NCBI GenBank assembly: GCA_016217875.1 | Contig: JACRFN010000042.1 | Location: forward strand, 1 to 49,002 | Direction of reading: 5' to 3' | Source: Candidatus Kerfeldbacteria bacterium | Lineage (GTDB): Bacteria > Patescibacteriota > Patescibacteriia > Veblenbacterales > UBA10138 | DNA: 49,002 nucleotides | Shown here: positions 1 to 49,002 of the stretch, in pieces | How positions within the stretch are numbered: position 1 is the first letter of the stretch | How the letters are laid out: every line of letters begins with the position of its first letter | Made by a program: the position numbers and the translations under genes | Notes under the pieces: generated by a model | What the model saw: only the letters and a program-made list of their open reading frames with translations | Told to the model about the DNA's origin: nothing | The model's database searches: none

Positions 1-173
1 AGTTCGTCCCTTTGAACTGAAAAGTGCAGCAGACGAGTGGTTTAATGAAGATGCAAGTACAGGAGAGTCAGTTCGTCCCTTTGAACTGAAAAGTGCAGCA
101 GACATGTATGAATTTTAAGAGTGTGAATTTTCTTAAGTCAGTTCGTCCCTTTGAACTGAAAAGTGCAGCAGAC
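1..173. CRISPR. CRISPR array edge: three copies of a 37-nt repeat (the first cut by the window start) with two unique spacers
   Basis: Repeat GTCAGTTCGTCCCTTTGAACTGAAAAGTGCAGCAGAC occurs at 1-34 (truncated), 67-103 and 137-173, identical wherever visible. Spacers at 35-66 (32 nt) and 104-136 (33 nt) are unrelated to each other. The repeat has an internal 6-bp hairpin, CAGTTC/GAACTG. Confidence 0.85.
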
Positions 174-354
174 CTCAGGATACTTTGGCGGCTTAAAAAA
201 ATACTGGTGGATAGGCATTTTACTTATCCCAGCTGCGGCGTTTGAGGTTTATTTTGACTGGGGGCACATCTATTTCCCCATGGCAATTGGCCTTATCGGT
301 TGGCTGGTGGGCCTTGGTGTCGCCAAGCTTCTACCGCACAAACAGGCTGTGTAG
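163..354 (+). CDS. Doubtful small hydrophobic ORF (63 aa, two TM-like segments) starting with GTG inside the last CRISPR repeat
   Basis: Known only from the ORF track. It has hydrophobic stretches, no ATG start, no RBS, and its start lies inside the repeat. Confidence 0.2.
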   Translation: MQQTSGYFGGLKKYWWIGILLIPAAAFEVYFDWGHIYFPMAIGLIGWLVGLGVAKLLPHKQAV

Positions 355-383
355 TGCCTGCGTCGCTAATCTAGCCATAGTAA

Positions 384-415
384 CTATTCCACTATTCGCG
401 CGAATAGTGGAATAG
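384..415. repeat. Perfect 32-nt palindrome (family P1), CTATTCCACTATTCGCGCGAATAGTGGAATAG
   Basis: The sequence is its own reverse complement. A near-identical copy lies at 28851-28882. Confidence 0.8.
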
Positions 416-452
416 TGCAAATACATATTTTATTACGTAATTAATTATGTAC

Positions 453-486
453 CTGGCTCTAATTCGCGCGAATAGGCGAATAGTCT
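453..486. repeat. P1-related 34-nt element, CTGGCTCTAATTCGCGCGAATAGGCGAATAGTCT
   Basis: Its reverse complement matches 41523-41556 at 32 of 34 positions. It shares the TATTCGCGCGAATA core with 384-415. Confidence 0.75.
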
Positions 487-494
487 GAAAACCT

Positions 495-519
495 AAAACC
501 TACCTTGGTGGTAGGTTTT
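495..519 (-). terminator. Hairpin downstream of fmt, a probable intrinsic terminator
   Basis: A 10-bp stem AAAACCTACC/GGTAGGTTTT with a 5-nt loop. On the minus strand it is followed by AGGTTTTCAG (T-rich). Confidence 0.5.
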
Positions 520-545
520 ATGCATCAGCTTGACTGCGGTTAAAC

Positions 546-1484
546 TTAAATTATCAAGTTCGCACCGACAAACTTCGGATAACCCCGTAAAAATTCGTCG
601 CTAGACAAAGGCTTGCTTCCTTCCAACTGTAGCGAATGAATAACAAGCCCGCCCATACCGCAGCCGATGACGAGTCGACTGTCCTTAAGCTCCACCCTGC
701 CCGGCTGGCCAGCATAATCAGACAAGACAGCCGTATCAATAAACTTTAAACGCTTACCTTGCCATATAGTCCACAGCCCGGGCCAGGGGATGAAAGCGCG
801 ACGTTGTCTGTCTAATTCTGTTGCGCTTTTGGTAAAATCCGCTTTCCCATCTTCTCGCCTAATCATTTTAGTGAAAGTGGCCCGTGTGTGGTCCTGCGGA
901 GTGGTGGAGAGTGAGCCTAATAAGTAAGAGGAAAGAGTAGAGAGTAAGAGTTTGACCGACATCTCAACTAGTTTTTTTGAAAGCGTTGGTGTGTCGTCGG
1001 TGGCTGTAATGTCGCACTTCTCCTGCGCCAAAACCGGACCGTGGTCAACTTCTTCATCAAGTATTACCAAGCTGACGCCGGTTTCTCTGGCCCCGTCTCG
1101 TAGGGCGTACTGAATAGGCGCCGGGCCGCGATAAAGAGGTAAAAGCGAAGGATGAACGTTCACTATACCCTTAGGGTATAAATCCAACACCGACTTGGGT
1201 AAAATTTTGCCAAAAGCGGCCAAGATAGCCACTGGTTCCTGGCCACTGGTCAATCGTTCTTGTACTTCTGGTGATCTTAAGGTTTTGACCTCCAATAACG
1301 GTAAATTTTTCTCTTGAGCCAGCGCAGATACCGGAGTCGGTACCAGTTTTAAACTGCGTCCGGCTGGTTTGGGTTCGGTAGACACCACTAAAGACGGCTT
1401 AAACCCGGCCTGAAGTAAACCACTTAAAATAACAGCTGAAAATTCAGAGGTACCGTAATATACAAACTTTAGATCAGAAATCAT
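546..1484 (-). CDS. fmt: Methionyl-tRNA formyltransferase
   Basis: The N-terminal YYGTSEFS block, NVHPSLLPLYRGPAPIQ (formyltransferase core), a ~310-aa size, and the position directly downstream of def. Confidence 0.9.
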   Translation of the reverse strand: MISDLKFVYYGTSEFSAVILSGLLQAGFKPSLVVSTEPKPAGRSLKLVPTPVSALAQEKNLPLLEVKTLRSPEVQERLTSGQEPVAILAAFGKILPKSVLDLYPKGIVNVHPSLLPLYRGPAPIQYALRDGARETGVSLVILDEEVDHGPVLAQEKCDITATDDTPTLSKKLVEMSVKLLLSTLSSYLLGSLSTTPQDHTRATFTKMIRREDGKADFTKSATELDRQRRAFIPWPGLWTIWQGKRLKFIDTAVLSDYAGQPGRVELKDSRLVIGCGMGGLVIHSLQLEGSKPLSSDEFLRGYPKFVGANLII

Positions 1485-1579
1485 GAAACAAACTAATGCA
1501 AAATTGAAAAATCAAAGCTTGGCTTTGACCCCGATGACCATCGGGGTGGTTGCTAAAGCAACCAAAATCAAAATTATCT

Positions 1580-2083
1580 TTACATTTTGATTTTTTCATT
1601 TTGAGTGTATTTAGCTAAAAGCTCCGACCCTTGAGTAATCTCCTTAGTTTTATCAATGAATAGAACGCCATTTAAATGGTCAACTTCATGTTGGTACACG
1701 CGAGCCATAAGACCATCTAACCACTCTTCCCTGGTCTGGCCGCCCAAGGTTACATATCTGGCCAAAATCTTCTGCGGGCGCTTAACTATGCCAAAGACGC
1801 CTGGAATGGACAGACACCCCTCTTCCATCGCCACTTTTTTCCAGGAACGCTTTAGAATCACCGGATTCACGTAAGCGGTGGGCTCGAGGGGAGTATTAAC
1901 AACCATTAGCTGCAAACTTCGCCCCACCTGCGGCGCAGCCAAACCAATGCCGTCGTAATGCTTCATGGCCGGAAACATTTGCTTAGCCAAAGCTTGCACC
2001 TCGGCACTCAGCGGCAGCGAAACCTGCTCCGTCACTTTACGCAATATGGGGTCGGGGGCAATGACTAAGGGAAGCATAATCAA
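1580..2083 (-). CDS. def: Peptide deformylase
   Basis: All three deformylase motifs are present: GIGLAAPQVG, EGCLSIPG, QHEVDHLNG. Confidence 0.93.
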   Translation of the reverse strand: MIMLPLVIAPDPILRKVTEQVSLPLSAEVQALAKQMFPAMKHYDGIGLAAPQVGRSLQLMVVNTPLEPTAYVNPVILKRSWKKVAMEEGCLSIPGVFGIVKRPQKILARYVTLGGQTREEWLDGLMARVYQHEVDHLNGVLFIDKTKEITQGSELLAKYTQNEKIKM

Positions 2084-2157
2084 TGAAATCCAAAATCAAA
2101 ATGACAAATATCAAATTAACTACCAACTTTGACATTTGAGCTTTGACATTTGACATT

Positions 2158-4023
2158 TCAACTTAATACCGTTCGAGGGTGCCTGTCAATAATAACGTCA
2201 TCGGGCAAAACGCGCCACAGAGCCTCGGGGTTAAAACCTCGCCCGTAACGTAAGAGCAGATGGAACCTGTAGCGACCCCTGACTTGCTTATAATAGTCAG
2301 GATAAGGCCCAACCAGCTTGGCTTGAGCTTTGAGTTTGGGGGCAATTATATTATAAACTGATCGAGCTTGCCTTAAGGCTTCATCTTCGAGTGGTGACTG
2401 AACCGTAAAACGGACTAGGCTGGCAAAGGGAGGATAGTTGAACATTTTTCTTTGCTCGAGTTCGGCGGCATAAAAAATCTTTGGGCTACGGGCCATCAGG
2501 CTTCGCCAAATGTAATGATCTGGACGATAAGTTTGTACGACCACTTGCCTGGCACCGCAAGTGACAAAGTGACGTGCAGTTTGCCAAACCTGTTCCGCCT
2601 GTTGCCACTCAGGCACCGCCAACTCGGCGTCAGGCAAAACCATGGCCAAAAGCCCAAAGGTGCTGAAGTCAAGATAACGCCAAGCGGCCCTGCTGCCAAT
2701 AACTAGCTGGGCTGACTTAGCCAAAGAGGCTCGGGCAGGGCTAACTGCGCCTTCCAAGACCAGCAGATTAAGCCTGGGCCAGGTGTGCGCTATTTCATCT
2801 TCCAGTTTAGACAAACCAGTGCCAAGATATTTAATATTGAGGCCCCGACAAGCCGGACAGGGCAACGGCAGGCGGCTCATCGTGCCGCAGTTGTAACAGG
2901 TGAGCTTATTATGCCTGGCCTCCCAGGCCATAGGCCGGGCGCACTTGGGACAATTAACCACGTAGCCGCAATCTCGGCAAATAACCGAAGTGGCGGTACC
3001 GCGGCGATTAAGATAAAGAAAAGCCCTTTGTCCCGAGTCAATGGTTTTTTGTAAAAGCTCTTGCAGTTCCGGTGCTAATATCTGCTTGGACCCGGTGTTC
3101 TGGGCGCCACTAAGATTAATTACCGCCACTGAGGCGGGCGGGCGGGGGCCTAATTTTTGCCAGGATAAATTCCCTTGTTGATAATCATGCCAAGTTACAA
3201 CCAAAGGAGCCGCTGAGATAAGGGCTAAGGACCCGCTCCACAACTTAGCTAACCACTTAGCTACTTCTAAAGCGTCATAACGGGGGTTTTGGTCAGACTG
3301 CTTATAGTTGTCACAGGCCGCCCCATCTACCACGATACCGCCTAAAGAACAGAAGGGTAAGAATAACGCCGCCCTGGTGCCGATGATTAACTGGACCCGC
3401 CCGTCTCTGATATTTTCCCAGGCTCGGCGCTTGTCTGTCAGCTTGGCCTCGGCTGAGTAAGTAGTAATGGTAAAAACTTTAGCCAAATGCTCGCACCAAT
3501 AAGCCATATCAGATATTTCCGGCACCAACAATAATAGTTGTTGGCGGCGTGCCGTCACGTGAGTAGCCAAAGCTTTAACTAAAGATAAACGTTTATCGGC
3601 TTGCTCCACCAAAACTGCCAAGGAGGAACGTTGCCTCGCCCCTTGAGACAGGCCGGCAATCTCTGCGTAGGCGGCCGGGGCAAAACGCCTATTGGGCAAG
3701 AATGGCACAGCCAAGCCTAGGGCCGAACCAAATGCCACGCCATAGTGATCAGCCACCTGACGCGCTAGAGACAGCTGCCTTGTAGTAATAAATTTTTTGG
3801 CCAGCTGAGCTGATAAAACTTTGAGCTGGGAGACAGGCACCCGGGTGCGCTGTTTAAGTCGCACTACGGCGCCGTTTACCATCCGCCCGCGGAACGGCAC
3901 CTGTACCAGATCGCCCACGGCCAACTCATCAGCCAGTATCCCGGGAACAAGGTAATCAAAAAAATGCACTCCCCGCGGTAGTCGTCGCAACAGTGCCACT
4001 TCGACCAAACGTGATCTGGGCAT
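2158..4023 (-). CDS. priA: Primosomal protein N' (PriA) homolog with degenerate ATPase motifs
   Basis: Zn-ribbon cysteines CRDCG..CPKC..CYNCG..CPAC, and core blocks LLVPEISD and IIGTRAALFLPF that align to the PriA helicase core. The Walker A and DEAH positions are not conserved (see finding). Confidence 0.8.
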   Translation of the reverse strand: MPRSRLVEVALLRRLPRGVHFFDYLVPGILADELAVGDLVQVPFRGRMVNGAVVRLKQRTRVPVSQLKVLSAQLAKKFITTRQLSLARQVADHYGVAFGSALGLAVPFLPNRRFAPAAYAEIAGLSQGARQRSSLAVLVEQADKRLSLVKALATHVTARRQQLLLLVPEISDMAYWCEHLAKVFTITTYSAEAKLTDKRRAWENIRDGRVQLIIGTRAALFLPFCSLGGIVVDGAACDNYKQSDQNPRYDALEVAKWLAKLWSGSLALISAAPLVVTWHDYQQGNLSWQKLGPRPPASVAVINLSGAQNTGSKQILAPELQELLQKTIDSGQRAFLYLNRRGTATSVICRDCGYVVNCPKCARPMAWEARHNKLTCYNCGTMSRLPLPCPACRGLNIKYLGTGLSKLEDEIAHTWPRLNLLVLEGAVSPARASLAKSAQLVIGSRAAWRYLDFSTFGLLAMVLPDAELAVPEWQQAEQVWQTARHFVTCGARQVVVQTYRPDHYIWRSLMARSPKIFYAAELEQRKMFNYPPFASLVRFTVQSPLEDEALRQARSVYNIIAPKLKAQAKLVGPYPDYYKQVRGRYRFHLLLRYGRGFNPEALWRVLPDDVIIDRHPRTVLS

Positions 4024-4030
4024 AGGCGTA

Positions 4031-4813
4031 TTAACCTAATTCGATCTGCGCCACTAAAAAGCCTACCTTAAAAGGGGCTTCGTAAGAAAGGACTTTGGTG
4101 GTTATCTTACGCTGTCGCAGCCCAGAATATAAAACAGCGGCCGGAGCCCACAAACACTCCCGGCTGCGCCAACGTATGGCCGGATCAATATTGAGCAGGG
4201 TATCAAGCTGGTGGTTGGTAAGGGCGGCTTGAAAAAGCTTATCGAATAAAACAGACTCAGTGACAGCCTGGCCCAAATGATGGGCCAGGTCTCCGCTAGC
4301 CAGTACGACTACCCTGGCCTGAGCCCGTGCCCAAGCTTCTTCTAACAGCTGTGACAGTTTTCCTAAATCATCAAGTGACACTTGTGACGGCACTTGCAGG
4401 CAACAGACAGGCAGGCTATTTAAGGGCTTATCCAAATATGTGAGAGGGATGCTGAAAATGTAAGGCAACTTGACCGGGCTCAACATGGGCAGGGGAAATT
4501 TTGTTTCGCCGCCTTCTTTTAAGAGATAAGTAAAACCAACTGCACCAGTAAACTCACCCTGCGTTACTAAGTCGCCAAATTCGGCAAAGGAGGAAAAAAA
4601 TTTGGGGGCTTGGAGTAAATGATATCCCGCCGCCTCAATGGACTCAGGCTGGGCGGCGATTATTAAAATAACATCTGGTTGTAGGGCGTATAATTCAACC
4701 GCCAATTGCCCAATGGCCGCGCTCGTTTTGACAGCCTGCGCTCTGACCTCGGGCAATAACCCTGGTAAAAGAAGAGGGGAGTGTGGCAACAATCCTGCGC
4801 CGACAATGGGCAT
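4031..4813 (-). CDS. LigB/DODA-like (class III extradiol dioxygenase / Memo-like fold) protein, tentative
   Basis: N-terminal LLPHSPLLLPG and VVVLASGDLAHHLG blocks. The ORF track starts at 4852, but codons 1-13 lie inside the repeated element that is noncoding upstream of serS. The ATG at 4813 aligns with the serS ATG. Confidence 0.55.
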   Translation of the reverse strand: MPIVGAGLLPHSPLLLPGLLPEVRAQAVKTSAAIGQLAVELYALQPDVILIIAAQPESIEAAGYHLLQAPKFFSSFAEFGDLVTQGEFTGAVGFTYLLKEGGETKFPLPMLSPVKLPYIFSIPLTYLDKPLNSLPVCCLQVPSQVSLDDLGKLSQLLEEAWARAQARVVVLASGDLAHHLGQAVTESVLFDKLFQAALTNHQLDTLLNIDPAIRWRSRECLWAPAAVLYSGLRQRKITTKVLSYEAPFKVGFLVAQIELG

Positions 4814-4971
4814 ACCCAGTATATCAATCACAGTAGTAAAGCCGATGTCCATCGGCTCACTACCGGACTTCGCTTCGACCCATGTCTGGGGTAAGAAGCG
4901 GAACGAATTAGGTGAGTGGAGTCCCGCACACCAGGCTTGGCATTGTTGTGTGGGATTGTATTACTGGGCAT
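4812..4971 (-). repeat. MITE-like structured intergenic element, copy 1 (~160 nt, imperfect ~18-nt terminal inverted repeats)
   Basis: It aligns end to end with 27500-27650. The TIR pair is ATGCCCAGTAATACAATC versus ATACCCAGTATATCAATC (14 of 18 match). The internal hairpins are conserved. Confidence 0.75.
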
Positions 4972-4973
4972 AT

Positions 4974-6368
4974 TTAAAAACTGCTAGCAATAGAAGGCCC
5001 CAGCTCGTGAATAGCCAACGCGTCATCAGTCGTAGTCATTATGTTTTTGAGTTCATAACCTAATTCAGTCAGCGCCTGCTCAGAGGTGAACGGTCGCCGT
5101 TGCTTATTGGAAATAAGGTAAACGGTGGGCTCTGTCTTGGAACGAACCAGCTCGCCCTCTTTAAACAAGACTGGAGTGCTGGTGGAATACTGCTCCAATT
5201 GTTGGGCACTGGCTTTGGTAAATTTACGCTTACCAAAGTTGGAAATTAGAATCTCTTTTGACCATAGAGGATGCTTAACGCCATCCCGCACCCAATAAAT
5301 GCCGCCGGTTTTGCGGTCCTGCAGCAGGGTGCCGAGCGGATAAATACTCTTGACGGTAACAGGCTCAGCTTCGCCATAATCAGCCAAGTCCTCTTGGGCG
5401 ACTTTGATAATTTCTTCCGGGTTTACCCCCACGCGGCGTAAGGCCTCCCGCGAAGCAAAGCCCCTGACAGTATCACCCACCACTAAGTAAACGGTGCCCC
5501 GCGGCGTGCGCAAGAAAGAATAATTGGAAAATTTTATCAGCCGCCCTTCCGGATATTTCAAAAGTTCGGTTTTATTAATGGTCAATACCCGATCAAACGA
5601 ATCATAGAGCGACAAATACACCTGACGGCTGGCGAACTTACGACGCTGGCCGGCTTCTATCAGCCAGACTTCTTTCTCCCCCTCAACATTCAACAGCGTA
5701 CCGTCAGGATAACTGCGGGTGAAGTACTTGTTCCAAACTGTCCACAATACCTGGTTACCATGCAAATGCGGCGTATAAGTATAAACGATGGCGGTAGCAC
5801 GATTGGCCGGCACTACGGTCAGACCGTCCACCACCTTGGCCAGGCCTGGCCCGAAGCCGGAAATAGTCCGGCCGGAGGACTCAAGTTGCGGCAGATAATA
5901 AAGCCTAATGCGCTTGGCGGCGTTATATACCTGGTTGTAAAATCCTTTAAATTTCTGAATCACGGGGTCGTTGACATCACAGCCGTCACAAACCGCGTAA
6001 CCAGTGGCCCAATCATAGCTAGAGTTACTGGGCGATGGATCTTCAATCAGGCTTTGCTCCTTTTGCAACAAAGCCAGCAGGAATTTGGGGCTGATCTGAA
6101 AATCCTGGGCGGTGCTGTATATTATCTGGTCGGCCCGCAGAGAAGTAATCGGATCTTTATAAGAAGCTAAAGTACTGCCCTTGGCTAAAAGAAAAGCCTG
6201 GATTTGCGCCAGGTTCAAAGAATTATAATCGAGCAAATCGTCGTCAGACAGAATATAATTCTGATCAAACTCGGCCTGGGCCAAAGCGGGCAGGCTGAAA
6301 AAGGGCTGAGCCAGCAACATAGCCAGCACTACTAGCATAAAAAACAAGCGTTTAACACGCTGAGTCAT
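4974..6368 (-). CDS. Secreted protein, possibly cell-wall associated or a hydrolase-like protein (tentative)
   Basis: An N-terminal signal-like hydrophobic segment ending in ALAQA. The block ISPKFLLALLQKEQSLI resembles blocks seen in peptidoglycan-active proteins. No catalytic motif could be confirmed. Confidence 0.5.
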   Translation of the reverse strand: MTQRVKRLFFMLVVLAMLLAQPFFSLPALAQAEFDQNYILSDDDLLDYNSLNLAQIQAFLLAKGSTLASYKDPITSLRADQIIYSTAQDFQISPKFLLALLQKEQSLIEDPSPSNSSYDWATGYAVCDGCDVNDPVIQKFKGFYNQVYNAAKRIRLYYLPQLESSGRTISGFGPGLAKVVDGLTVVPANRATAIVYTYTPHLHGNQVLWTVWNKYFTRSYPDGTLLNVEGEKEVWLIEAGQRRKFASRQVYLSLYDSFDRVLTINKTELLKYPEGRLIKFSNYSFLRTPRGTVYLVVGDTVRGFASREALRRVGVNPEEIIKVAQEDLADYGEAEPVTVKSIYPLGTLLQDRKTGGIYWVRDGVKHPLWSKEILISNFGKRKFTKASAQQLEQYSTSTPVLFKEGELVRSKTEPTVYLISNKQRRPFTSEQALTELGYELKNIMTTTDDALAIHELGPSIASSF

Positions 6369-6437
6369 GACGCTATTATATCACGGAACAGCCAGTAAGT
6401 GAAAAATAAAATCTTGCTTCCGGCAGCGGCGCCCGAG

Positions 6438-6465
6438 TTGACAAGATTTAACCCTGTGGTAAGTT
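6438..6465 (+). promoter_or_regulatory. Sigma-70-like promoter for the T-box leader
   Basis: TTGACA (6438-6443), a 16-nt spacer, then TAAGTT (6460-6465), about 30 nt upstream of Stem I. Confidence 0.5.
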
Positions 6466-6489
6466 GTTTCTAACAACCTTTACAGCGCC

Positions 6490-6832
6490 TAAAATCGTTG
6501 ACCAGGAAGAGTAGGCGAAGGTCGAGTCTAGCCCAGAGAGGGGAGGATAGTGCGATCTCCCTCTAGGCCGCTTCGCTGAATGGACCTGCGAGATGTAAGC
6601 CGAAATCATGCCGCTTCACGGCATGAGTGTAGTACTTGCCGGCCGTCCCCCGTAACCATGGGAAGCGAGGGTGTTGGTTGAACCACGTTCGACCAAAGCA
6701 CTCGCGAGTGGTCCGACGTAACGTCGGACAACAAAGGTGGTACCACGAAGGTTTGACCATACATTAAGGTTAAAGACCTCCGTCCTTTGATCAGCATGGC
6801 CTTGCCATGCTTTCTGAAGGACGGAGTTTTTT
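6490..6832 (+). promoter_or_regulatory. T-box riboswitch leader (transcription-termination type), specifier codon UGG (Trp)
   Basis: Stem I base CAGG (6503-6506) pairs with CCTG (6585-6588). The specifier loop has AAGAGTAG on the 5' side and T-GAA-TGG-A (6577-6584) on the 3' side. Also present: AGAGAG bulge (6535-6540), distal loop ATAGTGCGA (6547-6555), and Stem III (6711-6729). The T-box sequence AAAGGTGGTACCACG lies at 6733-6747 with a UGGUACC bulge. The antiterminator 3' strand (6777-6789) overlaps the terminator 5' strand. The terminator is CTCCGTCCTT/AAGGACGGAG followed by T6 (6778-6832). Confidence 0.85.
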
Positions 6833-6897
6833 GATAGCCCTTTAACAATTTAGAAAACAACAAACAACGAATTATGAAAACATAAAGGAGAGTCATC

Positions 6898-9462
6898 ATG
6901 AAAAAAAATGATGTATCACAACTAGTAACCCTTACGCTGGCTGAAGCCATTACAGAGAGTGCTAGCCGGATTGGAAGTAAGGTACTCAGGTTAGCTCAGC
7001 TCGCGAAACAAGGCTACGCGGTTCCGCCAGCTGTCATACTGCCCGCTGATACTGTGGCCACGCTCTGGCGTGGTGATAGGGTGGAAGTGCCAAATTGCGT
7101 TCTGGACGTCACTTGGCAGCGCTGTCAGAAGCTCCTCGGTCCCGGACCGCTGATAGTTAGGAGTAGTGGTCGTGAAGATGGTGAGACCTTATCCTTCGCT
7201 GGGCAGTTTGACTCGGTGCCAAACGTTGGCAATAAAGACGAACTACAGCGTGCACTAATAGCATGCATTTCATCATCTCGCTCTAGTGGTTCACGTCTCT
7301 ATAACGAGGCAGCTGGTACCATAGAGGTGGGTAATTCGTTTGCCGTTATGATTATGCCGCAGCGTCAGTGTGTTTTTGCCGGCATTATGTTTTCCCAGAT
7401 GCACTTGAACGGCGACGGTACGCGATTCGTCGTAGTACAGCTGGCGCGTGGGGCTAACTTTGGTCTCACGAGCGGTACGGAGGTCGGTGATATTGTTTAT
7501 CTGGAGCGAGAAACCGGGCGTGTAGTTTGGAGTATTCCCGATAATCGTACAGTGTCGGAGTGCAGCGACTCGAAACTTGCCGAACTCTACCGTCTAGCCT
7601 GCAATTTGGAAAGATTTTTCGGATTTGGGGTCGATGTGGAGTGGGGCACTTTACCCGATGGTACCGTGGAAATTTTCCAGACTCGTCCGATTACCACTAA
7701 GGGTGGGGCTAGTTCATCAGATTTGCGTTTAAGGGTGATTCTTCAGACGTTAAGCAAGATGAGTGATTCAGTTAATAAGCTGCACCAGTGTGGTGTTAAT
7801 GTCGGTGGTAACTACTGGAGCGACCAGAATATTGCCGAGCTCATTACTGATCACCCTTCTCGTATGGCTTTCGGGGTGTTTACCCACATATTTGCCCATG
7901 GCCAAGGCGCGATACGTACTGGCCGAAACCAAATGGGGTATGACATCGGACAGGAACTGGAGGAAGGGTTCTTTGAGCTCATTGGTGGTCGGCCACGTTG
8001 CAGTATTGCCCATGACGCTCTGACGTATCGTATTGATGGTATATCACTGGAAGACTACGCCGTAGGCTTTGTCGGCAGGTACTTAGCAAGTATTACTAAC
8101 GATATCCAGCTGGCTAACTACCCGGAAGTGGTCCTGTATGATCAGAATCCGTCGCTTCAGTCCCTAATTAAGGAGTTTGGCGAAGAGAAGGGGATGATTT
8201 ATGCGGCGTGCTATGATACATTCTTTACCAATATCCGTGACTTGGAAACGAGTATAGCAGAGGAATTCACTGGTTCGTTTGAGCCTGGGTTTCGGAGTTA
8301 CATGGATGAACGGCGTCGGGCGGTTGCCAGCTTAGTGGCAGGCTCCAACACGACCGATTTGGTGACGGTCAGTAAGGAAATTCTGGAGCATCTCCGAACG
8401 GTCAGCTGTGTTATGTTCGTGAAGGTCGCCCGACTCGGTTTCTTCGCTTATGCTCGTTTACGCCGTAGGCTTGAAGGCGCTTTTGGAGAAGCTGAAGGCC
8501 GCTCTCGACTCGATCAAATGACAGCGGGCTTAGAGGATGACGCCTCAATGCTCTTCAATGTACGTTTGGCAGATTTTCGGGACGGCAGAATAAGTCTAAG
8601 CCAACTACTTGATGAGTTCGGGCACTTGGGTCCAAATGAACTTGAGATTGCAAATCCGCGATACCGCAATCACGTCAATCTCATTGAACAGCTCGCGGCT
8701 AGCATCCAAGGTAATCCAGCAAGTGAACTCCGTCACCGTGCAAGTCAAGCTAGCCAGGTTACGCAGGAAACAGTAACGGCATTTGACGCCGAAGGTGCGC
8801 AAGAACTACAGCGCGATCTGGCTGTTGCGCGACGTTACTTGGCCTTACGGGAACGAGTTAAGTACTTCTATCTCATGGAGTATGACTGCTTCCGCCAGGT
8901 TTTGACCCACTTGACCGGGCTCCTCGGTATTGAAGAATACCTTATCTTTGAACTCGATCCGCGAGAGCTAAATCTTGTGGTAAGTGATCCCGCTGGGGCA
9001 ATTTCGCTCATGCGTGATCGTTACCAGGAGCGTACTCTGGTATACCATATGTATGTTCCACCAGTTCTTTCACAAGAGAACGTGGGGGCTATCGGTAGAG
9101 AGTCGTACGATCCGGAAGCCAAAGTGCTGATGGGTATCGGAGTGACTACACTGGTAACTACTGGCAGGGCCATTGTGGTGCTTGACCCGCAGGATACGGA
9201 TAAGATCTCACAGCTTGTGCCGGGATGTGTTCTAGTCACTAAGACAACTGATCCGACATGGGCTCCCATTATCGCAGCTGTTGGGGGCAATGGAGCATTG
9301 GTTACTGAAATTGGTGGACCGCTGGCTCACGGCGCTATTGTTGCTCGTGATTTGGGTATCGCCTGTGTGCAGAACGTTCCCGGCGTCACCAAGCGCTTCA
9401 GAACCGGAGACCTCATTCAGGTTGACGGTAAACACGGGACAGTAACTCTCGTGGAGGGGTAG
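6898..9462 (+). CDS. PEP-utilizing-family phosphotransferase with rifampin-phosphotransferase-like architecture (N-terminal ATP-grasp, large central domain, C-terminal swivel-His domain)
   Basis: RBS AAGGAG lies 7 nt upstream. The N-terminal block is GSKVLRLAQLAKQGYAVPP..RSSGREDGETLSFAGQFDSV (PPDK_N type). The C-terminal block is TTDPTWAPII..EIGGPLAHGAIVARDLGIACV (mobile phospho-His domain). At 854 aa it has no C-terminal PEP/pyruvate TIM-barrel domain. Confidence 0.8.
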   Translation: MKKNDVSQLVTLTLAEAITESASRIGSKVLRLAQLAKQGYAVPPAVILPADTVATLWRGDRVEVPNCVLDVTWQRCQKLLGPGPLIVRSSGREDGETLSFAGQFDSVPNVGNKDELQRALIACISSSRSSGSRLYNEAAGTIEVGNSFAVMIMPQRQCVFAGIMFSQMHLNGDGTRFVVVQLARGANFGLTSGTEVGDIVYLERETGRVVWSIPDNRTVSECSDSKLAELYRLACNLERFFGFGVDVEWGTLPDGTVEIFQTRPITTKGGASSSDLRLRVILQTLSKMSDSVNKLHQCGVNVGGNYWSDQNIAELITDHPSRMAFGVFTHIFAHGQGAIRTGRNQMGYDIGQELEEGFFELIGGRPRCSIAHDALTYRIDGISLEDYAVGFVGRYLASITNDIQLANYPEVVLYDQNPSLQSLIKEFGEEKGMIYAACYDTFFTNIRDLETSIAEEFTGSFEPGFRSYMDERRRAVASLVAGSNTTDLVTVSKEILEHLRTVSCVMFVKVARLGFFAYARLRRRLEGAFGEAEGRSRLDQMTAGLEDDASMLFNVRLADFRDGRISLSQLLDEFGHLGPNELEIANPRYRNHVNLIEQLAASIQGNPASELRHRASQASQVTQETVTAFDAEGAQELQRDLAVARRYLALRERVKYFYLMEYDCFRQVLTHLTGLLGIEEYLIFELDPRELNLVVSDPAGAISLMRDRYQERTLVYHMYVPPVLSQENVGAIGRESYDPEAKVLMGIGVTTLVTTGRAIVVLDPQDTDKISQLVPGCVLVTKTTDPTWAPIIAAVGGNGALVTEIGGPLAHGAIVARDLGIACVQNVPGVTKRFRTGDLIQVDGKHGTVTLVEG

Positions 9463-9501
9463 CTATGGCGTGGTAGCTTAGTACAAAAAGAATAACATCA
9501 A

Positions 9502-9535
9502 AGAGGGAGTTATAACACATAGCCCCCTCTTTTTT
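9502..9535 (+). terminator. Intrinsic terminator after the 854-aa gene
   Basis: Stem AGAGGG (9502-9507) pairs with CCCTCT (9525-9530), followed by TTTTT. Confidence 0.55.
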
Positions 9536-9588
9536 AATATGTTGTTTTTTGATACCATTGACATAACATACCTACCCAAAAGCATCAT

Positions 9589-10275
9589 ATGTCCGACCCT
9601 GAGTTTTTCTTCATTCGACACGGCCAGCTTGTTCCGCCGTATCTCGATCACTTGAAAATGGACTACCAAACGTTGGTAGAGCTCTCTACCGGCGTACTTG
9701 ACCCTGGCATAAATCAGAATGCATCTGAACTCTTTTCCCGTCAGGCTGCTGAGGTTGATTTCTCTAGCGTGCGGCATGTTTACTACAATAGTTCCGGTAT
9801 ATCTTCACGGCGATCCCTGGAGTCTGCTCGCTGTATTATCGCTAACCTGCGGCAGCTGTCCGGGGGTGCCATTACCCTTCGTGGTTTGCCTGAAATTCGG
9901 GAAGTACGTTTTGATGTCAGCGGGTTACTAAGTGAGTATGAGTTTAGCCAGCGTGGCATGGCCGCCATACGGGCCGCGCTCTACCTGGCTGCATTTCAGG
10001 GTGGAGCCGCGGAGCCTACAGCCGAAATAGCAAAGCGCATCGGTGTTCTTCATAAGGTTGTGGAGGAGCATGCCAGCAAAGGGGAGAGTGTCTTATTCGT
10101 AACACATGACTTTTTTATGCGGTTCCTTGAGGTATACATAACGAGAGCGGAGCGCCTAAAGGAGGTTCATATAACCGACTTGGACAACACTTCACTAAAT
10201 TATTATTTCGGCGGTTTTAGGAGCGATGGTTTATTGTGGACGTTGATGAGGTGGGGCGATCCGGTAAATCACTGA
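9589..10275 (+). CDS. Histidine phosphatase superfamily (phosphoglycerate-mutase-like) protein
   Basis: An N-terminal FFFIRHGQ (RHG catalytic motif) and a later VTHDFF (second His). Confidence 0.7.
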   Translation: MSDPEFFFIRHGQLVPPYLDHLKMDYQTLVELSTGVLDPGINQNASELFSRQAAEVDFSSVRHVYYNSSGISSRRSLESARCIIANLRQLSGGAITLRGLPEIREVRFDVSGLLSEYEFSQRGMAAIRAALYLAAFQGGAAEPTAEIAKRIGVLHKVVEEHASKGESVLFVTHDFFMRFLEVYITRAERLKEVHITDLDNTSLNYYFGGFRSDGLLWTLMRWGDPVNH

Positions 10276-10579
10276 TAAAACAGAATCTAACCATCGCCGC
10301 CCTATTTGGGGGCGTAACAACAAACGTTAGTCTCAGCAAAATCGAGATTGGCACTTTTTCTTTTTGGTTTGATGAATCATTTTAGCCATTAAGCCTAGCT
10401 GTTCCAGCAATTTGACAAAAACTTCCATACTTCCCAGTATCAAAGTTTTTTCTATTTTTAAAGAAGAGATAATTTTAAAGCATTGGTTCTTGAGAACAAA
10501 AACTCTGTAGAACCAACGCCTTTTTCTTTTGTTTACGGCCTAGGAATAACCAGCGAAAAATGGTAAAATTAACTGTGTT

Positions 10580-11590
10580 ATGCGCCTGTTTATCGGTTTG
10601 GAACTGCCACCTGCCCTGCGCCTGGAGATTGAGCGTTTAAAAACCTCGTTTGAGTCCTTGGGTTATATCCGCGGCAAGTGGGTGGAGGTTTATAATCTTC
10701 ATCTGACTCTGGGGTTTTTGGGCGAGGTGGGGGAGGAGCTATTGACTAAACTTACATACTCTTTGGAGCAGGTAGCGGCCACTGTTCCGGCCTTTAAAAC
10801 AAAGCTTACGGGACTCGTTGGCATACCGCCGCGCCAGCCGCGTATCCTGGCTTTAGCCTCTGACGCTAAAGGGTCGTTCTACGCCCTGCAACAAAAACTT
10901 ACCTTGGCCTGCTCTAAGGTAGGTCTAAACTTGTCAGCCAAAGCGACACACCTGACTTTGGTGAGACTAAAGGTCCCGCTATACAAAATGCCGCCTTCGG
11001 CCTGGAAACCAGCTGACCTCTTTGTGGCCCAATTTAGTCTTATGCAAAGTACTTTAACCCCAAAAGGGCCTGTTTATAAGCCCCTTAGAGCCTTTAAATT
11101 GGCCCTAGGAGCCCAGCAGACTAAATTTCGGCCTAGTGTAGCTGTTTGCGTAATAAATCCCCAAAATGAGGTTATTTTAATCTGGCGCAGTGAAAACCGC
11201 CCCCATGACCTGGGCTTCCCCCAAGGCGGCATTAACCCTGGTGAAACTGCCGAGGCAGCAGCCAAACGTGAACTTAAAGAAGAGCTTGGTCTGGAGCAAG
11301 TTACGGTGCTTGGGGTACGGGATCGCATTTACACTTACCGTTGGCCCAAGGGTTTGATCAAATATGGCAAGGATGCCGACAAACGCGGCTACTTGGGCCA
11401 GGAACAAAGCCTGGTTATTGTCCGCCTGAAAGAACTTAGGCCTGAGCTTAAACCCGACCCGCTGGAAGCCGCTGTCGTACGTTGGGTGCCGCTAGACAAA
11501 TTGCTGGCCAGCTTAAAACCCAAGCGCCGAGCCTTAGGACGTTTAGTTATGGTAGAATTAAACAAGCTAGGAATAAGCCCTAAACCTTAA
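10580..11590 (+). CDS. Fusion protein: 2H phosphoesterase (ThpR/LigT-like) N-terminal domain plus Nudix hydrolase C-terminal domain
   Basis: Two HxT motifs (NLHLTLGFLG and ATHLTLVRL) in the first ~180 aa. A Nudix box GGINPGETAEAAAKRELKEELGL lies in the C-terminal half. Confidence 0.75.
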   Translation: MRLFIGLELPPALRLEIERLKTSFESLGYIRGKWVEVYNLHLTLGFLGEVGEELLTKLTYSLEQVAATVPAFKTKLTGLVGIPPRQPRILALASDAKGSFYALQQKLTLACSKVGLNLSAKATHLTLVRLKVPLYKMPPSAWKPADLFVAQFSLMQSTLTPKGPVYKPLRAFKLALGAQQTKFRPSVAVCVINPQNEVILIWRSENRPHDLGFPQGGINPGETAEAAAKRELKEELGLEQVTVLGVRDRIYTYRWPKGLIKYGKDADKRGYLGQEQSLVIVRLKELRPELKPDPLEAAVVRWVPLDKLLASLKPKRRALGRLVMVELNKLGISPKP

Positions 11591-11780
11591 GCCATAATTT
11601 CTAATGTCTAAATAATTTCCAAACCCCTGCCTGCCGGCAGGCAGGCCAAATCCCAAGTTCCAATAAAACCGCAATCTCTAATTTTAAAAATTTGAACTTG
11701 GAATTTTATTGGGATTTTGAGCTTGGACATTGGGATTTATTTTAGGAATTAGGAATTATAAATTTTAAATTTTTATTATT

Positions 11781-13232
11781 ATGGTTCGTGTTCGTTTCGC
11801 CCCATCACCGACCGGCGAGCTCCACATTGGTGGAGCCAGAACCGCTTTGTATAATTATCTTTTTGCCAAACAGCAAGGCGGACAATTTATTATCCGCATT
11901 GAAGACACTGACCAGGAACGGTTTGTAGCCGGCAGTCTGGAGCGCATTCTCCAAGGACTCAAATGGCTGGGTCTTACTTGGGAAGAGGGGCCTGACGTCG
12001 GCGGCAGCAACGGTCCCTATGTTCAATCTGAGCGCCTGTCCATTTACCAAGAACAGGCTCGCGAGTTGGTGAAGAAGGGCAGCGCCTACTATTGTTTTTG
12101 CTCTACTGAGCGTTTGGGGGAACTGAGAAAATCACAAGAAGCGCAAAAACTTCCCACCCGTTACGACCGCGCTTGTTTTAATTTAGACGCCGAGGAGGTG
12201 GCGGCCCGCTTGGCTAGGGGAGAGAAGGCCACCATCCGGCTCAAAATCCCAGGCGGTACTACTCAGTTCACCGATTTAGTCCACGGACTGATAAAAGTAG
12301 CCAATAACACGCTCGACGACCAGGTGCTGTTAAAGTCGGATGGTTTCCCCACTTATCACTTAGCCTGCGTGGTGGACGACCATTTGATGGGCATCAGCCA
12401 CATCATTCGCGGTGAAGAGTGGCTACCGTCGGCGCCGAAGCACGTTATACTTTACCAGGCCCTGGGTTGGGAACCGCCGCAATTTGCCCACCTGCCTAAC
12501 GTGCTTAATGAACAGCGCGCCAAACTTTCTAAACGTAAAGACGGGGAGGCGGTCTGGCTACAAACATACCAAAACCAAGGATACCTGCCTCAGGCCATGG
12601 TAAATTTTCTGGTGCTATTGGGTTGGCATCCCCAGGACGATAGAGAGATTTTTAGTCTAGCAGAGCTTAGCCAAATTTTTGAGCTGGAGCGTGTACAAAA
12701 AGGCGGAGCGATTTTCAATTTTAGAAAACTAAACTGGTTCAATGCCGAGTATATAAAAAAACTGCCGCTAGTTGAACTTAATCAACTGCTCCAGCCTTAC
12801 TATCAAAAAATCAATGGAGCAGAAGCAGCCAACAAAGACACGACTAAACTGACGGAGGTGCTACGTTCGCGTCTGGTCACCTTAGCAGACTCCATTGAAC
12901 AAGCTGGCTGGTATTTCGCCCAAGAACTTGCCTTAACTCCTGATTTGCTCACAACTAAAGGAAGCACGGCCGCCAAAGCCAAGGCGGCACAACTTGCGGC
13001 CACGGCCAGTTTAGCTGAAGTAGGGGAGTGGCAAATTACTGAACTAAAGCAAGCTATGGCCAAAATCAACTCGGCTGGAGAATTTACGCGCGGCGAACTG
13101 CTTTGGCCAGTGCGCGTGGCCCTTACTGGCCAGCGTCAATCACCTGATGTCTTTGAGGTGGCCTGGGCCTTGGGAAAAAACGAAACGCTTAAACGTTTAA
13201 ACTATGCGTCAAAGGTCTTGGCTGCCGAATAG
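11781..13232 (+). CDS. gltX: Glutamyl-tRNA synthetase
   Basis: RFAPSPTGELHIGGARTALYNY (HIGH region) and KLSKR (KMSKS-type), in a 483-aa protein. Confidence 0.92.
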   Translation: MVRVRFAPSPTGELHIGGARTALYNYLFAKQQGGQFIIRIEDTDQERFVAGSLERILQGLKWLGLTWEEGPDVGGSNGPYVQSERLSIYQEQARELVKKGSAYYCFCSTERLGELRKSQEAQKLPTRYDRACFNLDAEEVAARLARGEKATIRLKIPGGTTQFTDLVHGLIKVANNTLDDQVLLKSDGFPTYHLACVVDDHLMGISHIIRGEEWLPSAPKHVILYQALGWEPPQFAHLPNVLNEQRAKLSKRKDGEAVWLQTYQNQGYLPQAMVNFLVLLGWHPQDDREIFSLAELSQIFELERVQKGGAIFNFRKLNWFNAEYIKKLPLVELNQLLQPYYQKINGAEAANKDTTKLTEVLRSRLVTLADSIEQAGWYFAQELALTPDLLTTKGSTAAKAKAAQLAATASLAEVGEWQITELKQAMAKINSAGEFTRGELLWPVRVALTGQRQSPDVFEVAWALGKNETLKRLNYASKVLAAE

Positions 13233-14439
13233 TTTTAGACTGACTAAGCGAACTATTTGCTGGCTGGTGCTGTTGTTTTTGCTCTGGTCTAATTTGGCCG
13301 CGGCGGCGGACACGGTGACTGACATCAATAATCAGATTCAAGACAAACAACAGCGCCTGACTGAACTCAAAAAGCAAATTGAGGCTTATCAAAACGCCAT
13401 AGTGACCAAACAAATCCAGGCTTCCACTCTCAAAAAGCAATTATCGGTGCTTGATGACAAAACCGCCAAAGCTGAATTAGACATCAAAGCCAACGAACTC
13501 AAGCTGAACACGGCCACCCTGCAAATCCAAGCAGTTACTTTGGATATCGGCCGGCGTAACCAAGAAATCTCCGACAAAAAAAGTCAGATAGCCGAGCTCC
13601 TCAGGCAAATCAACCAGGCTGACCGTTGGAGTATGCTGGAAATTTTCGTGCTCAACTCTAGTTTGGGACAGTTTTTTGAACAACTGGCTTACCTAGAGGC
13701 CCTACAAGGCAAACTTCAGCAAAACATCAATGACATGCAAAAGTTAAAAACCGAACTTGAACGCCATCAACAGGACCTGGCTTTGCTGCGTACCGAGTTA
13801 GTGCGGCAAAAAGAAGAATTGGAGCTGGCCAAGAGCACCCTTAAGACTGATCAGGAAACTAAACAAAACCTTTTGCTGCAAACCAAACAATCCGAAAGCA
13901 AATTCCAAACCCTATTGTTTCAGGCCCAAGAAGAGCAAGAAAAGGCCAACCGCGATATTCAATCGCTTGAGCAGCAGATCAGGCAACGACTCAAGCAAAT
14001 GGGGCCCTCGGGCCTAAATCAGCTTAATGACAGCACACTCATTTGGCCCGTGGCACCGACTCGCGGCATATCTACTTACTTCTACGACCCCACTTACATT
14101 TTCCGCCGTTACTTCGAACACCCGGGTATTGATATACCGCGGCCGCAAGGGAGCGACATCAAGGCCGCGGCCTCGGGTTATGTGGCGCGCGCTAAAGACG
14201 CAGGGCTGGGTTACAGTTATATAATGTTGGTCCATAAAGGCGGAATTTCCACGGTTTACGGACATGTCAGCTGGATTGATGTGACAGAGGACACTTTTGT
14301 CACCAAAGGCCAGGTCATAGGCGGCGTCGGAGGCCTGCCTGGTACTCGCGGCGCTGGTCGGCTAACCACCGGCCCTCACCTCCACTTTGAGGTTCGCTCC
14401 AACGGTATACCGGTTAACCCACTGGATTATTTGCCGTAA
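13204..14439 (+). CDS. M23 family metallopeptidase with a long N-terminal coiled coil (EnvC-like murein hydrolase or activator)
   Basis: An N-terminal signal/TM segment, a Q/E/K/L-rich coiled coil, and C-terminal FEHPGIDI and TGPHLHFEVR motifs. The 5' end overlaps gltX by 29 nt, so the true start may be internal. Confidence 0.8.
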   Translation: MRQRSWLPNSFRLTKRTICWLVLLFLLWSNLAAAADTVTDINNQIQDKQQRLTELKKQIEAYQNAIVTKQIQASTLKKQLSVLDDKTAKAELDIKANELKLNTATLQIQAVTLDIGRRNQEISDKKSQIAELLRQINQADRWSMLEIFVLNSSLGQFFEQLAYLEALQGKLQQNINDMQKLKTELERHQQDLALLRTELVRQKEELELAKSTLKTDQETKQNLLLQTKQSESKFQTLLFQAQEEQEKANRDIQSLEQQIRQRLKQMGPSGLNQLNDSTLIWPVAPTRGISTYFYDPTYIFRRYFEHPGIDIPRPQGSDIKAAASGYVARAKDAGLGYSYIMLVHKGGISTVYGHVSWIDVTEDTFVTKGQVIGGVGGLPGTRGAGRLTTGPHLHFEVRSNGIPVNPLDYLP

Positions 14440-14552
14440 ATCATTTGAATTATGAATTAAGAATCGAGAATAAATTTTAATTCACGATTCGTGATTCTAT
14501 ATTCTAATTTGAAATTAAACGCCAACTAAGAGTTCAACAATCTACACCTCTC

Positions 14553-15803
14553 ATGATGCGGAAACTCCACGCCTTTGTAAAAAAACTCGGGCCCGGCCTT
14601 ATCACCGGTGCCTCGGACGATGATCCGTCAGGCATTCTGACCTACCTGCAGGCTGGTACAGTAATGGGGCTTAAAAGTCTTTGGACAGCGCTTTTTACCC
14701 TGCCTTTGATGTATGGCATCCAGGAAATGTGTGCGCGCATTGGTTTGCAGACTGACCATGGGCTGATGCGGCTCATCAAACAGCGCTATTCCAAATACGT
14801 TCTTTACCTTGTGGCTTTAGTATCGACCGTGGTTATCACGGTCAATATCGGTGCCGATCTGTCGGCTATGGGCGTGGTGATAAAAGACATGGTGGGCGGC
14901 AATAGGCTTATGTGGCTAGCATTATTCGCCGCCGTTATTATCTTCAGCACCATTAAACTTTCCTATCACAAACTCGCCCGTGTGCTTAAGTGGCTCACCT
15001 TATCGCTCTTTTGCTATGTACTGACAGTATTCTTTATTAAGATAGATTGGCTGGAGGCCCTGCGCGCCACTTTTACCATTTCACTCGACTGGTCAAAGGA
15101 AAACATTATGTTAATAGCCGCCATACTCGGCACCACCATCTCGCCTTATCTTTTCTTTTGGCAAGCCAATGAAGAGGCGGAAGAGCGTGATGAAACAATT
15201 AGTAATCACCACCTCAAACGTTTCATTGTCACCAAACACGAATTAAAAATGCTGAAAGAGGACGTCTTTTGGGGCATGCTATTCTCCAACCTGGTAACCT
15301 GGTTCATTATCGTGGGCGCTAGCCGCCTAAGCTCTCTTTATGGCGTAAGTGAAATTACCAGCTTCAGCCAGGCGGCTCTGGTTCTAAAACCGCTACTGGG
15401 GCCGGCGGCTTACTTTATGTTCGCCCTGGGCATCATCGGTACCGGTCTTTTAGCCATACCGGTGCTGGCCGGCAGTGTAGGCTACATAATTGCCGAAGTA
15501 TTCGGCTGGAGTGAGGGTATGAGCAAAACTTTCCGCCAAGCCGAAGGATTTTACATCGCCATAGCTAGCGCCACTCTGCTCGGCGTGGCCATTAACTTCC
15601 TGAATATCGACCCGGTCCAGCTGCTTATCTACGCTGCCGTGCTCTACACCATCATTACGCCGCCCTTGATTTACTTTATCCTGCGGCTGGCTAATGATAA
15701 AAAGTTGATGGGCCATCACGCAAATTCCTGGGCCTCTAATGCCTTGGGCACGCTGACCTTGGTCGTTATGATCACGGCGGCGGCGGCCTACCTTTTGTCA
15801 TAA
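14553..15803 (+). CDS. NRAMP-family divalent metal cation transporter
   Basis: GPGLITGASDDDPSGILTY N-terminal signature, about 11 hydrophobic segments, 416 aa. Confidence 0.75.
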   Translation: MMRKLHAFVKKLGPGLITGASDDDPSGILTYLQAGTVMGLKSLWTALFTLPLMYGIQEMCARIGLQTDHGLMRLIKQRYSKYVLYLVALVSTVVITVNIGADLSAMGVVIKDMVGGNRLMWLALFAAVIIFSTIKLSYHKLARVLKWLTLSLFCYVLTVFFIKIDWLEALRATFTISLDWSKENIMLIAAILGTTISPYLFFWQANEEAEERDETISNHHLKRFIVTKHELKMLKEDVFWGMLFSNLVTWFIIVGASRLSSLYGVSEITSFSQAALVLKPLLGPAAYFMFALGIIGTGLLAIPVLAGSVGYIIAEVFGWSEGMSKTFRQAEGFYIAIASATLLGVAINFLNIDPVQLLIYAAVLYTIITPPLIYFILRLANDKKLMGHHANSWASNALGTLTLVVMITAAAAYLLS

Positions 15804-15830
15804 AAAATAACCCCTCACAAAGCGGAGGGG
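15802..15830 (-). terminator. Hairpin plus T-tract terminator for the minus-strand gene 15855-16154 (possibly bidirectional)
   Basis: CCCCTC (15811-15816) pairs with GAGGGG (15825-15830). On the minus strand it is followed by TTATTTTTT. Confidence 0.55.
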
Positions 15831-15854
15831 TGTGGATCTGTTTATCTATGCTTT

Positions 15855-16154
15855 TTAAGCTGGGGCTTTGGTAACCAGGAGCTCAGAAATAACTTTCTTA
15901 CCCGGCGGAACAGGTGTCCCTTCGGCTACCCAGACGAATTGCTCCAAACCACGTTCGGAAAAACGCCTGGCCACCACAGCTATTACCCTGCCCTCGCTTA
16001 AAACCACACTCTCTTTGGGCAGCAACACAAAAGGAGAATAAACCAGATCCGTGGTGGTACGAACGGCTATGGCGGGCTGTTGGTCCTCGGGTAAACTAAG
16101 CAGTCTCAACAGCTCCTGACCAATGCCGGCACCTGTTAACCTAGCCAAGCCCAT
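15855..16154 (-). CDS. Hypothetical protein (99 aa)
   Basis: An ORF of plausible length with its own terminator. I recognise no motif. Confidence 0.4.
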   Translation of the reverse strand: MGLARLTGAGIGQELLRLLSLPEDQQPAIAVRTTTDLVYSPFVLLPKESVVLSEGRVIAVVARRFSERGLEQFVWVAEGTPVPPGKKVISELLVTKAPA

Positions 16155-16291
16155 ATTGTTTTAATCCTCCTGTTTATTTTCCACTCACCAAAAAACGGCA
16201 ATGTTAGGAGTTTAAATCAAATCCAGCCGCCGGTCAATCACTACTAGCCTAGAACCTAAACCGCCCTTTCTGCTATACTTGAATTAATTCC

Positions 16292-17983
16292 ATGAAGCAA
16301 AACTTTTTCCACTACGCCACCATACTGGCCCTCCTAGCCGCCGCTATCTCCGGCACCAACAACTTCTTAACCAAGGTAGCGGTAGGTGTGGTAGGCGATC
16401 CGATCGTATTTACCACACTCAAAAATGTATTGGTAGCTATGGCATTGGGGGGGCTCGTACTGGGGTTAAAAAAGTGGAAGGAAATCAAGGGTTTAAGTCG
16501 GCGTCAGTTGACACTACTCTGCGCCATCGGTGTGGTTGGAGGCTCAGTGCCGTTCGCGCTCTACTTTACCGGACTTGCGCAAACGAGCGCCATAAACGCC
16601 GGCCTTATACACAAAACACTTTTCTTGTGGGTGTTTTTGTTTGCTGTGCCTTGGCTTAAAGAAAAAGTAACCGCCTGGCAGTGGATGGGTGTGATAGTGC
16701 TGTTTGCTTCCAATCTTTTAGTCGGCGGTTTTGTTGGCTTCCGCTACAACACAGGCGAACTTATGATTCTGGCGGCTACAGTGCTGTGGGCTACAGAAAA
16801 CGTCATAGCCAAATCGGTGTTGCGCGACGTCTCCAGCACTACCGTGGCGGCCAGCCGTATGATACTAGGCTCTATCATACTGTCGCTCTTCATAGTGATG
16901 GGGGGCAGGGGAGTAGCGCTTTATAGTCTCACTCCTGAACAATGGGGCTGGACTATACTCACCAGCGCGCTGCTTTTGGGTTATGTCTTAAGTTGGTACG
17001 CCGCGCTGAAGCGCGCGCCGGCGACTTATGTGGCGGCTTTATTGGTGCCGGCCACTTTGGTCACCAACCTGCTGTCGGCGGTTTTTGTCATCCACGCTTT
17101 AACGCCGCTCCAGGCTGGGGCTGGGGCACTAACAGTATTGGGTGTAGCTTTGATTATCTGGTTCAGCCACCCGCGGGCAACAGTTACGCCGCCCAGGGTT
17201 CCGCCAGCGCACGGCTTGCGCCTGGACGACGAACCATCTGGCAGCCTTATAACTGATGGCATACTGCGCTGCGCCCGTTATGCTTTTGGGCCTAACCGGC
17301 TGCACTATTGCGGGCCGGACGCGAACCGCGAGGTTGCCTCTTACCTGGCGCACGGCGTCAGCGACCCGGGTCTGGCGCATCTTCTGAGCGATTTCCGCAC
17401 TATGTATCCGTACCTTAAACTTATTGCCGACTCAAACCACATCCCAGACCCGTTTGATGAACGCGTGGTTGAGGCTTACTGGATAGGCAATGAACTACTG
17501 GAGGCAGTCTCTAGGAGACAGCTTTATCGTCATCTGATTGACGAACACGGACTTAAGCGACGGCTTAGCCCTAAGTCTTTCCAGCGGGTAGCCAATGCCA
17601 TCGGCGGCGGGGCCGTGCCTCATCACTCTTTCCATGTGTTTGATATTTGGCGCCGCACCGGGCACCTGGACCGCGAGCACACCTTAGAGAGCCTGGACGA
17701 GTGCCGTATCAGTTGGGGCCGCGTGGTCTTAGTGGATGGCCAGACGCTAACCGTGGAACGAGAGCCCCTGGCTTACGCTCAAGGCAAACTATTCCTGGCT
17801 CCGCCCGTACCGCGTCGGTTAGTGCGCCGTCTTGAATCTGACTACGAAATTGAACAACTTAAAGTGGGTGACCTGGTGACCATCCACTGGGGTGTGCCCT
17901 GCGAAGTGGTTACACCGTCACAGATAAGCACACTTAAGGCCTACACTCTGCGTCACCTCAAATTCGCTAACCAAACACTGTGA
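16292..17983 (+). CDS. EamA/DMT-type 10-TM transporter domain fused to a ~260-aa soluble C-terminal domain of unknown function
   Basis: The first ~295 aa are repeated hydrophobic helices typical of DMT/EamA. The C-terminal part (ILRCARYAFGPNRLHYCGPD...VGDLVTIHWGVPCEV) is hydrophilic and I do not recognise it. The stop overlaps the next gene's GTG start (GTGA). Confidence 0.6.
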   Translation: MKQNFFHYATILALLAAAISGTNNFLTKVAVGVVGDPIVFTTLKNVLVAMALGGLVLGLKKWKEIKGLSRRQLTLLCAIGVVGGSVPFALYFTGLAQTSAINAGLIHKTLFLWVFLFAVPWLKEKVTAWQWMGVIVLFASNLLVGGFVGFRYNTGELMILAATVLWATENVIAKSVLRDVSSTTVAASRMILGSIILSLFIVMGGRGVALYSLTPEQWGWTILTSALLLGYVLSWYAALKRAPATYVAALLVPATLVTNLLSAVFVIHALTPLQAGAGALTVLGVALIIWFSHPRATVTPPRVPPAHGLRLDDEPSGSLITDGILRCARYAFGPNRLHYCGPDANREVASYLAHGVSDPGLAHLLSDFRTMYPYLKLIADSNHIPDPFDERVVEAYWIGNELLEAVSRRQLYRHLIDEHGLKRRLSPKSFQRVANAIGGGAVPHHSFHVFDIWRRTGHLDREHTLESLDECRISWGRVVLVDGQTLTVEREPLAYAQGKLFLAPPVPRRLVRRLESDYEIEQLKVGDLVTIHWGVPCEVVTPSQISTLKAYTLRHLKFANQTL

Positions 17984-18357
17984 CCGTTTTTGTTTTTGGC
18001 AATCCCGATCTGCCGTTTGATTCACTGCCGTTGCGTTTGCTGCCGGCCCTCAAGCGCGAATTTCCGAATGTTAATTTTGTAGTGCGCGACCCAAACGAAG
18101 ATTGGGAAGTACCAGCCGAACTTATACTTATTGATACGGTGGAAGGCATAAATAAAGTATCGGTCCTAACTGATTTGGATGAAGTAACAACTTCGCCGCA
18201 CCTAACTCTGCATGACTTTGATGTTGGTTTGCATCTTAAGTATTTAAAAAAACTCGGCAAGTTAAAGCAAGTTACGATCATCGGCCTGCCGCCGACACTT
18301 GCCGAAGCCGAAGCCTTACCGGCAGTGGTAACTAATCTCCGCGCCAATCTACCTTAA
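17980..18357 (+). CDS. [NiFe] hydrogenase maturation endopeptidase (HycI/HoxW-like)
   Basis: A 125-aa protein with VFGNPDLPFDS near the N-terminus, LILIDTV, and TLHDFD. These match the Asp/Asp/His metal-ligand spacing of hydrogenase maturation proteases. It is adjacent to the large subunit, which carries a cleavable C-terminal extension. Confidence 0.6.
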   Translation: MTVFVFGNPDLPFDSLPLRLLPALKREFPNVNFVVRDPNEDWEVPAELILIDTVEGINKVSVLTDLDEVTTSPHLTLHDFDVGLHLKYLKKLGKLKQVTIIGLPPTLAEAEALPAVVTNLRANLP

Positions 18358-19624
18358 GAAAGTGCGCGGCACAACTCATGCAAGGGTCATAAGCCCGAAT
18401 GAGCTTTTCCAGCTCAGCTGGGATTTTGTCTTTGGGCGTGGTGGGTAAAAGCTCATTCACCAGCCGCCAAATGTCCTCTTCAATGTTGATTTGATTCTGG
18501 CCGGTCGGCACCACAATTTCGCCTTGCTTGACCTTACCGTCCGCCGCCACCTCCACCTGATGATAAAGTGTGCCGCGCGGCGCCTCAATTACCCCCACGC
18601 CAACAGCCTCGCGCGGTTGAGCTGTTATCACTGGTTCGGCTGTAAATTTACTGCTGGTTAATATATCAATGGCATCGTCAATTGAATGCAGAATCTCAAT
18701 AGCCTGAGCCAGGTTATTTTGATAAATGTCAGTGGAGGGGAAAATGTCCAAAGTATTGCCCAAGTTCGCCTTGGTTTTGGGATGAAGTTTATTTTTGGCC
18801 AAATTAAGCCGAGCCAAGGCCCCAACCATAAAAGACCCGCCGTTGTGTTTGTAGGCCGAAGCTTGAGAATAGGGGAGTATGACGTGCTCCAAATGGTCAC
18901 GGTATTTTTCTTCTGGTATGCGCAAACCGTTACTGGTCTGGATGACGCCGTTCAAAAACCCGAAACGTTCCGGTACCAGCGCCATAAAATGGGTTTGCCG
19001 GTCAAAATGGAACGGCGTTTTTTTGAATATGTCAATCAAGCGCAATACTGCCGGCCGGGCCGCTTGTAATTTATCCGCCGCCTCGGCCATCTGCGCCTGG
19101 TCAGGTACGTGTAGAAAACCGCCGATAACCGGGTTAGTGGCGTGCACGCTACGCCCGGCCACCACCGTGGCCAAAAAATTACCGGCTGATTTAACTTCAA
19201 ATCCGTCATGAAGCAATTGGTGTTGCTCCGGATCCTGCTCGTCAAAATCAAGAAAGGCGTCCTTGTGGTAAATATCGGGCAGTGAAAACAAATAAAGGTG
19301 TAAAGCGTGGTCGCGTATCATCAAACCGTACATGGTAAGAGTGCGTAACAACATGGTTTGTTCTGACGGCGTTATGCCGAGCGCCCGCTCGCAAGCCTCA
19401 ATACTGCACAGCACATGGGCGTTGGAACAGGTGCCACAAATACGCGCCAGCAGCTGCGGCAAAGCTGCCAGCGGCTTACCTCGTATGGCCTGGGTGAAAA
19501 AACGCTTGAACTCCGTGATTTTGAAATGCACGTGCTCTACCTTGTTGTTTTTTACGCGCACCTCCAAACTGGCGGAACCTTCCACTTTGGTAATGCGGTC
19601 GAGTGTGAGGTCAAAAGTGTGCAT
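18332..19624 (-). CDS. [NiFe] hydrogenase large subunit (short, group-3-like)
   Basis: An N-terminal RICGTCSNAH (RxCGxC) and a C-terminal DPCMSCAAH, followed by a 9-aa extension FLKVDWRGD. Confidence 0.88.
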   Translation of the reverse strand: MHTFDLTLDRITKVEGSASLEVRVKNNKVEHVHFKITEFKRFFTQAIRGKPLAALPQLLARICGTCSNAHVLCSIEACERALGITPSEQTMLLRTLTMYGLMIRDHALHLYLFSLPDIYHKDAFLDFDEQDPEQHQLLHDGFEVKSAGNFLATVVAGRSVHATNPVIGGFLHVPDQAQMAEAADKLQAARPAVLRLIDIFKKTPFHFDRQTHFMALVPERFGFLNGVIQTSNGLRIPEEKYRDHLEHVILPYSQASAYKHNGGSFMVGALARLNLAKNKLHPKTKANLGNTLDIFPSTDIYQNNLAQAIEILHSIDDAIDILTSSKFTAEPVITAQPREAVGVGVIEAPRGTLYHQVEVAADGKVKQGEIVVPTGQNQINIEEDIWRLVNELLPTTPKDKIPAELEKLIRAYDPCMSCAAHFLKVDWRGD

Positions 19625-19662
19625 GAGAAAGATTCAAAAATCAAAAGTCAAAACTGGTTTTT

Positions 19663-19766
19663 GGTGCCGCCCTGCCGGAGTGTCAGCTAGCGCGGCGGCA
19701 CCCATGTGAAGGACTAGCTGACCCGTGCTGTGGTAGTTACGCATAGGGCCAGCCCTGAACATGGGT
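19663..19766. other. GC-rich element with three interleaved 8-9-bp complementary pairs (pseudoknot-capable) between the hydrogenase subunit genes
   Basis: GGTGCCGCC (19663-19671) pairs with GGCGGCACC (19694-19702). GTCAGCTAG (19682-19690) pairs with CTAGCTGAC (19714-19722). ACCCATGT (19700-19707) pairs with ACATGGGT (19759-19766). Confidence 0.6.
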
Positions 19767-19848
19767 AGCCGCGCCTGACACGGAGGCCGAGGCGGCGCTT
19801 CTTACGCCACTTCTTCTAAAGAAGTGGCAAAAAATTAGTAAACGATGT

Positions 19849-20373
19849 TCACTTAAGTAATTCGTTAACCAAAGAATTAACCGTATCCAAAAACACCTTA
19901 GGATCCATAGGGCAACCAGGCACGGCAGCATCAACCTTAACCACCTCAGACACCTTAAGCACTTTGGGTAGGGCGGCAAAGCGGGCCAGCAAAAATTCAA
20001 TGGCCTTGTTTTGTTCTTCATTAAAGGTGTTGCGTTGGGCCGCCGGCATGCCTTGCACGGCGCAAGCGCCTATGGCCACCAACTTTTTGGCCCTTTGCCT
20101 TATCTGGCGCAGCGTGGCCGCCTGCGTATCTGAAGCGATAGCGCCCTCAACAAAAGCGATGTCAAACTCATCAAACACGTTTTTAGACTTTAGAACCCGG
20201 ACATGGCGAAAATCAAACACCTCCTTCCACTCTTGCCAGTGGTCGTTCAAAAGTTCGGTAAAGACAATGGTACTATCCTCACAGCAGGAAAAAGAAAACC
20301 AACCAATTTTAAGCTTAGTTTTGGCCTTAACTGATTTGGTCTTCAATTTGGGCATAAGAATATTAAACCACAA
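19849..20373 (-). CDS. [NiFe] hydrogenase small subunit (group-3-like, short)
   Basis: Cysteine blocks FSCCEDS, GACAVQG and VPGCP, a 174-aa size, and a position upstream of the large subunit. Confidence 0.8.
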   Translation of the reverse strand: MWFNILMPKLKTKSVKAKTKLKIGWFSFSCCEDSTIVFTELLNDHWQEWKEVFDFRHVRVLKSKNVFDEFDIAFVEGAIASDTQAATLRQIRQRAKKLVAIGACAVQGMPAAQRNTFNEEQNKAIEFLLARFAALPKVLKVSEVVKVDAAVPGCPMDPKVFLDTVNSLVNELLK

Positions 20374-20388
20374 TCTTATCCGGCTCAG

Positions 20389-20673
20389 TCAACCTATTCT
20401 ATCAATTAATGTCTGTATATTTACTGATTTTTGTTGATGCTGAATCGCTTTATCATGACCGCCCACTTTACGCCCAGCCAGCTGACCAAAAGCCTCCCGT
20501 CCGCTATGCAATAATTTACGTATAGATATGGTCTGCTCCTTCTTAGAGGCAGGTGAAGAATATGAAATCTGCTCGTCGTACTGACCGTTACTTAAAGCTT
20601 GACGTAATAAGGCCACGACTTCTGGGCCAGCCTTGGTATTGCCCACAAATCTTTCTATCAGATCGTTAACCAC
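20389..20673 (-). CDS. Hypothetical protein (94 aa, GTG start)
   Basis: Known only from the ORF track. No motif recognised. Confidence 0.35.
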   Translation of the reverse strand: MVNDLIERFVGNTKAGPEVVALLRQALSNGQYDEQISYSSPASKKEQTISIRKLLHSGREAFGQLAGRKVGGHDKAIQHQQKSVNIQTLIDRIG

Positions 20674-20822
20674 GGCTGTATCTTCGGCTGATAATTTTTC
20701 TGGCGCGCTGATGGCTGATTCACGTTCGTTAAAAATTAATAATAACCCAAAATCTTATCTATAACTAAAATACCTCAGGTTCAAAAATATAACAAATGCC
20801 CGGGAGTAATTTAGGCACTACC

Positions 20823-21452
20823 TTAAATAAAAGTAAATAAACTATCAGCCGGGAACCTCACTTTGGGGTTACTCGGCCCCTCACTTCTGTAACCTATGGC
20901 TAAATAAACCAGCGATTTCATATGTGGCGGCAAACCCAGCACCCCATTAACTTTATCTTTATCAAACCCCTCCATGGGGCAGGAATCCAGCCCCAGCTCG
21001 GCACAAGCGGCTAAGCCAAAACCCAAAGCAATATAGGTTGAGCGTGAAGCCCAACTGAGTAAGTCTTCAGGTGTCCGGGCGCCGAGCGATTTGAGCCTGG
21101 CTTGACGCAATGGCTCCAGGCCGGCTTTAGCCGCCGCTTCGCCCCTGCTCGCCACTTCCACATAACCGTCAATTAAGTAAGTTATATCTAAACGGATGCA
21201 GAACACTAGAAGATATGGCGCTTCCAGTACTTGTAGCTGCTGCTTGGATACGGGGTAGAGTTTTTGCTTAAGTTCCTGGCTCTGCACCACATAAACATGA
21301 AAAGGCTGCAGACCTAAAGATGTCGGGGCCAAACGGATGGCTTTTAAAACTTTATCCAGGTCATCTTGAGATATTGGCTTCGAGATATTAAACCTTTTAG
21401 TGGCAAAACGCCAATCAAGTTGACTGAGAAAAGTAGTCATAGTCAGTAGCAA
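20823..21452 (-). CDS. Nitroreductase-family NAD(P)H-flavin oxidoreductase
   Basis: WRFATKRF..ISQDDLDKVLKAIRLAPTSLGLQPF, the typical nitroreductase N-terminal block, and a ~205-aa size. Confidence 0.75.
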   Translation of the reverse strand: MLLTMTTFLSQLDWRFATKRFNISKPISQDDLDKVLKAIRLAPTSLGLQPFHVYVVQSQELKQKLYPVSKQQLQVLEAPYLLVFCIRLDITYLIDGYVEVASRGEAAAKAGLEPLRQARLKSLGARTPEDLLSWASRSTYIALGFGLAACAELGLDSCPMEGFDKDKVNGVLGLPPHMKSLVYLAIGYRSEGPSNPKVRFPADSLFTFI

Positions 21453-21487
21453 TGAAGTAAGTTAAAAAACATAAGTTAAGGACAGGC

Positions 21488-22468
21488 TTATTCTCTCAAT
21501 GGATGAAATTTATGATGGGTGGTTTCAGCGTATTTATCAGAAGCATGGACATAACGTGTGGTGGTATCAAGCGACTCGTGGCCCAAGAGCACCTGAATGG
21601 CCGCGGGATTAGCGCCTGATTCGGCTAAATATGTGGCAAAACCGTGCCGCAGGCTGTGAGCCGAAGTGGGCACATTGATGCGCAGCTGTTCACGATAACA
21701 CTTAATTTTCATTTGCAAATAATTAGTGGAAATGCGGCTAGTTGCCTTGCTCGCGTTCTCACCGCGGTAGGGGATAAATAAAGCCGGGTGATCATCTCGT
21801 CTGGTTTTTAAATAAGCATCAATATGCCTAATGGACCGCGGCGTCAAATAGACAAAACGTTCCTTTTTACCCTTGCCCATGACGAAGATGCGTCCGCTAT
21901 CATCAATCTGGCTTCGTTTCAGGCTGACTAGTTCTGAAATACGCAAACCAGTGGCGAACAGCACCTCCAGTATAGCCCGGTTGCGTAAAGCCACCTGTTT
22001 ATTTTTCTCTATAGCTGTGGGTGATTCAATTAGCCTCACCAATTCTGATAGCTCAGCCACCTGAGGATGTTTACGTTCGTTCTTCACCAGCTTCACTGCC
22101 TCGGGGGGTAGGGGAGTAGGATAATCCATGGCAATCAAGTAACGCAAATAGGCCCTCAGGCTTGAAAGCATACGATTAAGAGAATAACTCTTAAGTCTTT
22201 TGTTAGCTGGAGCGTTCTGACAAGTGCGACGGTCGCGTGAAGCAAGGTAGGCCTTATAGCGCTCAATGGTCTTCTTATCCACAGAGGAAGTAGTGAGGCC
22301 CAATTCGTTTAAAAATTCCTCAAACACCTTAAGGTCACGCTCGTAATTATAAACTGTCTCGGGTGAGTAATTATTTGTCTGCAGTGAAAGAAGCCAATCT
22401 TCTAAATATGGCAATGGCTCAGCTTGTTGGCGGGGGGAGAGGGCTTTAGTCCGAACTTGTTTTTTCAT
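21488..22468 (-). CDS. Tyrosine recombinase (XerC/XerD family)
   Basis: GLRISEL, HSLRHGFATYL and LGHESLDTTTRYVH (R..HxxR..Y catalytic residues), plus an N-terminal SAM-like core-binding domain. Confidence 0.85.
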   Translation of the reverse strand: MKKQVRTKALSPRQQAEPLPYLEDWLLSLQTNNYSPETVYNYERDLKVFEEFLNELGLTTSSVDKKTIERYKAYLASRDRRTCQNAPANKRLKSYSLNRMLSSLRAYLRYLIAMDYPTPLPPEAVKLVKNERKHPQVAELSELVRLIESPTAIEKNKQVALRNRAILEVLFATGLRISELVSLKRSQIDDSGRIFVMGKGKKERFVYLTPRSIRHIDAYLKTRRDDHPALFIPYRGENASKATSRISTNYLQMKIKCYREQLRINVPTSAHSLRHGFATYLAESGANPAAIQVLLGHESLDTTTRYVHASDKYAETTHHKFHPLRE

Positions 22469-22560
22469 AATTAACTCTGGCTTAAGAAACTGAGTGTAAG
22501 GGATATTATACTCAGTTTATCATATATATTAAATTATGGCAAACACCTCTAAAACACCAC

Positions 22561-23025
22561 CTACACCAGCCCCAGCTGTTTATCTAAGGGCGGATGTGAA
22601 AAATAAGCCCTAACCTTAAACAACGGGTCTATTAGTTCAATCATCTCCATACCCGGACGCTCAATAAGTTTAAATCCAGGCTTTGACAAGTGAGCTGCTT
22701 TAAAGCGCGGATAGTCCGAAACTGTAAAATCAGCGTCCCCGAGCTCGGGTCGGGTTTTGTCTGGCTGCCTCACCTTAACCAACCTTAACCTCCCAGCCAC
22801 TGTCCTTATAGCCCCCAGGTCAAACACAGGCCCACTTCGGGTCTCTTGTACAACACTGCCTAGCTCCTTGGCCAGAGTCAGTAATGTCTGATACTCATCA
22901 ATACTTTGCGTAAAAATTGCGGCGTAATTTACTGGTGCGTTGTATTCTGCTGTATGCTTGTCTTTTAACTCCCGCGCCTGCTGGACAACATTACGCAATA
23001 AAACTTCTAAATCCACTGCCTGCAT
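22561..23025 (-). CDS. Hypothetical protein (154 aa)
   Basis: ORF of plausible length; no motif recognised. Confidence 0.45.
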   Translation of the reverse strand: MQAVDLEVLLRNVVQQARELKDKHTAEYNAPVNYAAIFTQSIDEYQTLLTLAKELGSVVQETRSGPVFDLGAIRTVAGRLRLVKVRQPDKTRPELGDADFTVSDYPRFKAAHLSKPGFKLIERPGMEMIELIDPLFKVRAYFSHPPLDKQLGLV

Positions 23026-23066
23026 AAGTTCTGTTGCTTAAGTGTCGTAAAATATAAATCTGGTTT

Positions 23067-23975
23067 TTAATGCAATTTGTAATAAAGCCGCGATACAAAC
23101 CTGACATCTATATACTCGAGCCGAGCCGCATCGGCCTTAATCTTATCTTCTAGCAAACGACGTAAGCTCACTATCTGAATCAACGGATCTTCTTGTGTGG
23201 AAAAGAACACATACCAACCGGTGGGAGTATAAGCCTGCACGGTGGGCAAAGCTTGGGCATCAAACTGTACGTAACTCAGTTCCAGTTTGGGTAGTTCTTG
23301 GCGCCAAGCCGCGGCCATTAAACTAAGAAAAGTCATGGCATTTTCCGGCGCCACTTCATCGCCCAGTTTCGGCTCGGGCGCCTCAGCTTCGCTTCTTGAA
23401 GTAAGATCATGCACCAAAACTAATTCTTTGGCCGGCCAGTCGGCCGGTAATTCCTGCACCAGTAACCCTCGTTTATCAACCACAAAACTCCTCTCCCCTA
23501 TCGCCCACCTGGCCACGACTAAATTTTCGGCCACATTGACGCGGAGTACATTGGGCCAGTGCCTGTCAAAAGTTAGACTTTCGGCGTAGAACTCGCGACC
23601 AATAGCTTCCCGGGCCCGCGAGGTGCTAAAAAAAATCAAATTTGCTTGCGGTAACAGCCACCATCGGTGCTCGTTCGTCACGGCCTGCAATATTTTTAAA
23701 ATCCGTTGTTCCGTCACGCGGGACGGCACGTGATTGATAATAATATTCTTTATTTGCCAAACGGGTAAGAAGGCAAGAACGACCAACGCCGCCAGCGGCA
23801 GCAATAAAATCGCCATCAACCAATACCGACGCCAACGAGGACGAGGAATTTTATGATAAGCCTGCGACAACTGCCGCACCGTGGCCGGAGCGCTGTAAGT
23901 AGTGGGTGAAAAATCACGCGGTCGGCGCCGCGTGCTGACACGTCTGGACCTACGACTTAAACCTACCGATACCAT
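23067..23975 (-). CDS. ftsQ: Cell division protein FtsQ-like (basic N-tail, single TM, POTRA-like domain)
   Basis: An Arg-rich N-terminus, one TM (YWLMAILLLPLAALVVLAFL), and a position immediately after ddl with a 13-nt overlap. Confidence 0.65.
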   Translation of the reverse strand: MVSVGLSRRSRRVSTRRRPRDFSPTTYSAPATVRQLSQAYHKIPRPRWRRYWLMAILLLPLAALVVLAFLPVWQIKNIIINHVPSRVTEQRILKILQAVTNEHRWWLLPQANLIFFSTSRAREAIGREFYAESLTFDRHWPNVLRVNVAENLVVARWAIGERSFVVDKRGLLVQELPADWPAKELVLVHDLTSRSEAEAPEPKLGDEVAPENAMTFLSLMAAAWRQELPKLELSYVQFDAQALPTVQAYTPTGWYVFFSTQEDPLIQIVSLRRLLEDKIKADAARLEYIDVRFVSRLYYKLH

Positions 23976-25093
23976 GCGCTTTTGGGCTGATAAGAAGTTC
24001 TTAAACGGCGCCGCGTGCTGCTTCGCTCCAGCGCCAAACCGATTAACTTATCAATCAACTGGGGATACTTGAGCCCCGAAGCCTGCCACAGTTTAGGATA
24101 CATGCTAATGCTGGTAAACCCAGGAATGGTATTTACCTCATTAAGATACACTTGCCAGGGGCGAGGCTTAACCAAAAAATCCACCCGCGCCAGGCCAGCC
24201 AAATCAAGGGCCTTAAAAGCGGCCAGGCTTAAATTACGCACCAATCGAGCCACGGCTTTGGGCAAGGGAGCTGGAATAACAGCTTGGGATTTGCCATCCA
24301 CATACTTGGCGTCGTAATCATAAAACTCGTTAGACGAGACAATTTGCCCCGGTACCGAGGCTTGGGGCTTGCTGTTACCCAAAACCGAACACTCTATCTC
24401 CAGGGCCCCCTCCACGCTCCGTTCCACAATGACGCGGTTGTCATAACGGAAGGCCAGGGTCAGCGCTCGGGTCAACTCCCGCTTAGTGTGGGCCTTACTG
24501 ATACCCACCGAAGAGCCAAGGTTAGCCGGCTTAACAAAACAAGGCAATTTTATTTTTTTCAAACACAGACGCAGCCAAGACGCTGGCGATTTTTTATATT
24601 CAGCCTGCGTAGTATAAACAAAATCTGGCGTGGGTAACTTATGCGCCATAAATACCAATTTTTGTGCTATTTTATCCATGCCCAAAGCTGAGCCGAGCAC
24701 GCCGGCACCTACAAAAGGAATGTCAGCCAGTTCCAACAGCCCTTGCACTGTGCCGTCTTCGCCAAACGTTCCATGTAATACCGGAAACACCACATCCAGT
24801 TTTTGCGGACTACCGGTAGTAGTCAAAGGTGTCAACCCTCGCTCCTGCGGCTCGGGCGCCACAACAGCGCGTAAACCAGACGGTATCTTGGTTCGGCCAG
24901 CCTTGAGCAGACCGATCGCCTTGGGTCCTACCAACCATTGTCCAGCTTTGGTAATGCCTATGGGCACCACCTCATACTTGCGGCGATTCAAATTCTTCAT
25001 GACCGAAGTGGCCGACACCAGCGACACTTCGTGTTCGGCTGATCGGCCGCCAAATAAAACACCCACTCTTAATTTTTTTCTAGCCATATACAA
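23963..25093 (-). CDS. ddl: D-alanine--D-alanine ligase
   Basis: KLRVGVLFGGRSAEHEVSLVSA at the N-terminus, an ATP-grasp body, and C-terminal LNEVNTIPGFT. Confidence 0.92.
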   Translation of the reverse strand: MYMARKKLRVGVLFGGRSAEHEVSLVSATSVMKNLNRRKYEVVPIGITKAGQWLVGPKAIGLLKAGRTKIPSGLRAVVAPEPQERGLTPLTTTGSPQKLDVVFPVLHGTFGEDGTVQGLLELADIPFVGAGVLGSALGMDKIAQKLVFMAHKLPTPDFVYTTQAEYKKSPASWLRLCLKKIKLPCFVKPANLGSSVGISKAHTKRELTRALTLAFRYDNRVIVERSVEGALEIECSVLGNSKPQASVPGQIVSSNEFYDYDAKYVDGKSQAVIPAPLPKAVARLVRNLSLAAFKALDLAGLARVDFLVKPRPWQVYLNEVNTIPGFTSISMYPKLWQASGLKYPQLIDKLIGLALERSSTRRRLRTSYQPKSAWYR

Positions 25094-25111
25094 AGTGCGA
25101 ATAAAATCAAA

Positions 25112-26266
25112 TTACACCAAGACTCGCGGTAATAAAGGATTGATTCTGGTGACTATCTCATAATTAATCGTACCAGTTTTATCGGCCATGTCATCAGCCG
25201 TCAGCTCTCCCCTACCCTGTTTACCTATTAACACCACCTCGTCGCCTACTTTAACATTTTTTAAACCCGTCACATCGGCCATAAAGATATTCATACAAAT
25301 TCTACCAATAACAGGGCAAAGTGTCCCGTGGATTAACACCCGGCCCTTATTGGAAAGAGCACGATCATAACCATCCCAATAGCCCACTGGCATAACAGCC
25401 ATACGCGTAGCCCGCCCCGTGACATAAGTGCGATCATAGCCCACGGCTGTACCAGGGGGCAGGTCTTGCACTTCAATAATCTGGGTTTTCCAAGTCAACG
25501 ACGGCTGCAGTCTAAACCTGTGATGCCGCGCCTGAACAAACTGTCGATTGGCTGCCGAAGGCCACAGGCCATAAAGCCCGATGCCCAGCCGCACTAGAGA
25601 CAGACGCGCTTCAGGCGCGGCGGTTGAGGCGGCAGTGCCGGCTATATGCTGCAGAGTGTCTTGAGGCACCAGCCCACCCGCCTGCTTGATGAACTTTTTA
25701 TAAGTATTGAGCTGTTGTTTAAGAAAAGTCTGGTCACGCGACTCGGCGGTGGCAAAATGAGAGGCAATGCCCTCTAGTTTAAGATAAGGTGAGCGCAAGA
25801 TGTACCTTAGGTAAGACTTAGCCTTATCTATCGAGACACCCAAACGAGCCATGCCTGTTTCAAGTTTCAAATGCACCCGCGCACAGGTTGCGACCTGTTG
25901 GGCTACTTGAGCCAAAGTCTTTAAAGCCTTAAGCTCATATACCATAAACGAAACATTGTGTTTTATCCCGTCTTTAAGCTCTGGCTGGCTTAAGGGATGA
26001 TAATAGCTCAACACCAAAATGGGTAACCTAATGCCCGCCTGACGCAAAGCCATAGCCTCGCGCAAACTGGCTACACCCAGCCAATCAACCTGGCCGGACT
26101 TTTGGGCCACCCGAGCTACCAGCTCTAGGCCATGACCGTAAGCATTGGACTTCACCACCGCAAGCAGTTTAGTGTCAGAACCCAATAAACGACGGTGGGC
26201 ACGGATGTTTGACACCAGTGCCCGCTCAGAAATCTCTACCCAGGAATGCGCTAAGGCCTGCTTCAT
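25112..26266 (-). CDS. alr: Alanine racemase
   Basis: AVVKSNAYGHG (PLP-lysine motif), 384 aa, and a 4-nt overlap with serS. Confidence 0.9.
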   Translation of the reverse strand: MKQALAHSWVEISERALVSNIRAHRRLLGSDTKLLAVVKSNAYGHGLELVARVAQKSGQVDWLGVASLREAMALRQAGIRLPILVLSYYHPLSQPELKDGIKHNVSFMVYELKALKTLAQVAQQVATCARVHLKLETGMARLGVSIDKAKSYLRYILRSPYLKLEGIASHFATAESRDQTFLKQQLNTYKKFIKQAGGLVPQDTLQHIAGTAASTAAPEARLSLVRLGIGLYGLWPSAANRQFVQARHHRFRLQPSLTWKTQIIEVQDLPPGTAVGYDRTYVTGRATRMAVMPVGYWDGYDRALSNKGRVLIHGTLCPVIGRICMNIFMADVTGLKNVKVGDEVVLIGKQGRGELTADDMADKTGTINYEIVTRINPLLPRVLV

Positions 26267-27501
26267 GATACCGACTTGCCAATTAATTCACGGCCTCCCA
26301 TATACGGCCGCAGTACTTCGGGGATGGCTATAGTGCCGTCGGCCTGCTGATAATTCTCCAGAATGGCAATAATGGGACGGTTACTGAATACCGTGCCATT
26401 CAGCATATGTACAAACTCCAACTTACCGTCTTCTTTTTTATAACGGATATTTAGACGACGTGACTGAAAATCAGTAGTCGTGGAGCAGGAGTGAGTTTCA
26501 CGGTATTTATTCTCAGAAGGAATCCAAGTTTCAATGTCATATTTTCTGGCGGCTGGAACGCCCAAATCAGCGCTACACATTTTAACGACTTGATAGGGCA
26601 GGCCAAGCCCCTGCATCAATTTTTCCTCTATTTGCAAAAGCAGCTCATGCTCCCCGTCTGATTCTTCCGGCGTAGTATAAATGACCATTTCCAGTTTGTT
26701 AAACTGGTGCACGCGCAAAATACCTTTGGTATCCTTGCCGTAGGAACCGGCCTCGCGCCTAAAACAGGAAGACCACGCCACGTAGCGCCGCGGCAGAGTT
26801 TTAAGGTCAAATGTTTCGTCCATATGCATGGGACCAACTGACTGCTCGGCGGTGGCCACCAGATAGAGTTTGTCTTCCTTAAGATGGTATGTTTCTTCTT
26901 CACCGCCATGCTCCAAATAACCCATGGCACGCATGGCTCGCTCTCCTATCAACACTGGCGGAATCACCGGCATAAAATCGCGCGGCAACACTTCGTCTAA
27001 ACCGTAACGCACCAGCGCAAATTCTAATAACGCCGCCTCGTTTTTAAGATAACCAAAACGCGAACCGGAAACCTTGCCAGCGCGCTCCATGTCGATCAAA
27101 TCGTGCCTCTGGGCGAGCTCCATATAATCACGCGGCTGAAAAGCAAACTTAGGCGTTTTACCCACCTGGCGCAAAACCTCGTTGTCTGATTCATCCTTAC
27201 CTACTTTTACATCCGGGCGAGGAACATTAGGCAACTCTACCAACAAAGCCTCTAGTTTAGCCGCAGTGGCACTTAACTTGTCTTCCTTAGTCTTAACTTG
27301 AGTTTTTAATTCCCTGGCCGTCTCCCTATCGCCCGCGCCCAAGCCTTTTTGCCGACGCCGCAATTCGTCCACTTCGGTTTGCAAAGCCCGTCGCTCTTCA
27401 TCCAGCTTTAAAATAGCCTTAACATCAGCCTTAACGCCCTTGGCGGCCGCGCCCTTTTGCACTTCCTTTGGATTTTCACGAATGAATTTAATGTCCAACA
27501 T
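26263..27501 (-). CDS. serS: Seryl-tRNA synthetase
   Basis: MLDIKFIRENP start and a coiled-coil arm, plus class II core blocks (FRREAGS, GTVFSNRPIIAILENYQ). The ATG at 27501 is preferred over the TTG at 27516 used by the ORF track. Confidence 0.92.
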   Translation of the reverse strand: MLDIKFIRENPKEVQKGAAAKGVKADVKAILKLDEERRALQTEVDELRRRQKGLGAGDRETARELKTQVKTKEDKLSATAAKLEALLVELPNVPRPDVKVGKDESDNEVLRQVGKTPKFAFQPRDYMELAQRHDLIDMERAGKVSGSRFGYLKNEAALLEFALVRYGLDEVLPRDFMPVIPPVLIGERAMRAMGYLEHGGEEETYHLKEDKLYLVATAEQSVGPMHMDETFDLKTLPRRYVAWSSCFRREAGSYGKDTKGILRVHQFNKLEMVIYTTPEESDGEHELLLQIEEKLMQGLGLPYQVVKMCSADLGVPAARKYDIETWIPSENKYRETHSCSTTTDFQSRRLNIRYKKEDGKLEFVHMLNGTVFSNRPIIAILENYQQADGTIAIPEVLRPYMGGRELIGKSVS

Positions 27502-27650
27502 AGCCCAGTATATCAATCCCAGTAGTAGAACCCTTGGTTCACTACAGGACTTCGCTTCGCCATGTGATTAGGAGAAGCGGAACGAATTAAGTGAGTGGAG
27601 TCCCGTACACAATGCCTGGCATTGTTGTACGGGGTTGTATTACTGGGCAT
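27500..27650 (-). repeat. MITE-like structured intergenic element, copy 2 (151 nt)
   Basis: It aligns with 4812-4971 over its whole length. The TIRs lie at 27633-27650 and 27500-27518. The 5' end overlaps the rdgB stop codon, and the 3' end supplies the AT of the serS ATG. Confidence 0.75.
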
Positions 27651-28266
27651 GGCCTTCTAATTGCTTTAAATAATTATCAAGCTTCATTATAGCGTTTTTT
27701 CGGTGATTTAGGTAATTATCATGATTTCCCTCCACCTCCAATTCGGCGGATGTTTTGCCAAACTGCGGATGATAAAAAATTGTTCGATAAGGATACCCGG
27801 GCTCCAGTTGTCCGCGTGGGGCGCGAGCAATAACACCATCCGCCCTGAATTGGGCCGTGTGAACCTCACCATTCGGCATGGCCAGCGCCACTGCCACCAT
27901 AAAATGAGCGGCACGCTTATCGTCCGGTACGCCCTCCATGCGCTTTAATACTTCGGCCCGGGCTTCTTCATCCGTGGCTTCGCGTTCCTGCGGCCCCCAG
28001 ACACGTCGCGAGTATAAACCAGGCCAACCACCGAGCGCGTCAATGGCCAAGCCGCTGTCGTCTACCAGCGTTGGTAGCCCCGTCAGGTCAAAATAAGCCT
28101 GAGCTTTGAGTTTGGCATTCTCTTCAAATGTTGTGCCGGTTTCAGTTACATCGGCTACCACGCCTAAATCAGATAACGACACTATATCCAAATTGTAACC
28201 AGCTAAAAGCCTGACGAAATTCTTGAACTTGGCCGGATTCTTGGTGGCGATAAGCAACTTGGTCAT
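27640..28266 (-). CDS. rdgB: Non-canonical purine NTP pyrophosphatase (RdgB/HAM1 family)
   Basis: LLIATKNPAKFKNF N-terminal block, 208 aa, and family-typical DDSGL and FxYDP-like blocks. Confidence 0.8.
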   Translation of the reverse strand: MTKLLIATKNPAKFKNFVRLLAGYNLDIVSLSDLGVVADVTETGTTFEENAKLKAQAYFDLTGLPTLVDDSGLAIDALGGWPGLYSRRVWGPQEREATDEEARAEVLKRMEGVPDDKRAAHFMVAVALAMPNGEVHTAQFRADGVIARAPRGQLEPGYPYRTIFYHPQFGKTSAELEVEGNHDNYLNHRKNAIMKLDNYLKQLEGHAQ

Positions 28267-28385
28267 AGTTATTATCTATCCGCTAATTCAAAATCGGAAA
28301 AAACTTGGTTGCCCCGCAACCATCCCGCTGGCCAGCGGGATGAAAGCCAAGCTTTCACTGGGAAGTATGGAAGTTTTTGCCGATT

Positions 28386-28817
28386 TCATAGCGAGCCTAC
28401 TTGCTCAAACCACCACTTAAGTGCCTGGCTGCTACCGGGGGTGAATTTAAATTTCTTAAAATCATTTTTAGTAATCCATTTCCAATCAGAGTTCTCGCGA
28501 CCACCGATAAGCAGCTTACCGCTCAGTATCTTACAGGGATACGTAAGGAGTAATACCTGCACCTCGTGGGTAGGAAACCGCCACAGTACGTTCGCTATCC
28601 AAGGGTTAGATGATAACACTTTAGTTTTAAATCCGGTTTCCTCCCGTAACTCACGCACCATCGCTACTTCAGGCTTCTCACCAAATTCAACCTTACCACC
28701 TGGGCATTGCCACAAACCATGCGGACCTTGGTCGTGTGGTGAGTTCCTTAAACCAATCAAAACCCTATCACCTATCATCACAATTCCTTGGACCACTATT
28801 ACTTGCGTCTTTTTCAT
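28386..28817 (-). CDS. Nudix hydrolase (MutT-like)
   Basis: Nudix box GGKVEFGEKPEVAMVRELREETGF. Confidence 0.85.
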   Translation of the reverse strand: MKKTQVIVVQGIVMIGDRVLIGLRNSPHDQGPHGLWQCPGGKVEFGEKPEVAMVRELREETGFKTKVLSSNPWIANVLWRFPTHEVQVLLLTYPCKILSGKLLIGGRENSDWKWITKNDFKKFKFTPGSSQALKWWFEQVGSL

Positions 28818-28850
28818 AACTTCACTTACAAACCGATTAATGTTGAGTAA

Positions 28851-28882
28851 CTATTCTACTATTCGCACGAATAGTAGAATAG
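28851..28882. repeat. P1 palindrome, second copy, CTATTCTACTATTCGCACGAATAGTAGAATAG
   Basis: It matches 384-415 and shares the same GTAA/TG flanks. A C>T change in the left arm is mirrored by G>A in the right arm. It lies 33 nt upstream of the Nudix start codon. Confidence 0.8.
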
Positions 28883-28892
28883 TGTATCTAGC

Positions 28893-29447
28893 CTACAAAC
28901 CCAAACTGGGAGCGATGTCTTGCATCGCCTTAAGTTCCAAGTCAATTAACTCATCAAGACTTAAACCAATCATTTCCTGGCACTTAGCAATAATTTCCCT
29001 ATTTACCCCAGCGGCGAATGATTTTTGCCCGAACTTTTTCTTGACTGACGAGGCTTTGACTGAGGCTAACTTTTTATCCGGCTGCACCAGGGCGCAGGCT
29101 ACTATTAAGCCTGTTAATTCCTCAGCGCACCATAAAGCCTTTTCTAACCTGGCCTGAGGCTCAAACCCATGCATGTGATTGTGCACGCGCACGGCCTCCA
29201 CCACTTCGGGCGGAAAACCAGCCTCTTTAAGCCAACCAGAACCAACCAGCGAGTGCTGTTCCGGCGTTTTTTCCGTCAGCTCCCAATCAATATCATGCAC
29301 CAGGCCGGTAATACCCCATAACTCTTCATCCTCACTAAATTTACGAGCCAAAGCACGCATAATGGCTTCAGCCGCCAACAAATGATTACGCAAAAATTGC
29401 CCTTGTACCTTGCTCTGCACCAACTGCCACGCCTCATCTCTAATCAT
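28893..29447 (-). CDS. HD-domain (HDIG-type) metal-dependent phosphohydrolase
   Basis: GLVHDIDWE (HD motif) and RVHNHM. The ATG at 29447 is preferred over the TTG at 29471, which lies inside the operator-like repeat. Confidence 0.75.
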   Translation of the reverse strand: MIRDEAWQLVQSKVQGQFLRNHLLAAEAIMRALARKFSEDEELWGITGLVHDIDWELTEKTPEQHSLVGSGWLKEAGFPPEVVEAVRVHNHMHGFEPQARLEKALWCAEELTGLIVACALVQPDKKLASVKASSVKKKFGQKSFAAGVNREIIAKCQEMIGLSLDELIDLELKAMQDIAPSLGL

Positions 29448-29461
29448 AAAACTATTTTCTA

Positions 29462-29479
29462 ATTTAGGCAAATAGGAAA
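29462..29479. promoter_or_regulatory. Operator-like 18-mer ATTTAGGCAAATAGGAAA, second copy, between the arsR-like gene and the HD gene
   Basis: Identical to 29777-29794. It lies 8 nt after the arsR stop and about 15 nt before the HD ATG. Confidence 0.5.
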
Positions 29480-29487
29480 ATACTAAT

Positions 29488-29748
29488 CTAGAGATGCCTT
29501 AGGATGGAACGGGCGACTGATGGCATATTGTCGGCCAGATGATAGTAAACCTGTAAACTCCGACGCTCGTATTCCACAATGTCGGCGGCGCTTAAAATTG
29601 ACAGGTGTTTTGACGTTGTGGGGAACGTCACTTTCAATAAATCCGCCAACTCCCCCACCGCGGCGCTCCGCCGGTGTTTGAGGTGTGATACTATAGCCAG
29701 CCGGCGGCGGTTAGCCAGTGCCTTAAGAATACGCTCGGTAGAACTCAT
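29488..29748 (-). CDS. ArsR/SmtB-family winged-helix transcriptional regulator (86 aa), copy 1
   Basis: LKALANRRRLAIVSHL...VGELADLLKVTFPTTSKHLSIL, the typical ArsR HTH region. Confidence 0.85.
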   Translation of the reverse strand: MSSTERILKALANRRRLAIVSHLKHRRSAAVGELADLLKVTFPTTSKHLSILSAADIVEYERRSLQVYYHLADNMPSVARSILRHL

Positions 29749-29764
29749 ACTACTATCACCTTAT

Positions 29765-29800
29765 AACTACTTTCCTATTTAGGCAAATAGGAAAGTAGTT
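29765..29800. promoter_or_regulatory. 36-nt palindrome (16-4-16), AACTACTTTCCTATTT-AGGC-AAATAGGAAAGTAGTT, upstream of arsR copy 1
   Basis: The 16-nt arms are perfect. It begins 17 nt upstream of the arsR ATG. Confidence 0.6.
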
Positions 29801-29952
29801 CTGAAAGAGAAATTAGCTTGTATTGCAGCCTCGGATGCTAAAAGGTGGCTCCTTAAGAATCCACCCTTAATCCCAGCACCAGCCCCGCCCAGCGGGGCGG
29901 TACGGGACTTCGCTTTTTCTTGCACAAATTGCCAAGCCTGTTCACGGGTCAT
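29779..29952 (-). pseudogene. 57-codon ORF resembling the N-terminus of the neighbouring HD-domain protein (probable gene remnant)
   Basis: The translation MTREQAWQFVQEKAKS..FLRSHLLASEAAIQ parallels MIRDEAWQLVQSKVQGQFLRNHLLAAEAIM of the 28893-29447 protein. The ORF ends inside the palindrome. Confidence 0.45.
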
Positions 29953-29966
29953 ACACCCACTTTTTA

Positions 29967-31088
29967 TTATTCCTCAAGGTATTGAGAATACTCATCAATT
30001 ATACTATCAGTCATGTGTTTTAGTTTCTTCTCTTTTGAAAGTTCAATAACTTGGTCGTATGAAATGTAAGAACAAACTTCTGAAAGTTGACGTCCACCAA
30101 TATCGGCAAAAACTGGTCGATTTATTTGTGCAAATACCGCATCTCTTCGTTCGGTTGGAGCTACAATATGAATCTTAATATTGAGCATTGGTTGTAACGC
30201 GAGCAAGTCAGCCATTCTTAGAATACCTGAATATATTGAAGTGGTATCTTCAACCTCGAATGCTCTCACAATCGTCCGGCGTTGTATCCAAAGAACATCA
30301 ATGTTTCTGATAGTTTTTAATGTTGTGTCATCAAAAACTAAAGGAAGTTCATCTAATAAAATATCTTCTTTAGGTTTCCATATTTCTAAAACTCGCGCTC
30401 TATCGCTGTTGGGGAGCCAGATTTTTAATCCTAGCATTTCTCCAATCTCAGCAAGCTTTGCCTGCACAATTATCGATTTTCTTTTTTCTTCTTCAAAAGA
30501 AGGGGCTGTTTCTATTTGAGCAATTTCCTCTTCATCAGGTACAGATACTGAAACTTCTTTTTTATCGCTAACCCTTATTTTTGGGGTTTTTAGCTTCTTT
30601 ATGTCATCTTCTGAAAAAGGATAATTGATCTGTTTTTGAGCCTGTTCTAACAGAATCTTTTCAAGAAAAACGCAATCCTCCTTTGGCCAATGATGATTTG
30701 GGCTTCCAAAAACGCGCCATGTCCAACTATTATCTGTTTTTGCCAATCCTTTAGTGAAGGATAAGGTATTCCAAATAAAATCTTCACGAAGTGGTATTGC
30801 CTTTTCCAAGGGTAACCAAACAATTGATTTAACATTAAACCTTAATACAAATGGATCATTTTCTTTCGTGAATATTGGTTTATCATCTTGAAAAGGTTTA
30901 CTTATAATTTCAAGAACGCCGACCATTCTTTGTAATTTAATAACATAACAAATAAATCTATCTCCTGGTCCGATATTTTGATTATTTACATAAGTCTTTC
31001 TTGAAATCCTAAACCCGCTTACGTCTTTATTAGAACTTTCAAAAGTCTCCGCGGTTTTGGGTGAAAATAAATCAAGGTAGTAGTTCAT
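29967..31088 (-). CDS. AT-rich gene: PUA/EVE-like N-terminal domain plus PD-(D/E)xK-like C-terminal domain (candidate modification-dependent nuclease, tentative)
   Basis: The N-terminus MNYYLDLFSPKTAETF...GDRFICYVIKLQRMVGVLEI..DPFVLRFNVK has an EVE/PUA-like pattern. The C-terminus NIDVLWIQ..RAFEVEDTTSIYSGILRMADL has a nuclease-like D...ExE pattern. The composition is visibly lower in GC than the neighbours. Confidence 0.4.
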   Translation of the reverse strand: MNYYLDLFSPKTAETFESSNKDVSGFRISRKTYVNNQNIGPGDRFICYVIKLQRMVGVLEIISKPFQDDKPIFTKENDPFVLRFNVKSIVWLPLEKAIPLREDFIWNTLSFTKGLAKTDNSWTWRVFGSPNHHWPKEDCVFLEKILLEQAQKQINYPFSEDDIKKLKTPKIRVSDKKEVSVSVPDEEEIAQIETAPSFEEEKRKSIIVQAKLAEIGEMLGLKIWLPNSDRARVLEIWKPKEDILLDELPLVFDDTTLKTIRNIDVLWIQRRTIVRAFEVEDTTSIYSGILRMADLLALQPMLNIKIHIVAPTERRDAVFAQINRPVFADIGGRQLSEVCSYISYDQVIELSKEKKLKHMTDSIIDEYSQYLEE

Positions 31089-31129
31089 ATCATAATATAG
31101 TCTAGAATATACAGACCGAAGACGTTCCT

Positions 31130-32614
31130 TTACTTACTCCTCATCGGCGGGAAAAGCACGGTTTCGCGGATGGGTTTGTCTACAATAAAGGCGAACAGAC
31201 GCTCGCTGAAGCCGAAACCAGCCGCCGGCGGCATGCCGTAGGAAAGCGCAGTGATAAAGTCCTCATCTGACATCATAGCCTCGCTATCCCCTGCCGTGCG
31301 CAGTTTGGCCTGCTCGGCAAACCTGGCCCGCTGGTCAGCTGGATCGTTTAATTCCGAGAAACCATTACCAAGCTCACTCCCAGCCACGATTATCTGCATC
31401 CTTTGCGTGCGTTCCTGGTTCTTGGGGTCACGTTTGGCCAGCGGACTGACTTCAACCGGATGATTGATAACGAACAAAGGACCAGCGACTTTAGGTCGCA
31501 CCAATTTTTTCCAAAATAAATCAATAAGCCTGCCCACGCCCATTGATTCTTCATAACGTACCTTATGCTTGGCTAAAAGCTTGCGTAATTTTTCAACATC
31601 CATAACACCAGCCAAATCCTCGCCTGATATTTCTTTAATCAATTCAAAATAATCTTTCCTGGGCCATTTGCCTGACCAATCAACTTCCTTACCGTCATAA
31701 GTCGTTTTAAGTCCGCCCGTAACTGATTTCACCAACTGCTGGTACATCTTCTCCGTAAAATCCATCATGTCCTCGTAATCAGCATAAGCCCAGTAAAATT
31801 CACACATGTCATAATCTTGCAAATGTTCGGTATCTACGCCTTCGTTGCGGAATACTTTACCTATTTCAAACACCTTTTCAAATCCACCCACCAGCAAACG
31901 CTTTAAGGGCAGTTCCAGCGAAATGCGCAAGTAAAAATCCTGATCCAGCGCGTCGTGATGCGTGATAAATGGACTGGCGTCAGCGCCACCAGCTATAACC
32001 TCCAGGGCCGGGGTGGATACTTCCATAAATCCGGCTTCGGCTAATTCCTGGCGGGCTGTTTGCCAAAAAATTGATTTCCGACGGAACATCTCTCGCGCCT
32101 CGGTGTCCATCAGCAAATCCACATAGCGCTGGCGCAGTCTGGCCTCCACATCTTTCAACCCGTGCCATTTTTCCGGCAATACTTCTAAACATTTAGCGAG
32201 CGGAGTAACTTGGGTAGCAAATACACTGACTTCGCCCCGCTTGGTTTTGACTACCGGGCCGCTGAACCCTACAATATCGCCCCTGTCTAAAAACTGTAGC
32301 AACTCCCACACTCTTTGGCCGCTACCCTCTTGCACCGCGGCCACCTGCACGGTGCCAGAAAAATCAGACAAGGTGGCAAACCATAGGCTACCATGGGGCC
32401 GCAATGTCATCAGCCTACCGGCCACGGTCACGCTCTTACCCTTAGGTACGCCAGAGCCTTCCAAAACCGGCACACTTTTCTCACCTAGCTTTTTTACTTC
32501 ACTAGCCGTGTGGGTGCGGTGAAAATCAGCCGGGTACAGCTGGAAGCCAAGTCTTTCCCAGGCGGCCAATTTGTCTTGACGGCTTTGTAATTCCTGTTGT
32601 TCACGGGTAGACAT
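31130..32614 (-). CDS. lysS: Lysyl-tRNA synthetase (class II)
   Basis: An N-terminal OB-fold region, FMEVSTPAL, FRNEGVDTEH, and C-terminal GMPPAAGFGFSERL. Confidence 0.92.
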   Translation of the reverse strand: MSTREQQELQSRQDKLAAWERLGFQLYPADFHRTHTASEVKKLGEKSVPVLEGSGVPKGKSVTVAGRLMTLRPHGSLWFATLSDFSGTVQVAAVQEGSGQRVWELLQFLDRGDIVGFSGPVVKTKRGEVSVFATQVTPLAKCLEVLPEKWHGLKDVEARLRQRYVDLLMDTEAREMFRRKSIFWQTARQELAEAGFMEVSTPALEVIAGGADASPFITHHDALDQDFYLRISLELPLKRLLVGGFEKVFEIGKVFRNEGVDTEHLQDYDMCEFYWAYADYEDMMDFTEKMYQQLVKSVTGGLKTTYDGKEVDWSGKWPRKDYFELIKEISGEDLAGVMDVEKLRKLLAKHKVRYEESMGVGRLIDLFWKKLVRPKVAGPLFVINHPVEVSPLAKRDPKNQERTQRMQIIVAGSELGNGFSELNDPADQRARFAEQAKLRTAGDSEAMMSDEDFITALSYGMPPAAGFGFSERLFAFIVDKPIRETVLFPPMRSK

Positions 32615-32683
32615 AATAAGCCTATTCTAGCCAAAAAACCACACTAAAGCAACTACAAAACATCGGGTCATATTATCTACCAC

Positions 32684-33115
32684 TTACTTAAACCTCACTG
32701 GTACTTCCAGGGCGGCATCGTTTTCCGGCAAGCCGGAGGGGTTATCTTTCTTAAACACCAAAGCTCCTGTATTGGTAGCCGGTTGTTTGAATTCTAATTT
32801 AGCCTGAAAATTTACGTGCGCTTTGGACATCCAGTCGCCCTGGGCTTCAGCCAAGGTGGTGCCTAAAATTTTATCATTGGCATCAACCAACAATATCGGA
32901 AACGAAGCTTCCCAAAACCAGGTGCCCAGGGCGCGACCAGTGATAGTTAGTGGACTGGTCAGTAATGTATCTGGCTTGGGCGATTCAACTATCACTGCGC
33001 CCGAGTTGACTGCCCGGCCGGACGATACACCTGTCGAAAACAAACCGCGATTCAAATAGTAAAAACCACCGCCGACCAACAGCAAGAAAATAAACCAAGG
33101 TAAAAAGCGCATCAT
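32684..33115 (-). CDS. Secreted Gmad2-like immunoglobulin-fold protein
   Basis: An N-terminal TM/signal segment, SPLTITGRALGTWFWEASFPILLVDAN, and GDWMS..FQAKLEF blocks typical of Gmad2 domains. Confidence 0.6.
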   Translation of the reverse strand: MMRFLPWFIFLLLVGGGFYYLNRGLFSTGVSSGRAVNSGAVIVESPKPDTLLTSPLTITGRALGTWFWEASFPILLVDANDKILGTTLAEAQGDWMSKAHVNFQAKLEFKQPATNTGALVFKKDNPSGLPENDAALEVPVRFK

Positions 33116-33121
33116 AATGTA

Positions 33122-33166
33122 AGAAAAATAGAATTAAGGAGCGGGCTCCGGGCCTGCTCCTTAATT
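33122..33166 (-). terminator. greA terminator
   Basis: An 11-bp stem AATTAAGGAGC (33132-33142) pairs with GCTCCTTAATT (33156-33166). On the minus strand it is followed by CTATTTTTCTT. Confidence 0.6.
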
Positions 33167-33176
33167 ATAGCTCTTA

Positions 33177-33644
33177 TTATTTGATAGCTACAATTTTATA
33201 CTTGACTACGCCAGCCGGAACTTTGACATCAACCGTATCGCCCACCTTACACCCCAAAAAAGCCTGCCCCAAGGGCGACTCATTGGAAATAAGCCCCTTG
33301 GATGGATCCGCCTCGTTGGAGCCGACAATAGTGTATTGACGCTCGGAAGAATCGTATTTAAGCGTAATGGTGGAACCTACCCTGACAAAGCCGTCAGCCT
33401 GGCCAGATGTAATGACGGCCACGTTCTTGAGCATATTTTCAATTTCAATAATGCGTCCTTCGATAAAGGCTTGCTCATTCTTGGCTTCGGCGTATTCCGC
33501 GTTTTCACTCAGGTCCCCGAGCTCCTTGGCTTCTTGAATACGCCAGGCAATTTCCTTACGTTTAACCGTCTTCAACTCCTTAAGCTCCTCCTTGAGCTTC
33601 TGCAGGCCCTCTTTGGTAACGTAAGCTTGAACATCTACTGACAT
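33177..33644 (-). CDS. greA: Transcription elongation factor GreA
   Basis: MSVDVQAYVTKEGLQKLKEELKELK coiled coil and C-terminal ISNESPLGQAFLGCKVGDTV. The 49-codon N-terminal extension in the ORF track has no GreA counterpart. Confidence 0.9.
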   Translation of the reverse strand: MSVDVQAYVTKEGLQKLKEELKELKTVKRKEIAWRIQEAKELGDLSENAEYAEAKNEQAFIEGRIIEIENMLKNVAVITSGQADGFVRVGSTITLKYDSSERQYTIVGSNEADPSKGLISNESPLGQAFLGCKVGDTVDVKVPAGVVKYKIVAIK

Positions 33645-33834
33645 AAGGTAATGGGGGTACAGCCTAACTTGGCAGCCTACGGGGCCGTAACAAGGAGGCT
33701 GTAATTCACTAGTGTTAGCAATTAAGATAGGGCTAACAATAAAGCTAGATTGAAATGTTGTCAAGATAAAAGAATTAGGCTTAGCTATCAACTTTTTACA
33801 ACTGCCAAGTCTCTATTTCACCTGCCAGGGGGGG

Positions 33835-35760
33835 CTACTGATGTCTATTTGACTGATACCAGGAAAAGATTTCACGAGCCACCGGCACAGCTGCGCTGGA
33901 GCCTTCGCCGCCGTGTTCCAACATCACTACCACTATTATGGCCGGATTGGCATAGGGATAGTAACCGGCAAACCAGGCATGGGCAGCTGTCTTGGCCCCG
34001 GTTTGAGCCGTGCCCGTTTTGCCGGCCACTGGCAAGTCTCCGAGGCCGCGCGCACTGCCGACCGTGACTGTTTGGCGTAAGGCAGTGCGAATAATGGTTC
34101 TGACGCCGTCGCTTAAGCCGGTGTCAGCTATAGGCCGCGCAGCTTGAGCTGACACTTCGCCGGAAGGATAGCTTACCTGCCGCACCAAATGGGGCCAACG
34201 CAACTGCCCGTCGCCCGCCAGGGCCGCATAAGCTGAGGCTAACTGCAATGGTGTGACTGTCAGATGGCCCTGGCCGATAGAGACGTTGTAAGTGTCGCCG
34301 CGGTACCAGCGATCATGGACCGTGGCTTGTTTCCACAGGGGTGTAGGCACGAACCCCGCTCCTTCACCCGGCAGGTCCAGGCCCAAAGCTGTACCAAAAG
34401 CAAATTTGGCAAAATAACGAACTAAGGTAGTAATGCCCAAACCACGACGCTCATCCGTACCACCGCCGATTACGTAAAAAAACGTGTTAACCGATTCGGC
34501 CAGGGCCCGGTAAACATTGACTAGACCGTGTCCGCCGGCTTTCCAATCGGCAAAAAATTGATTGCCGGCTCTGACTCCGCCGGTACTTAAAACCGTCGTC
34601 TGCGAGGTAATCAAACCTTCCTCTAAGGCAGCAGCCGCCACAAACGGCTTGATAGTAGAACCAGGTGGATATTCACCGGCCACGGCCCGGTTGAATAGGG
34701 GCTTACGCTCGTCATTTAACAAATTTTTTAGCTGGCCGGTCTGCTGGCGCGCTATGGTAAATAAATTAGACTCGAAGCCGGGATAACTAACCAGGGCCAA
34801 AAGCTCAGCACTGCCCGCTTCTAGCACCACCACGCTGCCGCCGTAACGATTGCCAGTGGAATGTTTAACCGTCTGGGCTAGCGACTTATAAGCTATCTGC
34901 TGCAAGGCGCTGTCGATGGTCAGGGTCAAATTGGCGCCGGGTAACGAAGTCTGAGCGCTGTAAACTTTGCGTTCGTGGCCTGAGGCATCCACCTCAACCT
35001 CGCGCCGGCCTGGTGTGCCGCGCAACTGCTCTTCATATTGCAGTTCCAAGCCAGCTTTGCCAATAGTGTCGTTCAACTGGTAACGGCCGCGCGCGAGGCG
35101 ATATCGCTGGGGCGAGAGCTTGCCCACATAGCCTAGAATGTGGGACACGGCTTCACCGCCATAATACTGGCGTTCAGGCACTTCCTCCACGCGCAAACCG
35201 CGAGTGTTACTGACGGCGACCATTAATTGGAGAGTCAATTCTCGCGGTAAATGCTCAGCAATGACCAATGGTAGATATGAACGCACGCCGATTTTTGTTA
35301 AATTGTCCTGATCCAGCAGATCGGTCGACACTTCAGACAACAGACCGGATAAAAGGTCTTGCCGCTCAGTTTCATCGGTCGGTAAATCAGCTGGCACGGC
35401 CACCAGACGGAAACTGGCGATATTAGAAGCTAATAAACGACCATAACGATCAGTGATTTCGCCTCGCCGCGGTGAGAGTATTTCCATCCTGATGCGGTTG
35501 CCTTCAGCTACATCTCGCCAATACCAGCCTTGCACCCCTTGCAGATAAACAAGCCGCCCGACCAGCACCAACAAAGCCAAACCCATAACCAACCCCAGCA
35601 CTAAAGGCACGCGTAAGCTGATTACCCGACGCAAGCTGCCCAAGCCCGGCTCACCGAGCGTGGTGCCCTCAAAAGCCCGCCAAGAAAAACCATCGACATG
35701 GCGATCGGCAATATCGCCGCCGTATTCTTTGATAACGAATGGATCACGCGATCTGACCAT
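33835..35760 (-). CDS. mrdA: Penicillin-binding protein 2 (elongasome D,D-transpeptidase)
   Basis: STIKP (SxxK), SVN (SxN) and KTGTA motifs, and a position after mreBCD. Confidence 0.88.
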   Translation of the reverse strand: MVRSRDPFVIKEYGGDIADRHVDGFSWRAFEGTTLGEPGLGSLRRVISLRVPLVLGLVMGLALLVLVGRLVYLQGVQGWYWRDVAEGNRIRMEILSPRRGEITDRYGRLLASNIASFRLVAVPADLPTDETERQDLLSGLLSEVSTDLLDQDNLTKIGVRSYLPLVIAEHLPRELTLQLMVAVSNTRGLRVEEVPERQYYGGEAVSHILGYVGKLSPQRYRLARGRYQLNDTIGKAGLELQYEEQLRGTPGRREVEVDASGHERKVYSAQTSLPGANLTLTIDSALQQIAYKSLAQTVKHSTGNRYGGSVVVLEAGSAELLALVSYPGFESNLFTIARQQTGQLKNLLNDERKPLFNRAVAGEYPPGSTIKPFVAAAALEEGLITSQTTVLSTGGVRAGNQFFADWKAGGHGLVNVYRALAESVNTFFYVIGGGTDERRGLGITTLVRYFAKFAFGTALGLDLPGEGAGFVPTPLWKQATVHDRWYRGDTYNVSIGQGHLTVTPLQLASAYAALAGDGQLRWPHLVRQVSYPSGEVSAQAARPIADTGLSDGVRTIIRTALRQTVTVGSARGLGDLPVAGKTGTAQTGAKTAAHAWFAGYYPYANPAIIVVVMLEHGGEGSSAAVPVAREIFSWYQSNRHQ

Positions 35761-35763
35761 AAC

Positions 35764-36279
35764 TTACTGGATTTTAGGTTGACGCCGAGAGCCGGACGCC
35801 AACAATTTACGACCCAGTTGAAGCGACCACCAAATAATAAAACCCCAGGCGAACCAAGCCGCCAGCGACAGCACCGAAATGTGACTAGGCGGATCAAAAC
35901 TACCCCGGCCGCCGAGCCAGGCTAAAGCCAGCCACCACACCCGCCAAACACGCCACCATAAAAGCCAAACCCCGACCGTTAATAACTGTCCCAAACTTGT
36001 ACTGAAGGAAAGATGCGGCTCAATAAACTCCGCATAAGACCAGCCGGCTGCCAGTGACGTTAAAAAAACAAGCGGCCACCAGGGATTGGCTACCGTATCG
36101 ACCAACAGACTCGCTACTAAAATAGACACCGCGGCCGGAAGACGCCGCCCGCTCAGCCACCACCACAAGGGCAGTACTATCATCACTAGATCGGCATAAC
36201 CACCACCCCACGGGTCCAAAAATTGTCTTACCAGCCAAAGCCCGAAACCATAGGCCAGGGCCAACAACAGATTAAGCAT
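35764..36279 (-). CDS. mreD: Rod shape-determining protein MreD-like (polytopic membrane protein)
   Basis: 171 aa, highly hydrophobic and Trp-rich, located between mreC and PBP2. Confidence 0.6.
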   Translation of the reverse strand: MLNLLLALAYGFGLWLVRQFLDPWGGGYADLVMIVLPLWWWLSGRRLPAAVSILVASLLVDTVANPWWPLVFLTSLAAGWSYAEFIEPHLSFSTSLGQLLTVGVWLLWWRVWRVWWLALAWLGGRGSFDPPSHISVLSLAAWFAWGFIIWWSLQLGRKLLASGSRRQPKIQ

Positions 36280-36293
36280 TGATTAAAATAAGG

Positions 36294-37130
36294 TTAAGTT
36301 GGAGCCCGAGGCTGGAGCAGGACATAAAGAAATCTTAATCTATCTAAAGCCCAGGGCGGAGCTACGACAGCCGACTGAAAAAAGTCTCCAGGCTGGCGCT
36401 CCACGGCCGTAATTGAACCCAACAACAATCCAGGCGGAATAAGCGGCGACAAGTTGCTCGTGACCACAGCTTGTCCAGGGCTCAGGCCGTCGGTCAGTGG
36501 TATGAACTTAAGCCTAACGGCTAAATTGTACTCGCCTACGGCTAGACCATGGCTTTGTGTGGCATTCGCTACTTCAGCCAAAACCTGACTCTGGGTGGAT
36601 GTCATAATGGTAAAGGTAGAGATGTCCTGACCAACCGACCTAACCGTGCCGACCAGGACAGCTGTCGAACGATTCTCTTGGCCAGCGGCTGACTGCACCC
36701 CGGCTACTAAAGCCAAGCCAGGCACTAAGCCGTCACGCGAGCCACGATTAATAATATAGCTGGTGCCTGTTTCGTCCTGCCGTCGGCCGATTACTTCCAC
36801 GCCCAAGGGAGGAAACCGCGGCGGTAGCGGCAGGCCGGTCAAATTCCTGAGATGTTCATTTTCCAAACGTAGCGTATCGCGCTCTGATTCATAAGCCTTA
36901 AGCTGGGCCAGGCGCTGGCGCAATTCGTTATTTTCCCGCTGCAACTGCGGACCACTGAATAACGAACCCAAATTAAGTGATAGGCCGTTAACGGCGCGGG
37001 CGGTCGGCACCGTCAGCGGCTGAATCAAACCCTGAAGACGGCGCCAGAGACCAGTCAGAGCCAAGCCGGCTACCAGTGCCAACAGCACTAGAGTTAAAAC
37101 AACGCGACGTCTGACGACGTGACGCAGCAT
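36294..37130 (-). CDS. mreC: Rod shape-determining protein MreC
   Basis: An N-terminal TM, a coiled coil (NELRQRLAQLKAYESERDTLRLENEHLR), and a beta-rich C-domain, directly after mreB. Confidence 0.8.
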   Translation of the reverse strand: MLRHVVRRRVVLTLVLLALVAGLALTGLWRRLQGLIQPLTVPTARAVNGLSLNLGSLFSGPQLQRENNELRQRLAQLKAYESERDTLRLENEHLRNLTGLPLPPRFPPLGVEVIGRRQDETGTSYIINRGSRDGLVPGLALVAGVQSAAGQENRSTAVLVGTVRSVGQDISTFTIMTSTQSQVLAEVANATQSHGLAVGEYNLAVRLKFIPLTDGLSPGQAVVTSNLSPLIPPGLLLGSITAVERQPGDFFQSAVVAPPWALDRLRFLYVLLQPRAPT

Positions 37131-37152
37131 AACTTAGGGATGGAAGTAAATA

Positions 37153-38193
37153 CTAGGAACGAGTTGACGGTAAAAGCAGATCTCGTACATTCTCCAAATC
37201 CTCCAACACCACGCCCGTGCCTCGTACCACCGCGGTTAAAGGATCATCCACCACTTGCACCGGCACGACCAATTCCTGGGAGAGCAACTTGTCCAAGCCA
37301 CGCAACAGAGCGCCGCCGCCGGTCATGGTAATGCCGCGTTCGTAAATATCAGCCACTAGCTCAGGCGGCGTATTCTCAATGGTGTTTTTAACGTTCTCCA
37401 CTATCAACTTAATAACTTTTTGCATGGCCTCGCGTACCTGGCTGTCGTTAACCACCACCTCACGGGGTAGGCCTGTCATAACGTCACGTCCGCGCATACG
37501 CATCTCCAAGGGCTTGTCTAGTGGCAAAGCCGAGCCGATTTTCAATTTAATTTCCTCAGCCGAGTGCTCCCCCAACAAAAGGCCGAACTGGTCGCGGGCG
37601 TACTGAATAATATTCTCAGTCAACTCATCGCCAGCCGTACGCAAGGAGCGGGCCACCACCACCCCACCCAAGGAAATAACCGCGATTTCGGTGGTACCAC
37701 CGCCAATATCAACAATCAACTGGCCTGAGGGATCACGCACCGGCAACCTAGCGCCCAAAGCCGCCGCCATCGGCTCCTCCAGCAACAAAACTTCGCGGGC
37801 GCCGGCTGACAAAGCCGCATCTTCGACTGCTTTACGCTCCACTTCGGTGACCTCCAGAGGAATACCAATCACCACCCGCGGCCGGGGTGCCAGGGCATAG
37901 CTGTCACGATGTACTTTGTCAATAAAATACTTGAGCATCTTCTCCGCCACTTCAAAGTCAGAAATAACTCCGTCCACCAAAGGCTTAGTAGCGATAATGT
38001 GCGGTGGTGTCTTGCCGATCATTTTTTTGGCATCTTCCCCTACGGCTATAATCTGATCGTTGCGCGTATTGACAGCCACCACCGAAGGCTGATTTACAAT
38101 AATACCCTTATCTTTGACATAAACCAGGGTGTTAGCCGTGCCCAAATCTATACCAATGTCGCGACTGAAACGGTCAAAGATGAAATTGAACAT
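37153..38193 (-). CDS. mreB: Rod shape-determining protein MreB (actin-like ATPase)
   Basis: IGIDLGTANTLVY and VDIGGGTTEIAVISLGG; 346 aa. Confidence 0.93.
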   Translation of the reverse strand: MFNFIFDRFSRDIGIDLGTANTLVYVKDKGIIVNQPSVVAVNTRNDQIIAVGEDAKKMIGKTPPHIIATKPLVDGVISDFEVAEKMLKYFIDKVHRDSYALAPRPRVVIGIPLEVTEVERKAVEDAALSAGAREVLLLEEPMAAALGARLPVRDPSGQLIVDIGGGTTEIAVISLGGVVVARSLRTAGDELTENIIQYARDQFGLLLGEHSAEEIKLKIGSALPLDKPLEMRMRGRDVMTGLPREVVVNDSQVREAMQKVIKLIVENVKNTIENTPPELVADIYERGITMTGGGALLRGLDKLLSQELVVPVQVVDDPLTAVVRGTGVVLEDLENVRDLLLPSTRS

Positions 38194-38236
38194 ACGCCCT
38201 CAGTTTAGCCGACTGAAGGTACGCTGTCCAGACCTA

Positions 38237-39481
38237 TTAGCGAACACTAAACGTGTTCAGTAATTTATGAGTCCCAACTAGTTCGGCCTTGGCCGCTATC
38301 CTAGACTTTAACTCCACCTTATCCCCTGTTTTGGCGCTGACCACCGCCCGCCAGGGCAAACCAATCAAATCAGCGTCTTTGAATTTAATGCCGGCTGATT
38401 CATCGCGATCGTCATACAATACCTCAGCACCGCGGCTAGTTAATTCTTGGTAAAGGGCTTGAGCGCGCTCCAAGACTTCAGCTTCCTTACCCAAGGCGAT
38501 AAGATGCAAACGATAAGGTGCCACCGCCTCAGGCCACCTGATACCAGCCTCGTCATGATGGACTTCCACAATCGTGCCCATCACGCGACCCGGGCCGATG
38601 CCGTAGGATGCCATGACAACCGGTTTGGGAGAGCCATCCTCAGCTGTGTAGTAAAGCTTGAAATCTTCGGAAAATTTTGTGCCTAACTTGAAGATATTAC
38701 CTACCTCTACGCACTTACCTTCCTTAAACTTGTCTTGGCCGCAGGCCGAACATTGCTCTCCCACTTTACCTTTGGCTACTTCATGATTTTGCGCATATTT
38801 ACAACTAGAACAGTAAATGACGCGGTCTTCGCCCGCCTCGGTCAGCACCTGAAACTCATGCGAATACTTCTTGGTAAAAGCTCCCCCTGAGGCCTCCACT
38901 ACCATGGTCTCAAGCCCGCAACGTGAAAACACGTTCAAATAGGCCTGTTTTGCCTGCTCGTAATATAAATCCAAATCAGCCTCGGTGGCATGGAAACTAT
39001 ATAAATCCTTCATCACAAATTCGCGCAGACGAATAATGCCGCTTTTGGCCCTGGGTTCATGCCGGAATTTGGTCTGCAACTGGTAAACATAACGCGGCAG
39101 ATCACGGTAAGAGCTAATGAAGCGCTTGGCTATGCGCGTAATGGGCTCCTCGTGCGTCCAGGCCAGGCCTACGTCACTTGAACCCGCCTGCTCAAACTTG
39201 TACATTATTTGCTCAGGCGTATCCCAACGCTTGGTTACCTCCCACAGCTCTTTGGGCTGCAGGGAGGTCATGAGCAATTCCTCGCCGCCGATGGCATCCA
39301 TTTCCTGGCGGATAATCTGCTCAATCTTGCGGTGCACGCGAAGACCTAAGGGCAAAAACGAATACGCCCCGGCCATTTGCTTATCAATGAATCCGGCCTG
39401 GGTCAAAAATCTGGCATTGACCGATACCTCATCAGCCGAGACGTTACGGGAGGTTTTGGTGAAAAGTTTGGATTGGAGCAT
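38237..39481 (-). CDS. proS: Prolyl-tRNA synthetase, short bacterial-type form lacking the large INS editing insertion
   Basis: N-terminal SKLFTKTSRNVSADEVSVNARFLTQAGFI..GAYSFLPLG. The CSSCKYAQNHEVA..CSACG block directly precedes VEVGNIFKLGTKFS. The anticodon-binding C-domain is present. At 414 aa it is far shorter than the ~570 aa of INS-containing enzymes. Confidence 0.85.
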   Translation of the reverse strand: MLQSKLFTKTSRNVSADEVSVNARFLTQAGFIDKQMAGAYSFLPLGLRVHRKIEQIIRQEMDAIGGEELLMTSLQPKELWEVTKRWDTPEQIMYKFEQAGSSDVGLAWTHEEPITRIAKRFISSYRDLPRYVYQLQTKFRHEPRAKSGIIRLREFVMKDLYSFHATEADLDLYYEQAKQAYLNVFSRCGLETMVVEASGGAFTKKYSHEFQVLTEAGEDRVIYCSSCKYAQNHEVAKGKVGEQCSACGQDKFKEGKCVEVGNIFKLGTKFSEDFKLYYTAEDGSPKPVVMASYGIGPGRVMGTIVEVHHDEAGIRWPEAVAPYRLHLIALGKEAEVLERAQALYQELTSRGAEVLYDDRDESAGIKFKDADLIGLPWRAVVSAKTGDKVELKSRIAAKAELVGTHKLLNTFSVR

Positions 39482-39543
39482 GAAGTTACTGTAACAAAAG
39501 AAAGTTTAAAGCACAAAATTATACTAATCTCTTAAATATTAGA

Positions 39544-40365
39544 CTAAACACTTTCTCCATATTTGTTAATAAATTGTTGCCGCGACATAGCACCCAACAT
39601 CACATCCTGGCCACTAACATCCCTCTCATAATTTTTGTTTTCACGCGCTACTCTAGCAATAGACACGACTGATGCCCTTGATTGGGCGCCTACTTCAATG
39701 TCTGGAAATTTCTCAAACCCCAAACGTTCAGTAATTGGGTGTGACATCATCCAAGAAACGCCTATAACAGCTTTAATATCATCTCTTTGTTTTAATATAT
39801 CTACTACTTTACGAAAAGCAGTTCTCACATCTTCTAATCCTCTCGGCCCAACAGATTCCTCTGGCCAACTAATATCAAGAACATTATCGTGAATTGTAAT
39901 CTTTGTACTATCACTAAGCACAAACTCCCAATTAGATGGATGAATACTAGCTTCAAGTTTACCAAGCTCTACCACTTCTAATTTATGCCGACTTTCAACC
40001 TCATCTATACGCTTACGCACCTCAGAATTATAAACCGCATCATAAAGAAGGGGTGTGAACGATTCGAGTACACCATTAATAAATTCTTCTTTATTAGAAA
40101 ACTTAAGCTCTCGCACTGCCCGGACAAGACTTTGATAACGCTGATTTCCATATACAAAAGAGCTGTCTTCGGCACTACTTTCCTGTTCAAAAATTAGGTC
40201 AACTGGCAATCTCTGCGTCCTCTCGGCCTCCTCATATAACACCGTTGCCATACGGCGGATGCTAGCTATATTTTGCTCAAATTCCGCTCTTAATACAGCC
40301 GGATCATCAACCTGGTGTTCTACATTTGTTGATTCTTGGTGAGATGATATTTCTTGTTCGGGCAT
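39544..40365 (-). CDS. Hypothetical protein (273 aa) in a visibly AT-rich insertion
   Basis: An ORF with an acidic N-terminal half and no motif I recognise. It is bracketed by the proS 5' duplication. Confidence 0.55.
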   Translation of the reverse strand: MPEQEISSHQESTNVEHQVDDPAVLRAEFEQNIASIRRMATVLYEEAERTQRLPVDLIFEQESSAEDSSFVYGNQRYQSLVRAVRELKFSNKEEFINGVLESFTPLLYDAVYNSEVRKRIDEVESRHKLEVVELGKLEASIHPSNWEFVLSDSTKITIHDNVLDISWPEESVGPRGLEDVRTAFRKVVDILKQRDDIKAVIGVSWMMSHPITERLGFEKFPDIEVGAQSRASVVSIARVARENKNYERDVSGQDVMLGAMSRQQFINKYGESV

Positions 40366-40384
40366 TTCTAAATAACTTTTATAA

Positions 40385-40458
40385 TAACCCGACGTTCACT
40401 AATACTTCGTCGGACGACACATTGCGGGACGTTTTGGGAAAAATTTGGATTAGAGCAT
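40385..40458 (-). pseudogene. Decayed duplicate of the proS 5' end (start codon plus about 24 codons, with a stop and a frameshift)
   Basis: The minus strand reads ATGCTCTAATCCAAATTTTTCCCAAAACGTCCCGCAATGTGTCGTCCGACGAAGTA. The proS equivalent reads ATGCTCCAATCCAAACTTTTCACCAAAACCTCCCGTAACGTCTCGGCTGATGAGGTA. Similarity continues about 30 nt upstream of the ATG. Confidence 0.75.
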
Positions 40459-40526
40459 GCACTTAGGGTAGCAAAAATCAATTCAACTTACAACCCCATG
40501 TCTCCAGCACGCCATCTTTAATTCCT

Positions 40527-40556
40527 TAGTCTCTTAGTCGTGCGACTAGGAGACTA
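40527..40556. promoter_or_regulatory. 30-nt near-palindrome TAGTCTCTTAGTCG-TG-CGACTAGGAGACTA downstream of arsR copy 2
   Basis: One arm mismatch, which would be a G-U pair in plus-strand RNA. The first 19 nt are identical to 40845-40863. Confidence 0.55.
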
Positions 40557-40567
40557 TCAATAAGCGG

Positions 40568-40828
40568 TTAATGAAGGTGAGAAAGCAACGAGCGGAGAAT
40601 ATAGTGTTTATGATTCAAACGGCACCACACCTCTAGCGACTTTTGAGTACGCTCAACCAGGTCGCAATCCACCAGCTTTTGCACGTGCTTTGATGTGCTC
40701 TTGAGTGAGAGGCCGATACGGGCCGCGATATCGCTAACGGTCAATGGCTCATACCGCTCAAGATTCTGGATAATCTTGAGTCGCCGCTCGTTAGCCACCG
40801 CCTTGAGACACTTGGTCAACTCACGCAT
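40568..40828 (-). CDS. ArsR/SmtB-family transcriptional regulator (86 aa), copy 2
   Basis: LKAVANERRLKIIQNL..VSDIAARIGLSLKSTSKHVQKL. It has the same length and layout as the 29488-29748 protein. Confidence 0.85.
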   Translation of the reverse strand: MRELTKCLKAVANERRLKIIQNLERYEPLTVSDIAARIGLSLKSTSKHVQKLVDCDLVERTQKSLEVWCRLNHKHYILRSLLSHLH

Positions 40829-40844
40829 AAACGTAGTATAGCAC

Positions 40845-40874
40845 TAGTCTCTTAGTCGTGCGAGTTAGAGACTA
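40845..40874. promoter_or_regulatory. 30-nt imperfect palindrome TAGTCTCTTAGTCGTGCGAGTTAGAGACTA upstream of arsR copy 2, overlapping the ROK gene's 3' end
   Basis: It begins 17 nt upstream of the arsR ATG, the same spacing as at copy 1. It encodes the last residues (LVSNSHD-stop) of the upstream gene. Confidence 0.55.
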
Positions 40875-41520
40875 ATATCGGGCACTCAAATCTTCCATGA
40901 AGTTGTTCAAAAAAATCATGCTTCTTCCTCACTACTCCCCCACCAAACACAATTAGATCTGGCTGGTATTTTTTAATAATCGGCTCAAGTTTATGCGCTA
41001 AAAAATTTGCCAAGAACTCGGAACTACGAAAACGCACGCGCTGGTATTGCCTTTCCCAGGGCTCTTGGTGCTCAAAAGCCTTGATTGATTTAACCTGGCC
41101 ATTCTCGGCATAAGCGCGGCCAATGCCAGTGCCAATAGTAAAACCTAAAATTTGCTTGGCGCCGCGAGCCACACCTTGGGCCAGTTGGCGGCGCAAAAAC
41201 ATGCGGGCGTCGTTATCAACCGTGAGTTTATACATCTTTGGTACCACACGACGGAAATTATAATTCTTAAGGCTAGGAATATTACGGCAGTGCAACATCC
41301 GCGTACCGCTTACCACGCCAGCTACGCCAATATCAACCTGCCGCACCCGGCCGCGGATGGGTTGTAATTTTTTTATAAGAGACCCAAACAAGACTTCAAA
41401 CTTGGTTAAGCGCTTGGGCATACGTTCTGATACTTGTTTAACCACGCGCTGACCGCGCCTAAGCTCGCCTCGTATATAGGTACCGCCGATATCTAAACTG
41501 ATAACGTAATCATTTGCCAT
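40852..41520 (-). CDS. Short ROK/ASKHA-family sugar-kinase-like protein
   Basis: An N-terminal ISLDIGGTYIRG (phosphate-1 motif) and GIGRAY. It is shorter (222 aa) than typical ROK kinases, and the Zn-binding Cys motif is not seen. Confidence 0.55.
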   Translation of the reverse strand: MANDYVISLDIGGTYIRGELRRGQRVVKQVSERMPKRLTKFEVLFGSLIKKLQPIRGRVRQVDIGVAGVVSGTRMLHCRNIPSLKNYNFRRVVPKMYKLTVDNDARMFLRRQLAQGVARGAKQILGFTIGTGIGRAYAENGQVKSIKAFEHQEPWERQYQRVRFRSSEFLANFLAHKLEPIIKKYQPDLIVFGGGVVRKKHDFFEQLHGRFECPILVSNSHD

Positions 41521-41522
41521 AT

Positions 41523-41556
41523 AAACTATTCGCCTATTCGCACGAATTAGAGCCAG
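41523..41556. repeat. P1-related element, inverted copy of 453-486
   Basis: AAACTATTCGCCTATTCGCACGAATTAGAGCCAG matches the reverse complement of 453-486 at 32 of 34 positions. It lies immediately upstream of the ROK start codon. Confidence 0.75.
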
Positions 41557-41587
41557 GGTTAAATCTATAAACCATTAATCTAAAACA

Positions 41588-42088
41588 CTAATTGGAAAAT
41601 TGAAAATACAAATTGGTTCCATTCCAACCCACGGCGCCAGCCTGTAATACGCCAGTACCGCCGCCAGCAGTAGGAGTCGCCAGCTGCGACAAGATCACAG
41701 GCTCGGCCGCATTCTCCAAATTAGCGTAAAGCGCGCACTTCTGATCCTCACTGGATACTAGATAATGATAATTGGTCTGCTCATTACTGCCTGTTTTGGG
41801 GTCTTGGGGCGCCTGAGAAATAAAATTTGTTATTTGTGGGTAACGCACCTTAAGCTCGTCAAACAGGTCGGCTAAGTCATAATCTCCGCTACCTGAATTT
41901 GGTTGATAACACGAGCCGGCCAAAAACCGGCCAATTTGCGCCAGCTCGGCTTTTCGTTTGGCGTCGCGGGACCTAACTCTGGCCCGTGCCACGGCTACAA
42001 AAACAATGGTGCTCAAAACACCGATAATAGTTACAGCTACTAATACTTCAACCAAGGTAAACCCAGATCGTCGGCTTTGTGTTTTCAT
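41588..42088 (-). CDS. Type IV pilin / pseudopilin-like protein
   Basis: The prepilin N-terminal cleavage/methylation motif GFTLVEVLVAVTIIGVL after a short basic leader. Confidence 0.8.
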   Translation of the reverse strand: MKTQSRRSGFTLVEVLVAVTIIGVLSTIVFVAVARARVRSRDAKRKAELAQIGRFLAGSCYQPNSGSGDYDLADLFDELKVRYPQITNFISQAPQDPKTGSNEQTNYHYLVSSEDQKCALYANLENAAEPVILSQLATPTAGGGTGVLQAGAVGWNGTNLYFQFSN

Positions 42089-42167
42089 AGCCTACTCATC
42101 TTAACCCAAACTAATAAGTTCTAACCTACGATTGCTTTTCTTTATTCAATCGCTGCTTTATAATTTG

Positions 42168-42196
42168 AAAAAAATCGCTCGGGCGGGCCCCAGAGC
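42168..42196 (-). terminator. Probable terminator after the tRNA locus
   Basis: On the minus strand, GCTCTGGGGCCCGCCCGAGC (GC-rich hairpin) is followed by GATTTTTTTC. Confidence 0.5.
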
Positions 42197-42250
42197 AAAG
42201 CCTTCAGCTTGCTACAGGGCAGGCATGATTACCACGTCTCCCGCACAAAG

Positions 42251-42299
42251 CTCGGGGGCTTGGACTTGAACCAAGATTATCCCGCTCAGCGGGACGTCC
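42251..42299 (-). pseudogene. tRNA remnant: 3' acceptor strand, intact T-arm, and an anticodon arm with only a 5-nt loop; the 5' half is missing
   Basis: The minus strand reads GGAC-G-TCCCG-CTGAG-CGGGA-TAAT-CTTGG-TTCAAGT-CCAAG-CCCCCGA-G. No matching TCGGGGG 5' acceptor strand or D-arm lies upstream. Confidence 0.5.
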
Positions 42300-42340
42300 T
42301 ACTTCACCTTGCCAAATTTATAGTTCACTTTTATACAAAG

Positions 42341-42411
42341 CTGGGAGACATGGATTCGAACCATGATTACCGCGTCCAGAGCGCGGCGTCCTACCATTAG
42401 ACGATCTCCCA
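42341..42411 (-). tRNA. tRNA-Gln (anticodon CUG)
   Basis: Manual cloverleaf: acceptor TGGGAGA/TCTCCCA, D-arm GTCT-AATGGTA-GGAC, anticodon arm CCGCG-CTCTGGA-CGCGG, variable TAAT, T-arm CATGG-TTCGAAT-CCATG, discriminator G. CCA is not encoded. Confidence 0.85.
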
Positions 42412-42596
42412 GCTCTGGGTAAAAGTGCCCTTAAAGCTCCTTAAATGAATCCCCCCTGTGGCAAGGCCACAGGGTATCCTAGATTTTTTGATTCATCACC
42501 CCCGCCATAGGCGAGGCTCCGCCGCAGCAGGACCGTGAGCAGGCAGGTGGCGGAGGGTGATAAATTAAGGTGCAAGAACCAGCGGTAGACTGGACC

Positions 42597-42625
42597 ATTA
42601 TAGCTGAACTCCCAGCGACTATCAA
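42597..42625 (-). promoter_or_regulatory. Near-consensus sigma-70 promoter 9 nt after the dnaX stop, pointing toward tRNA-Gln
   Basis: On the minus strand, TTGATA (42620-42625), a 17-nt spacer, then TATAAT (42597-42602). Confidence 0.5.
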
Positions 42626-42633
42626 GCCTCAGG

Positions 42634-44193
42634 TTACTCTAGTAACCGACCACTGAAAGTAGACAGAACGCTGGATAAAAAATCCCCGCGATTATGATCA
42701 CTCCCCTCTTCCAACACCCCATGGATAGACATTTCTACAGACAAGATCTGTGCCAGGGCCTGCTCCACTACCTGACGAACTTTGGGATCTTGCACGCGTT
42801 CCTGATGAAGCTTGTACTGAAAACCGATAGTCAAAGTATTGCCTTCCAGTTTAGTTGGCTTGGCAATGGAAAGAATAAACGACAATGAATGATTGAAATC
42901 ACGCAGCTTAGCTACTACTTCCGGCCAGCGCTTAGCTATTTCCTCCAAGCTGACTTGGCTTGACGCTAAATTAACTAGTGGTGTCGGGCTAGCTCTTGAA
43001 GCCGCGACTGACAGGCGGCTGTGGGACTCTTTGGCTTGAGATGTGCGGCCTACGGCCTGATCATTATTTGAACCAGTAGACCCGGGGACCACAGCAAATC
43101 CCTCCTGACAGATAGCCACGGCCCCAAGCTCCAGCGGTAACTGATAAACCTCACTCTGTTGCCAGGTTTTCTCCAGGGCCAGCCATGTTTCCAGCATACT
43201 TTGCAGTCTGCCCTGGGTAAGCTCCCCTGACAATTCTGTCAGACTGGCAAAGACTTCATCTCCTTCCTTGGCCTTATCTTGGCTGCCCAACTGTCCACCC
43301 AACTTGATCAGCAACAGCTGACGCATCAACTCCAGAACCTGTTTGTAAAAGTAGCCAAGTTCACCGCCTTCGTCCAAAAAATTATTCAGCAAGGCTACGG
43401 CCTCACCGGCTTGGCGTAAAATCAAATGACGCACAAACGACAAGGCCACTTTAACGTCAGAGTGCGGCAGAACTAAATGGGCCTGGGCGGTGGTAATTTT
43501 CTTTTCTCCCAAACTTAACAGCTTACCCAAATAACTTTCCGCGTCGCGGGACGAACCGCCGGCCAAGCGCGCTATTTCTTCCAACACGCTCTGCTCCACC
43601 TTAACGCCCTCAGCCTGGCTGAGTGTGATCAAGCGGCGCACCAGATCAGCTGGCGTCAGCCGGCGGAAATCAAAACGCTGACAGCGAGAAACTATGGTCT
43701 CGGGCAGCTTGTGTACCTCGGTGGTAGCCAAAACAAAAATAACATGCGCCGGCGGCTCCTCCAATGTTTTGAGTAGAGCGTTAAAAGCCTCGGCCGTCAG
43801 CATATGCACCTCATCGATAATAACTACCTTATAGTGAGAGCGAGCCGGGCCGTGGGGAATATTATCGCGCAACTCACGAATGTCGTCGATACGACGATTA
43901 GAAGCGGCGTCAATTTCTATCAAATCAAATGAACGCCCCTCGTTAATAGCCTGACATGTGACGCACTTATTGCATGGTTCAGCCTCACCTGGCTTACGAC
44001 TTTCGCAATTAACAGCCTTGGCCAAGAGCCTGGCCATAGTCGTCTTGCCGACGCCGCGCATACCACAAAATAAATAGGCGTGGGTGAGGCGCCCGAGCTT
44101 GATTTCATTCTCTAAAGTGACCTTAATATGGTCCTGGCCGACTACCTCGCCGAAAGCCTGGGGACGATACTTGCGGTACAGAGTTTGAGTCAT
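42634..44193 (-). CDS. dnaX: DNA polymerase III subunit gamma/tau
   Basis: Walker A GMRGVGKTT, Zn module CESRKPGEAEPCNKCVTCQ, VVIIDEVHML, and SRCQRF sensor. Confidence 0.92.
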   Translation of the reverse strand: MTQTLYRKYRPQAFGEVVGQDHIKVTLENEIKLGRLTHAYLFCGMRGVGKTTMARLLAKAVNCESRKPGEAEPCNKCVTCQAINEGRSFDLIEIDAASNRRIDDIRELRDNIPHGPARSHYKVVIIDEVHMLTAEAFNALLKTLEEPPAHVIFVLATTEVHKLPETIVSRCQRFDFRRLTPADLVRRLITLSQAEGVKVEQSVLEEIARLAGGSSRDAESYLGKLLSLGEKKITTAQAHLVLPHSDVKVALSFVRHLILRQAGEAVALLNNFLDEGGELGYFYKQVLELMRQLLLIKLGGQLGSQDKAKEGDEVFASLTELSGELTQGRLQSMLETWLALEKTWQQSEVYQLPLELGAVAICQEGFAVVPGSTGSNNDQAVGRTSQAKESHSRLSVAASRASPTPLVNLASSQVSLEEIAKRWPEVVAKLRDFNHSLSFILSIAKPTKLEGNTLTIGFQYKLHQERVQDPKVRQVVEQALAQILSVEMSIHGVLEEGSDHNRGDFLSSVLSTFSGRLLE

Positions 44194-44196
44194 AGC

Positions 44197-44340
44197 ATAC
44201 CCGGTATATCAACTTCGCTTAACCACCGCGAGCACCGGCAGGTTGAACGAGCAGAAGGAATTAAATAACTCATTACAATACATAAAGTTATTAGACCCGG
44301 TGGTTGAAATTAGCTCTAGCGAAGTTGTATTACCAGGCAT
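44197..44340 (-). repeat. MITE-like element, copy 3 (144 nt, divergent interior, same termini)
   Basis: TIRs ATGCCTGGTAATACAACTTC and ATACCCGGTATATCAACTTC (15 of 20 match). Further internal inverted repeats are AACCACCG/CGGTGGTT. It shares blocks ACTTCGCT and GAACGA..GAATTAA with copies 1 and 2. Confidence 0.65.
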
Positions 44341-44420
44341 AACCCATTGTAGCGGCGGACCAACACAAAAGCAACCCCGCGCCGTAAGACTCGGAGCCTT
44401 AGGTTAATTAACTCGCCTGA

Positions 44421-45173
44421 TTACACTTCAAGTGGCGCTGGTGGTGCTTGTTCTGGGCTAAGTTTAGCTTCGGCAGCAGACTTAGGGCTACCGGCAACGG
44501 CCGCGCCTTGGGATACTGGGGCGGGCGTTTTACGCGGACGACCTCGTGGCCGGGATACAGTGGCAGCAGGCTCGGCGGCACCAGTACCAGACGACTTGTG
44601 TTCAGGCAAATCAACTACCGGCCCCGCCTCGGCGGCGTTAGCACCTTTCTTAATAATATTTTCCACGGCCGCCCAGGTGGAGGGCGTACCCTTGGGTACC
44701 AGCACCACCACTTCATCACCGACTTGCGCCTTAAAGTAAGTGACGCTGGCCAACAGTACTTTATAAAATCGGCTTTTGGCTAAAACGCGGAAATCATCAG
44801 TCTGTTCGTCACGCGCCAGCACGCCTACTACCCGCTCTCGTTCGACTGGCCCAATTTGTTTATAAATAAAAGAACCATCCGGACTGATGGTAAGTTTCAA
44901 CAAATCTCCTTCAACTAATTTTGACTTAGAAGCATAATTGGCCGGCACGCTATAAAGCTTGCCGTCAGGACCAACCATATTCTGACCGTCAAATACCCCT
45001 TCAATTATCACCGCCCCTTGTTCGGTACGCTGAACGCCAGCGGCAGACTGCGGCTTAACGCCGGGCACATGGGCCTCGGGCACGCCCAAAGCCTGGAGCA
45101 ATTGATTAGCGGTTTCTAAATTATTGCGCGCCGACTCAACCAAATTGCGCACGAGAAGTAGTTTGTCTGCCAT
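44421..45173 (-). CDS. Hypothetical protein with a C-terminal AT-hook (RPRGRPRK) and a Pro/Ala-rich tail
   Basis: RBS AAGGAG upstream. The AT-hook core RGRP is flanked by basic residues. The body has no motif I recognise. Confidence 0.6.
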   Translation of the reverse strand: MADKLLLVRNLVESARNNLETANQLLQALGVPEAHVPGVKPQSAAGVQRTEQGAVIIEGVFDGQNMVGPDGKLYSVPANYASKSKLVEGDLLKLTISPDGSFIYKQIGPVERERVVGVLARDEQTDDFRVLAKSRFYKVLLASVTYFKAQVGDEVVVLVPKGTPSTWAAVENIIKKGANAAEAGPVVDLPEHKSSGTGAAEPAATVSRPRGRPRKTPAPVSQGAAVAGSPKSAAEAKLSPEQAPPAPLEV

Positions 45174-45319
45174 AAGTTTATTTCTCCTTTTGTGTCGTAA
45201 AGCCTTTTGGTTTTGGCTTTATGGCTTTATCTGCTGGTTTATATTGTATTTTCTATTATACGCCAGCTTCAACATTCGGGTCAAACAGTCTATCCACAAC
45301 TCAAAAATACCTGAACAAT

Positions 45320-45853
45320 TTAAGTGTACAGATAAATTGGTAAATCTTTAGCCGACGGCTTGCTCACTTGCCCGGCCTGACGCCGGGGCAGCTTAAAAAC
45401 ACAAGAAACAAAACGAGCCCCCGGACGAAGCTCAGATGCTACCTTATTTTCTAATTTAACCATAGCGGCTGGGGTTAGAAAACAAAAAACCGCATCAGCT
45501 GGCGTGAATTTCACCCTCCAAAAATTCTGGTAGCGTACTTCAGCCAAGCCAGCGGTGCCCGACAAGAAAACCCTTAATCGAGCTAAGCAGTATGGTAAGA
45601 AGGCTACTTCAAAACCAACCGCTCGTACTCCAAAGTCGCGGGCGGCGGCGACTATTATTCTACCGTCGCCGCAACCCAAATCATAAACAAGCTCACCCGG
45701 TTTAAGCCTGGCCAAAGCCAGCAGGCGAGCCACATCTTTAGCCGGCAAAGGGACCCAGGGAGCGGCTGAGATTGCCCCATAGGCTAAAGTGCCTACCACT
45801 AATAATAAAGCCAAACAAAAAAGCAGTAGTACCAATAAGTAAACTACCGCCAT
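45320..45853 (-). CDS. Class I SAM-dependent methyltransferase with an N-terminal TM anchor
   Basis: SAM motif I VYDLGCGDGRIIVAAA, and an N-terminal hydrophobic segment. Confidence 0.7.
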   Translation of the reverse strand: MAVVYLLVLLLFCLALLLVVGTLAYGAISAAPWVPLPAKDVARLLALARLKPGELVYDLGCGDGRIIVAAARDFGVRAVGFEVAFLPYCLARLRVFLSGTAGLAEVRYQNFWRVKFTPADAVFCFLTPAAMVKLENKVASELRPGARFVSCVFKLPRRQAGQVSKPSAKDLPIYLYT

Positions 45854-45877
45854 AAACAGCCCACTCTATTACCAAAG

Positions 45878-48550
45878 TTAAATAGTTATGCCACCAGCCA
45901 CGCTTGGGTTTTGGGGGGGTGGAGTTGCTGGCGCGGCGCTAGGACGGACCGGACCTTCGTTCACTAAGGCGGGCTCAACGGCCGGAGCCGGCGGTGGAGA
46001 CATGAGTTTAGTGCGTTCTATTATATCGGCTTCTACCCCAGCCCGCGGCCGGCCGTATTTTAAGCTGGACAACTCGCGGTAACGCCTGGCCAGATCAAGG
46101 TTACCTGGGGTTGGTGCCAAAGTATGGATATTAAACGGCCGCGAAGGGGTGTTATTAATAAGCAGTTTAACGTAAGCCTGTCTAAGCTCAATATTAATCA
46201 GGTCATAAGCGTTAAAGACCGGCGCAAATTCTTTGGCTAAGAATTCGGCGTCTTCCACGCCTACACGAAAAGCCACCGTGGTGCCGACGTTACCGAAAAC
46301 GGCATCACGAATTTTGGTATCCTGGCCATTCACTAATTGACTGATATACTGGTGGGCCACGGTCAAATTCAAACGATATTTACGGGCCTCTGACAAAATA
46401 GTGGCAATAGAATCAGTAATAAAGTTTTGGAACTCGTCAATGTAAAGATAGAAATCGTGGCGAGCCTGTGGCTGGACATCGGTGCGTGACAAGGCGGCCA
46501 TCAGGATTTTGCCCACCATCACCAAACCTATCAGATAGGCATTCAAATCGCCCAAGCGCCCCTTGCTCAAATTAACAATCAATATTTTTTTCTCGTCCAT
46601 CACCTGACGAAAGTTAAAAGCACTCTTTTGCTGTCCGATGATGGGCCGCATAATATCGTTAGCCACGAATTGATTCAGTTTGGAAGTAATATAAGGCACC
46701 ATGTTGGCGAGAGAGGCTTCGCCGCCGGCCTTTTGCGCCTCTTTTACCCAAAAGTCATGCACCACTGGATTTTGCGTCTTGCTTAACTTGTAGCGGCGGT
46801 AATCGGGATCGGACAAGACTTTAGAAATTTCCATCAGAGTAGCGCCAGATTCCGGATCGTCCATAATAAGCAACATAGCATTACGCATGTACTGCTCAAA
46901 CATTGGGCCCCCAGTTTGCTTAAGGTCATATAGTTTGTCCATTATTTTAATCATTTCGTTGATGACGAAAGTTTTTTGTTCCGGATAGCGCGGATCATAC
47001 TCCAACAAGTTCAAGCCTTGCGGCCTATCTGTATCAGCTGGATTGAAATAAATGATATCCTCAGCGCGGCTCGCTGGTACGCGCGCCAAGACGGCTTCGG
47101 CCACGTCACCATGGGGATCAATAATACAAATACCGTCGCCGTTAATAATATCCTGCACCACCATATTCTCCATCAAGACCGATTTACCGGTGCCGGATTT
47201 ACCCACCACATAACAATGCCGCGCTCTGTCCTCGCGACCAAAGCGGACAACCTTCTTGTCGCCACGATAATCACTCTCACCAATGACTATACCCTCAGCT
47301 AAAATATTAAGAGGTGGTGGCGCTTGTCGAGCTGTCAACCAGCGGACGTTGGGCGTTTCGGTGGTCGGCAACGGAAAATGGTAAAGCGAAGCCAACTCTT
47401 CCGAATTTAAAATTAAACGCTTGCGCTCAACAAACGTCCGGTGGACAAAATTTCTTAAAAAATAGCCCAAATTATACGGCCGTCGGTATTTAAAACTGTT
47501 ACCGTACTGATAAACGTTAAACTGCGAAAATGAATTGACTAGATTATTCAAATAAAGTTCGGCTTTGGCATGGCTTTCGGCTGAAGCGACCAAACGCACG
47601 GTCACCTCCAGGCCAGCTTTGGAAGCTTTTTGTTCTATCCCCTTGACCATCTCCTCTTCCAGTGGCGAAAGTTTATGCGGCTCATGTTTGGCTGACTCAT
47701 GTTTAGATTTAGGTGAAGAGGTAGAGGGCAAAAAATTCCCCAACGACTGCACGGTGCGTAAAGCTAAACCAACTCCCGACGCATCTTGCAAAGACTTGCC
47801 CTGTTGCATAGCCGAAGCCACCCTCACCCCAGCCCGCCGCCAACTCTTGGGTGCCGAGCGCACCACCAGCTGAACCGCGGCCGCATCACCGATGGGCACT
47901 TTAGCCAAAGCGTTGGTAATGGCGTTCAACGGATCTGTTTCAAATTGCTTATAGGTTTTTATAGGAAATCCCCAAGAGCGCGTAAAACGCAAACTGGCTC
48001 CCAGTGTCACGCCGTGAGGTGAAAAAATATTGTAGTCTGTTACTTCTTCCAAAACCGCGTTCGGATAATGAGCGTGGACTTGTTGCTCCACAAAATCTTT
48101 TAATTTTTGAGGTACGGCCAGATAAAAAGAGATCACGCCGTTCTGCGCTACCAGCTCCAAAGACAAATGATCCTGACGACCTCTGAACCAGGCTAATATT
48201 TTGTACAAACGACGGGGCGCTCTCAAGCCGCCCACCACCGACCACAATACTTCGGCCACGCCTATGTCCTCTTTAATTTTTTCCGGTTTCCTTTGCTCCG
48301 GCTGCTTGTCACTGGTCGGCGAAACTGCTCCCCGCGGCACCATCACCAATAAAATAGTCATGCCTAGGCTGGCTTGCAACGCCGTTAAACGGCGCCACAA
48401 CCAGCGCGCCGCCCCGAGTGCCACTACGGCTCCCACAATTACGGCCACCATTAACCAAACTGAAGTTGAATCTTCAGGTAGCTCTCGGGCCACGGCGCCG
48501 GACAAATCTTGCACGTTGGTCAGGGGCACAAGTTGTAACAGCGGCAGCAC
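45878..48550 (-). CDS. Membrane-anchored VirD4/TraG/TraD-like coupling-protein ATPase (FtsK/HerA superfamily)
   Basis: An N-terminal TM, Walker A VVGKSGTGKS, Walker B FYLYIDEFQNF, and a Pro/Ala-rich C-terminal tail; 890 aa. Confidence 0.7.
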   Translation of the reverse strand: MLPLLQLVPLTNVQDLSGAVARELPEDSTSVWLMVAVIVGAVVALGAARWLWRRLTALQASLGMTILLVMVPRGAVSPTSDKQPEQRKPEKIKEDIGVAEVLWSVVGGLRAPRRLYKILAWFRGRQDHLSLELVAQNGVISFYLAVPQKLKDFVEQQVHAHYPNAVLEEVTDYNIFSPHGVTLGASLRFTRSWGFPIKTYKQFETDPLNAITNALAKVPIGDAAAVQLVVRSAPKSWRRAGVRVASAMQQGKSLQDASGVGLALRTVQSLGNFLPSTSSPKSKHESAKHEPHKLSPLEEEMVKGIEQKASKAGLEVTVRLVASAESHAKAELYLNNLVNSFSQFNVYQYGNSFKYRRPYNLGYFLRNFVHRTFVERKRLILNSEELASLYHFPLPTTETPNVRWLTARQAPPPLNILAEGIVIGESDYRGDKKVVRFGREDRARHCYVVGKSGTGKSVLMENMVVQDIINGDGICIIDPHGDVAEAVLARVPASRAEDIIYFNPADTDRPQGLNLLEYDPRYPEQKTFVINEMIKIMDKLYDLKQTGGPMFEQYMRNAMLLIMDDPESGATLMEISKVLSDPDYRRYKLSKTQNPVVHDFWVKEAQKAGGEASLANMVPYITSKLNQFVANDIMRPIIGQQKSAFNFRQVMDEKKILIVNLSKGRLGDLNAYLIGLVMVGKILMAALSRTDVQPQARHDFYLYIDEFQNFITDSIATILSEARKYRLNLTVAHQYISQLVNGQDTKIRDAVFGNVGTTVAFRVGVEDAEFLAKEFAPVFNAYDLINIELRQAYVKLLINNTPSRPFNIHTLAPTPGNLDLARRYRELSSLKYGRPRAGVEADIIERTKLMSPPPAPAVEPALVNEGPVRPSAAPATPPPQNPSVAGGITI

Positions 48551-48567
48551 GGCAGTGGAAATAAATA

Positions 48568-49002
48568 TTAATGCAGCTTAATGATCCTGTCGGCTTTAAT
48601 CTTGGCCTCTTGCTCTACAAAATAACGATTAATGCCGGGAATGCTCGCCAGCCACTCCCTAATCAAACGCAATATTTGACTAACCTTAAATTTTACCTGC
48701 TGTAATAACCTAGTAATCTGGGCCGCCGCCGCTTCGCCTTTGGCTTTAAATTTAATCTGCTGCGCCGGCGTCAGCTCGCGGAATAAATCTGCCAAATTAT
48801 CTTCCAAAACTTGTTCAACTTCCTGCTGTAGCTTGGGAATAACGCGTGGCGGCACCGCCGGGACTGCTGCGGCCTGAGCCGCCGCTTCTTCCGGCCGCGC
48901 CACACCCTCTGGTTTAATCTCAAGACCACGCTCCAGAGAAGACGGCCCTATCTGTTCCTTGGTTTCAGGCTCGGCTGCCGGCAGTCGTTCCGCCGGTGGC
49001 AC
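48568..49002 (-). CDS. Hypothetical protein, N-terminally truncated by the window end
   Basis: The ORF runs off the window. It has a Pro/Ala/Glu-rich start and a helical C-terminal part, with no motif recognised. Confidence 0.4.
   Translation of the reverse strand: MPPAERLPAAEPETKEQIGPSSLERGLEIKPEGVARPEEAAAQAAAVPAVPPRVIPKLQQEVEQVLEDNLADLFRELTPAQQIKFKAKGEAAAAQITRLLQQVKFKVSQILRLIREWLASIPGINRYFVEQEAKIKADRIIKLH

Follow-up and report, generated by a model that had tools for sequence, protein, structure and literature searches.

The window, the stretch of 49,002 nucleotides of a Candidatus Kerfeldbacteria genome that was analyzed here (contig JACRFN010000042.1), carries three repeats of ~150 nt on its minus strand, each in the spacer between two genes. 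A preliminary description had placed these repeats at the same three loci and identified them as a MITE-like family whose ends lie on start codons; the repeats are real, and the neighboring genes (LigB-like, SerRS, Ham1/RdgB, and DnaX) were confirmed. Each copy opens with an ATG at its left end and is followed, after its right terminal repeat, by a second, regenerated ATG; the frame that opens at the left ATG is termed here the pass-through frame. The features of the three copies are as follows.

4811..4971, minus strand: copy 1 (type A, sub-family F1), left ATG at 4969-4971, regenerated host ATG of the LigB-like gene at 4811-4813
4828..4971, minus strand: pass-through frame of copy 1, 47 codons, closed by the TGA at 4828-4830; distance to the host ATG, 14 nt
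4949..4968, minus strand: left terminal repeat of copy 1 (CCCAGTAATACAATCCCACA)
4815..4834, minus strand: right terminal repeat of copy 1 (...GATTGATATACTGGG); a single T separates it from the host ATG
4827..4869, minus strand: third hairpin of copy 1 (AGTCCGGTAGTGA...TACTACTGTGAT)
4901..4921, minus strand: near-invariant unpaired segment of type A (CTCCACTCACYTAATTCGTTC) in copy 1
27499..27650, minus strand: copy 2 (type A, F1), left ATG at 27648-27650, serS ATG at 27499-27501
27513..27650, minus strand: pass-through frame of copy 2, 45 codons, stop in the TGA of TTGATATAC (27513-27515), 11 nt before the serS ATG
27640..27642, minus strand: TAA within the left repeat of copy 2, at which the upstream Ham1/RdgB gene now terminates
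27601..27634, minus strand: first internal hairpin of copy 2 (CCCCGTACAACAATGCC...GGCATTGTGTACGGGA)
44196..44340, minus strand: copy 3 (type B, 139-nt class, F1 ends CCTGG/CCGGG), left ATG at 44338-44340
44209..44340, minus strand: pass-through frame of copy 3, 43 codons, closed in the right repeat by the TGA at 44209-44211; distance to the regenerated ATG, 10 nt
44318..44337, minus strand: left terminal repeat of copy 3 (CCTGGTAATACAACTTCGCT)
44200..44219, minus strand: right terminal repeat of copy 3 (AGCGAAGTTGATATACCGGG)

As first described, copies 1 and 2 align from end to end (81% identity), and copy 3 matches them only at its ends (~20 nt) and in a few blocks of the interior. The stop codon of the ORF upstream of copy 1 (TAA, 4974-4976) lies 2 nt before the left ATG, and the third hairpin of this copy, which also occurs alone elsewhere, resembles the outer ends of a sister family, F3. 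Copy 2, the right junction of which reads CTGGG-C-TATG, does overlap the rdgB stop codon; in one relative (G020), rdgB and serS themselves overlap (AATTATGCTTGA) and no element lies between them. The regenerated ATG of copy 3 (44196-44198) opens the two-codon mini-ORF that had been reported at dnaX (ATGCTATGA), the TGA of which overlaps the dnaX ATG (44191-44193), 5 nt further on. Gene callers run ORFs into the element, for example at 4852 and 27516 in the window.

A family of elements adjoining start codons

The search for further copies that the preliminary description had proposed showed the family to be far larger than three repeats. At least 44 complete copies (136-184 nt, with one of 260 nt) are present in the 0.98-Mb genome to which the window belongs and ~20 more are cut by contig ends, although these counts are not independent, since copies share descent, a dependence that their division into 25 interior clusters tempers and does not remove. 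Orientation is identical in all copies of this genome, and interiors are interchangeable between identical ends. Tandem arrays, in which neighboring copies share TATG, reach at least three complete copies, and at one locus in G015 four right ends follow one another at even intervals. Of the 139 contigs of the window's genome, many end in an element copy. A 17-nt motif of the right end occurs 50 times in this genome and was identified in 16 of the 21 genomes of the order (0-50 matches per genome; zero matches for a reversed control pattern). Related copies are found throughout the order and are patchy in the class. No match to the 19-nt left end was detected among IMG/VR viral contigs, and a self-BLAST of all ORFs of the window's genome for a multi-copy transposase returned only ordinary paralogs and contig-end duplicates.

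The right end (...TACNGGGT) adjoins the ATG of real genes, such as rpsL, rplB, serS, and pyrG. Among the complete copies, 38/44 are followed by an ATG that opens a long ORF with a recognizable N-terminus; of the others, five are followed by the next copy of a tandem array and one is the longer copy, the true right end of which is also at a gene start. The contact with start codons that had been described is thus true of the three loci, with copy 3 as a partial exception, and is not peculiar to them. At the other end, the left ATG usually lies 2-6 nt past the upstream stop codon (median ~5 nt in 27 co-directional contexts), whereas the right junction takes the form ...TACNGGG-T, then the second ATG, now the start of the host gene. 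With a crude gene model, TATG occurs at 626 start codons, compared to 924 other intergenic TATG/CATA sites, and the association of copies with start codons exceeds chance. The downstream genes are functionally unrelated, and many copies lie inside ribosomal-protein operons. The conserved AAC/GTT was considered as an integron attC-like feature and this was rejected, the flanking genes being syntenic core genes.

Relatives lacking the element at orthologous loci, another point that had been raised, were readily found. The rdgB-serS junction and junctions of the S10/spc operon are empty in 18-20 relatives, where they read stop, 3-15 nt, ATG; filled junctions are at different genes in different genera and always end in ...GGGT followed by ATG. 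These observations show that the elements were inserted and that the ATG was duplicated, the left ATG being the original start codon of the host gene. Collectively, the assignment as a MITE-like family is upheld. The elements are short and have no transposase gene, their only ORF being a frame of 10-62 codons with no conserved peptide, and they have terminal inverted repeats of 17-23 nt (CCCAGTA-ATA-CAAC... pairs with ...GTTG-ATA-TACTGGG). An ATG (usually TATG) flanks both ends where empty orthologous sites have a single ATG, an arrangement in which a staggered-cut duplication and an ATG carried by the element look alike in sequence. Copies are dispersed, with tandem arrays and different junctions filled in different genera, and they have partners of 316-320 nt with identical F1 or F2 ends and junctions in the window's genome (G000) and in G015 and G016.

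Hairpin structure and the pass-through frame

Covariation between the two ends, first noticed in the window, holds genome-wide. At position 4, A-T is present in 56, C-G in 15, and G-C in 8 of 92 copies, with 11 mismatched, and positions 15-18 behave in the same way. A compensatory change had also been reported for the first internal hairpin, and three of its pairs do change from C-G to U-A or from A-U to C-G among 11 type-A copies; the arms quoted for copy 1 (CCCGCACA / TGTGTGGG) were incorrect and read CCCACACA / TGTGCGGG, with one A.C mismatch. Double compensatory changes were identified in 12 of 30 pairs in type B and in 5 of 46 in type A. The predicted fold is very stable (z = -5 to -7.7 relative to shuffles), and its terminal helix of 7 bp is followed by one U and then AUG. 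Type A has subterminal hairpins at both ends, and the asymmetry between the two terminal repeats is conserved. The suggestion that pairing of the terminal repeats occludes the start codon is plausible, in that the predicted stem takes in the A and the U of the host ATG.

The TGA that closes the frame of the left ATG (frame 0) normally lies within the right repeat, at a distance of 10 nt from the host ATG; alternatively, the frame of the short copy overlaps the host ATG. Frame 0 has no stop codon in 40/64 copies, compared to 1/64 and 0/64 for the other two frames and to 13.8 (maximum 22) in composition-preserving shuffles. Openness also persists among diverged copies: 11 of 12 diverged 139-nt copies are open where a neutral model predicts ~0.2 per copy, and copies that differ at 32-68 positions from the class consensus are still stop-free in frame 0, an outcome with a neutral survival of ~20%. 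An ORF chain that starts at the left ATG and arrives between -35 and +30 nt of the host ATG was detected in 86/91 copies (34 ± 4 when interiors were dinucleotide-shuffled), leaving 5/91 with no such chain. An early stop is present in about a third of copies, in which a second start codon is needed to complete the chain; these copies nearly always have an in-register restart ATG, at a conserved internal TTTATG.

The encoded peptide does not appear to be what is maintained. Column entropy is 1.06, 1.05, and 1.10 at codon positions 1, 2, and 3, respectively, and this lack of codon-position bias, with no third-position excess, led us to reject a conserved peptide. The preliminary description had considered a small ORF (MPSNT...) under purifying selection; the ORF exists and its openness is maintained, but the peptide is not conserved. 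No in-frame fusion to a host protein was identified, with 0/16 copies in the fusion frame being open compared to 42/75 of the others (p = 1e-5). This result was discounted as independent evidence because a frameshift into the other, stop-rich frames gives the same outcome in the absence of selection. Copies with an open frame were not significantly enriched behind co-directional genes (20/27 versus 8/16, p = 0.18). Judged from these statistics, the stop-free frame probably allows ribosomes to cross the element and reach the host gene.

The host context bears on how such passage might matter. Only 2.7% of 635 starts have an upstream GGAGG, and T occupies position -1 in 63%. Because there are almost no Shine-Dalgarno sites and genes are tightly abutted, downstream genes probably depend on termination-reinitiation. 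A ribosome that has finished the upstream gene would restart at the left AUG and translate across the element, and in doing so would melt the long terminal stem that is otherwise paired with the host AUG. It would then terminate ~10 nt before the host AUG and reinitiate there. The pairing of the stem with the host ATG would be the reason that a pass-through frame is needed, and such a relay of ribosomes would make an insertion nearly invisible to host expression.

Full-length partners and competing explanations

Relatives of ~316-320 nt share both their ends and their junctions with the short copies. In these full-length copies, the left ATG is the start of a GIY-YIG (UPF0213/Slx1-like) nuclease of ~100 amino acids, the sole product encoded, and the stop is the TGA in the right repeat; following the relay outlined above, the nuclease could be expressed with neither a promoter nor a ribosome-binding site of its own. 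Three full-length copies are present in the window's genome, one at C41:1893-2212 and two F1 copies split over contig ends (C105/C106 and C123/C89), and complete copies are present in G016 and G015. The nuclease (99-100 amino acids) consists of the catalytic domain alone, matches the Pfam GIY-YIG family with E = 1.7e-16 and 2.5e-18, and has the UPF0213 proteins 1zg2 and 1ywl as its nearest solved structures. An origin of the short copies by internal deletion of the nuclease gene was rejected, as similarity is limited to the ends.

Co-occurrence contributes little to the link between nuclease and short copies. The F1 full-length junction was detected in only 4/201 genomes of the class and in neither of the MITE-rich genomes G044 and G053, and at 26 of the 30 loci examined in the order small GIY-YIG genes do not have these ends. 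The link is therefore based on the shared ends and junctions. Full-length and short copies alike may be mobilized by the nuclease, which would recognize the conserved DNA hairpin as well as ATG targets. To our knowledge, no mechanism has been described for DNA integration by a GIY-YIG domain of ~100 amino acids.

Taken as a whole, with the translational relay included, the explanation that we favor and consider reasonably probable is that the three loci are non-autonomous, gene-less copies (MITEs) of a hairpin-ended family of mobile elements of the ultra-small Patescibacteria (CPR bacteria). In our reading, they may be MITEs of the nuclease-bearing element that have become adapted to preserve translational coupling.

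The elements could instead be purely selfish insertions, whose position reflects the integration specificity of the mobilizing enzyme, whose open frame is a remnant of the nuclease gene, and whose hairpin serves transposition only. We regard this as unlikely, but it accounts for several observations: the nuclease ORF of full-length copies has exactly the same start and stop as the frame, sub-families with an early stop (e.g., one of 140/141 nt in G014 and one of 137 nt in G000) have nonetheless multiplied, and open frames have no significant link to coupled contexts. It is opposed by the interiors of the short copies, which have no detectable similarity to the nuclease gene, by the stop-free state of the most diverged copies, and by the restart ATG that nearly all early-stop copies keep in register.

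The preliminary description had further suggested that the element donates a promoter for leaderless mRNA. Formulated as a mobile outward promoter, this would make the right end (TGATATACTGGG) an extended -10 box with a GGG discriminator that yields a leaderless or very short-leader mRNA of the downstream gene. The motif matches TGnTATACT perfectly, no other -10-like hexamer is as common as TATACT before genes with long upstream gaps in the window's genome, such genes have hexamers near the ATG, so that leaderless starts seem to exist there, and the asymmetry of the two repeats is conserved. However, only 4 nt separate the end of the hexamer from the ATG, a spacing that is under-represented among native hexamers (those of long-gap genes peak at 6 and 8-9 nt), and the motif is confined to one sub-family; sister families have at the identical positions GTTATTGTTACTGGG, GTTCTACTACCGGG, GTTGCTCTGCTGGG, or GTTAATGTATCGGG, none of which is a -10. 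A consensus promoter scan returned nothing at copy 2, and a promoter before each gene would be unnecessary in the ribosomal-protein operons where many copies reside. A simpler reading of the TGA within the motif is that it closes the frame of the element itself, and the need for this in-frame TGA would also explain the repeat asymmetry. An outward sigma-70-type promoter, with a -10 at a working distance that is conserved among related elements, thus does not appear to be present, and we consider this explanation quite improbable.

Very little weight is given to an RNA punctuation or stability element, that is, a co-transcribed hairpin cut by RNase III, as in Correia elements, or a tRNA-like structure cut by RNase P/Z beside the 7-bp terminal stem, which separates cistrons or stabilizes the downstream mRNA. 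The very stable fold, the helices with compensatory changes, the terminal helix followed by one U and AUG, and sense-strand mismatches that are somewhat more often G.U than A.C (30 versus 16) are all consistent with it. Yet it leaves the maintained open frame and the placement of the TGA without explanation, Rfam returned no match at gathering thresholds for the window or even at E ≤ 1 for two copy-bearing loci, and conservation of the hairpin is equally expected if the nuclease recognizes a DNA hairpin. Such a role is, moreover, compatible with the main explanation. Finally, a non-mobile cis-regulatory leader RNA (riboswitch or attenuator) shared by many genes would fit a structured 5' region directly before start codons and the near-invariant unpaired segment of type A, but is made most improbable by the unrelated functions of the downstream genes, the tandem arrays of at least three complete copies, the patchy presence at orthologous junctions, the interchangeable interiors, the nuclease-coding full-length versions, and the same lack of an Rfam match.

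Beyond the explanation favored here, we tentatively raise a larger possibility, to which we would give somewhat less than an even chance. The short copies and their ~316-nt partners may represent an undescribed class of minimal transposon, whose sole protein is a ~100-amino-acid GIY-YIG nuclease that recognizes its own DNA hairpin. Its start-codon-specific integration would borrow the start codon, transcription, and coupling of the host, ribosomes would be handed on via the stop in the right repeat, and gene-less copies would be selected as translatable spacers. If so, a bare 100-amino-acid GIY-YIG protein would define the smallest autonomous DNA element known, and transposition by it would imply a new, structure-guided integration chemistry. 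If the favored explanation is correct, the way in which the host translates its genes has shaped this mobile element, which would persist in extremely compact, Shine-Dalgarno-poor CPR genomes, and even in ribosomal-protein operons, not by keeping away from genes but by letting ribosomes translate across it. The copies would then offer a natural handle on how internal cistrons are initiated in uncultured CPR bacteria, by termination-reinitiation or by independent initiation. The elements are relevant to the annotation of CPR genomes, in which ORFs are extended into the element and contigs are broken at copies.

Comparison with known systems

Within the literature library searched, no paper dealt with start-codon-specific MITEs or hairpin-ended GIY-YIG elements in Patescibacteria, and start codons go unmentioned in a 2024 review of prokaryotic MITEs (PMC10969869). 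The elements resemble the Correia/CREE (nemis) repeats of Neisseria, ERIC, RUP, and BOX, which are likewise non-coding repeats of 100-160 nt with terminal inverted repeats and one long hairpin, present in many intergenic, co-transcribed copies that affect the expression of neighbors. For Correia elements, the duplicated target is TA, both orientations and variable distances from genes occur, and DDE transposases are believed to be the mobilizing enzymes. Here, in contrast, a start-codon ATG is duplicated, orientation is invariant, the ends are unrelated to the 26-nt Correia repeat with its IHF site, a stop-free frame links two ATGs, and the full-length partner codes for a GIY-YIG nuclease rather than a DDE transposase.

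Derivatives of IS200/IS605 (PATEs) and REP/RAYT systems share with these elements the conservation of hairpins over sequence, a strict orientation to a short asymmetric target, and the lack of a conventional DDE transposase; the two ends are complementary to each other here, unlike those of IS200/IS605. A Y1 (HUH) transposase of the IS200/RAYT type was considered as the mobilizer and rejected. PF01797 is absent from the copy-rich genomes G000, G015, and G016, was detected in only 4/21 genomes, and its presence is unrelated to copy number.

Rickettsia palindromic elements (RPEs) lie in frame inside coding regions, form part of the host protein, and have a conserved peptide. They too are palindromic repeats of ~150 nt that are stop-free and are translated with host genes (PMC10969869). 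The elements described here are intergenic rather than inserted in host ORFs, are never in frame with the host protein, and have a peptide that is not conserved.

The full-length copies recall GIY-YIG homing endonuclease genes (e.g., Seg of T4-like phages) and UPF0213/Slx1-type nucleases, in that small selfish GIY-YIG genes are wedged between host genes. In homing endonucleases, DNA binding is the task of a separate domain, and the gene is copied into an allele that lacks it, at the equivalent site. The nuclease of the present family is instead a bare domain of ~100 amino acids with no such addition, and rather than a cognate empty allele, its hairpin-ended elements and their gene-less derivatives occupy dozens of unrelated sites in one genome.

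Hairpin repeats inserted at start codons

The window carries three copies of a MITE-like hairpin repeat of about 150 nt, flanked by genes encoding a LigB-like protein, SerRS, Ham1/RdgB, and DnaX:

4811..4971, minus strand: copy 1, type A
27499..27650, minus strand: copy 2, type A
44196..44340, minus strand: copy 3, type B (139-nt class)

All three loci share the minus-strand layout ATG-CCCAGTAATACAA...TTGATATACTGGG-T-ATG. Over their full length copies 1 and 2 share 81% identity; copy 3 has ends of ~20 nt in common with them and little else. Folding stability relative to dinucleotide shuffles was z = -5.2, -7.7, and -5.0 for the three copies. The genome to which the window belongs (G000; 982 kb, 139 contigs, 49.5% G+C, the window being its contig C8) was assigned to the Patescibacteria/CPR because its SerRS is 69% identical to that of its closest named relative, a Candidatus Kerfeldbacteria MAG. 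Searching this genome with both ends recovered 44 complete copies (136-184 nt) and ~20 further copies truncated at contig ends, with many contig breaks falling within a copy.

Polarity was identical in all 44 complete copies, and in 38 the ATG following the right end (the host ATG) opens a long ORF, with N-termini matching known proteins (S12, S7, L2, L5, L6, L13, L17, L10, CTP synthase, SerRS, and others). Five of the remaining six precede a tandem copy, and the sixth, a 260-nt copy, also has its real right end at a gene start. Every copy has a second ATG at its left end; in copies preceded by a co-directional gene, this ATG follows that gene's stop codon by a median of ~5 nt. Copy 3 is a near-exception: its regenerated ATG begins ATGCTATGA, and dnaX starts at the second ATG. 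A crude gene model yielded 626 start-codon TATG sites and 924 other intergenic TATG/CATA sites, so that the sole use of start codons is unlike random intergenic insertion. C occupies position +4 in 43% of element-bearing genes versus 23% of others (p = 0.005). ORF calling by rule stretches the LigB-like gene (window 4031-4852; start at ATG 4852) and serS (window 26263-27516; start at TTG 27516) into the element, and automatic annotation of such genomes probably misplaces these starts.

Within the order, 16 of 21 genomes, representing 13 of 14 genera, contain the 17-nt right-end motif (0-50 copies per genome), and its reversed control gave no matches. At the rdgB-serS junction, the genes overlap in relative G020 (AATTATGCTTGA), G000 has one type-A copy, and G015 has two differing tandem copies. 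Short-copy tandem arrays also occur in G015 at C11:1-600, C6:49000-49570, and C3:1-620 (L143, L141, and L139), with three to four equally spaced right ends per locus, and each copy's frame stops 10-29 nt before the following ATG. Most junctions within the S10/spc ribosomal operon, compared in 18 relatives, consist of a stop codon, 3-15 A/T-rich nt, and ATG. The filled junctions were as follows:

rpsG: G000, G012
rplC: G005, G018, G002, G008, G016
rplN: G016
rplX: G016, G015
rpsQ: G005

The gene filled differs by genus, and all filled junctions terminate in ...GGT followed directly by ATG. The base before the left ATG is sometimes C or A, with T still present at the right junction, which indicates that the duplicated unit is ATG; judged from these junction sequences, the T before the right ATG is probably part of the element. 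Of 201 genomes drawn from the whole class, 33 matched a degenerate left-end pattern for the superfamily; the distribution is patchy, with the same ends turning up in different families. Collectively, these observations show that the elements form a hairpin-ended, mobile family whose insertion at start codons duplicates the ATG.

An open frame and a hairpin maintained in family members

In most copies the frame from the left ATG is free of stops until it meets, within the right repeat (GTTGATATAC), a TGA 10 nt short of the host ATG; in the others the frame extends further and overlaps the host ATG by 4-31 nt. This frame was stop-free in 40 of 64 copies, versus 13.8 copies (maximum 22) with shuffled interiors, and the other two forward frames were stop-free in 1/64 and 0/64. 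Among 25 clusters defined by interior similarity, the majority were open. The 139-nt class (12 copies in four genomes, with 32-68 differences from consensus) was open in 11 copies, where ~20% would be expected under random substitutions. Its variation at codon positions 1, 2, and 3 was equal (1.06, 1.05, and 1.10); it is openness rather than a peptide that is conserved. Nearly all early-stop copies have an ATG no more than ~20 nt away that begins a second frame ending at the same TGA. With such chains counted, translation could pass from the left ATG to a point between -35 and +30 nt relative to the host ATG in 86 of 91 copies, versus 34 +/- 4 with dinucleotide-shuffled interiors. These results show that an open frame is maintained. 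A frame extending the host protein was open in no copy; we regard this as weak evidence and discount it, since a frameshift into the stop-rich other frames would have this outcome without selection.

In the left repeats of all families, one or both non-ATG frames meet a stop within ~25 nt (e.g., TAA in CAGTAATAC, window 27640-27647, and TAG in CGCTAG), so that an upstream gene that formerly overlapped the start codon ends quickly, as does RdgB at copy 2.

The hairpin is likewise maintained. Left and right ends covary among 92 distinct copies, with position 4 pairing as A-T in 56, C-G in 15, and G-C in 8, and positions 15-18 behaving similarly; sub-family F1 (families are distinguished by their ends) has a constant 3x3 mismatch at positions 8-10. 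Double changes affect 5 of 46 predicted pairs in type A, among them the internal hairpin for which the preliminary description had noted a compensatory change, and 12 of 30 pairs in the 139-nt class, the inner 8-bp helix included, around a variable ~70-nt loop without structure. The predicted stem takes in two bases of the host ATG, its A and U.

Two further features of type A were observed. An unpaired segment, CTCCACTCACYTAATTCGTTC (window 4901-4921 and 27580-27600), is near-constant in 11 copies and is surrounded by variable helices. The third hairpin, CCGGTAGTGA...TCTACTACTGG (window 4827-4869 and 27516-27551), resembles the outer ends of family F3, CCCGGTAGTGAAAC...GTTCTACTACCGGG, and also occurs alone (30-40 nt), away from start codons, at G000 C39:2707-2738, L002 (G008), L004 (G012), and L003 (G031); the solitary form may be a nested or minimal derivative.

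Translation of the host gene

Of 635 inferred starts in G000, 2.7% have GGAGG upstream and 13% have any 4-mer core, T precedes the start codon in 63-66%, and the ribosomal operon has a clear AGGAG only at tuf. Given the rarity of Shine-Dalgarno cores and the short spacers, internal cistrons probably depend on termination-reinitiation, in which case a 140-nt structured insert would be disruptive unless ribosomes cross it. We propose that the element frame acts as a ribosome relay. A ribosome ending the upstream gene would restart at the left AUG, its transit through the element would open the stem, and after terminating ~10 nt short of the host AUG it would reinitiate there. The 3-nt asymmetry between the repeats would serve to supply the in-frame TGA.

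That the right-end motif is instead an outward promoter of the host gene, as first suggested from its resemblance to a -10 box, is very improbable: it lies 4 nt from the ATG, whereas native spacings peak at 6 and 8-9 nt, it is not conserved in sister families, and a consensus promoter scan was negative. G000 genes with long upstream gaps often have a strong TATACT/TATAAT ending 6-9 nt before the ATG (e.g., window 6369-6400, ORF start 6368), which suggests leaderless mRNAs. Native sequence upstream of copy 3 (window 44341-44420; ...CCGCTACAATGGGTT before the ATG) has a -10-like TACAAT, GGGTT, and then the left ATG, and resembles the element's right end (TATACTGGGT before the ATG); the dnaX promoter may now drive the element frame there.

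Nuclease-coding partners and comparison with known MITEs

Full-length relatives with the same ends code for a GIY-YIG nuclease of ~100 aa:

G000 C41:1893-2212: F2 ends; 99-codon GIY-YIG ORF from the left ATG (MPSNKT...) to the TGA inside the right repeat; TATG and an F1 short copy follow 3'
G000, two split F1 copies: 5' halves at the ends of C105/C106, 3' halves at the ends of C123/C89
G016, and G015 (C6; two in tandem): complete 316-nt F1 copies

These partners use the same frame as the short copies, with which they have the ends alone in common. Their proteins match Pfam GIY-YIG (E = 1.7e-16 and 2.5e-18); the nearest structures are UPF0213 1zg2 and 1ywl, and the match to SLX1 is faint. The nuclease would be the mobilising enzyme. 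Small ORFs matching Pfam GIY-YIG are common in the order, with 8 in G000 (UvrC excluded) and 18 in G015, and the same search found none in G003, G009, or G010. Caution is needed here, as the F1 full-length junction was found in only 4 of 201 class genomes and not in MITE-rich G044 or G053, the presence of Y1 transposases does not follow that of the element, and no multi-copy transposase was evident in G000.

A further caution is that element ends were absent from 26 of 30 small GIY-YIG loci inspected. Four more small GIY-YIG genes without these ends (79-97 aa) lie in G000 at C26:8027-8263, C119:11476-11766, C46:3257-3520, and C39:64-351. The C26 gene is flanked by a direct repeat, GGCGGAA(C/T)TGGTATAC, resembling the 5' portion of a tRNA gene; related nucleases may insert in another manner.

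Nothing comparable was found in literature on GIY-YIG, UPF0213, or MITEs in Patescibacteria, and a 2024 review of prokaryotic MITEs (PMC10969869) does not mention start codons. The elements are MITEs in kind, but they differ from known MITEs in their target, strict polarity, pass-through frame, and the nature of their partner.

Follow-up and report, generated by a model that had tools for sequence, protein, structure and literature searches.

T-box riboswitches usually control genes for aminoacyl-tRNA synthetases, amino-acid biosynthesis or amino-acid transporters. In Bacillus subtilis, the Trp T-box of rtpA (yczA)-ycbK has a target that is neither a synthetase nor a biosynthetic gene; it encodes the small anti-TRAP regulatory protein and shares its operon with a gene for an EamA-family membrane protein. 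The E. coli-type trp regulon is governed by the TrpR repressor and by trpL leader-peptide attenuation. HpeHI, CreHI, and PpsAB are swivel-His kinases, homologous to rifampin phosphotransferase (RPH), that act on small aromatic substrates with sub-micromolar Km and are described as ‘scavenging’; in their pathways the phospho-intermediate is processed and then dephosphorylated by a pathway phosphatase (PMC12167813). For the Candidate Phyla Radiation (CPR), TrpR and unusual TrpRS/tRNA-Trp pairs were reported by Mukai et al. 2017 (PMC5370408), without T-boxes and without the kinase described below. Our literature search found no T-box report for CPR/Patescibacteria, and nothing relevant on a T-box together with rifampicin phosphotransferase or on Patescibacteria together with tryptophan synthase. 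The statement of a first-pass annotation, made from the letters alone, that a Trp T-box in front of such a target is undescribed thus stands within the literature searched.

The window analysed here is a stretch of 49,002 nucleotides from a metagenome-assembled genome (MAG) of Candidatus Kerfeldbacteria (CPR/Patescibacteria), and all features given below lie on its plus strand. Positions 6438-6832 had been read as a complete T-box leader. Every named part was found where it had been placed, by folding and by alignment with the Rfam model RF00230, and a complete transcriptional T-box leader is confirmed at the level of sequence, with antitermination and tRNA binding being inferred. RF00230 matches 6489-6790 over the full length of the model (model positions 1-219) with 91.4 bits and E = 1.2e-20, so that the predicted T-box is far beyond chance. 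Since the leader has three long insertions, the score is 1.6 bits short of the gathering score of 93; a default Rfam scan with this cutoff consequently gave no T-box in the window, and the match was recovered by a local E-value scan with RF00230. The gathering cutoff is set by convention for annotation purposes and is no criterion of structure, and the orthologous leaders L033 (100.3 bits) and L007 (99.1 bits) are above it. The first-pass annotation had named a score below threshold, another triplet in the specifier position, or a hidden small ORF behind the terminator as results that would refute it. The threshold is indeed missed by the window's own leader, but the E-value, the full-length coverage, and the scores of the orthologs stand on the other side, and the remaining two results were not obtained, as described below. 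Therefore, in substance, the T-box was not refuted.

Like class-I transcriptional T-boxes (RF00230; tyrS, glyQS, and trpS of Bacillus), the leader has a Stem I with K-turn, AG bulge and distal loop, a specifier loop with an S-turn (AGUA/GAA) and a codon followed by a purine, Stem II, the Stem IIA/B pseudoknot, Stem III, a 14-nt T-box sequence, a UGGN bulge, and a competing terminator. It differs from them in its CPR/Patescibacteria host, in the three long insertions, and in a target that is not a synthetase, a biosynthetic gene or a transporter. Two forms of the leader occur among the relatives: type A, the long form to which the window's own leader belongs, and type B, with a short Stem I, which includes most CPR leaders. 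On Rfam, type B leaders reach only about 41 bits, which is why routine annotation misses them. They resemble the short-Stem-I T-boxes of Actinobacteria (ileS type, ‘class II’ in TBDB) in that they lack the distal platform, rely on Stem II and the Stem IIA/B pseudoknot, and carry the specifier in a small bulge. However, they keep an intrinsic terminator, and therefore would act on transcription and not by sequestration of the ribosome-binding site.

Stem I spans 6494-6593 (single-sequence fold, -30.8 kcal/mol; Rfam alignment). Its K-turn (UGA / GAGA) is beside a 4-bp closing helix, 6503-6506 / 6585-6588, in which CCUG, directly 3' of GAA-UGG-A, pairs with CAGG. In the specifier loop the 5' strand reads AAGAGUA and the 3' strand GAA-UGG-A, and in the type-A alignment the codon UGG (Trp) at 6581-6583 is followed by A6584 and then by the closing helix. 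The distal platform comprises an AGAGAG bulge at 6535-6540 and a distal loop, AUAGUGCGA, at 6547-6555, which align in Rfam with the model elements AGAGA and GGUGNRA. The K-turn region, the UGG specifier, and the bulge with its distal loop had all been read from the single sequence beforehand, and the structural alignment bears out each of them; neither in this alignment nor in the related leaders was another triplet found in the specifier slot. Compensatory changes occur in five of the six pairs of the distal helix in type-A leaders. UGG does not vary in the alignment of eight type-A leaders, nor in any of the 27 distinct leaders for which the closing helix was scored (7 of type A and 20 of type B). 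The closing helix itself covaries, with three to four pair types at each of five positions in type B. In L044, an unrelated CPR T-box upstream of a GNAT gene, the codon in this register is CGA (Arg). RNAalifold on a MAFFT alignment of type-A Stem I sequences recovered the distal helix alone because indels were misplaced in the alignment, and the Stem I helices were assessed by single-sequence folds and explicit pair tables instead. A search for a 5-bp closing helix misplaced the 5' partner for the window, L001, L005, and L037, where the true helix has 4 bp; the type-A evidence for this helix is therefore the eight-leader alignment.

Downstream of Stem I, the Stem II and Stem IIA/B pseudoknot region was aligned by Rfam to 6597-6662 and contains the conserved CCGUAACCAUGGG at 6650-6662; the motif CCGUAAYCAURG is kept in both leader types. 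Stem III is a hairpin at 6711-6729 (sequence and Rfam alignment), and the T-box sequence with the antiterminator follows at 6732-6790 (minimum-energy fold, -16.7 kcal/mol). The 7-nt bulge exposed in this fold is exactly UGGUACC, at 6738-6744, and 26 leaders share GGUGG[U/C]ACC[G/A]CG with hardly any variation. An intrinsic terminator occupies 6778-6832, with its stem at 6778-6826 and a U6 tract at 6827-6832. Its energy is -32.5 kcal/mol (z = -7.4), and none of 200 shuffled sequences was as stable. When 26 distinct leaders were compared, compensatory changes were found at 19 of the 24 terminator pairs, and a U-run follows every terminator. Since the 5' arm of the terminator shares 6778-6790 with the 3' strand of the antiterminator, the two structures are mutually exclusive. 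Stem III, the exposed UGGUACC bulge, and the exclusive terminator with its strong stem and U-run are thus as the first-pass annotation had described them.

It had also proposed pairing of the leader with tRNA-Trp. This was examined in related loci only, the window being without its genome's tRNA-Trp gene. The tRNA-Trp genes co-located with related leaders have the anticodon CCA and the discriminator G73, which fit UGG and the bulge, and in loci with both a T-box and tRNA-Trp the variable base of the bulge opposite G73 is only C or U. This agrees with TBDB, which notes a U:G73 wobble in 46% of Trp T-boxes.

A promoter-like site was inferred from sequence at 6438-6465, with a -35 element TTGACA (6438-6443), a 16-nt spacer, and a TGn-extended -10 element TAAGTT (6460-6465). 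TTGACA recurs at equal distance 5' of Stem I in the type-A leaders L001, L005, L007, and L021. A simple consensus scan for promoters and terminators missed both the leader promoter, because its -10 element is weak, and the long-loop terminators. Between the attenuator and the ribosome-binding site lies the motif AGCCCTTTAACAA (6836-6848), whose family consensus is about GTTCTTTRAMAA; motifs of this type have the same position in T-box loci and leader-peptide loci alike. The motif was found in 18/39 upstream regions against a background of 7.8%, and the enrichment is suggestive only since the regular expression was set after the data had been seen. A ribosome-binding site, AAGGAG (6885-6890), is 7 nt 5' of the ATG of the kinase gene at 6898. 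The 65 nt between the terminator and this ATG (6833-6897) cannot hold a hidden small ORF.

The target gene (6898-9462) encodes an 854-aa RPH-like dikinase, identified by Pfam, an AF2 model (pLDDT 86.6), and Foldseek. An N-terminal ATP-grasp domain (PPDK_N) is followed by a central helical domain and a swivel-His domain with His811, which Pfam places at residues 775-847, at the C-terminus; the earlier assignment as an ATP-grasp/swivel-His enzyme is therefore upheld by domains and structure model. His811 is invariant in 21 orthologs. Pfam matched PPDK_N and PEP-utilizers and gave no match to PEP-utilizers_C (PF02896). The best Foldseek matches are full-length structures of RPH-Lm (5hv1, E = 9e-31; also 5fbs), with a TM score of about 0.5 over the full length and a sequence identity of 17-18%, and the ATP-grasp domain also matches the HpeI structure 9goj. 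The kinase shares with RPH the order of ATP-grasp, helical substrate domain, and C-terminal swivel-His domain, including the catalytic His. Unlike RPH, it has another set of motifs in the central domain (e.g. PRCSIxHD), is Trp-regulated, and is always paired with a phosphatase. All NCBIfam equivalogs were far under their cutoffs, and identity with RPH itself was rejected by the equivalog NF041857 (134.6 bits, cutoff 999). With the low identity, this score indicates a sister family and not RPH; the predicted protein, whose substrate is unknown, is a member of a family that is sister to rifampin phosphotransferase and restricted to CPR. Compared with HpeHI, CreHI, and PpsAB, which are two-component and catabolic, the CPR kinase is a single chain under Trp control in a host with minimal metabolism. 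Some MAG records with kinase orthologs are labelled Gammaproteobacteria or Bacteroidales; these are probably mis-binned.

Downstream of the kinase is a gene for a 228-aa histidine phosphatase (His_Phos_1, Pfam PF00300) at 9589-10275. A neighbouring histidine phosphatase or low-molecular-weight (LMW) phosphatase is found in 37/37 non-redundant kinase orthologs, compared with 1/27 outgroup homologs; the histidine phosphatase gene directly adjoins the kinase gene, with equal orientation, in 30 of these 37 orthologs. His_Phos_1 is replaced by an LMW phosphatase in some relatives, and in one the LMW phosphatase is fused to the kinase. The phosphatase carries the branch 1 signature of histidine phosphatases (the RHG His, two Arg, Glu, and a second His), and 17 orthologs all retain its catalytic residues R10, H11, R75, E105, and H173. 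Its best PDB profile match, a weak one, is phosphoserine phosphatase 4IJ5 (E = 1e-5). The kinase had been taken to be the sole gene up to the next terminator, which is supported by a separate hairpin with a U-run at 9500-9538, on the 3' side of the kinase ORF (-14.9 kcal/mol, z = -4.2). Comparable hairpins with a U5 tract occur in 17/38 kinase-phosphatase spacers (about 45%). Therefore, the phosphatase may escape control by the T-box.

A Trp T-box, TrpR, trpS or tRNA-Trp is present near the kinase in 33 of 36 orthologs and in none of 22 outgroup homologs; a T-box or TrpR alone accounts for 30/36. trpS is adjacent in twelve ortholog groups and tRNA-Trp is linked in ten, compared with zero in the outgroup. 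The neighbouring TrpR proteins were identified by Pfam with E = 1e-18 to 1e-22, and the neighbouring trpS genes score above the TIGR00233 cutoff. The combination of a Trp T-box with a non-canonical gene is thus kept across many CPR lineages and is not due to chance, a point beyond the reach of the first-pass annotation, which had seen no relatives. Loci without a T-box follow E. coli trp logic: they have leader ORFs of the trpL type that carry tandem Trp codons and are followed by terminators, often together with TrpR, and competing helices at one leader-peptide locus (L008). Of 31 small ORFs, 7 are of this kind, with terminators, compared with 1.1% in the background (P = 4e-8). TGTACTAGTACA is a TrpR-operator-like palindrome in two loci (L014 and L016). 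In contrast to E. coli, the target of these CPR devices would be the kinase/phosphatase module, either alone or together with trpS, and not trpEDCBA. Other palindromes in the trpR-kinase spacers were considered as operators; several proved to be terminator hairpins, and only TGTACTAGTACA is operator-like. Leader peptides, TrpR, and TGTACTAGTACA were all seen in relatives and none lies within the window. Overall, comparison of the loci shows the kinase gene under three putative, independent types of Trp-linked control, namely T-box, leader peptide, and TrpR, and the comparative-genomic definition by which the module would be part of a CPR Trp regulon is met.

Operon partners among the relatives include TrpB2, a racemase, an AstE-like deacylase, and an EamA transporter. 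In L040 the order is T-box, TrpB2 (738 bits, cutoff 366), kinase, and phosphatase; the TrpB2-kinase adjacency is repeated in a deposited MAG, and T-boxes also lie upstream of trpB2-trpS operons. A genome-level survey of kinase and TrpB2 co-occurrence through source names confirmed only one adjacency, that of the deposited MAG. TrpB2 is a direct neighbour in one lineage only and is far commoner in CPR than the kinase family; therefore, the kinase is not an obligate partner of TrpB2. The order T-box, EamA, and kinase in L050 is similar to that of B. subtilis rtpA-ycbK, whereas the window's target differs from rtpA in encoding an enzyme of 854 aa that has a phosphatase partner.

The best explanation for the locus, to which we would assign a probability of about 0.7, is a functional class-I Trp T-box that switches an RPH-like dikinase of the Trp regulon. 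It draws on the observed anatomy, conservation, and covariation of the leader and on the three alternative Trp-linked devices observed in relatives. Transcription would start about 45 nt 5' of Stem I, which would offer UGG to the CCA anticodon of tRNA-Trp. Binding itself is inferred: if tRNA-Trp is uncharged, its 3' NCCA end would pair with UGGU of the bulge and stabilise the antiterminator, so that RNA polymerase could read through into the kinase gene; if it is charged, the terminator would form and transcription would end at the U6 tract. The kinase would then transfer phosphate from ATP to His811 and on to an acceptor, releasing AMP and Pi. The regulon as a whole may consist of the kinase/phosphatase, trpB2-trpS, the EamA transporter, and the AstE-like deacylase, with the module turned on under Trp limitation, lineage by lineage, by a T-box, a trpL-like attenuator and/or TrpR. 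That the module raises the supply of Trp is likewise an inference.

Two rival readings carry very little weight. The Rfam score under the gathering threshold leaves room for a decayed or chance T-box look-alike without regulatory function; however, the E-value with full-length coverage, the intact functional elements, and the orthologous leaders above the cutoff oppose it, and it is effectively refuted by covariation, since Stem I and the terminator covary while the specifier and the T-box sequence remain invariant in up to 27 distinct leaders. The kinase could otherwise be a phosphoenolpyruvate synthase that makes PEP for gluconeogenesis or aromatic biosynthesis, with an incidental T-box link, as UniRef calls orthologs ‘Phosphoenolpyruvate synthase’ and the PPDK_N and PEP-utilizers domains are common to PpsA. 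This identity was rejected: the score on TIGR01418 is 95.5 bits against a cutoff of 739.75, PEP-utilizers_C, the PEP/pyruvate-binding domain, is lacking, and the swivel domain is C-terminal and not central. In addition, a separate bona fide PPDK with PEP-utilizers_C is present at a CPR locus (L114), and a Trp-linked element accompanies 33/36 orthologs.

Other readings accept the regulation and differ on the role of the enzyme. A resistance or detoxification enzyme that inactivates an antibiotic or antimetabolite, either blocking TrpRS or mimicking Trp, would be induced by the T-box once inhibition of TrpRS builds up uncharged tRNA-Trp. For such inhibition a T-box could be an apt sensor, RPH structures are the only full-length structural homologs, and trpS adjoins the kinase in the twelve ortholog groups noted above. 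We nevertheless regard it as improbable, since TrpR in other lineages senses free Trp and not TrpRS activity, the gene shares operons with TrpB2, a transporter, and a deacylase, the invariant phosphatase would reverse an inactivating phosphorylation, the RPH equivalog score is far too low, and the family is broad and vertical in CPR, not patchy. Slightly less probable still is a reversible phosphorylation of a translation protein or RNA (e.g. TrpRS, tRNA-Trp or an elongation factor) in adaptation to Trp starvation. Antagonistic kinase/phosphatase pairs are typical of regulatory cycles, and trpS and tRNA-Trp are linked to the kinase in twelve and ten ortholog groups but never in the outgroup. 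The His_Phos_1 and LMW-PTP families also include protein phospho-His, phospho-Tyr, and phospho-Arg phosphatases. On the other hand, the characterised enzymes with the same domain order (RPH, HpeHI, CreHI, PpsAB, and PigC/RedH) all take small molecules, no swivel-His dikinase is known to take protein or RNA as its substrate, and the operon partners (TrpB2, racemase, deacylase, and transporter) are metabolic. An aaRS-like role, in which the kinase would activate Trp itself as an acyl phosphate for tRNA-Trp, fits the usual T-box targets and the linkage to trpS and tRNA-Trp; it is not excluded, but it is quite unlikely.

If the preferred reading of a Trp-regulon dikinase is followed, the most likely chemistry, stated with low confidence, is phosphorylation of a small molecule that would serve Trp salvage as a co-substrate or precursor. 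TrpB2 enzymes use O-phosphoserine, and the kinase may make O-phospho-L-serine for the O-phosphoserine-dependent, indole-scavenging TrpB2. Alternatively, an aromatic or indolic precursor may be phosphorylated, processed, and later dephosphorylated, as in the HpeHI and CreHI pathways. A kinase and a phosphatase acting on one compound would be futile, which argues against a simple pair of serine kinase and phosphoserine phosphatase. Whether the kinase/phosphatase is an undescribed step of Trp acquisition in CPR, providing O-phosphoserine for TrpB2 or using a temporary phosphate group, later taken off by the partner phosphatase, to capture and process an indolic or aromatic precursor from the host, is in our judgement evenly balanced.

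It appears that the T-box mechanism reaches further than has been reported, into the Candidate Phyla Radiation. A gene of unknown function gains a strong functional label from sensors of tRNA charging, of Trp-codon translation, and of free Trp, together with its clustering with trpS, tRNA-Trp, and TrpB2, and the label ‘phosphoenolpyruvate synthase’, which could distort metabolic reconstructions of CPR, is corrected. CPR organisms lack amino-acid biosynthesis and their route of acquisition is unresolved; a kinase/phosphatase induced by Trp limitation points to a step of salvage or adaptation. If this is true, these ultra-reduced symbionts would keep a dedicated, triply regulated route of Trp salvage, so far masked by the ‘PEP synthase’ label.

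All of the T-box elements reported in the first-pass annotation were found on the plus strand at 6438-6832 of the window. A default Rfam scan of the whole window at gathering thresholds returned a tRNA-Gln as the sole match and no T-box. In a local scan, RF00230 (T-box) aligned to 6489-6790 over model positions 1-219, the full model span, with E = 1.2e-20, although the score of 91.4 bits is below the gathering score of 93; it is reduced by three long insertions, in Stem II, after the IIA/B pseudoknot, and in the antiterminator loop. GAA-UGG-A occupies the specifier slot in the Rfam alignment, which places the proposed UGG codon at 6581-6583. In a single-sequence fold, Stem I (-30.8 kcal/mol) has a 4-bp closing helix (6503-6506/6585-6588, plus strand), a specifier internal loop with 7 nt per side, the AGAGAG bulge, and the AUAGUGCGA distal loop. 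The minimum-energy fold of the antiterminator exposes exactly the UGGUACC expected for its bulge (6738-6744), and its 3' strand is shared with the 5' arm of the intrinsic terminator (plus strand, 6778-6826, followed by U6; -32.5 kcal/mol, z = -7.4), so that the two structures are mutually exclusive as claimed. On sequence reading, the plus-strand RBS AAGGAG precedes the kinase ATG at 6898, and there is no space between terminator and ATG for a hidden small ORF that could be the real target. Sequence, structure prediction, and covariation show the leader to be a canonical, Trp-specifying T-box switch equipped with a strong terminator; the earlier interpretation is supported and the finding is judged to be real. 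A 464-aa ORF divergent from the T-box promoter (4974-6368, minus strand) had no Pfam or NCBIfam match.

The kinase product (854 aa, 6898-9462) has the same sequence as a hypothetical protein from a Candidatus Kerfeldbacteria MAG, and therefore the window DNA belongs to the Candidate Phyla Radiation (CPR). The Pfam search returned an N-terminal PPDK_N (ATP-grasp) domain and a PEP-utilizers swivel domain (residues 775-847), in agreement with the ATP-grasp/swivel-His class first assigned, and no PEP-utilizers_C domain. All NCBIfam equivalogs scored far under cutoff: 95-146 bits for PEP synthase models (cutoffs 740-970), 134.6 bits for rifampin phosphotransferase (RPH; cutoff 999), and 126-143 bits for PigC/RedH (cutoffs 1300-1350). 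The name 'Phosphoenolpyruvate synthase' carried by the orthologs in UniRef is unsupported, as PEP-utilizers_C is lacking and the PEP synthase models are missed. The top PDB sequence matches are Listeria RPH (E = 2e-25), and RPH alone matched the AlphaFold2 model (pLDDT 86.6, pTM 0.77) over its full length (5hv1, E = 9e-31, TM ~0.5, 17-18% identity); the ATP-grasp domain also matched HpeI. The catalytic His811, within a GGPLAHGA motif, is conserved without exception across 21 orthologs. Taken together, the domains, the equivalog failures, the RPH-only full-length matches, and the invariant His811 mark the protein, by sequence and predicted model, as a swivel-His dikinase that is RPH-like but belongs to a family of its own. 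A stand-alone ORF of ~117 aa with only the C-terminal swivel-His domain, 70-79% identical to window residues 721-853, lies between an upstream tRNA-Gln and a downstream His phosphatase in three other collected loci (L067, 4094-4444; L068 and L069, 4013-4363), and could be a truncated gene or part of a split kinase.

Homolog loci were drawn from species-representative genomes and metagenomes. The orthologs (35-75% identity) come nearly all from Parcubacteria/ABY1-type CPR lineages (Kerfeld-, Buchanan-, Magasanik-, Falkow-, Doudna-, Taylor-, and Sungbacteria). With a profile of the T-box core, a leader was found 5' of the kinase gene in most ortholog loci and upstream of none of the distant homologs (<=33% identity). 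Orthologs were clustered at 90% identity, and regulators were counted in the 36 groups with enough upstream sequence: a T-box is present in 20/36 and a TrpR gene in 10/36, where L015, which actually has both, carries its T-box just past the distance cutoff of the count. At least one Trp-linked element (T-box, TrpR, trpS, or tRNA-Trp) accompanies 33 of the 36 groups vs none of 22 outgroup homologs. trpS adjoins the kinase in 12 groups (above the TIGR00233 cutoff), and tRNA-Trp(CCA) lies nearby in 10, other tRNAs in only 5.

Thirty distinct Trp leaders were extracted; eight of type A (long Stem I) were aligned, and the closing helix was scored in 27 (7 of type A, 20 of type B). In type A (window, L001, L005, L007, L021, L033, L037, L065), the full Stem I reads GAA(N0-2)-UGG-N with invariant UGG columns, the closing helix varies by lineage (CAGG/CCUG, CUUGG/CCAAG, CGGG/CCCG, CUGG/CCAG, CCGAG/CUCGG), and 5/6 pairs of the distal helix show compensatory changes. 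RF00230 scores reach 100.3 bits for the leader of L033, whose kinase is the closest ortholog (75% protein identity), and 99.1 bits for that of L007. The 20 type-B leaders have a truncated Stem I in which the closing helix is accompanied by a small hairpin and a 5-nt bulge on the 3' side, (G/A)UUGG, then G; UGG-G is invariant in 20/20, each of the five closing pairs occurs in 3-4 pair types, and the distal platform is absent while the intrinsic terminator is kept. This architecture (e.g. L002 3650-3960, L003 3420-3770, L020 3631-3925, L040 2120-2470, L111-L114 at about 6000-6640) is common in CPR, preceding trpB2-trpS operons as well as the kinase module, and is overlooked by standard annotation because it scores only ~41 bits on RF00230. 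Among 26 leaders there is almost no variation in the T-box sequence, and compensatory changes affect 19 of the 24 terminator pairs. Five related loci combine a T-box with a tRNA-Trp gene; the encoded tRNA has a CCA anticodon and G73 as its discriminator base, with which the variable base of the bulge, C (Watson-Crick) or U (wobble), is compatible; A or G occurs there in 0/30 leaders, and a U:G73 wobble is recorded for 46% of Trp T-boxes in TBDB. An unrelated CPR T-box with a canonical long Stem I (L044, 560-830, core at 734) reads CGA (Arg) in the specifier register, a useful control on such calls; it precedes a 156-aa GNAT acetyltransferase (972-1442), another non-aaRS T-box target in CPR.

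In loci without a T-box, a Trp_repressor gene (PF01371, E = 1e-18 to 1e-22) adjoins the kinase. Next to such trpR genes, which flank the kinase, lies a palindrome, TGTACTAGTACA (L014 3803-3818; L016 about 3480-3500, upstream of trpR), resembling the E. coli TrpR operator core. Where no T-box is present, spacers upstream of the kinase also hold trpL-like leader ORFs in which Trp codons stand in tandem, each ORF preceding a hairpin and a U-run: L004 (920-982, ..SVSWWSAF..), L008 (3238-3300, MKKLTQKINSMSWWAKLFLV), L014 (3816-3902, ..KSWWGIE..), L047 (3768-3857, ..IGWWSPL..), and, without T-box or TrpR, L009 (3763-3837, ..STWWALH..) and L049 (3758-3823, ..NITWWSLK..). Of the 31 small ORFs in these spacers, 7 contain WW, compared with 1.1% of a background set of 4182 small ORFs (P = 4e-8). 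In L008, part of the terminator is perfectly complementary to the first hairpin's 3' arm, which gives the competing helices of a trpL-type attenuator. On this sequence evidence the ORFs are read as ribosome-mediated Trp attenuators in CPR. Since T-box, TrpR, and leader-peptide attenuators precede the same orthologous gene, it is, on the sequence evidence, under the control of three mechanistically independent Trp-sensing devices. Immediately 5' of the kinase, two related loci (L004 1267-1299; L045 243-275) have a 10-codon mini-ORF, MWGGDPDDWW (3 Trp/10 residues), that may be a second Trp-sensing leader. A conserved 5'-UTR motif, about GTTCTTTRAMAA, lies between terminator and RBS in the window (6836-6848) and recurs 25-50 nt before the kinase start in L001, L002, L008, L010, L013, L014, L017, L019, L049, L060, and L061, with T-box or leader-peptide attenuator alike; the regex for its enrichment was set after viewing the data, and its reading as a promoter was rejected.

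At least one phosphatase is present in each of the 37 ortholog groups vs 1/27 outgroup homologs. A ~220-aa His_Phos_1 gene follows the kinase in 30/37 groups (window, 228 aa, 9589-10275, plus strand), and an LMW phosphatase (PF01451) is added to or replaces it in 9, being fused to the kinase in one protein (P0063). The His_Phos_1 catalytic residues are invariant, and the closest solved relative, a weak match, is the His-phosphatase-type phosphoserine phosphatase 4IJ5 (E = 1e-5). A hairpin with a U-run separates the two genes in 17/38 spacers, including the window; some other spacers are only 10 nt.

Between T-box and kinase lie TrpB2 in L040 (NF009057, 738 bits, cutoff 366), an EamA transporter in L050, an LMW phosphatase in L033 and L015, and an AstE/AspA-like deacylase in L065, the deacylase being downstream in several other loci. 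An Asp/Glu-type racemase (TIGR00035 above cutoff, also similar to cysteate racemase) is immediately upstream of the leader-peptide/kinase/LMW-phosphatase unit in L009 (3074-3766) and L011 (3080-3772). TrpB2 is abundant in Patescibacteria, in other genomes within T-box-preceded trpB2-trpS operons; PMC11917138, citing Busch et al. 2014 and Hettwer & Sterner 2002, describes it as an O-phosphoserine-dependent, high-affinity indole scavenger. In L006 a canonical TrpB-type ORF (7-1470, plus strand) lies upstream of the kinase's T-box, and a further T-box-like core (GGTGGAACCGCG, ~141) may place trpB on this contig under a second Trp T-box. Recurring between trpS and T-box/kinase is a 414-aa protein in which a chorismate-mutase-like domain (weak CM_2 match) is fused to a SAM methyltransferase (L003 2019-3263; L017 2002-3174; L019 8608-9747, minus; L039 1307-2551; L060 8502-9647, minus). 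The second gene after the kinase in the window, located directly ahead of gltX (11781-13232), encodes a 336-aa protein (10580-11590, plus strand) that fuses a LigT-type 2',3'-cyclic phosphodiesterase to a NUDIX hydrolase similar to RNA pyrophosphohydrolase, an unusual combination for RNA-end processing.

It is inferred that uncharged tRNA-Trp would stabilise the antiterminator, allowing transcription of the kinase gene. By homology, the kinase would pass the beta-phosphate of ATP via His811 to an acceptor, as yet unidentified, with release of AMP and Pi. A Trp-limitation-induced small-molecule kinase serving Trp acquisition was ranked well above its rivals, and two proposals fit the context. 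The kinase could be a serine kinase making O-phosphoserine for TrpB2, as supported by the TrpB2 operon and the phosphatase's weak phosphoserine phosphatase similarity; this proposal is weakened because the co-encoded phosphatase would apparently be futile and TrpB2 greatly outnumbers the kinase in CPR. Alternatively, it may phosphorylate a scavenged aromatic or indolic precursor that is then processed and dephosphorylated, following by analogy the scheme used on phenolics by the RPH-homologous HpeHI, CreHI, and PpsAB (PMC12167813), which would explain why a phosphatase is obligatory and why the LMW phosphatase is of the aryl-phosphate type. That the kinase is instead a resistance enzyme, a regulatory protein kinase, or a true PEP synthase, or that the leader is non-functional, was in each case placed well below a kinase serving Trp acquisition.

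The T-box itself is a known kind of element. Mukai et al. 2017 (PMC5370408) described TrpR and unusual TrpRS/tRNA-Trp pairs in CPR and did not report T-boxes or the kinase, and our literature searches returned no description of T-boxes in CPR, of this target class, or of a Trp-controlled kinase/phosphatase module. Seen in its wider context, the finding is of greater interest than one locus by itself would be. What is new is the T-box in CPR, including a transcriptional short-Stem-I form under Rfam's cutoff, an unprecedented class of T-box target, and the convergent Trp control that defines a Trp-linked kinase/phosphatase module.

Follow-up and report, generated by a model that had tools for sequence, protein, structure and literature searches.

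The dikinase-phosphatase operon described here is best explained as a tryptophan-starvation operon. It lies in a 49,002-nt window (the whole stretch of DNA analysed) on a contig of Candidatus Kerfeldbacteria (CPR), and its two genes, for a predicted small-molecule dikinase of the rifampin phosphotransferase (RPH) type and for a histidine phosphatase, follow a T-box leader with a tryptophan specifier (Table 1). With confidence a little above even, we favour the reading that this module is an accessory arm of a CPR tryptophan-salvage regulon, one that would supply or activate a substrate and so raise charged tRNA-Trp. Because the gene pair is under other Trp-linked control in relatives, this uncharacterised dikinase of a tiny-genome CPR bacterium is probably part of an undescribed tryptophan-supply route.

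Table 1. Features of the operon and its leader, in window coordinates
Feature	Coordinates	Strand	Basis or remark
Promoter-like site: TTGACA, 16-nt spacer with TGG at its end, TAAGTT	6438..6465	+	Putative; by eye
T-box leader: Stem I with specifier loop, Stem II/IIA-B region, T-box sequence, antiterminator	6489..6790	+	
Specifier codon UGG (Trp)	6581..6583	+	Specifier loop GAA-UGG-A at 6578-6584
T-box bulge UGGU	6738..6741	+	Predicted pairing with the 3′ (G73)CCA end of uncharged tRNA-Trp
Intrinsic terminator CUCCGUCCUU ... AAGGACGGAG then U6	6778..6832	+	5′ strand common with the antiterminator
Ribosome-binding site AAGGAG, 7 nt 5′ of ATG	6885..6890	+	Direct reading
RPH-type small-molecule dikinase (predicted), 854 aa	6898..9462	+	ORF, Pfam, NCBIfam, AlphaFold2 model
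Most conserved segment, residues 301-420	7798..8157	+	Alignment A1; presumed acceptor-binding site
Codons R651-E652...K655 (RPH-Lm R666-E667...K670), second phosphotransfer	8848..8862	+	Alignment
Codon His811 (RPH-Lm His825), predicted phosphate carrier	9328..9330	+	Alignment
Hairpin AGAGGGAG ... CCCCCUCU then T6, 3′ of the dikinase stop	9501..9536	+	Terminator-like; may be a partial terminator
Histidine phosphatase His_Phos_1, 228 aa	9589..10275	+	Pfam E 3.6e-6
Possible operon-end terminator UUGGUUC ... GAACCAA, U-rich tail	10483..10529	+	Putative; by eye

The leader is the sole T-box in the window and matches Rfam RF00230 at 6489-6790 with 91.4 bits (E 1.7e-20) against a gathering score of 93; it is of the terminator type and together with its terminator occupies 6489-6832. 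Folded alone, positions 6725-6800 form the antiterminator, with UGGUACC as its 7-nt bulge (-16.7 kcal/mol), and when the 3′ strand of the terminator is added the terminator dominates (-45 kcal/mol); since one strand is common to both, the two structures are mutually alternative. Pairing of uncharged tRNA-Trp with both the specifier codon and the UGGU bulge would stabilise the antiterminator, such that RNA polymerase would continue into the dikinase gene and, in part at least, into the phosphatase gene. The promoter-like site is missing from the consensus-scan listing owing to its weak -10 match; boxes of the TTGACA type also lie ahead of the T-boxes in the printed upstream sequences of related loci.

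Among the related loci the gene pair is always tied to tryptophan, through a UGG T-box, a leader-peptide attenuator with WW or W, or an adjacent TrpR-family gene. Rfam matches place a T-box directly upstream of a homologue in 10 genome loci, one of which (L008, 99.1 bits) scores above the gathering score, and a purpose-built nhmmer profile finds T-boxes in 22-24 distinct related loci at the same position as in the window. Every readable related T-box has a UGG specifier, the bulges are UGGC or UGGU, and neighbouring tRNA-Trp genes with readable 3′ ends have G73, matching UGGN (N = C/U). Many CPR T-boxes have a very short Stem I, with the terminator still kept. Eight T-box-less loci (L005, L009, L011, L013, L015, L016, L046 and L048) contain a leader ORF with WW or W-R followed by a terminator; WW leaders are present in 4 of 24 dikinase-upstream regions versus 1 of 73 intergenic regions elsewhere (Fisher p = 0.013), and in L009 the stop-codon segment of the leader pairs with the 5′ strand of the terminator. 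TrpR-family genes (PF01371, E 1e-18 to 1e-22) adjoin the pair in about seven loci, and E. coli TrpR is known to bind tryptophan. The original prediction of a tRNA-Trp-responsive module is thus strongly borne out, and is extended by the T-boxes, leader attenuators and TrpR genes of these loci and by their trpS and tRNA-Trp neighbours.

The dikinase consists of an ATP-grasp domain (residues ~1-268), a helical acceptor domain (~272-740) and a swivel phospho-His domain (~741-854), with Pfam matches to PPDK_N (E 6.4e-21) and to the PEP-utilizers mobile domain (775-847, E 1.4e-17); the two strings quoted earlier are present, RSSGREDGETLSFAGQFDSV at residues 88-107 and GGPLAHGAIVARDLGIACV at 806-824. 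A PEP/pyruvate TIM-barrel domain was found neither by Pfam nor in the AlphaFold2 model (pLDDT 90.4, pTM 0.79). Among PDB entries the model is closest, along its entire length, to 5hv1, the rifampin phosphotransferase of Listeria (Foldseek E 3.4e-32); HpeI is among the top Foldseek matches, and PEP synthase and PPDK align only in the ATP-grasp and swivel parts. Pfam, the model and Foldseek, including this full-length structural match, therefore uphold the RPH-like domain order and fold lacking a TIM barrel that had been proposed. They do not extend to membership of the rifamycin phosphotransferase family proper, as NF041857 (RPH) gives a score of 134.6, below its cutoff of 999. NCBIfam scores are all far under their cutoffs (146 vs 883, 135 vs 999, 95 vs 740), and central residues 268-563 have no sequence-level alignment to RPH. 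We rejected both an RPH equivalog and a bona fide PEP synthase as descriptions of this protein on account of the sub-cutoff scores and the absent TIM barrel.

The residues for both half-reactions of RPH-type phosphotransfer are kept, in agreement with the original prediction. K28, R88, S106, R651, E652, K655 and H811 are conserved and correspond in RPH-Lm (PDB 5hv1, 5fbs; NF041857) to K22, R117, T136, R666, E667, K670 and H825, and roles in phosphotransfer are documented for R666-E667...K670 and His825 (PMC4844700). R651-E652...K655 is invariant in alignment A1 of dikinase homologues and His811 in 64 sequences. In the first half-reaction, at the ATP-grasp site, ATP and His811 would give AMP, Pi and His811~P; in the second, the phosphate would pass from His811~P to an acceptor in the helical domain at R651/E652/K655. 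The segment of residues 301-420 contains SDQNIAELL and the invariant P366-R-C-S-I-x-H-D-A, and its conservation is 0.74 versus 0.42 in the ATP-grasp domain. In the acceptor domain most invariant residues are charged or polar, and the RCS..H motif is not present in the non-CPR sister clade. Since the acceptor domain is the best conserved and has polar residues that are invariant in, and specific to, the CPR clade, the alignment points to one specific, small, polar molecule as acceptor and not to a bulky antibiotic.

The phosphatase has its RHG at residues 10-12, and R10, H11, R75, E105 and H173 are invariant in 14 orthologues; judged by its sequence the enzyme is catalytically complete. Its model (pLDDT 92.1) has structural matches to the generic His_Phos fold only, and among PDB sequences its profile best matches 4ij5, a phosphoserine phosphatase of the His_Phos type (E 1.4e-5). 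An RHG-motif histidine phosphatase, separately terminated and followed by a 304-nt gene-free gap, had been described here, and each part holds: the Pfam domain and invariant catalytic residues agree, a hairpin and T6 follow the first stop codon, and there is no ORF of at least 60 aa in 10276-10579. A simple terminator scan missed this hairpin because its loop is long, and the fold z of -4.1 belongs to the entire intergenic stretch 9455-9595, not to the hairpin by itself. With a hairpin and T run between the genes, co-transcription in the window is only presumed, which argues against the operon reading.

The gene pair is present in about 42 distinct related CPR loci and is kept in a scattered set of CPR lineages. 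There are 65 dikinase homologues in CPR (35-75% identity), and the distribution is sporadic, with 22 loci in 185,579 species genomes. The T-box/dikinase/phosphatase arrangement is found again in dozens of related loci, which is more than chance. A phosphatase adjoins the dikinase in essentially all related loci with downstream DNA and is of the His_Phos_1 or LMW-PTP type, or DSPc in the non-CPR sister clade; His_Phos_1 is encoded directly downstream in 29 of 41 distinct loci, His_Phos and LMW-PTP types occur together in single operons in L032, L017 and L053, and in one case (P0063) the swivel domain runs straight on into a fused LMWPc domain. Three loci (L028, L035, L060) have split dikinases, with a PPDK_N subunit and an acceptor-plus-swivel subunit. 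Comparison of homologous loci thus establishes the phosphatase as a genuine conserved partner, and homologues do occur with T-boxes (about 24 loci) and near-constantly with a phosphatase. The suggested horizontal acquisition from Firmicutes finds no support, as close homologues are all from CPR, housekeeping genes flank the operon, the T-box is conserved within CPR, and GC content agrees with that of the flanks.

Genes for tryptophan use are frequent neighbours, with trpS, tRNA-Trp or TrpB2 near the pair in many loci: TrpRS (TIGR00233, 260-290 bits, cutoff 176.75) is found in 14 of 41 loci, and tRNA-Trp(CCA) accounts for 12 of the 19 tRNAs detected. In L039 and L110 the dikinase T-box operon begins with TrpB2 (NF009057, 738 bits), trpB-trpA lies directly upstream of the pair in L007, and the T-box operon includes an EamA transporter or AstE/AspA deacylase in L049, L064 and L050. 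A UGG T-box precedes TrpB2-trpS in other CPR genomes. Aromatic amino-acid genes also occur in the neighbourhoods (Pyridoxal_deC, prephenate dehydratase, and a CM_2-methyltransferase fusion). The salvage regulon to which we would assign the module would be centred on TrpB2, forming Trp from indole and O-phosphoserine or serine, and on TrpRS.

The leading specific model, which this context suggests and which we hold tentatively and well short of an even chance, is that the dikinase converts L-serine to O-phospho-L-serine for TrpB2, the characterised members of which prefer O-phosphoserine as co-substrate, with the phosphatase controlling or clearing the phospho-intermediate. Several observations argue against it. 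A near-constant, sometimes fused phosphatase would reverse the serine to O-phosphoserine step. LMW-PTP classically favours aryl over alkyl phosphates. TrpB2 is adjacent in just 2 of the ~42 loci and is much more widespread in CPR than the dikinase, the likeness of the partner to phosphoserine phosphatase is weak and its structure generic, and the acceptors of characterised dikinase-family members are aromatic hydroxyls or rifamycins (PMC12167813, PMC4844700).

Nearly equal to the serine model, and similarly tentative, is an aromatic or indolic Trp-related precursor (a permeant hydroxyl, enol or N-H compound) that acquires a transient phosphate handle, after the manner of the Hpe, Cre and phenylphosphate pathways; phosphorylation would trap or activate it in the cell, and the phosphatase would later yield tryptophan or its immediate precursor. 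The relatives RPH, HpeHI, CreHI and PpsAB phosphorylate aromatic hydroxyls, the HpeHI authors propose scavenging via trapping (PMC12167813), and Hpe pathway products are 'carboxylated, dephosphorylated'. The Foldseek match to HpeI, the resemblance of the split dikinases to HpeHI and PpsAB, the aryl-phosphate-favouring partner families (LMW-PTP, and DSPc in the sister clade) and the aromatic amino-acid neighbours are likewise consistent with such a handle. However, no concrete compound leads to tryptophan with a kinase and a phosphatase alone, no conserved intermediate enzyme links the two steps, and the charged or polar invariant acceptor residues are unlike the hydrophobic rifampin pocket of RPH (PMC4844700). 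Of the two functions first suggested, the evidence lies closer to the one in which the enzyme acts on a Trp-related metabolite and the phosphatase serves in processing.

The other is disfavoured, and we regard it as improbable. In it the target would be a tryptophan antimetabolite or a natural inhibitor of Trp-tRNA charging, which the dikinase would disable by phosphorylation, and the uncharged tRNA-Trp that the inhibitor causes to build up would be the inducer. T-boxes and leader-peptide attenuators respond to charging, not free tryptophan, so that a TrpRS inhibitor would trigger them too, which argues against a supply function; the RPH architecture with its antibiotic-kinase precedent, the tight synteny with trpS and tRNA-Trp, and the sporadic distribution would also fit an accessory resistance gene. 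But the obligate phosphatase partner, which is sometimes fused, would restore the inhibitor to activity, the roughly seven adjacent TrpR-family genes would sense free tryptophan if they bind it as E. coli TrpR does, and co-transcribed TrpB2, deacylase or EamA transporter genes indicate supply. The polar acceptor pocket is also extremely conserved across very divergent hosts, and the protein scores far under every RPH model.

A phosphorelay or regulatory switch seems just as doubtful. In such a scheme the partner, instead of being an antagonistic hydrolase, would take over the phosphate of His811~P in a PTS-like ATP-driven relay, carrying it on a His in the case of the His_Phos protein and on a Cys in that of the LMW-PTP-like protein. 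Alternatively, a protein or a tRNA that belongs to the Trp-charging machinery would be the reversibly phosphorylated target of the pair. Enzyme I phosphorylates HPr via the same swivel domain, and the EIIB-cellobiose fold resembles LMW-PTP. Each of the three unrelated partner families works through a covalent phospho-enzyme intermediate and counts protein phosphatases among its members; the fusion of LMWPc straight after the swivel domain, the co-occurrence of both phosphatase types in single operons, and a segment 301-420 that outconserves the catalytic domains, as a protein docking surface would, are in keeping with a relay. Against this, characterised RPH-type enzymes all act on small molecules, and TrpRS aside there is no conserved target protein in the neighbourhood. 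It is very improbable that the protein is an ordinary PEP synthase or PPDK missing a domain annotation, or a true rifamycin-resistance RPH, with an incidental T-box: its NCBIfam matches include PEP synthase and RPH models and one database source labels a homologue 'pyruvate, water dikinase', but the low scores, the lack of a TIM barrel, the unalignable central region and the Trp-linked regulation kept in dozens of loci all speak against it.

A tryptophan-supply module would have several partial counterparts among known systems. The dikinase shares its three-domain order and full-length fold with RPH-Lm, but identity in the structural alignment is merely ~17%, and it differs in its own invariant polar acceptor motif P-R-C-S-I-x-H-D, its tryptophan control and its obligate phosphatase partner. 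HpeHI, CreHI and PpsAB (PMC12167813) belong to the same superfamily, some CPR dikinases are split alike, and in the Hpe pathway the phosphate is also taken off again later. Those enzymes, however, initiate phenolic catabolism in free-living bacteria, whereas the CPR context is one of tryptophan-starvation control, with a phosphatase as sole constant partner and no conserved carboxylase or oxidase. The prodiginine-condensing PigC, RedH and HapC are equal in architecture and their models score 126-143 bits, the level of the RPH model, but this is far under their cutoffs of 1300-1350, the prodiginine cluster is absent, and PigC-type enzymes are without a phosphatase partner. In PigC, RedH and HapC phosphorylation turns an oxygen into a leaving group so that a C-C bond can form with a pyrrole, chemistry that by analogy could be relevant to an indole.

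Firmicutes T-box(Trp) operons (e.g. B. subtilis rtpA-ycbK, trpS and trp operons) share the riboswitch class, UGG specifier and terminator/antiterminator logic, and an EamA-family gene lies in a Trp T-box operon both in CPR loci and, as ycbK, in B. subtilis; the differences are the CPR host and the dikinase and phosphatase as the regulated genes. The T-box-less relatives resemble E. coli trpL-type attenuation, with a tandem-Trp leader ORF and overlapping antiterminator and terminator hairpins, but such attenuation is a feature of related loci, not of the window, and controls a dikinase gene rather than an operon for trp biosynthesis. Glucan water dikinase with the SEX4/LSF2 dual-specificity phosphatases is a known dikinase-phosphatase pairing, and may be likened to the present one as a swivel-His dikinase with a dedicated phosphatase (DSPc in the sister clade); the CPR dikinase is without carbohydrate-binding modules or starch context, and the likeness is an analogy only. 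As to TrpB2 itself, a 2014 account by Busch et al. reportedly covers TrpB2 enzymes and their O-phosphoserine dependence.

Every element of the original prediction for this region (the two open reading frames, their domains, the T-box and the downstream gap) is borne out in the window, and both peptide strings that it quoted are present in the 854-aa protein, referred to here as the dikinase. Profile searches agree on the proposed domain content: Pfam identifies an N-terminal ATP-grasp (PPDK_N, PF01326; E 6.4e-21) and a mobile PEP-utilizers domain (PF00391; residues 775–847, E 1.4e-17) with no further domain, and a TIM-barrel is absent both in Pfam and in the structural model. The dikinase is identical to a hypothetical protein from a Candidatus Kerfeldbacteria MAG, of the CPR/Patescibacteria. 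No NCBIfam family scores above its cutoff for either the dikinase or the phosphatase encoded next to it. The PEP-synthase-like, rifampin phosphotransferase (RPH), PigC and RedH models give 126–146 bits on the dikinase against cutoffs of 883–1350, and the remaining models listed for it score lower. It falls short of the rifamycin-inactivating phosphotransferase equivalogs (NF041857, 134.6 bits vs 999; NF000283, 88.9 vs 1700), and PEP synthase and PPDK were rejected because the PEP/pyruvate-binding TIM-barrel is missing in Pfam and the swivel domain is C-terminal rather than mid-chain; the dikinase reaches 95.5 on the PEP synthase model TIGR01418, whose cutoff is 739.75. Neither protein matches a defence system in PADLOC.

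The top PDB sequence match of the dikinase is the Listeria RPH enzyme (RPH-Lm; E 2e-25), with the aligned parts confined to residues 84–267 and 564–851 and no sequence-level alignment across residues 268–563. An AlphaFold2 model built from 64 homologues (pLDDT 90.4, pTM 0.79) has an α/β N-terminal domain, then a long stretch made only of helices, and a small C-terminal domain rich in β-structure. Foldseek matches it to RPH-Lm (5hv1) over its full length (E 3.4e-32), the helical acceptor domain corresponding to the RIF-binding domain. Lower Foldseek matches (the isolated RPH ATP-grasp domain, HpeI, PEP synthase and PPDK) reflect shared domains only, and the alignments to PEP synthase and PPDK are limited to ~330–480 columns.

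In RPH-Lm the ATP half-reaction requires K22, R117 and T136, and transfer from H825 to rifampin requires R666-E667, with K670 (PMC4844700). These align with K28/R88/S106, H811 and R651-E652-K655 of the dikinase, and all but S106 are invariant across the family, H811 being kept in 64 of 64 sequences; because the RPH catalytic residues are retained, the dikinase should be a working enzyme. From its residues and modelled fold it is thus predicted to have the structural and catalytic hallmarks of the RPH-type small-molecule dikinases (RPH, HpeHI, CreHI, PpsAB and PigC), a group whose reaction turns ATP, an acceptor and H2O into AMP, Pi and the phosphorylated acceptor. Conservation within the family, expressed as majority fraction, is highest in segment 301–420 (0.74), followed by the swivel (0.67) and the ATP-grasp (0.42). 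Invariant residues with charged or polar side chains are numerous in this segment, which belongs to the acceptor domain; among them are R343, E353, R367, C368, S369, H372, D373, Y377 and R378, of which R343, R367, C368, H372, D373 and R378 are presumed to line the pocket. N407, Y408, E410 and Q416 are invariant within the CPR clade; the R-C-S..H motif was not found in the sister clade of non-CPR relatives. Together, the conserved polar segment and the restriction of its motif point to a single, specific and rather polar acceptor, differing from the hydrophobic rifampin cleft of RPH (PMC4844700).

In some CPR lineages (loci L028, L035 and L060; L-numbers denote related loci from other genomes or metagenomes) the dikinase comes as two separate subunits, one of 281 aa with PPDK_N and one of 582 aa with the acceptor and swivel parts, an arrangement like that of HpeHI and PpsAB, which are two-component phenolic dikinases. 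Metagenome matches at ~30% identity (L072–L108) proved to be unremarkable RPH-type genes of high GC content whose neighbours were uninformative.

The 228-aa phosphatase belongs to His_Phos_1 (PF00300; 27.2 bits vs a cutoff of 21.7) and has a complete catalytic set, R10, H11, R75, E105 and H173, invariant in an orthologue alignment and comprising the RHG-motif catalytic histidine, two phosphate-pocket arginines, an acidic proton donor and a second histidine. Its best match in a profile comparison with the PDB is a weak one to the His_Phos-type phosphoserine phosphatase PspA (4ij5; E 1.4e-5), followed by CobC (5e-5). Foldseek matches to its model (pLDDT 92.1) are to the generic His_Phos fold only, among which phosphoserine phosphatase ranks 10th to 24th. 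Between the dikinase and phosphatase open reading frames, manual reading and folding show a hairpin with T6 behind it; a simple promoter and terminator scan yielded nothing useful there. Beyond the phosphatase is a 304-nt gap free of open reading frames and then a fusion gene whose NUDIX part resembles RNA pyrophosphohydrolase. The fusion has a weak PADLOC match (PDC-S07) and is not kept beside the module in other loci.

Features of the window and of related loci, with leader peptides as read from the sequence
Locus	Feature	Position	Strand	Details
Window	LigB-type dioxygenase-fold protein gene	4031-4852		
Window	Divergent upstream gene	4974-6368	-	464 aa; signal-peptide-like N-terminus; no Pfam/NCBIfam match
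Window	T-box	6489-6790		RF00230, 91.4 bits vs gathering score 93; E 1.7e-20
Window	T-box specifier loop	6578-6584		GAA-UGG-A
Window	T-box bulge	6738-6741		UGGU
Window	Terminator	6778-6832		strong; followed by U6
Window	Dikinase	6898-9462	+	854 aa
Window	Phosphatase	9589-10275	+	228 aa
Window	LigT/2H RNA 2',3'-cyclic phosphodiesterase fused to NUDIX	10580-11590	+	TIGR02258, 96.9 bits, above cutoff
Window	gltX	at 11781		
Window	EamA transporter fused to DUF6390	16292-17983	+	~6 kb downstream of module
Window	NiFe-hydrogenase large-subunit-like and 20-kDa (Oxidored_q6) small-subunit-like genes	18332-20373	-	
Window	Tyrosine integrase gene	21488-22468		
Window	serS	26263-27516		
Window	Open reading frame	29967-31088	-	372 aa; no Pfam match
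Window	GC dip	30001-31000		0.347 vs ~0.49 elsewhere
Window	Class II D/K/N aaRS	31130-32614		
Window	T4SS coupling-protein-like gene	45878-48550		
L028	Split dikinase	2889-5486		
L004	CM_2-methyltransferase fusion	2968-4263		
L019	CM_2-methyltransferase fusion	2987-4174		
L024	Cysteine-rich protein	8899-9510		directly before T-box
L008	Cysteine-rich protein	8332-8922		
L040	Cysteine-rich protein	3237-		
L030	Sister-clade operon	813-10625		
L031	Sister-clade operon	568-10649		
L008	tRNA-Trp(CCA)	8216-8291		
L019	tRNA-Trp(CCA)	4261-4334		
L024	tRNA-Trp(CCA)	13203-13279		
L028	tRNA-Trp(CCA)	10579-10655		
L035, L038, L039, L048, L054, L057, L060	tRNA-Trp(CCA)			L060: two adjacent calls (ARAGORN)
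L005	Leader peptide			..SVSWWSAFDGQ*
L009	Leader peptide			..SMSWWAKLFLV*
L011	Leader peptide			..NSTWWALHSRKVLG*
L016	Leader peptide			..GKSWWGIELF..
L046	Leader peptide			..TIGWWSPLS..
L048	Leader peptide			..NITWWSLKGLLLG*
L013	Leader peptide			..FGWRALLL..
L015	Leader peptide			..KLNWRELHRFR*

The T-box upstream of the dikinase gene does not appear in an Rfam scan of the window at the gathering threshold and surfaces, just below it, in an E-value scan. The T-box sequence AAAGGUGGUACCACG lies 3' of the specifier loop. Folded without the 3' terminator strand, the leader forms a canonical antiterminator with a 7-nt UGGUACC bulge, and with that strand it forms the terminator, the two structures being mutually exclusive. 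The UGG specifier predicts tRNA-Trp as the ligand. In the window the element is marginally sub-threshold; by these features it is read as a genuine T-box, and its orthologue in L008 scores 99.1 bits, beyond the gathering score. It is the sole T-box in the 49 kb despite the presence of three aminoacyl-tRNA synthetase genes, and in this stretch of the genome it serves the dikinase operon and not the synthetases.

Two peptide patterns detected 22 dikinase loci among 185,579 species representatives. Together with ~34 in-family loci from metagenomes and more found by exact-protein look-ups, and after merging of near-identical copies, these give 41 distinct loci, plus L110. In 10 of the genome loci a T-box immediately precedes the homologue (38–99 bits in Rfam E-value scans), and a profile built from the Rfam matches places one before the operon in 22–24 distinct loci; all readable specifiers are UGG. 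Leaders with a long Stem I, the type found in the window, read GAA(AA)-UGG-A, and those of another type, in which Stem I is very short, have GG(U/A)U-UGG-G ahead of the closing helix. The bulge base pairing with the discriminator is C or U, and the readable neighbouring tRNA-Trp genes have G73. The short-Stem I form (L003, L004, L007, L012, L021, L022, L034, L047, L053, L059 and L110–L112) consists of a simple hairpin and then GGUU-UGG-G, lacks the AG bulge and the distal platform, and keeps a strong intrinsic terminator; with Rfam scores down to 38–50 bits, standard annotation would miss it.

Loci without a T-box have a short leader open reading frame containing WW, or W then R, and a terminator at the same position. 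These frames lie 100–250 nt upstream of the dikinase gene in eight loci, and the leaders resemble trpL in having overlapping antiterminator and terminator hairpins; in L009 the 5' strand of the terminator is complementary to the segment holding the leader stop codon, the classical attenuation layout. WW leaders occur in 4 of 24 regions upstream of the dikinase vs 1 of 73 other intergenic regions (p = 0.013). A Trp-repressor-family gene (PF01371, E 1e-18 to 1e-22) is immediately upstream in ~7 loci. The dikinase gene is under the predicted control of two independent RNA devices that read Trp-tRNA charging, with TrpR-family genes beside some copies.

The pairing with a phosphatase, which the original prediction raised, holds across the family: a phosphatase gene adjoins the dikinase in essentially every locus with downstream sequence. 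The His_Phos_1 gene is directly 3' of the dikinase in 29 of the 41 loci, and in four others (L011, L013, L024 and L048) an LMW-PTP occupies that slot. An LMW-PTP precedes the dikinase within the T-box operon in L017 and in L032, the closest relative of the window (75% identity), and follows the His_Phos gene in L053; in the homologous protein P0063 an LMWPc domain is fused straight onto the end of the swivel domain. The operon of the nearest non-CPR relatives (27–28% identity) is led by a DSPc phosphatase. In this sister-clade operon the dikinase is at the end, and the other genes encode FAA_hydrolase, class I/II aminotransferase, NMT1/THI5-like and four Peptidase_U32 proteins, the last of which we take to be of the prephenate-dependent anaerobic hydroxylase family. 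The operon looks like an undescribed anaerobic aromatic pathway; a full-text search on U32 did not identify it.

Genes linked to tryptophan recur around the module. TrpRS is present in 14 of the 41 loci (TIGR00233, 260–290 bits vs a cutoff of 176.75), and tRNA-Trp(CCA), which clusters with the module and trpS, accounts for 12 of the 19 tRNAs across all loci. Other recurrent neighbours are a group II PLP decarboxylase, an AstE/AspA-family deacylase, an EamA transporter, M20 peptidases (C17; by Pfam annotation and clustering), an Asp/Glu-type racemase and prephenate dehydratase. Some lie within the T-box operon of the dikinase itself: the deacylase in L064, L050 and L039, the EamA transporter in L049, and TrpB2 in L039 and L110; in L007 trpB-trpA end just 5' of the T-box. 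Patescibacteria very commonly have TrpB2, in highly conserved form, and CPR genomes with no dikinase at the site have TrpB2 and trpS behind the same kind of UGG T-box. We therefore conclude that there is a CPR tryptophan regulon centred on TrpB2 (indole salvage) and TrpRS, to which the dikinase–phosphatase pair probably adds an accessory arm, carried by only a minority of genomes. None of the other members of this island (trpS, TrpR, LMW-PTP, TrpB2, the deacylase, the decarboxylase or the EamA cluster) is found in the 49-kb window, and its EamA–DUF6390 fusion is not similar to the EamA genes of L049 (in the operon) or of L008, L021 and L023 (nearby).

Two further proteins were observed near the module. 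A ~390–430-aa fusion of a CM_2-like N-terminus (26.6 bits, just sub-cutoff) and a class I SAM methyltransferase, present in L004, L019, L038, L010, L021 and L059, is often between trpS and the T-box, and a ~203-aa cysteine-rich protein with no Pfam match recurs in L024, L008 and L040.

As the gene would be on when charged tRNA-Trp is low, its product would be expected to raise tryptophan charging, and we lean slightly towards a supply role linked to TrpB2. Two specific versions of it stand close to each other. The dikinase could convert serine into O-phosphoserine for TrpB2, which directly precedes it in two operons; the polar acceptor pocket agrees with this, as does the O-phosphoserine dependence of characterised TrpB2 enzymes, which Busch and colleagues are said to have established in 2014. 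However, the phosphatase would reverse serine phosphorylation, and LMW-PTPs, the family of some of the partners, generally favour aryl phosphates. Alternatively, by analogy with the Hpe pathway, an aromatic or indolic precursor may carry a transient phosphate that is later removed: the products of that pathway are 'carboxylated, dephosphorylated', and the authors of the HpeHI paper suggest that the dikinase traps diffusible phenolics (PMC12167813). This version offers no concrete substrate giving tryptophan and no conserved middle enzyme. More speculatively, the partner might be a phospho-carrier instead of a hydrolase, which would account for the phosphatase–dikinase fusion, for a single operon holding two 'phosphatases' and for how strongly the acceptor-domain surface is conserved. 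We offer only tentatively, and regard as rather doubtful, the proposal that the pair is a new CPR enzymatic route switched on at uncharged tRNA-Trp, either a 'serine, water dikinase' feeding TrpB2 indole salvage or a PTS-like ATP-driven relay in which phosphate would pass from the swivel histidine to the His_Phos or LMW-PTP-like 'phosphatase' and onward.

Inactivation of an inhibitor of tryptophan charging, one of the functions first suggested for the dikinase, is consistent with control by devices that sense charging. It is hard to reconcile with an obligate phosphatase that would undo the inactivation, with TrpR-family genes adjacent to some copies and with the presence, in the same operon, of genes for tryptophan synthesis or import, and for these reasons the TrpB2-linked supply role is favoured over it. 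Five other readings were considered and set aside: a vitamin B6 kinase/phosphatase, a shikimate kinase, PEP recycling, RNA end-healing and degradation tagging of the McsB/YwlE kind. Any one of them covers a single feature and not tryptophan-specific control and an obligate phosphatase together.

CPR bacteria (Patescibacteria) are viewed as symbionts of minimal metabolism that draw amino acids from the host and are thought to lack amino-acid biosynthesis; to our knowledge, their responses to shortage of one particular amino acid have been little described. Here a conserved pair is tied to three tryptophan-linked devices (T-box, leader-peptide attenuator and adjacent TrpR-family gene) and physically linked to trpS, tRNA-Trp and TrpB2. 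Such convergent functional evidence is rare for an uncharacterised enzyme, and it opens the question to direct tests, the two proteins being small and soluble. The small-molecule dikinases, so far linked to antibiotic resistance, pigment synthesis and phenol catabolism, gain a clade whose acceptor site is polar, whose phosphatase partner is obligate and whose context ties it to amino-acid metabolism. If true, a serine dikinase or a relay would extend the RPH/PEP-utilizer superfamily to a new activity, and either would be a new tryptophan-acquisition step in CPR. The enzyme scaffold and the riboswitch class are already known; the clade, the obligate phosphatase partnership, the control by tryptophan through different devices and the host group are new. 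T-box riboswitches are documented here in CPR genomes, including the very-short-Stem I form that keeps its terminator. Full-text searches of a limited literature set found no paper on T-boxes in CPR/Patescibacteria, on a dikinase of this type in a tryptophan regulon, or on a T-box with RPH or PEP synthase.

The suggestion that the module was acquired horizontally from Firmicutes is rejected. All 65 clusters (at 90%) of homologues with >35% identity are from CPR genomes or metagenomes, leaving such an acquisition without support, and the GC content of the module (0.50–0.52) matches that of the window (~0.49). The flanks are of housekeeping character, the other window genes including fmt, def, priA, gltX, an M23 peptidase, Nramp, ddl, alr, serS, a class II aaRS, PBP2 and dnaX. 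The sharp GC dip listed in the table overlaps the 372-aa open reading frame. Also present in the window are the divergent gene upstream of the T-box, the tyrosine integrase and T4SS coupling-protein-like genes, the hydrogenase-like pair and the LigB-type dioxygenase-fold gene.
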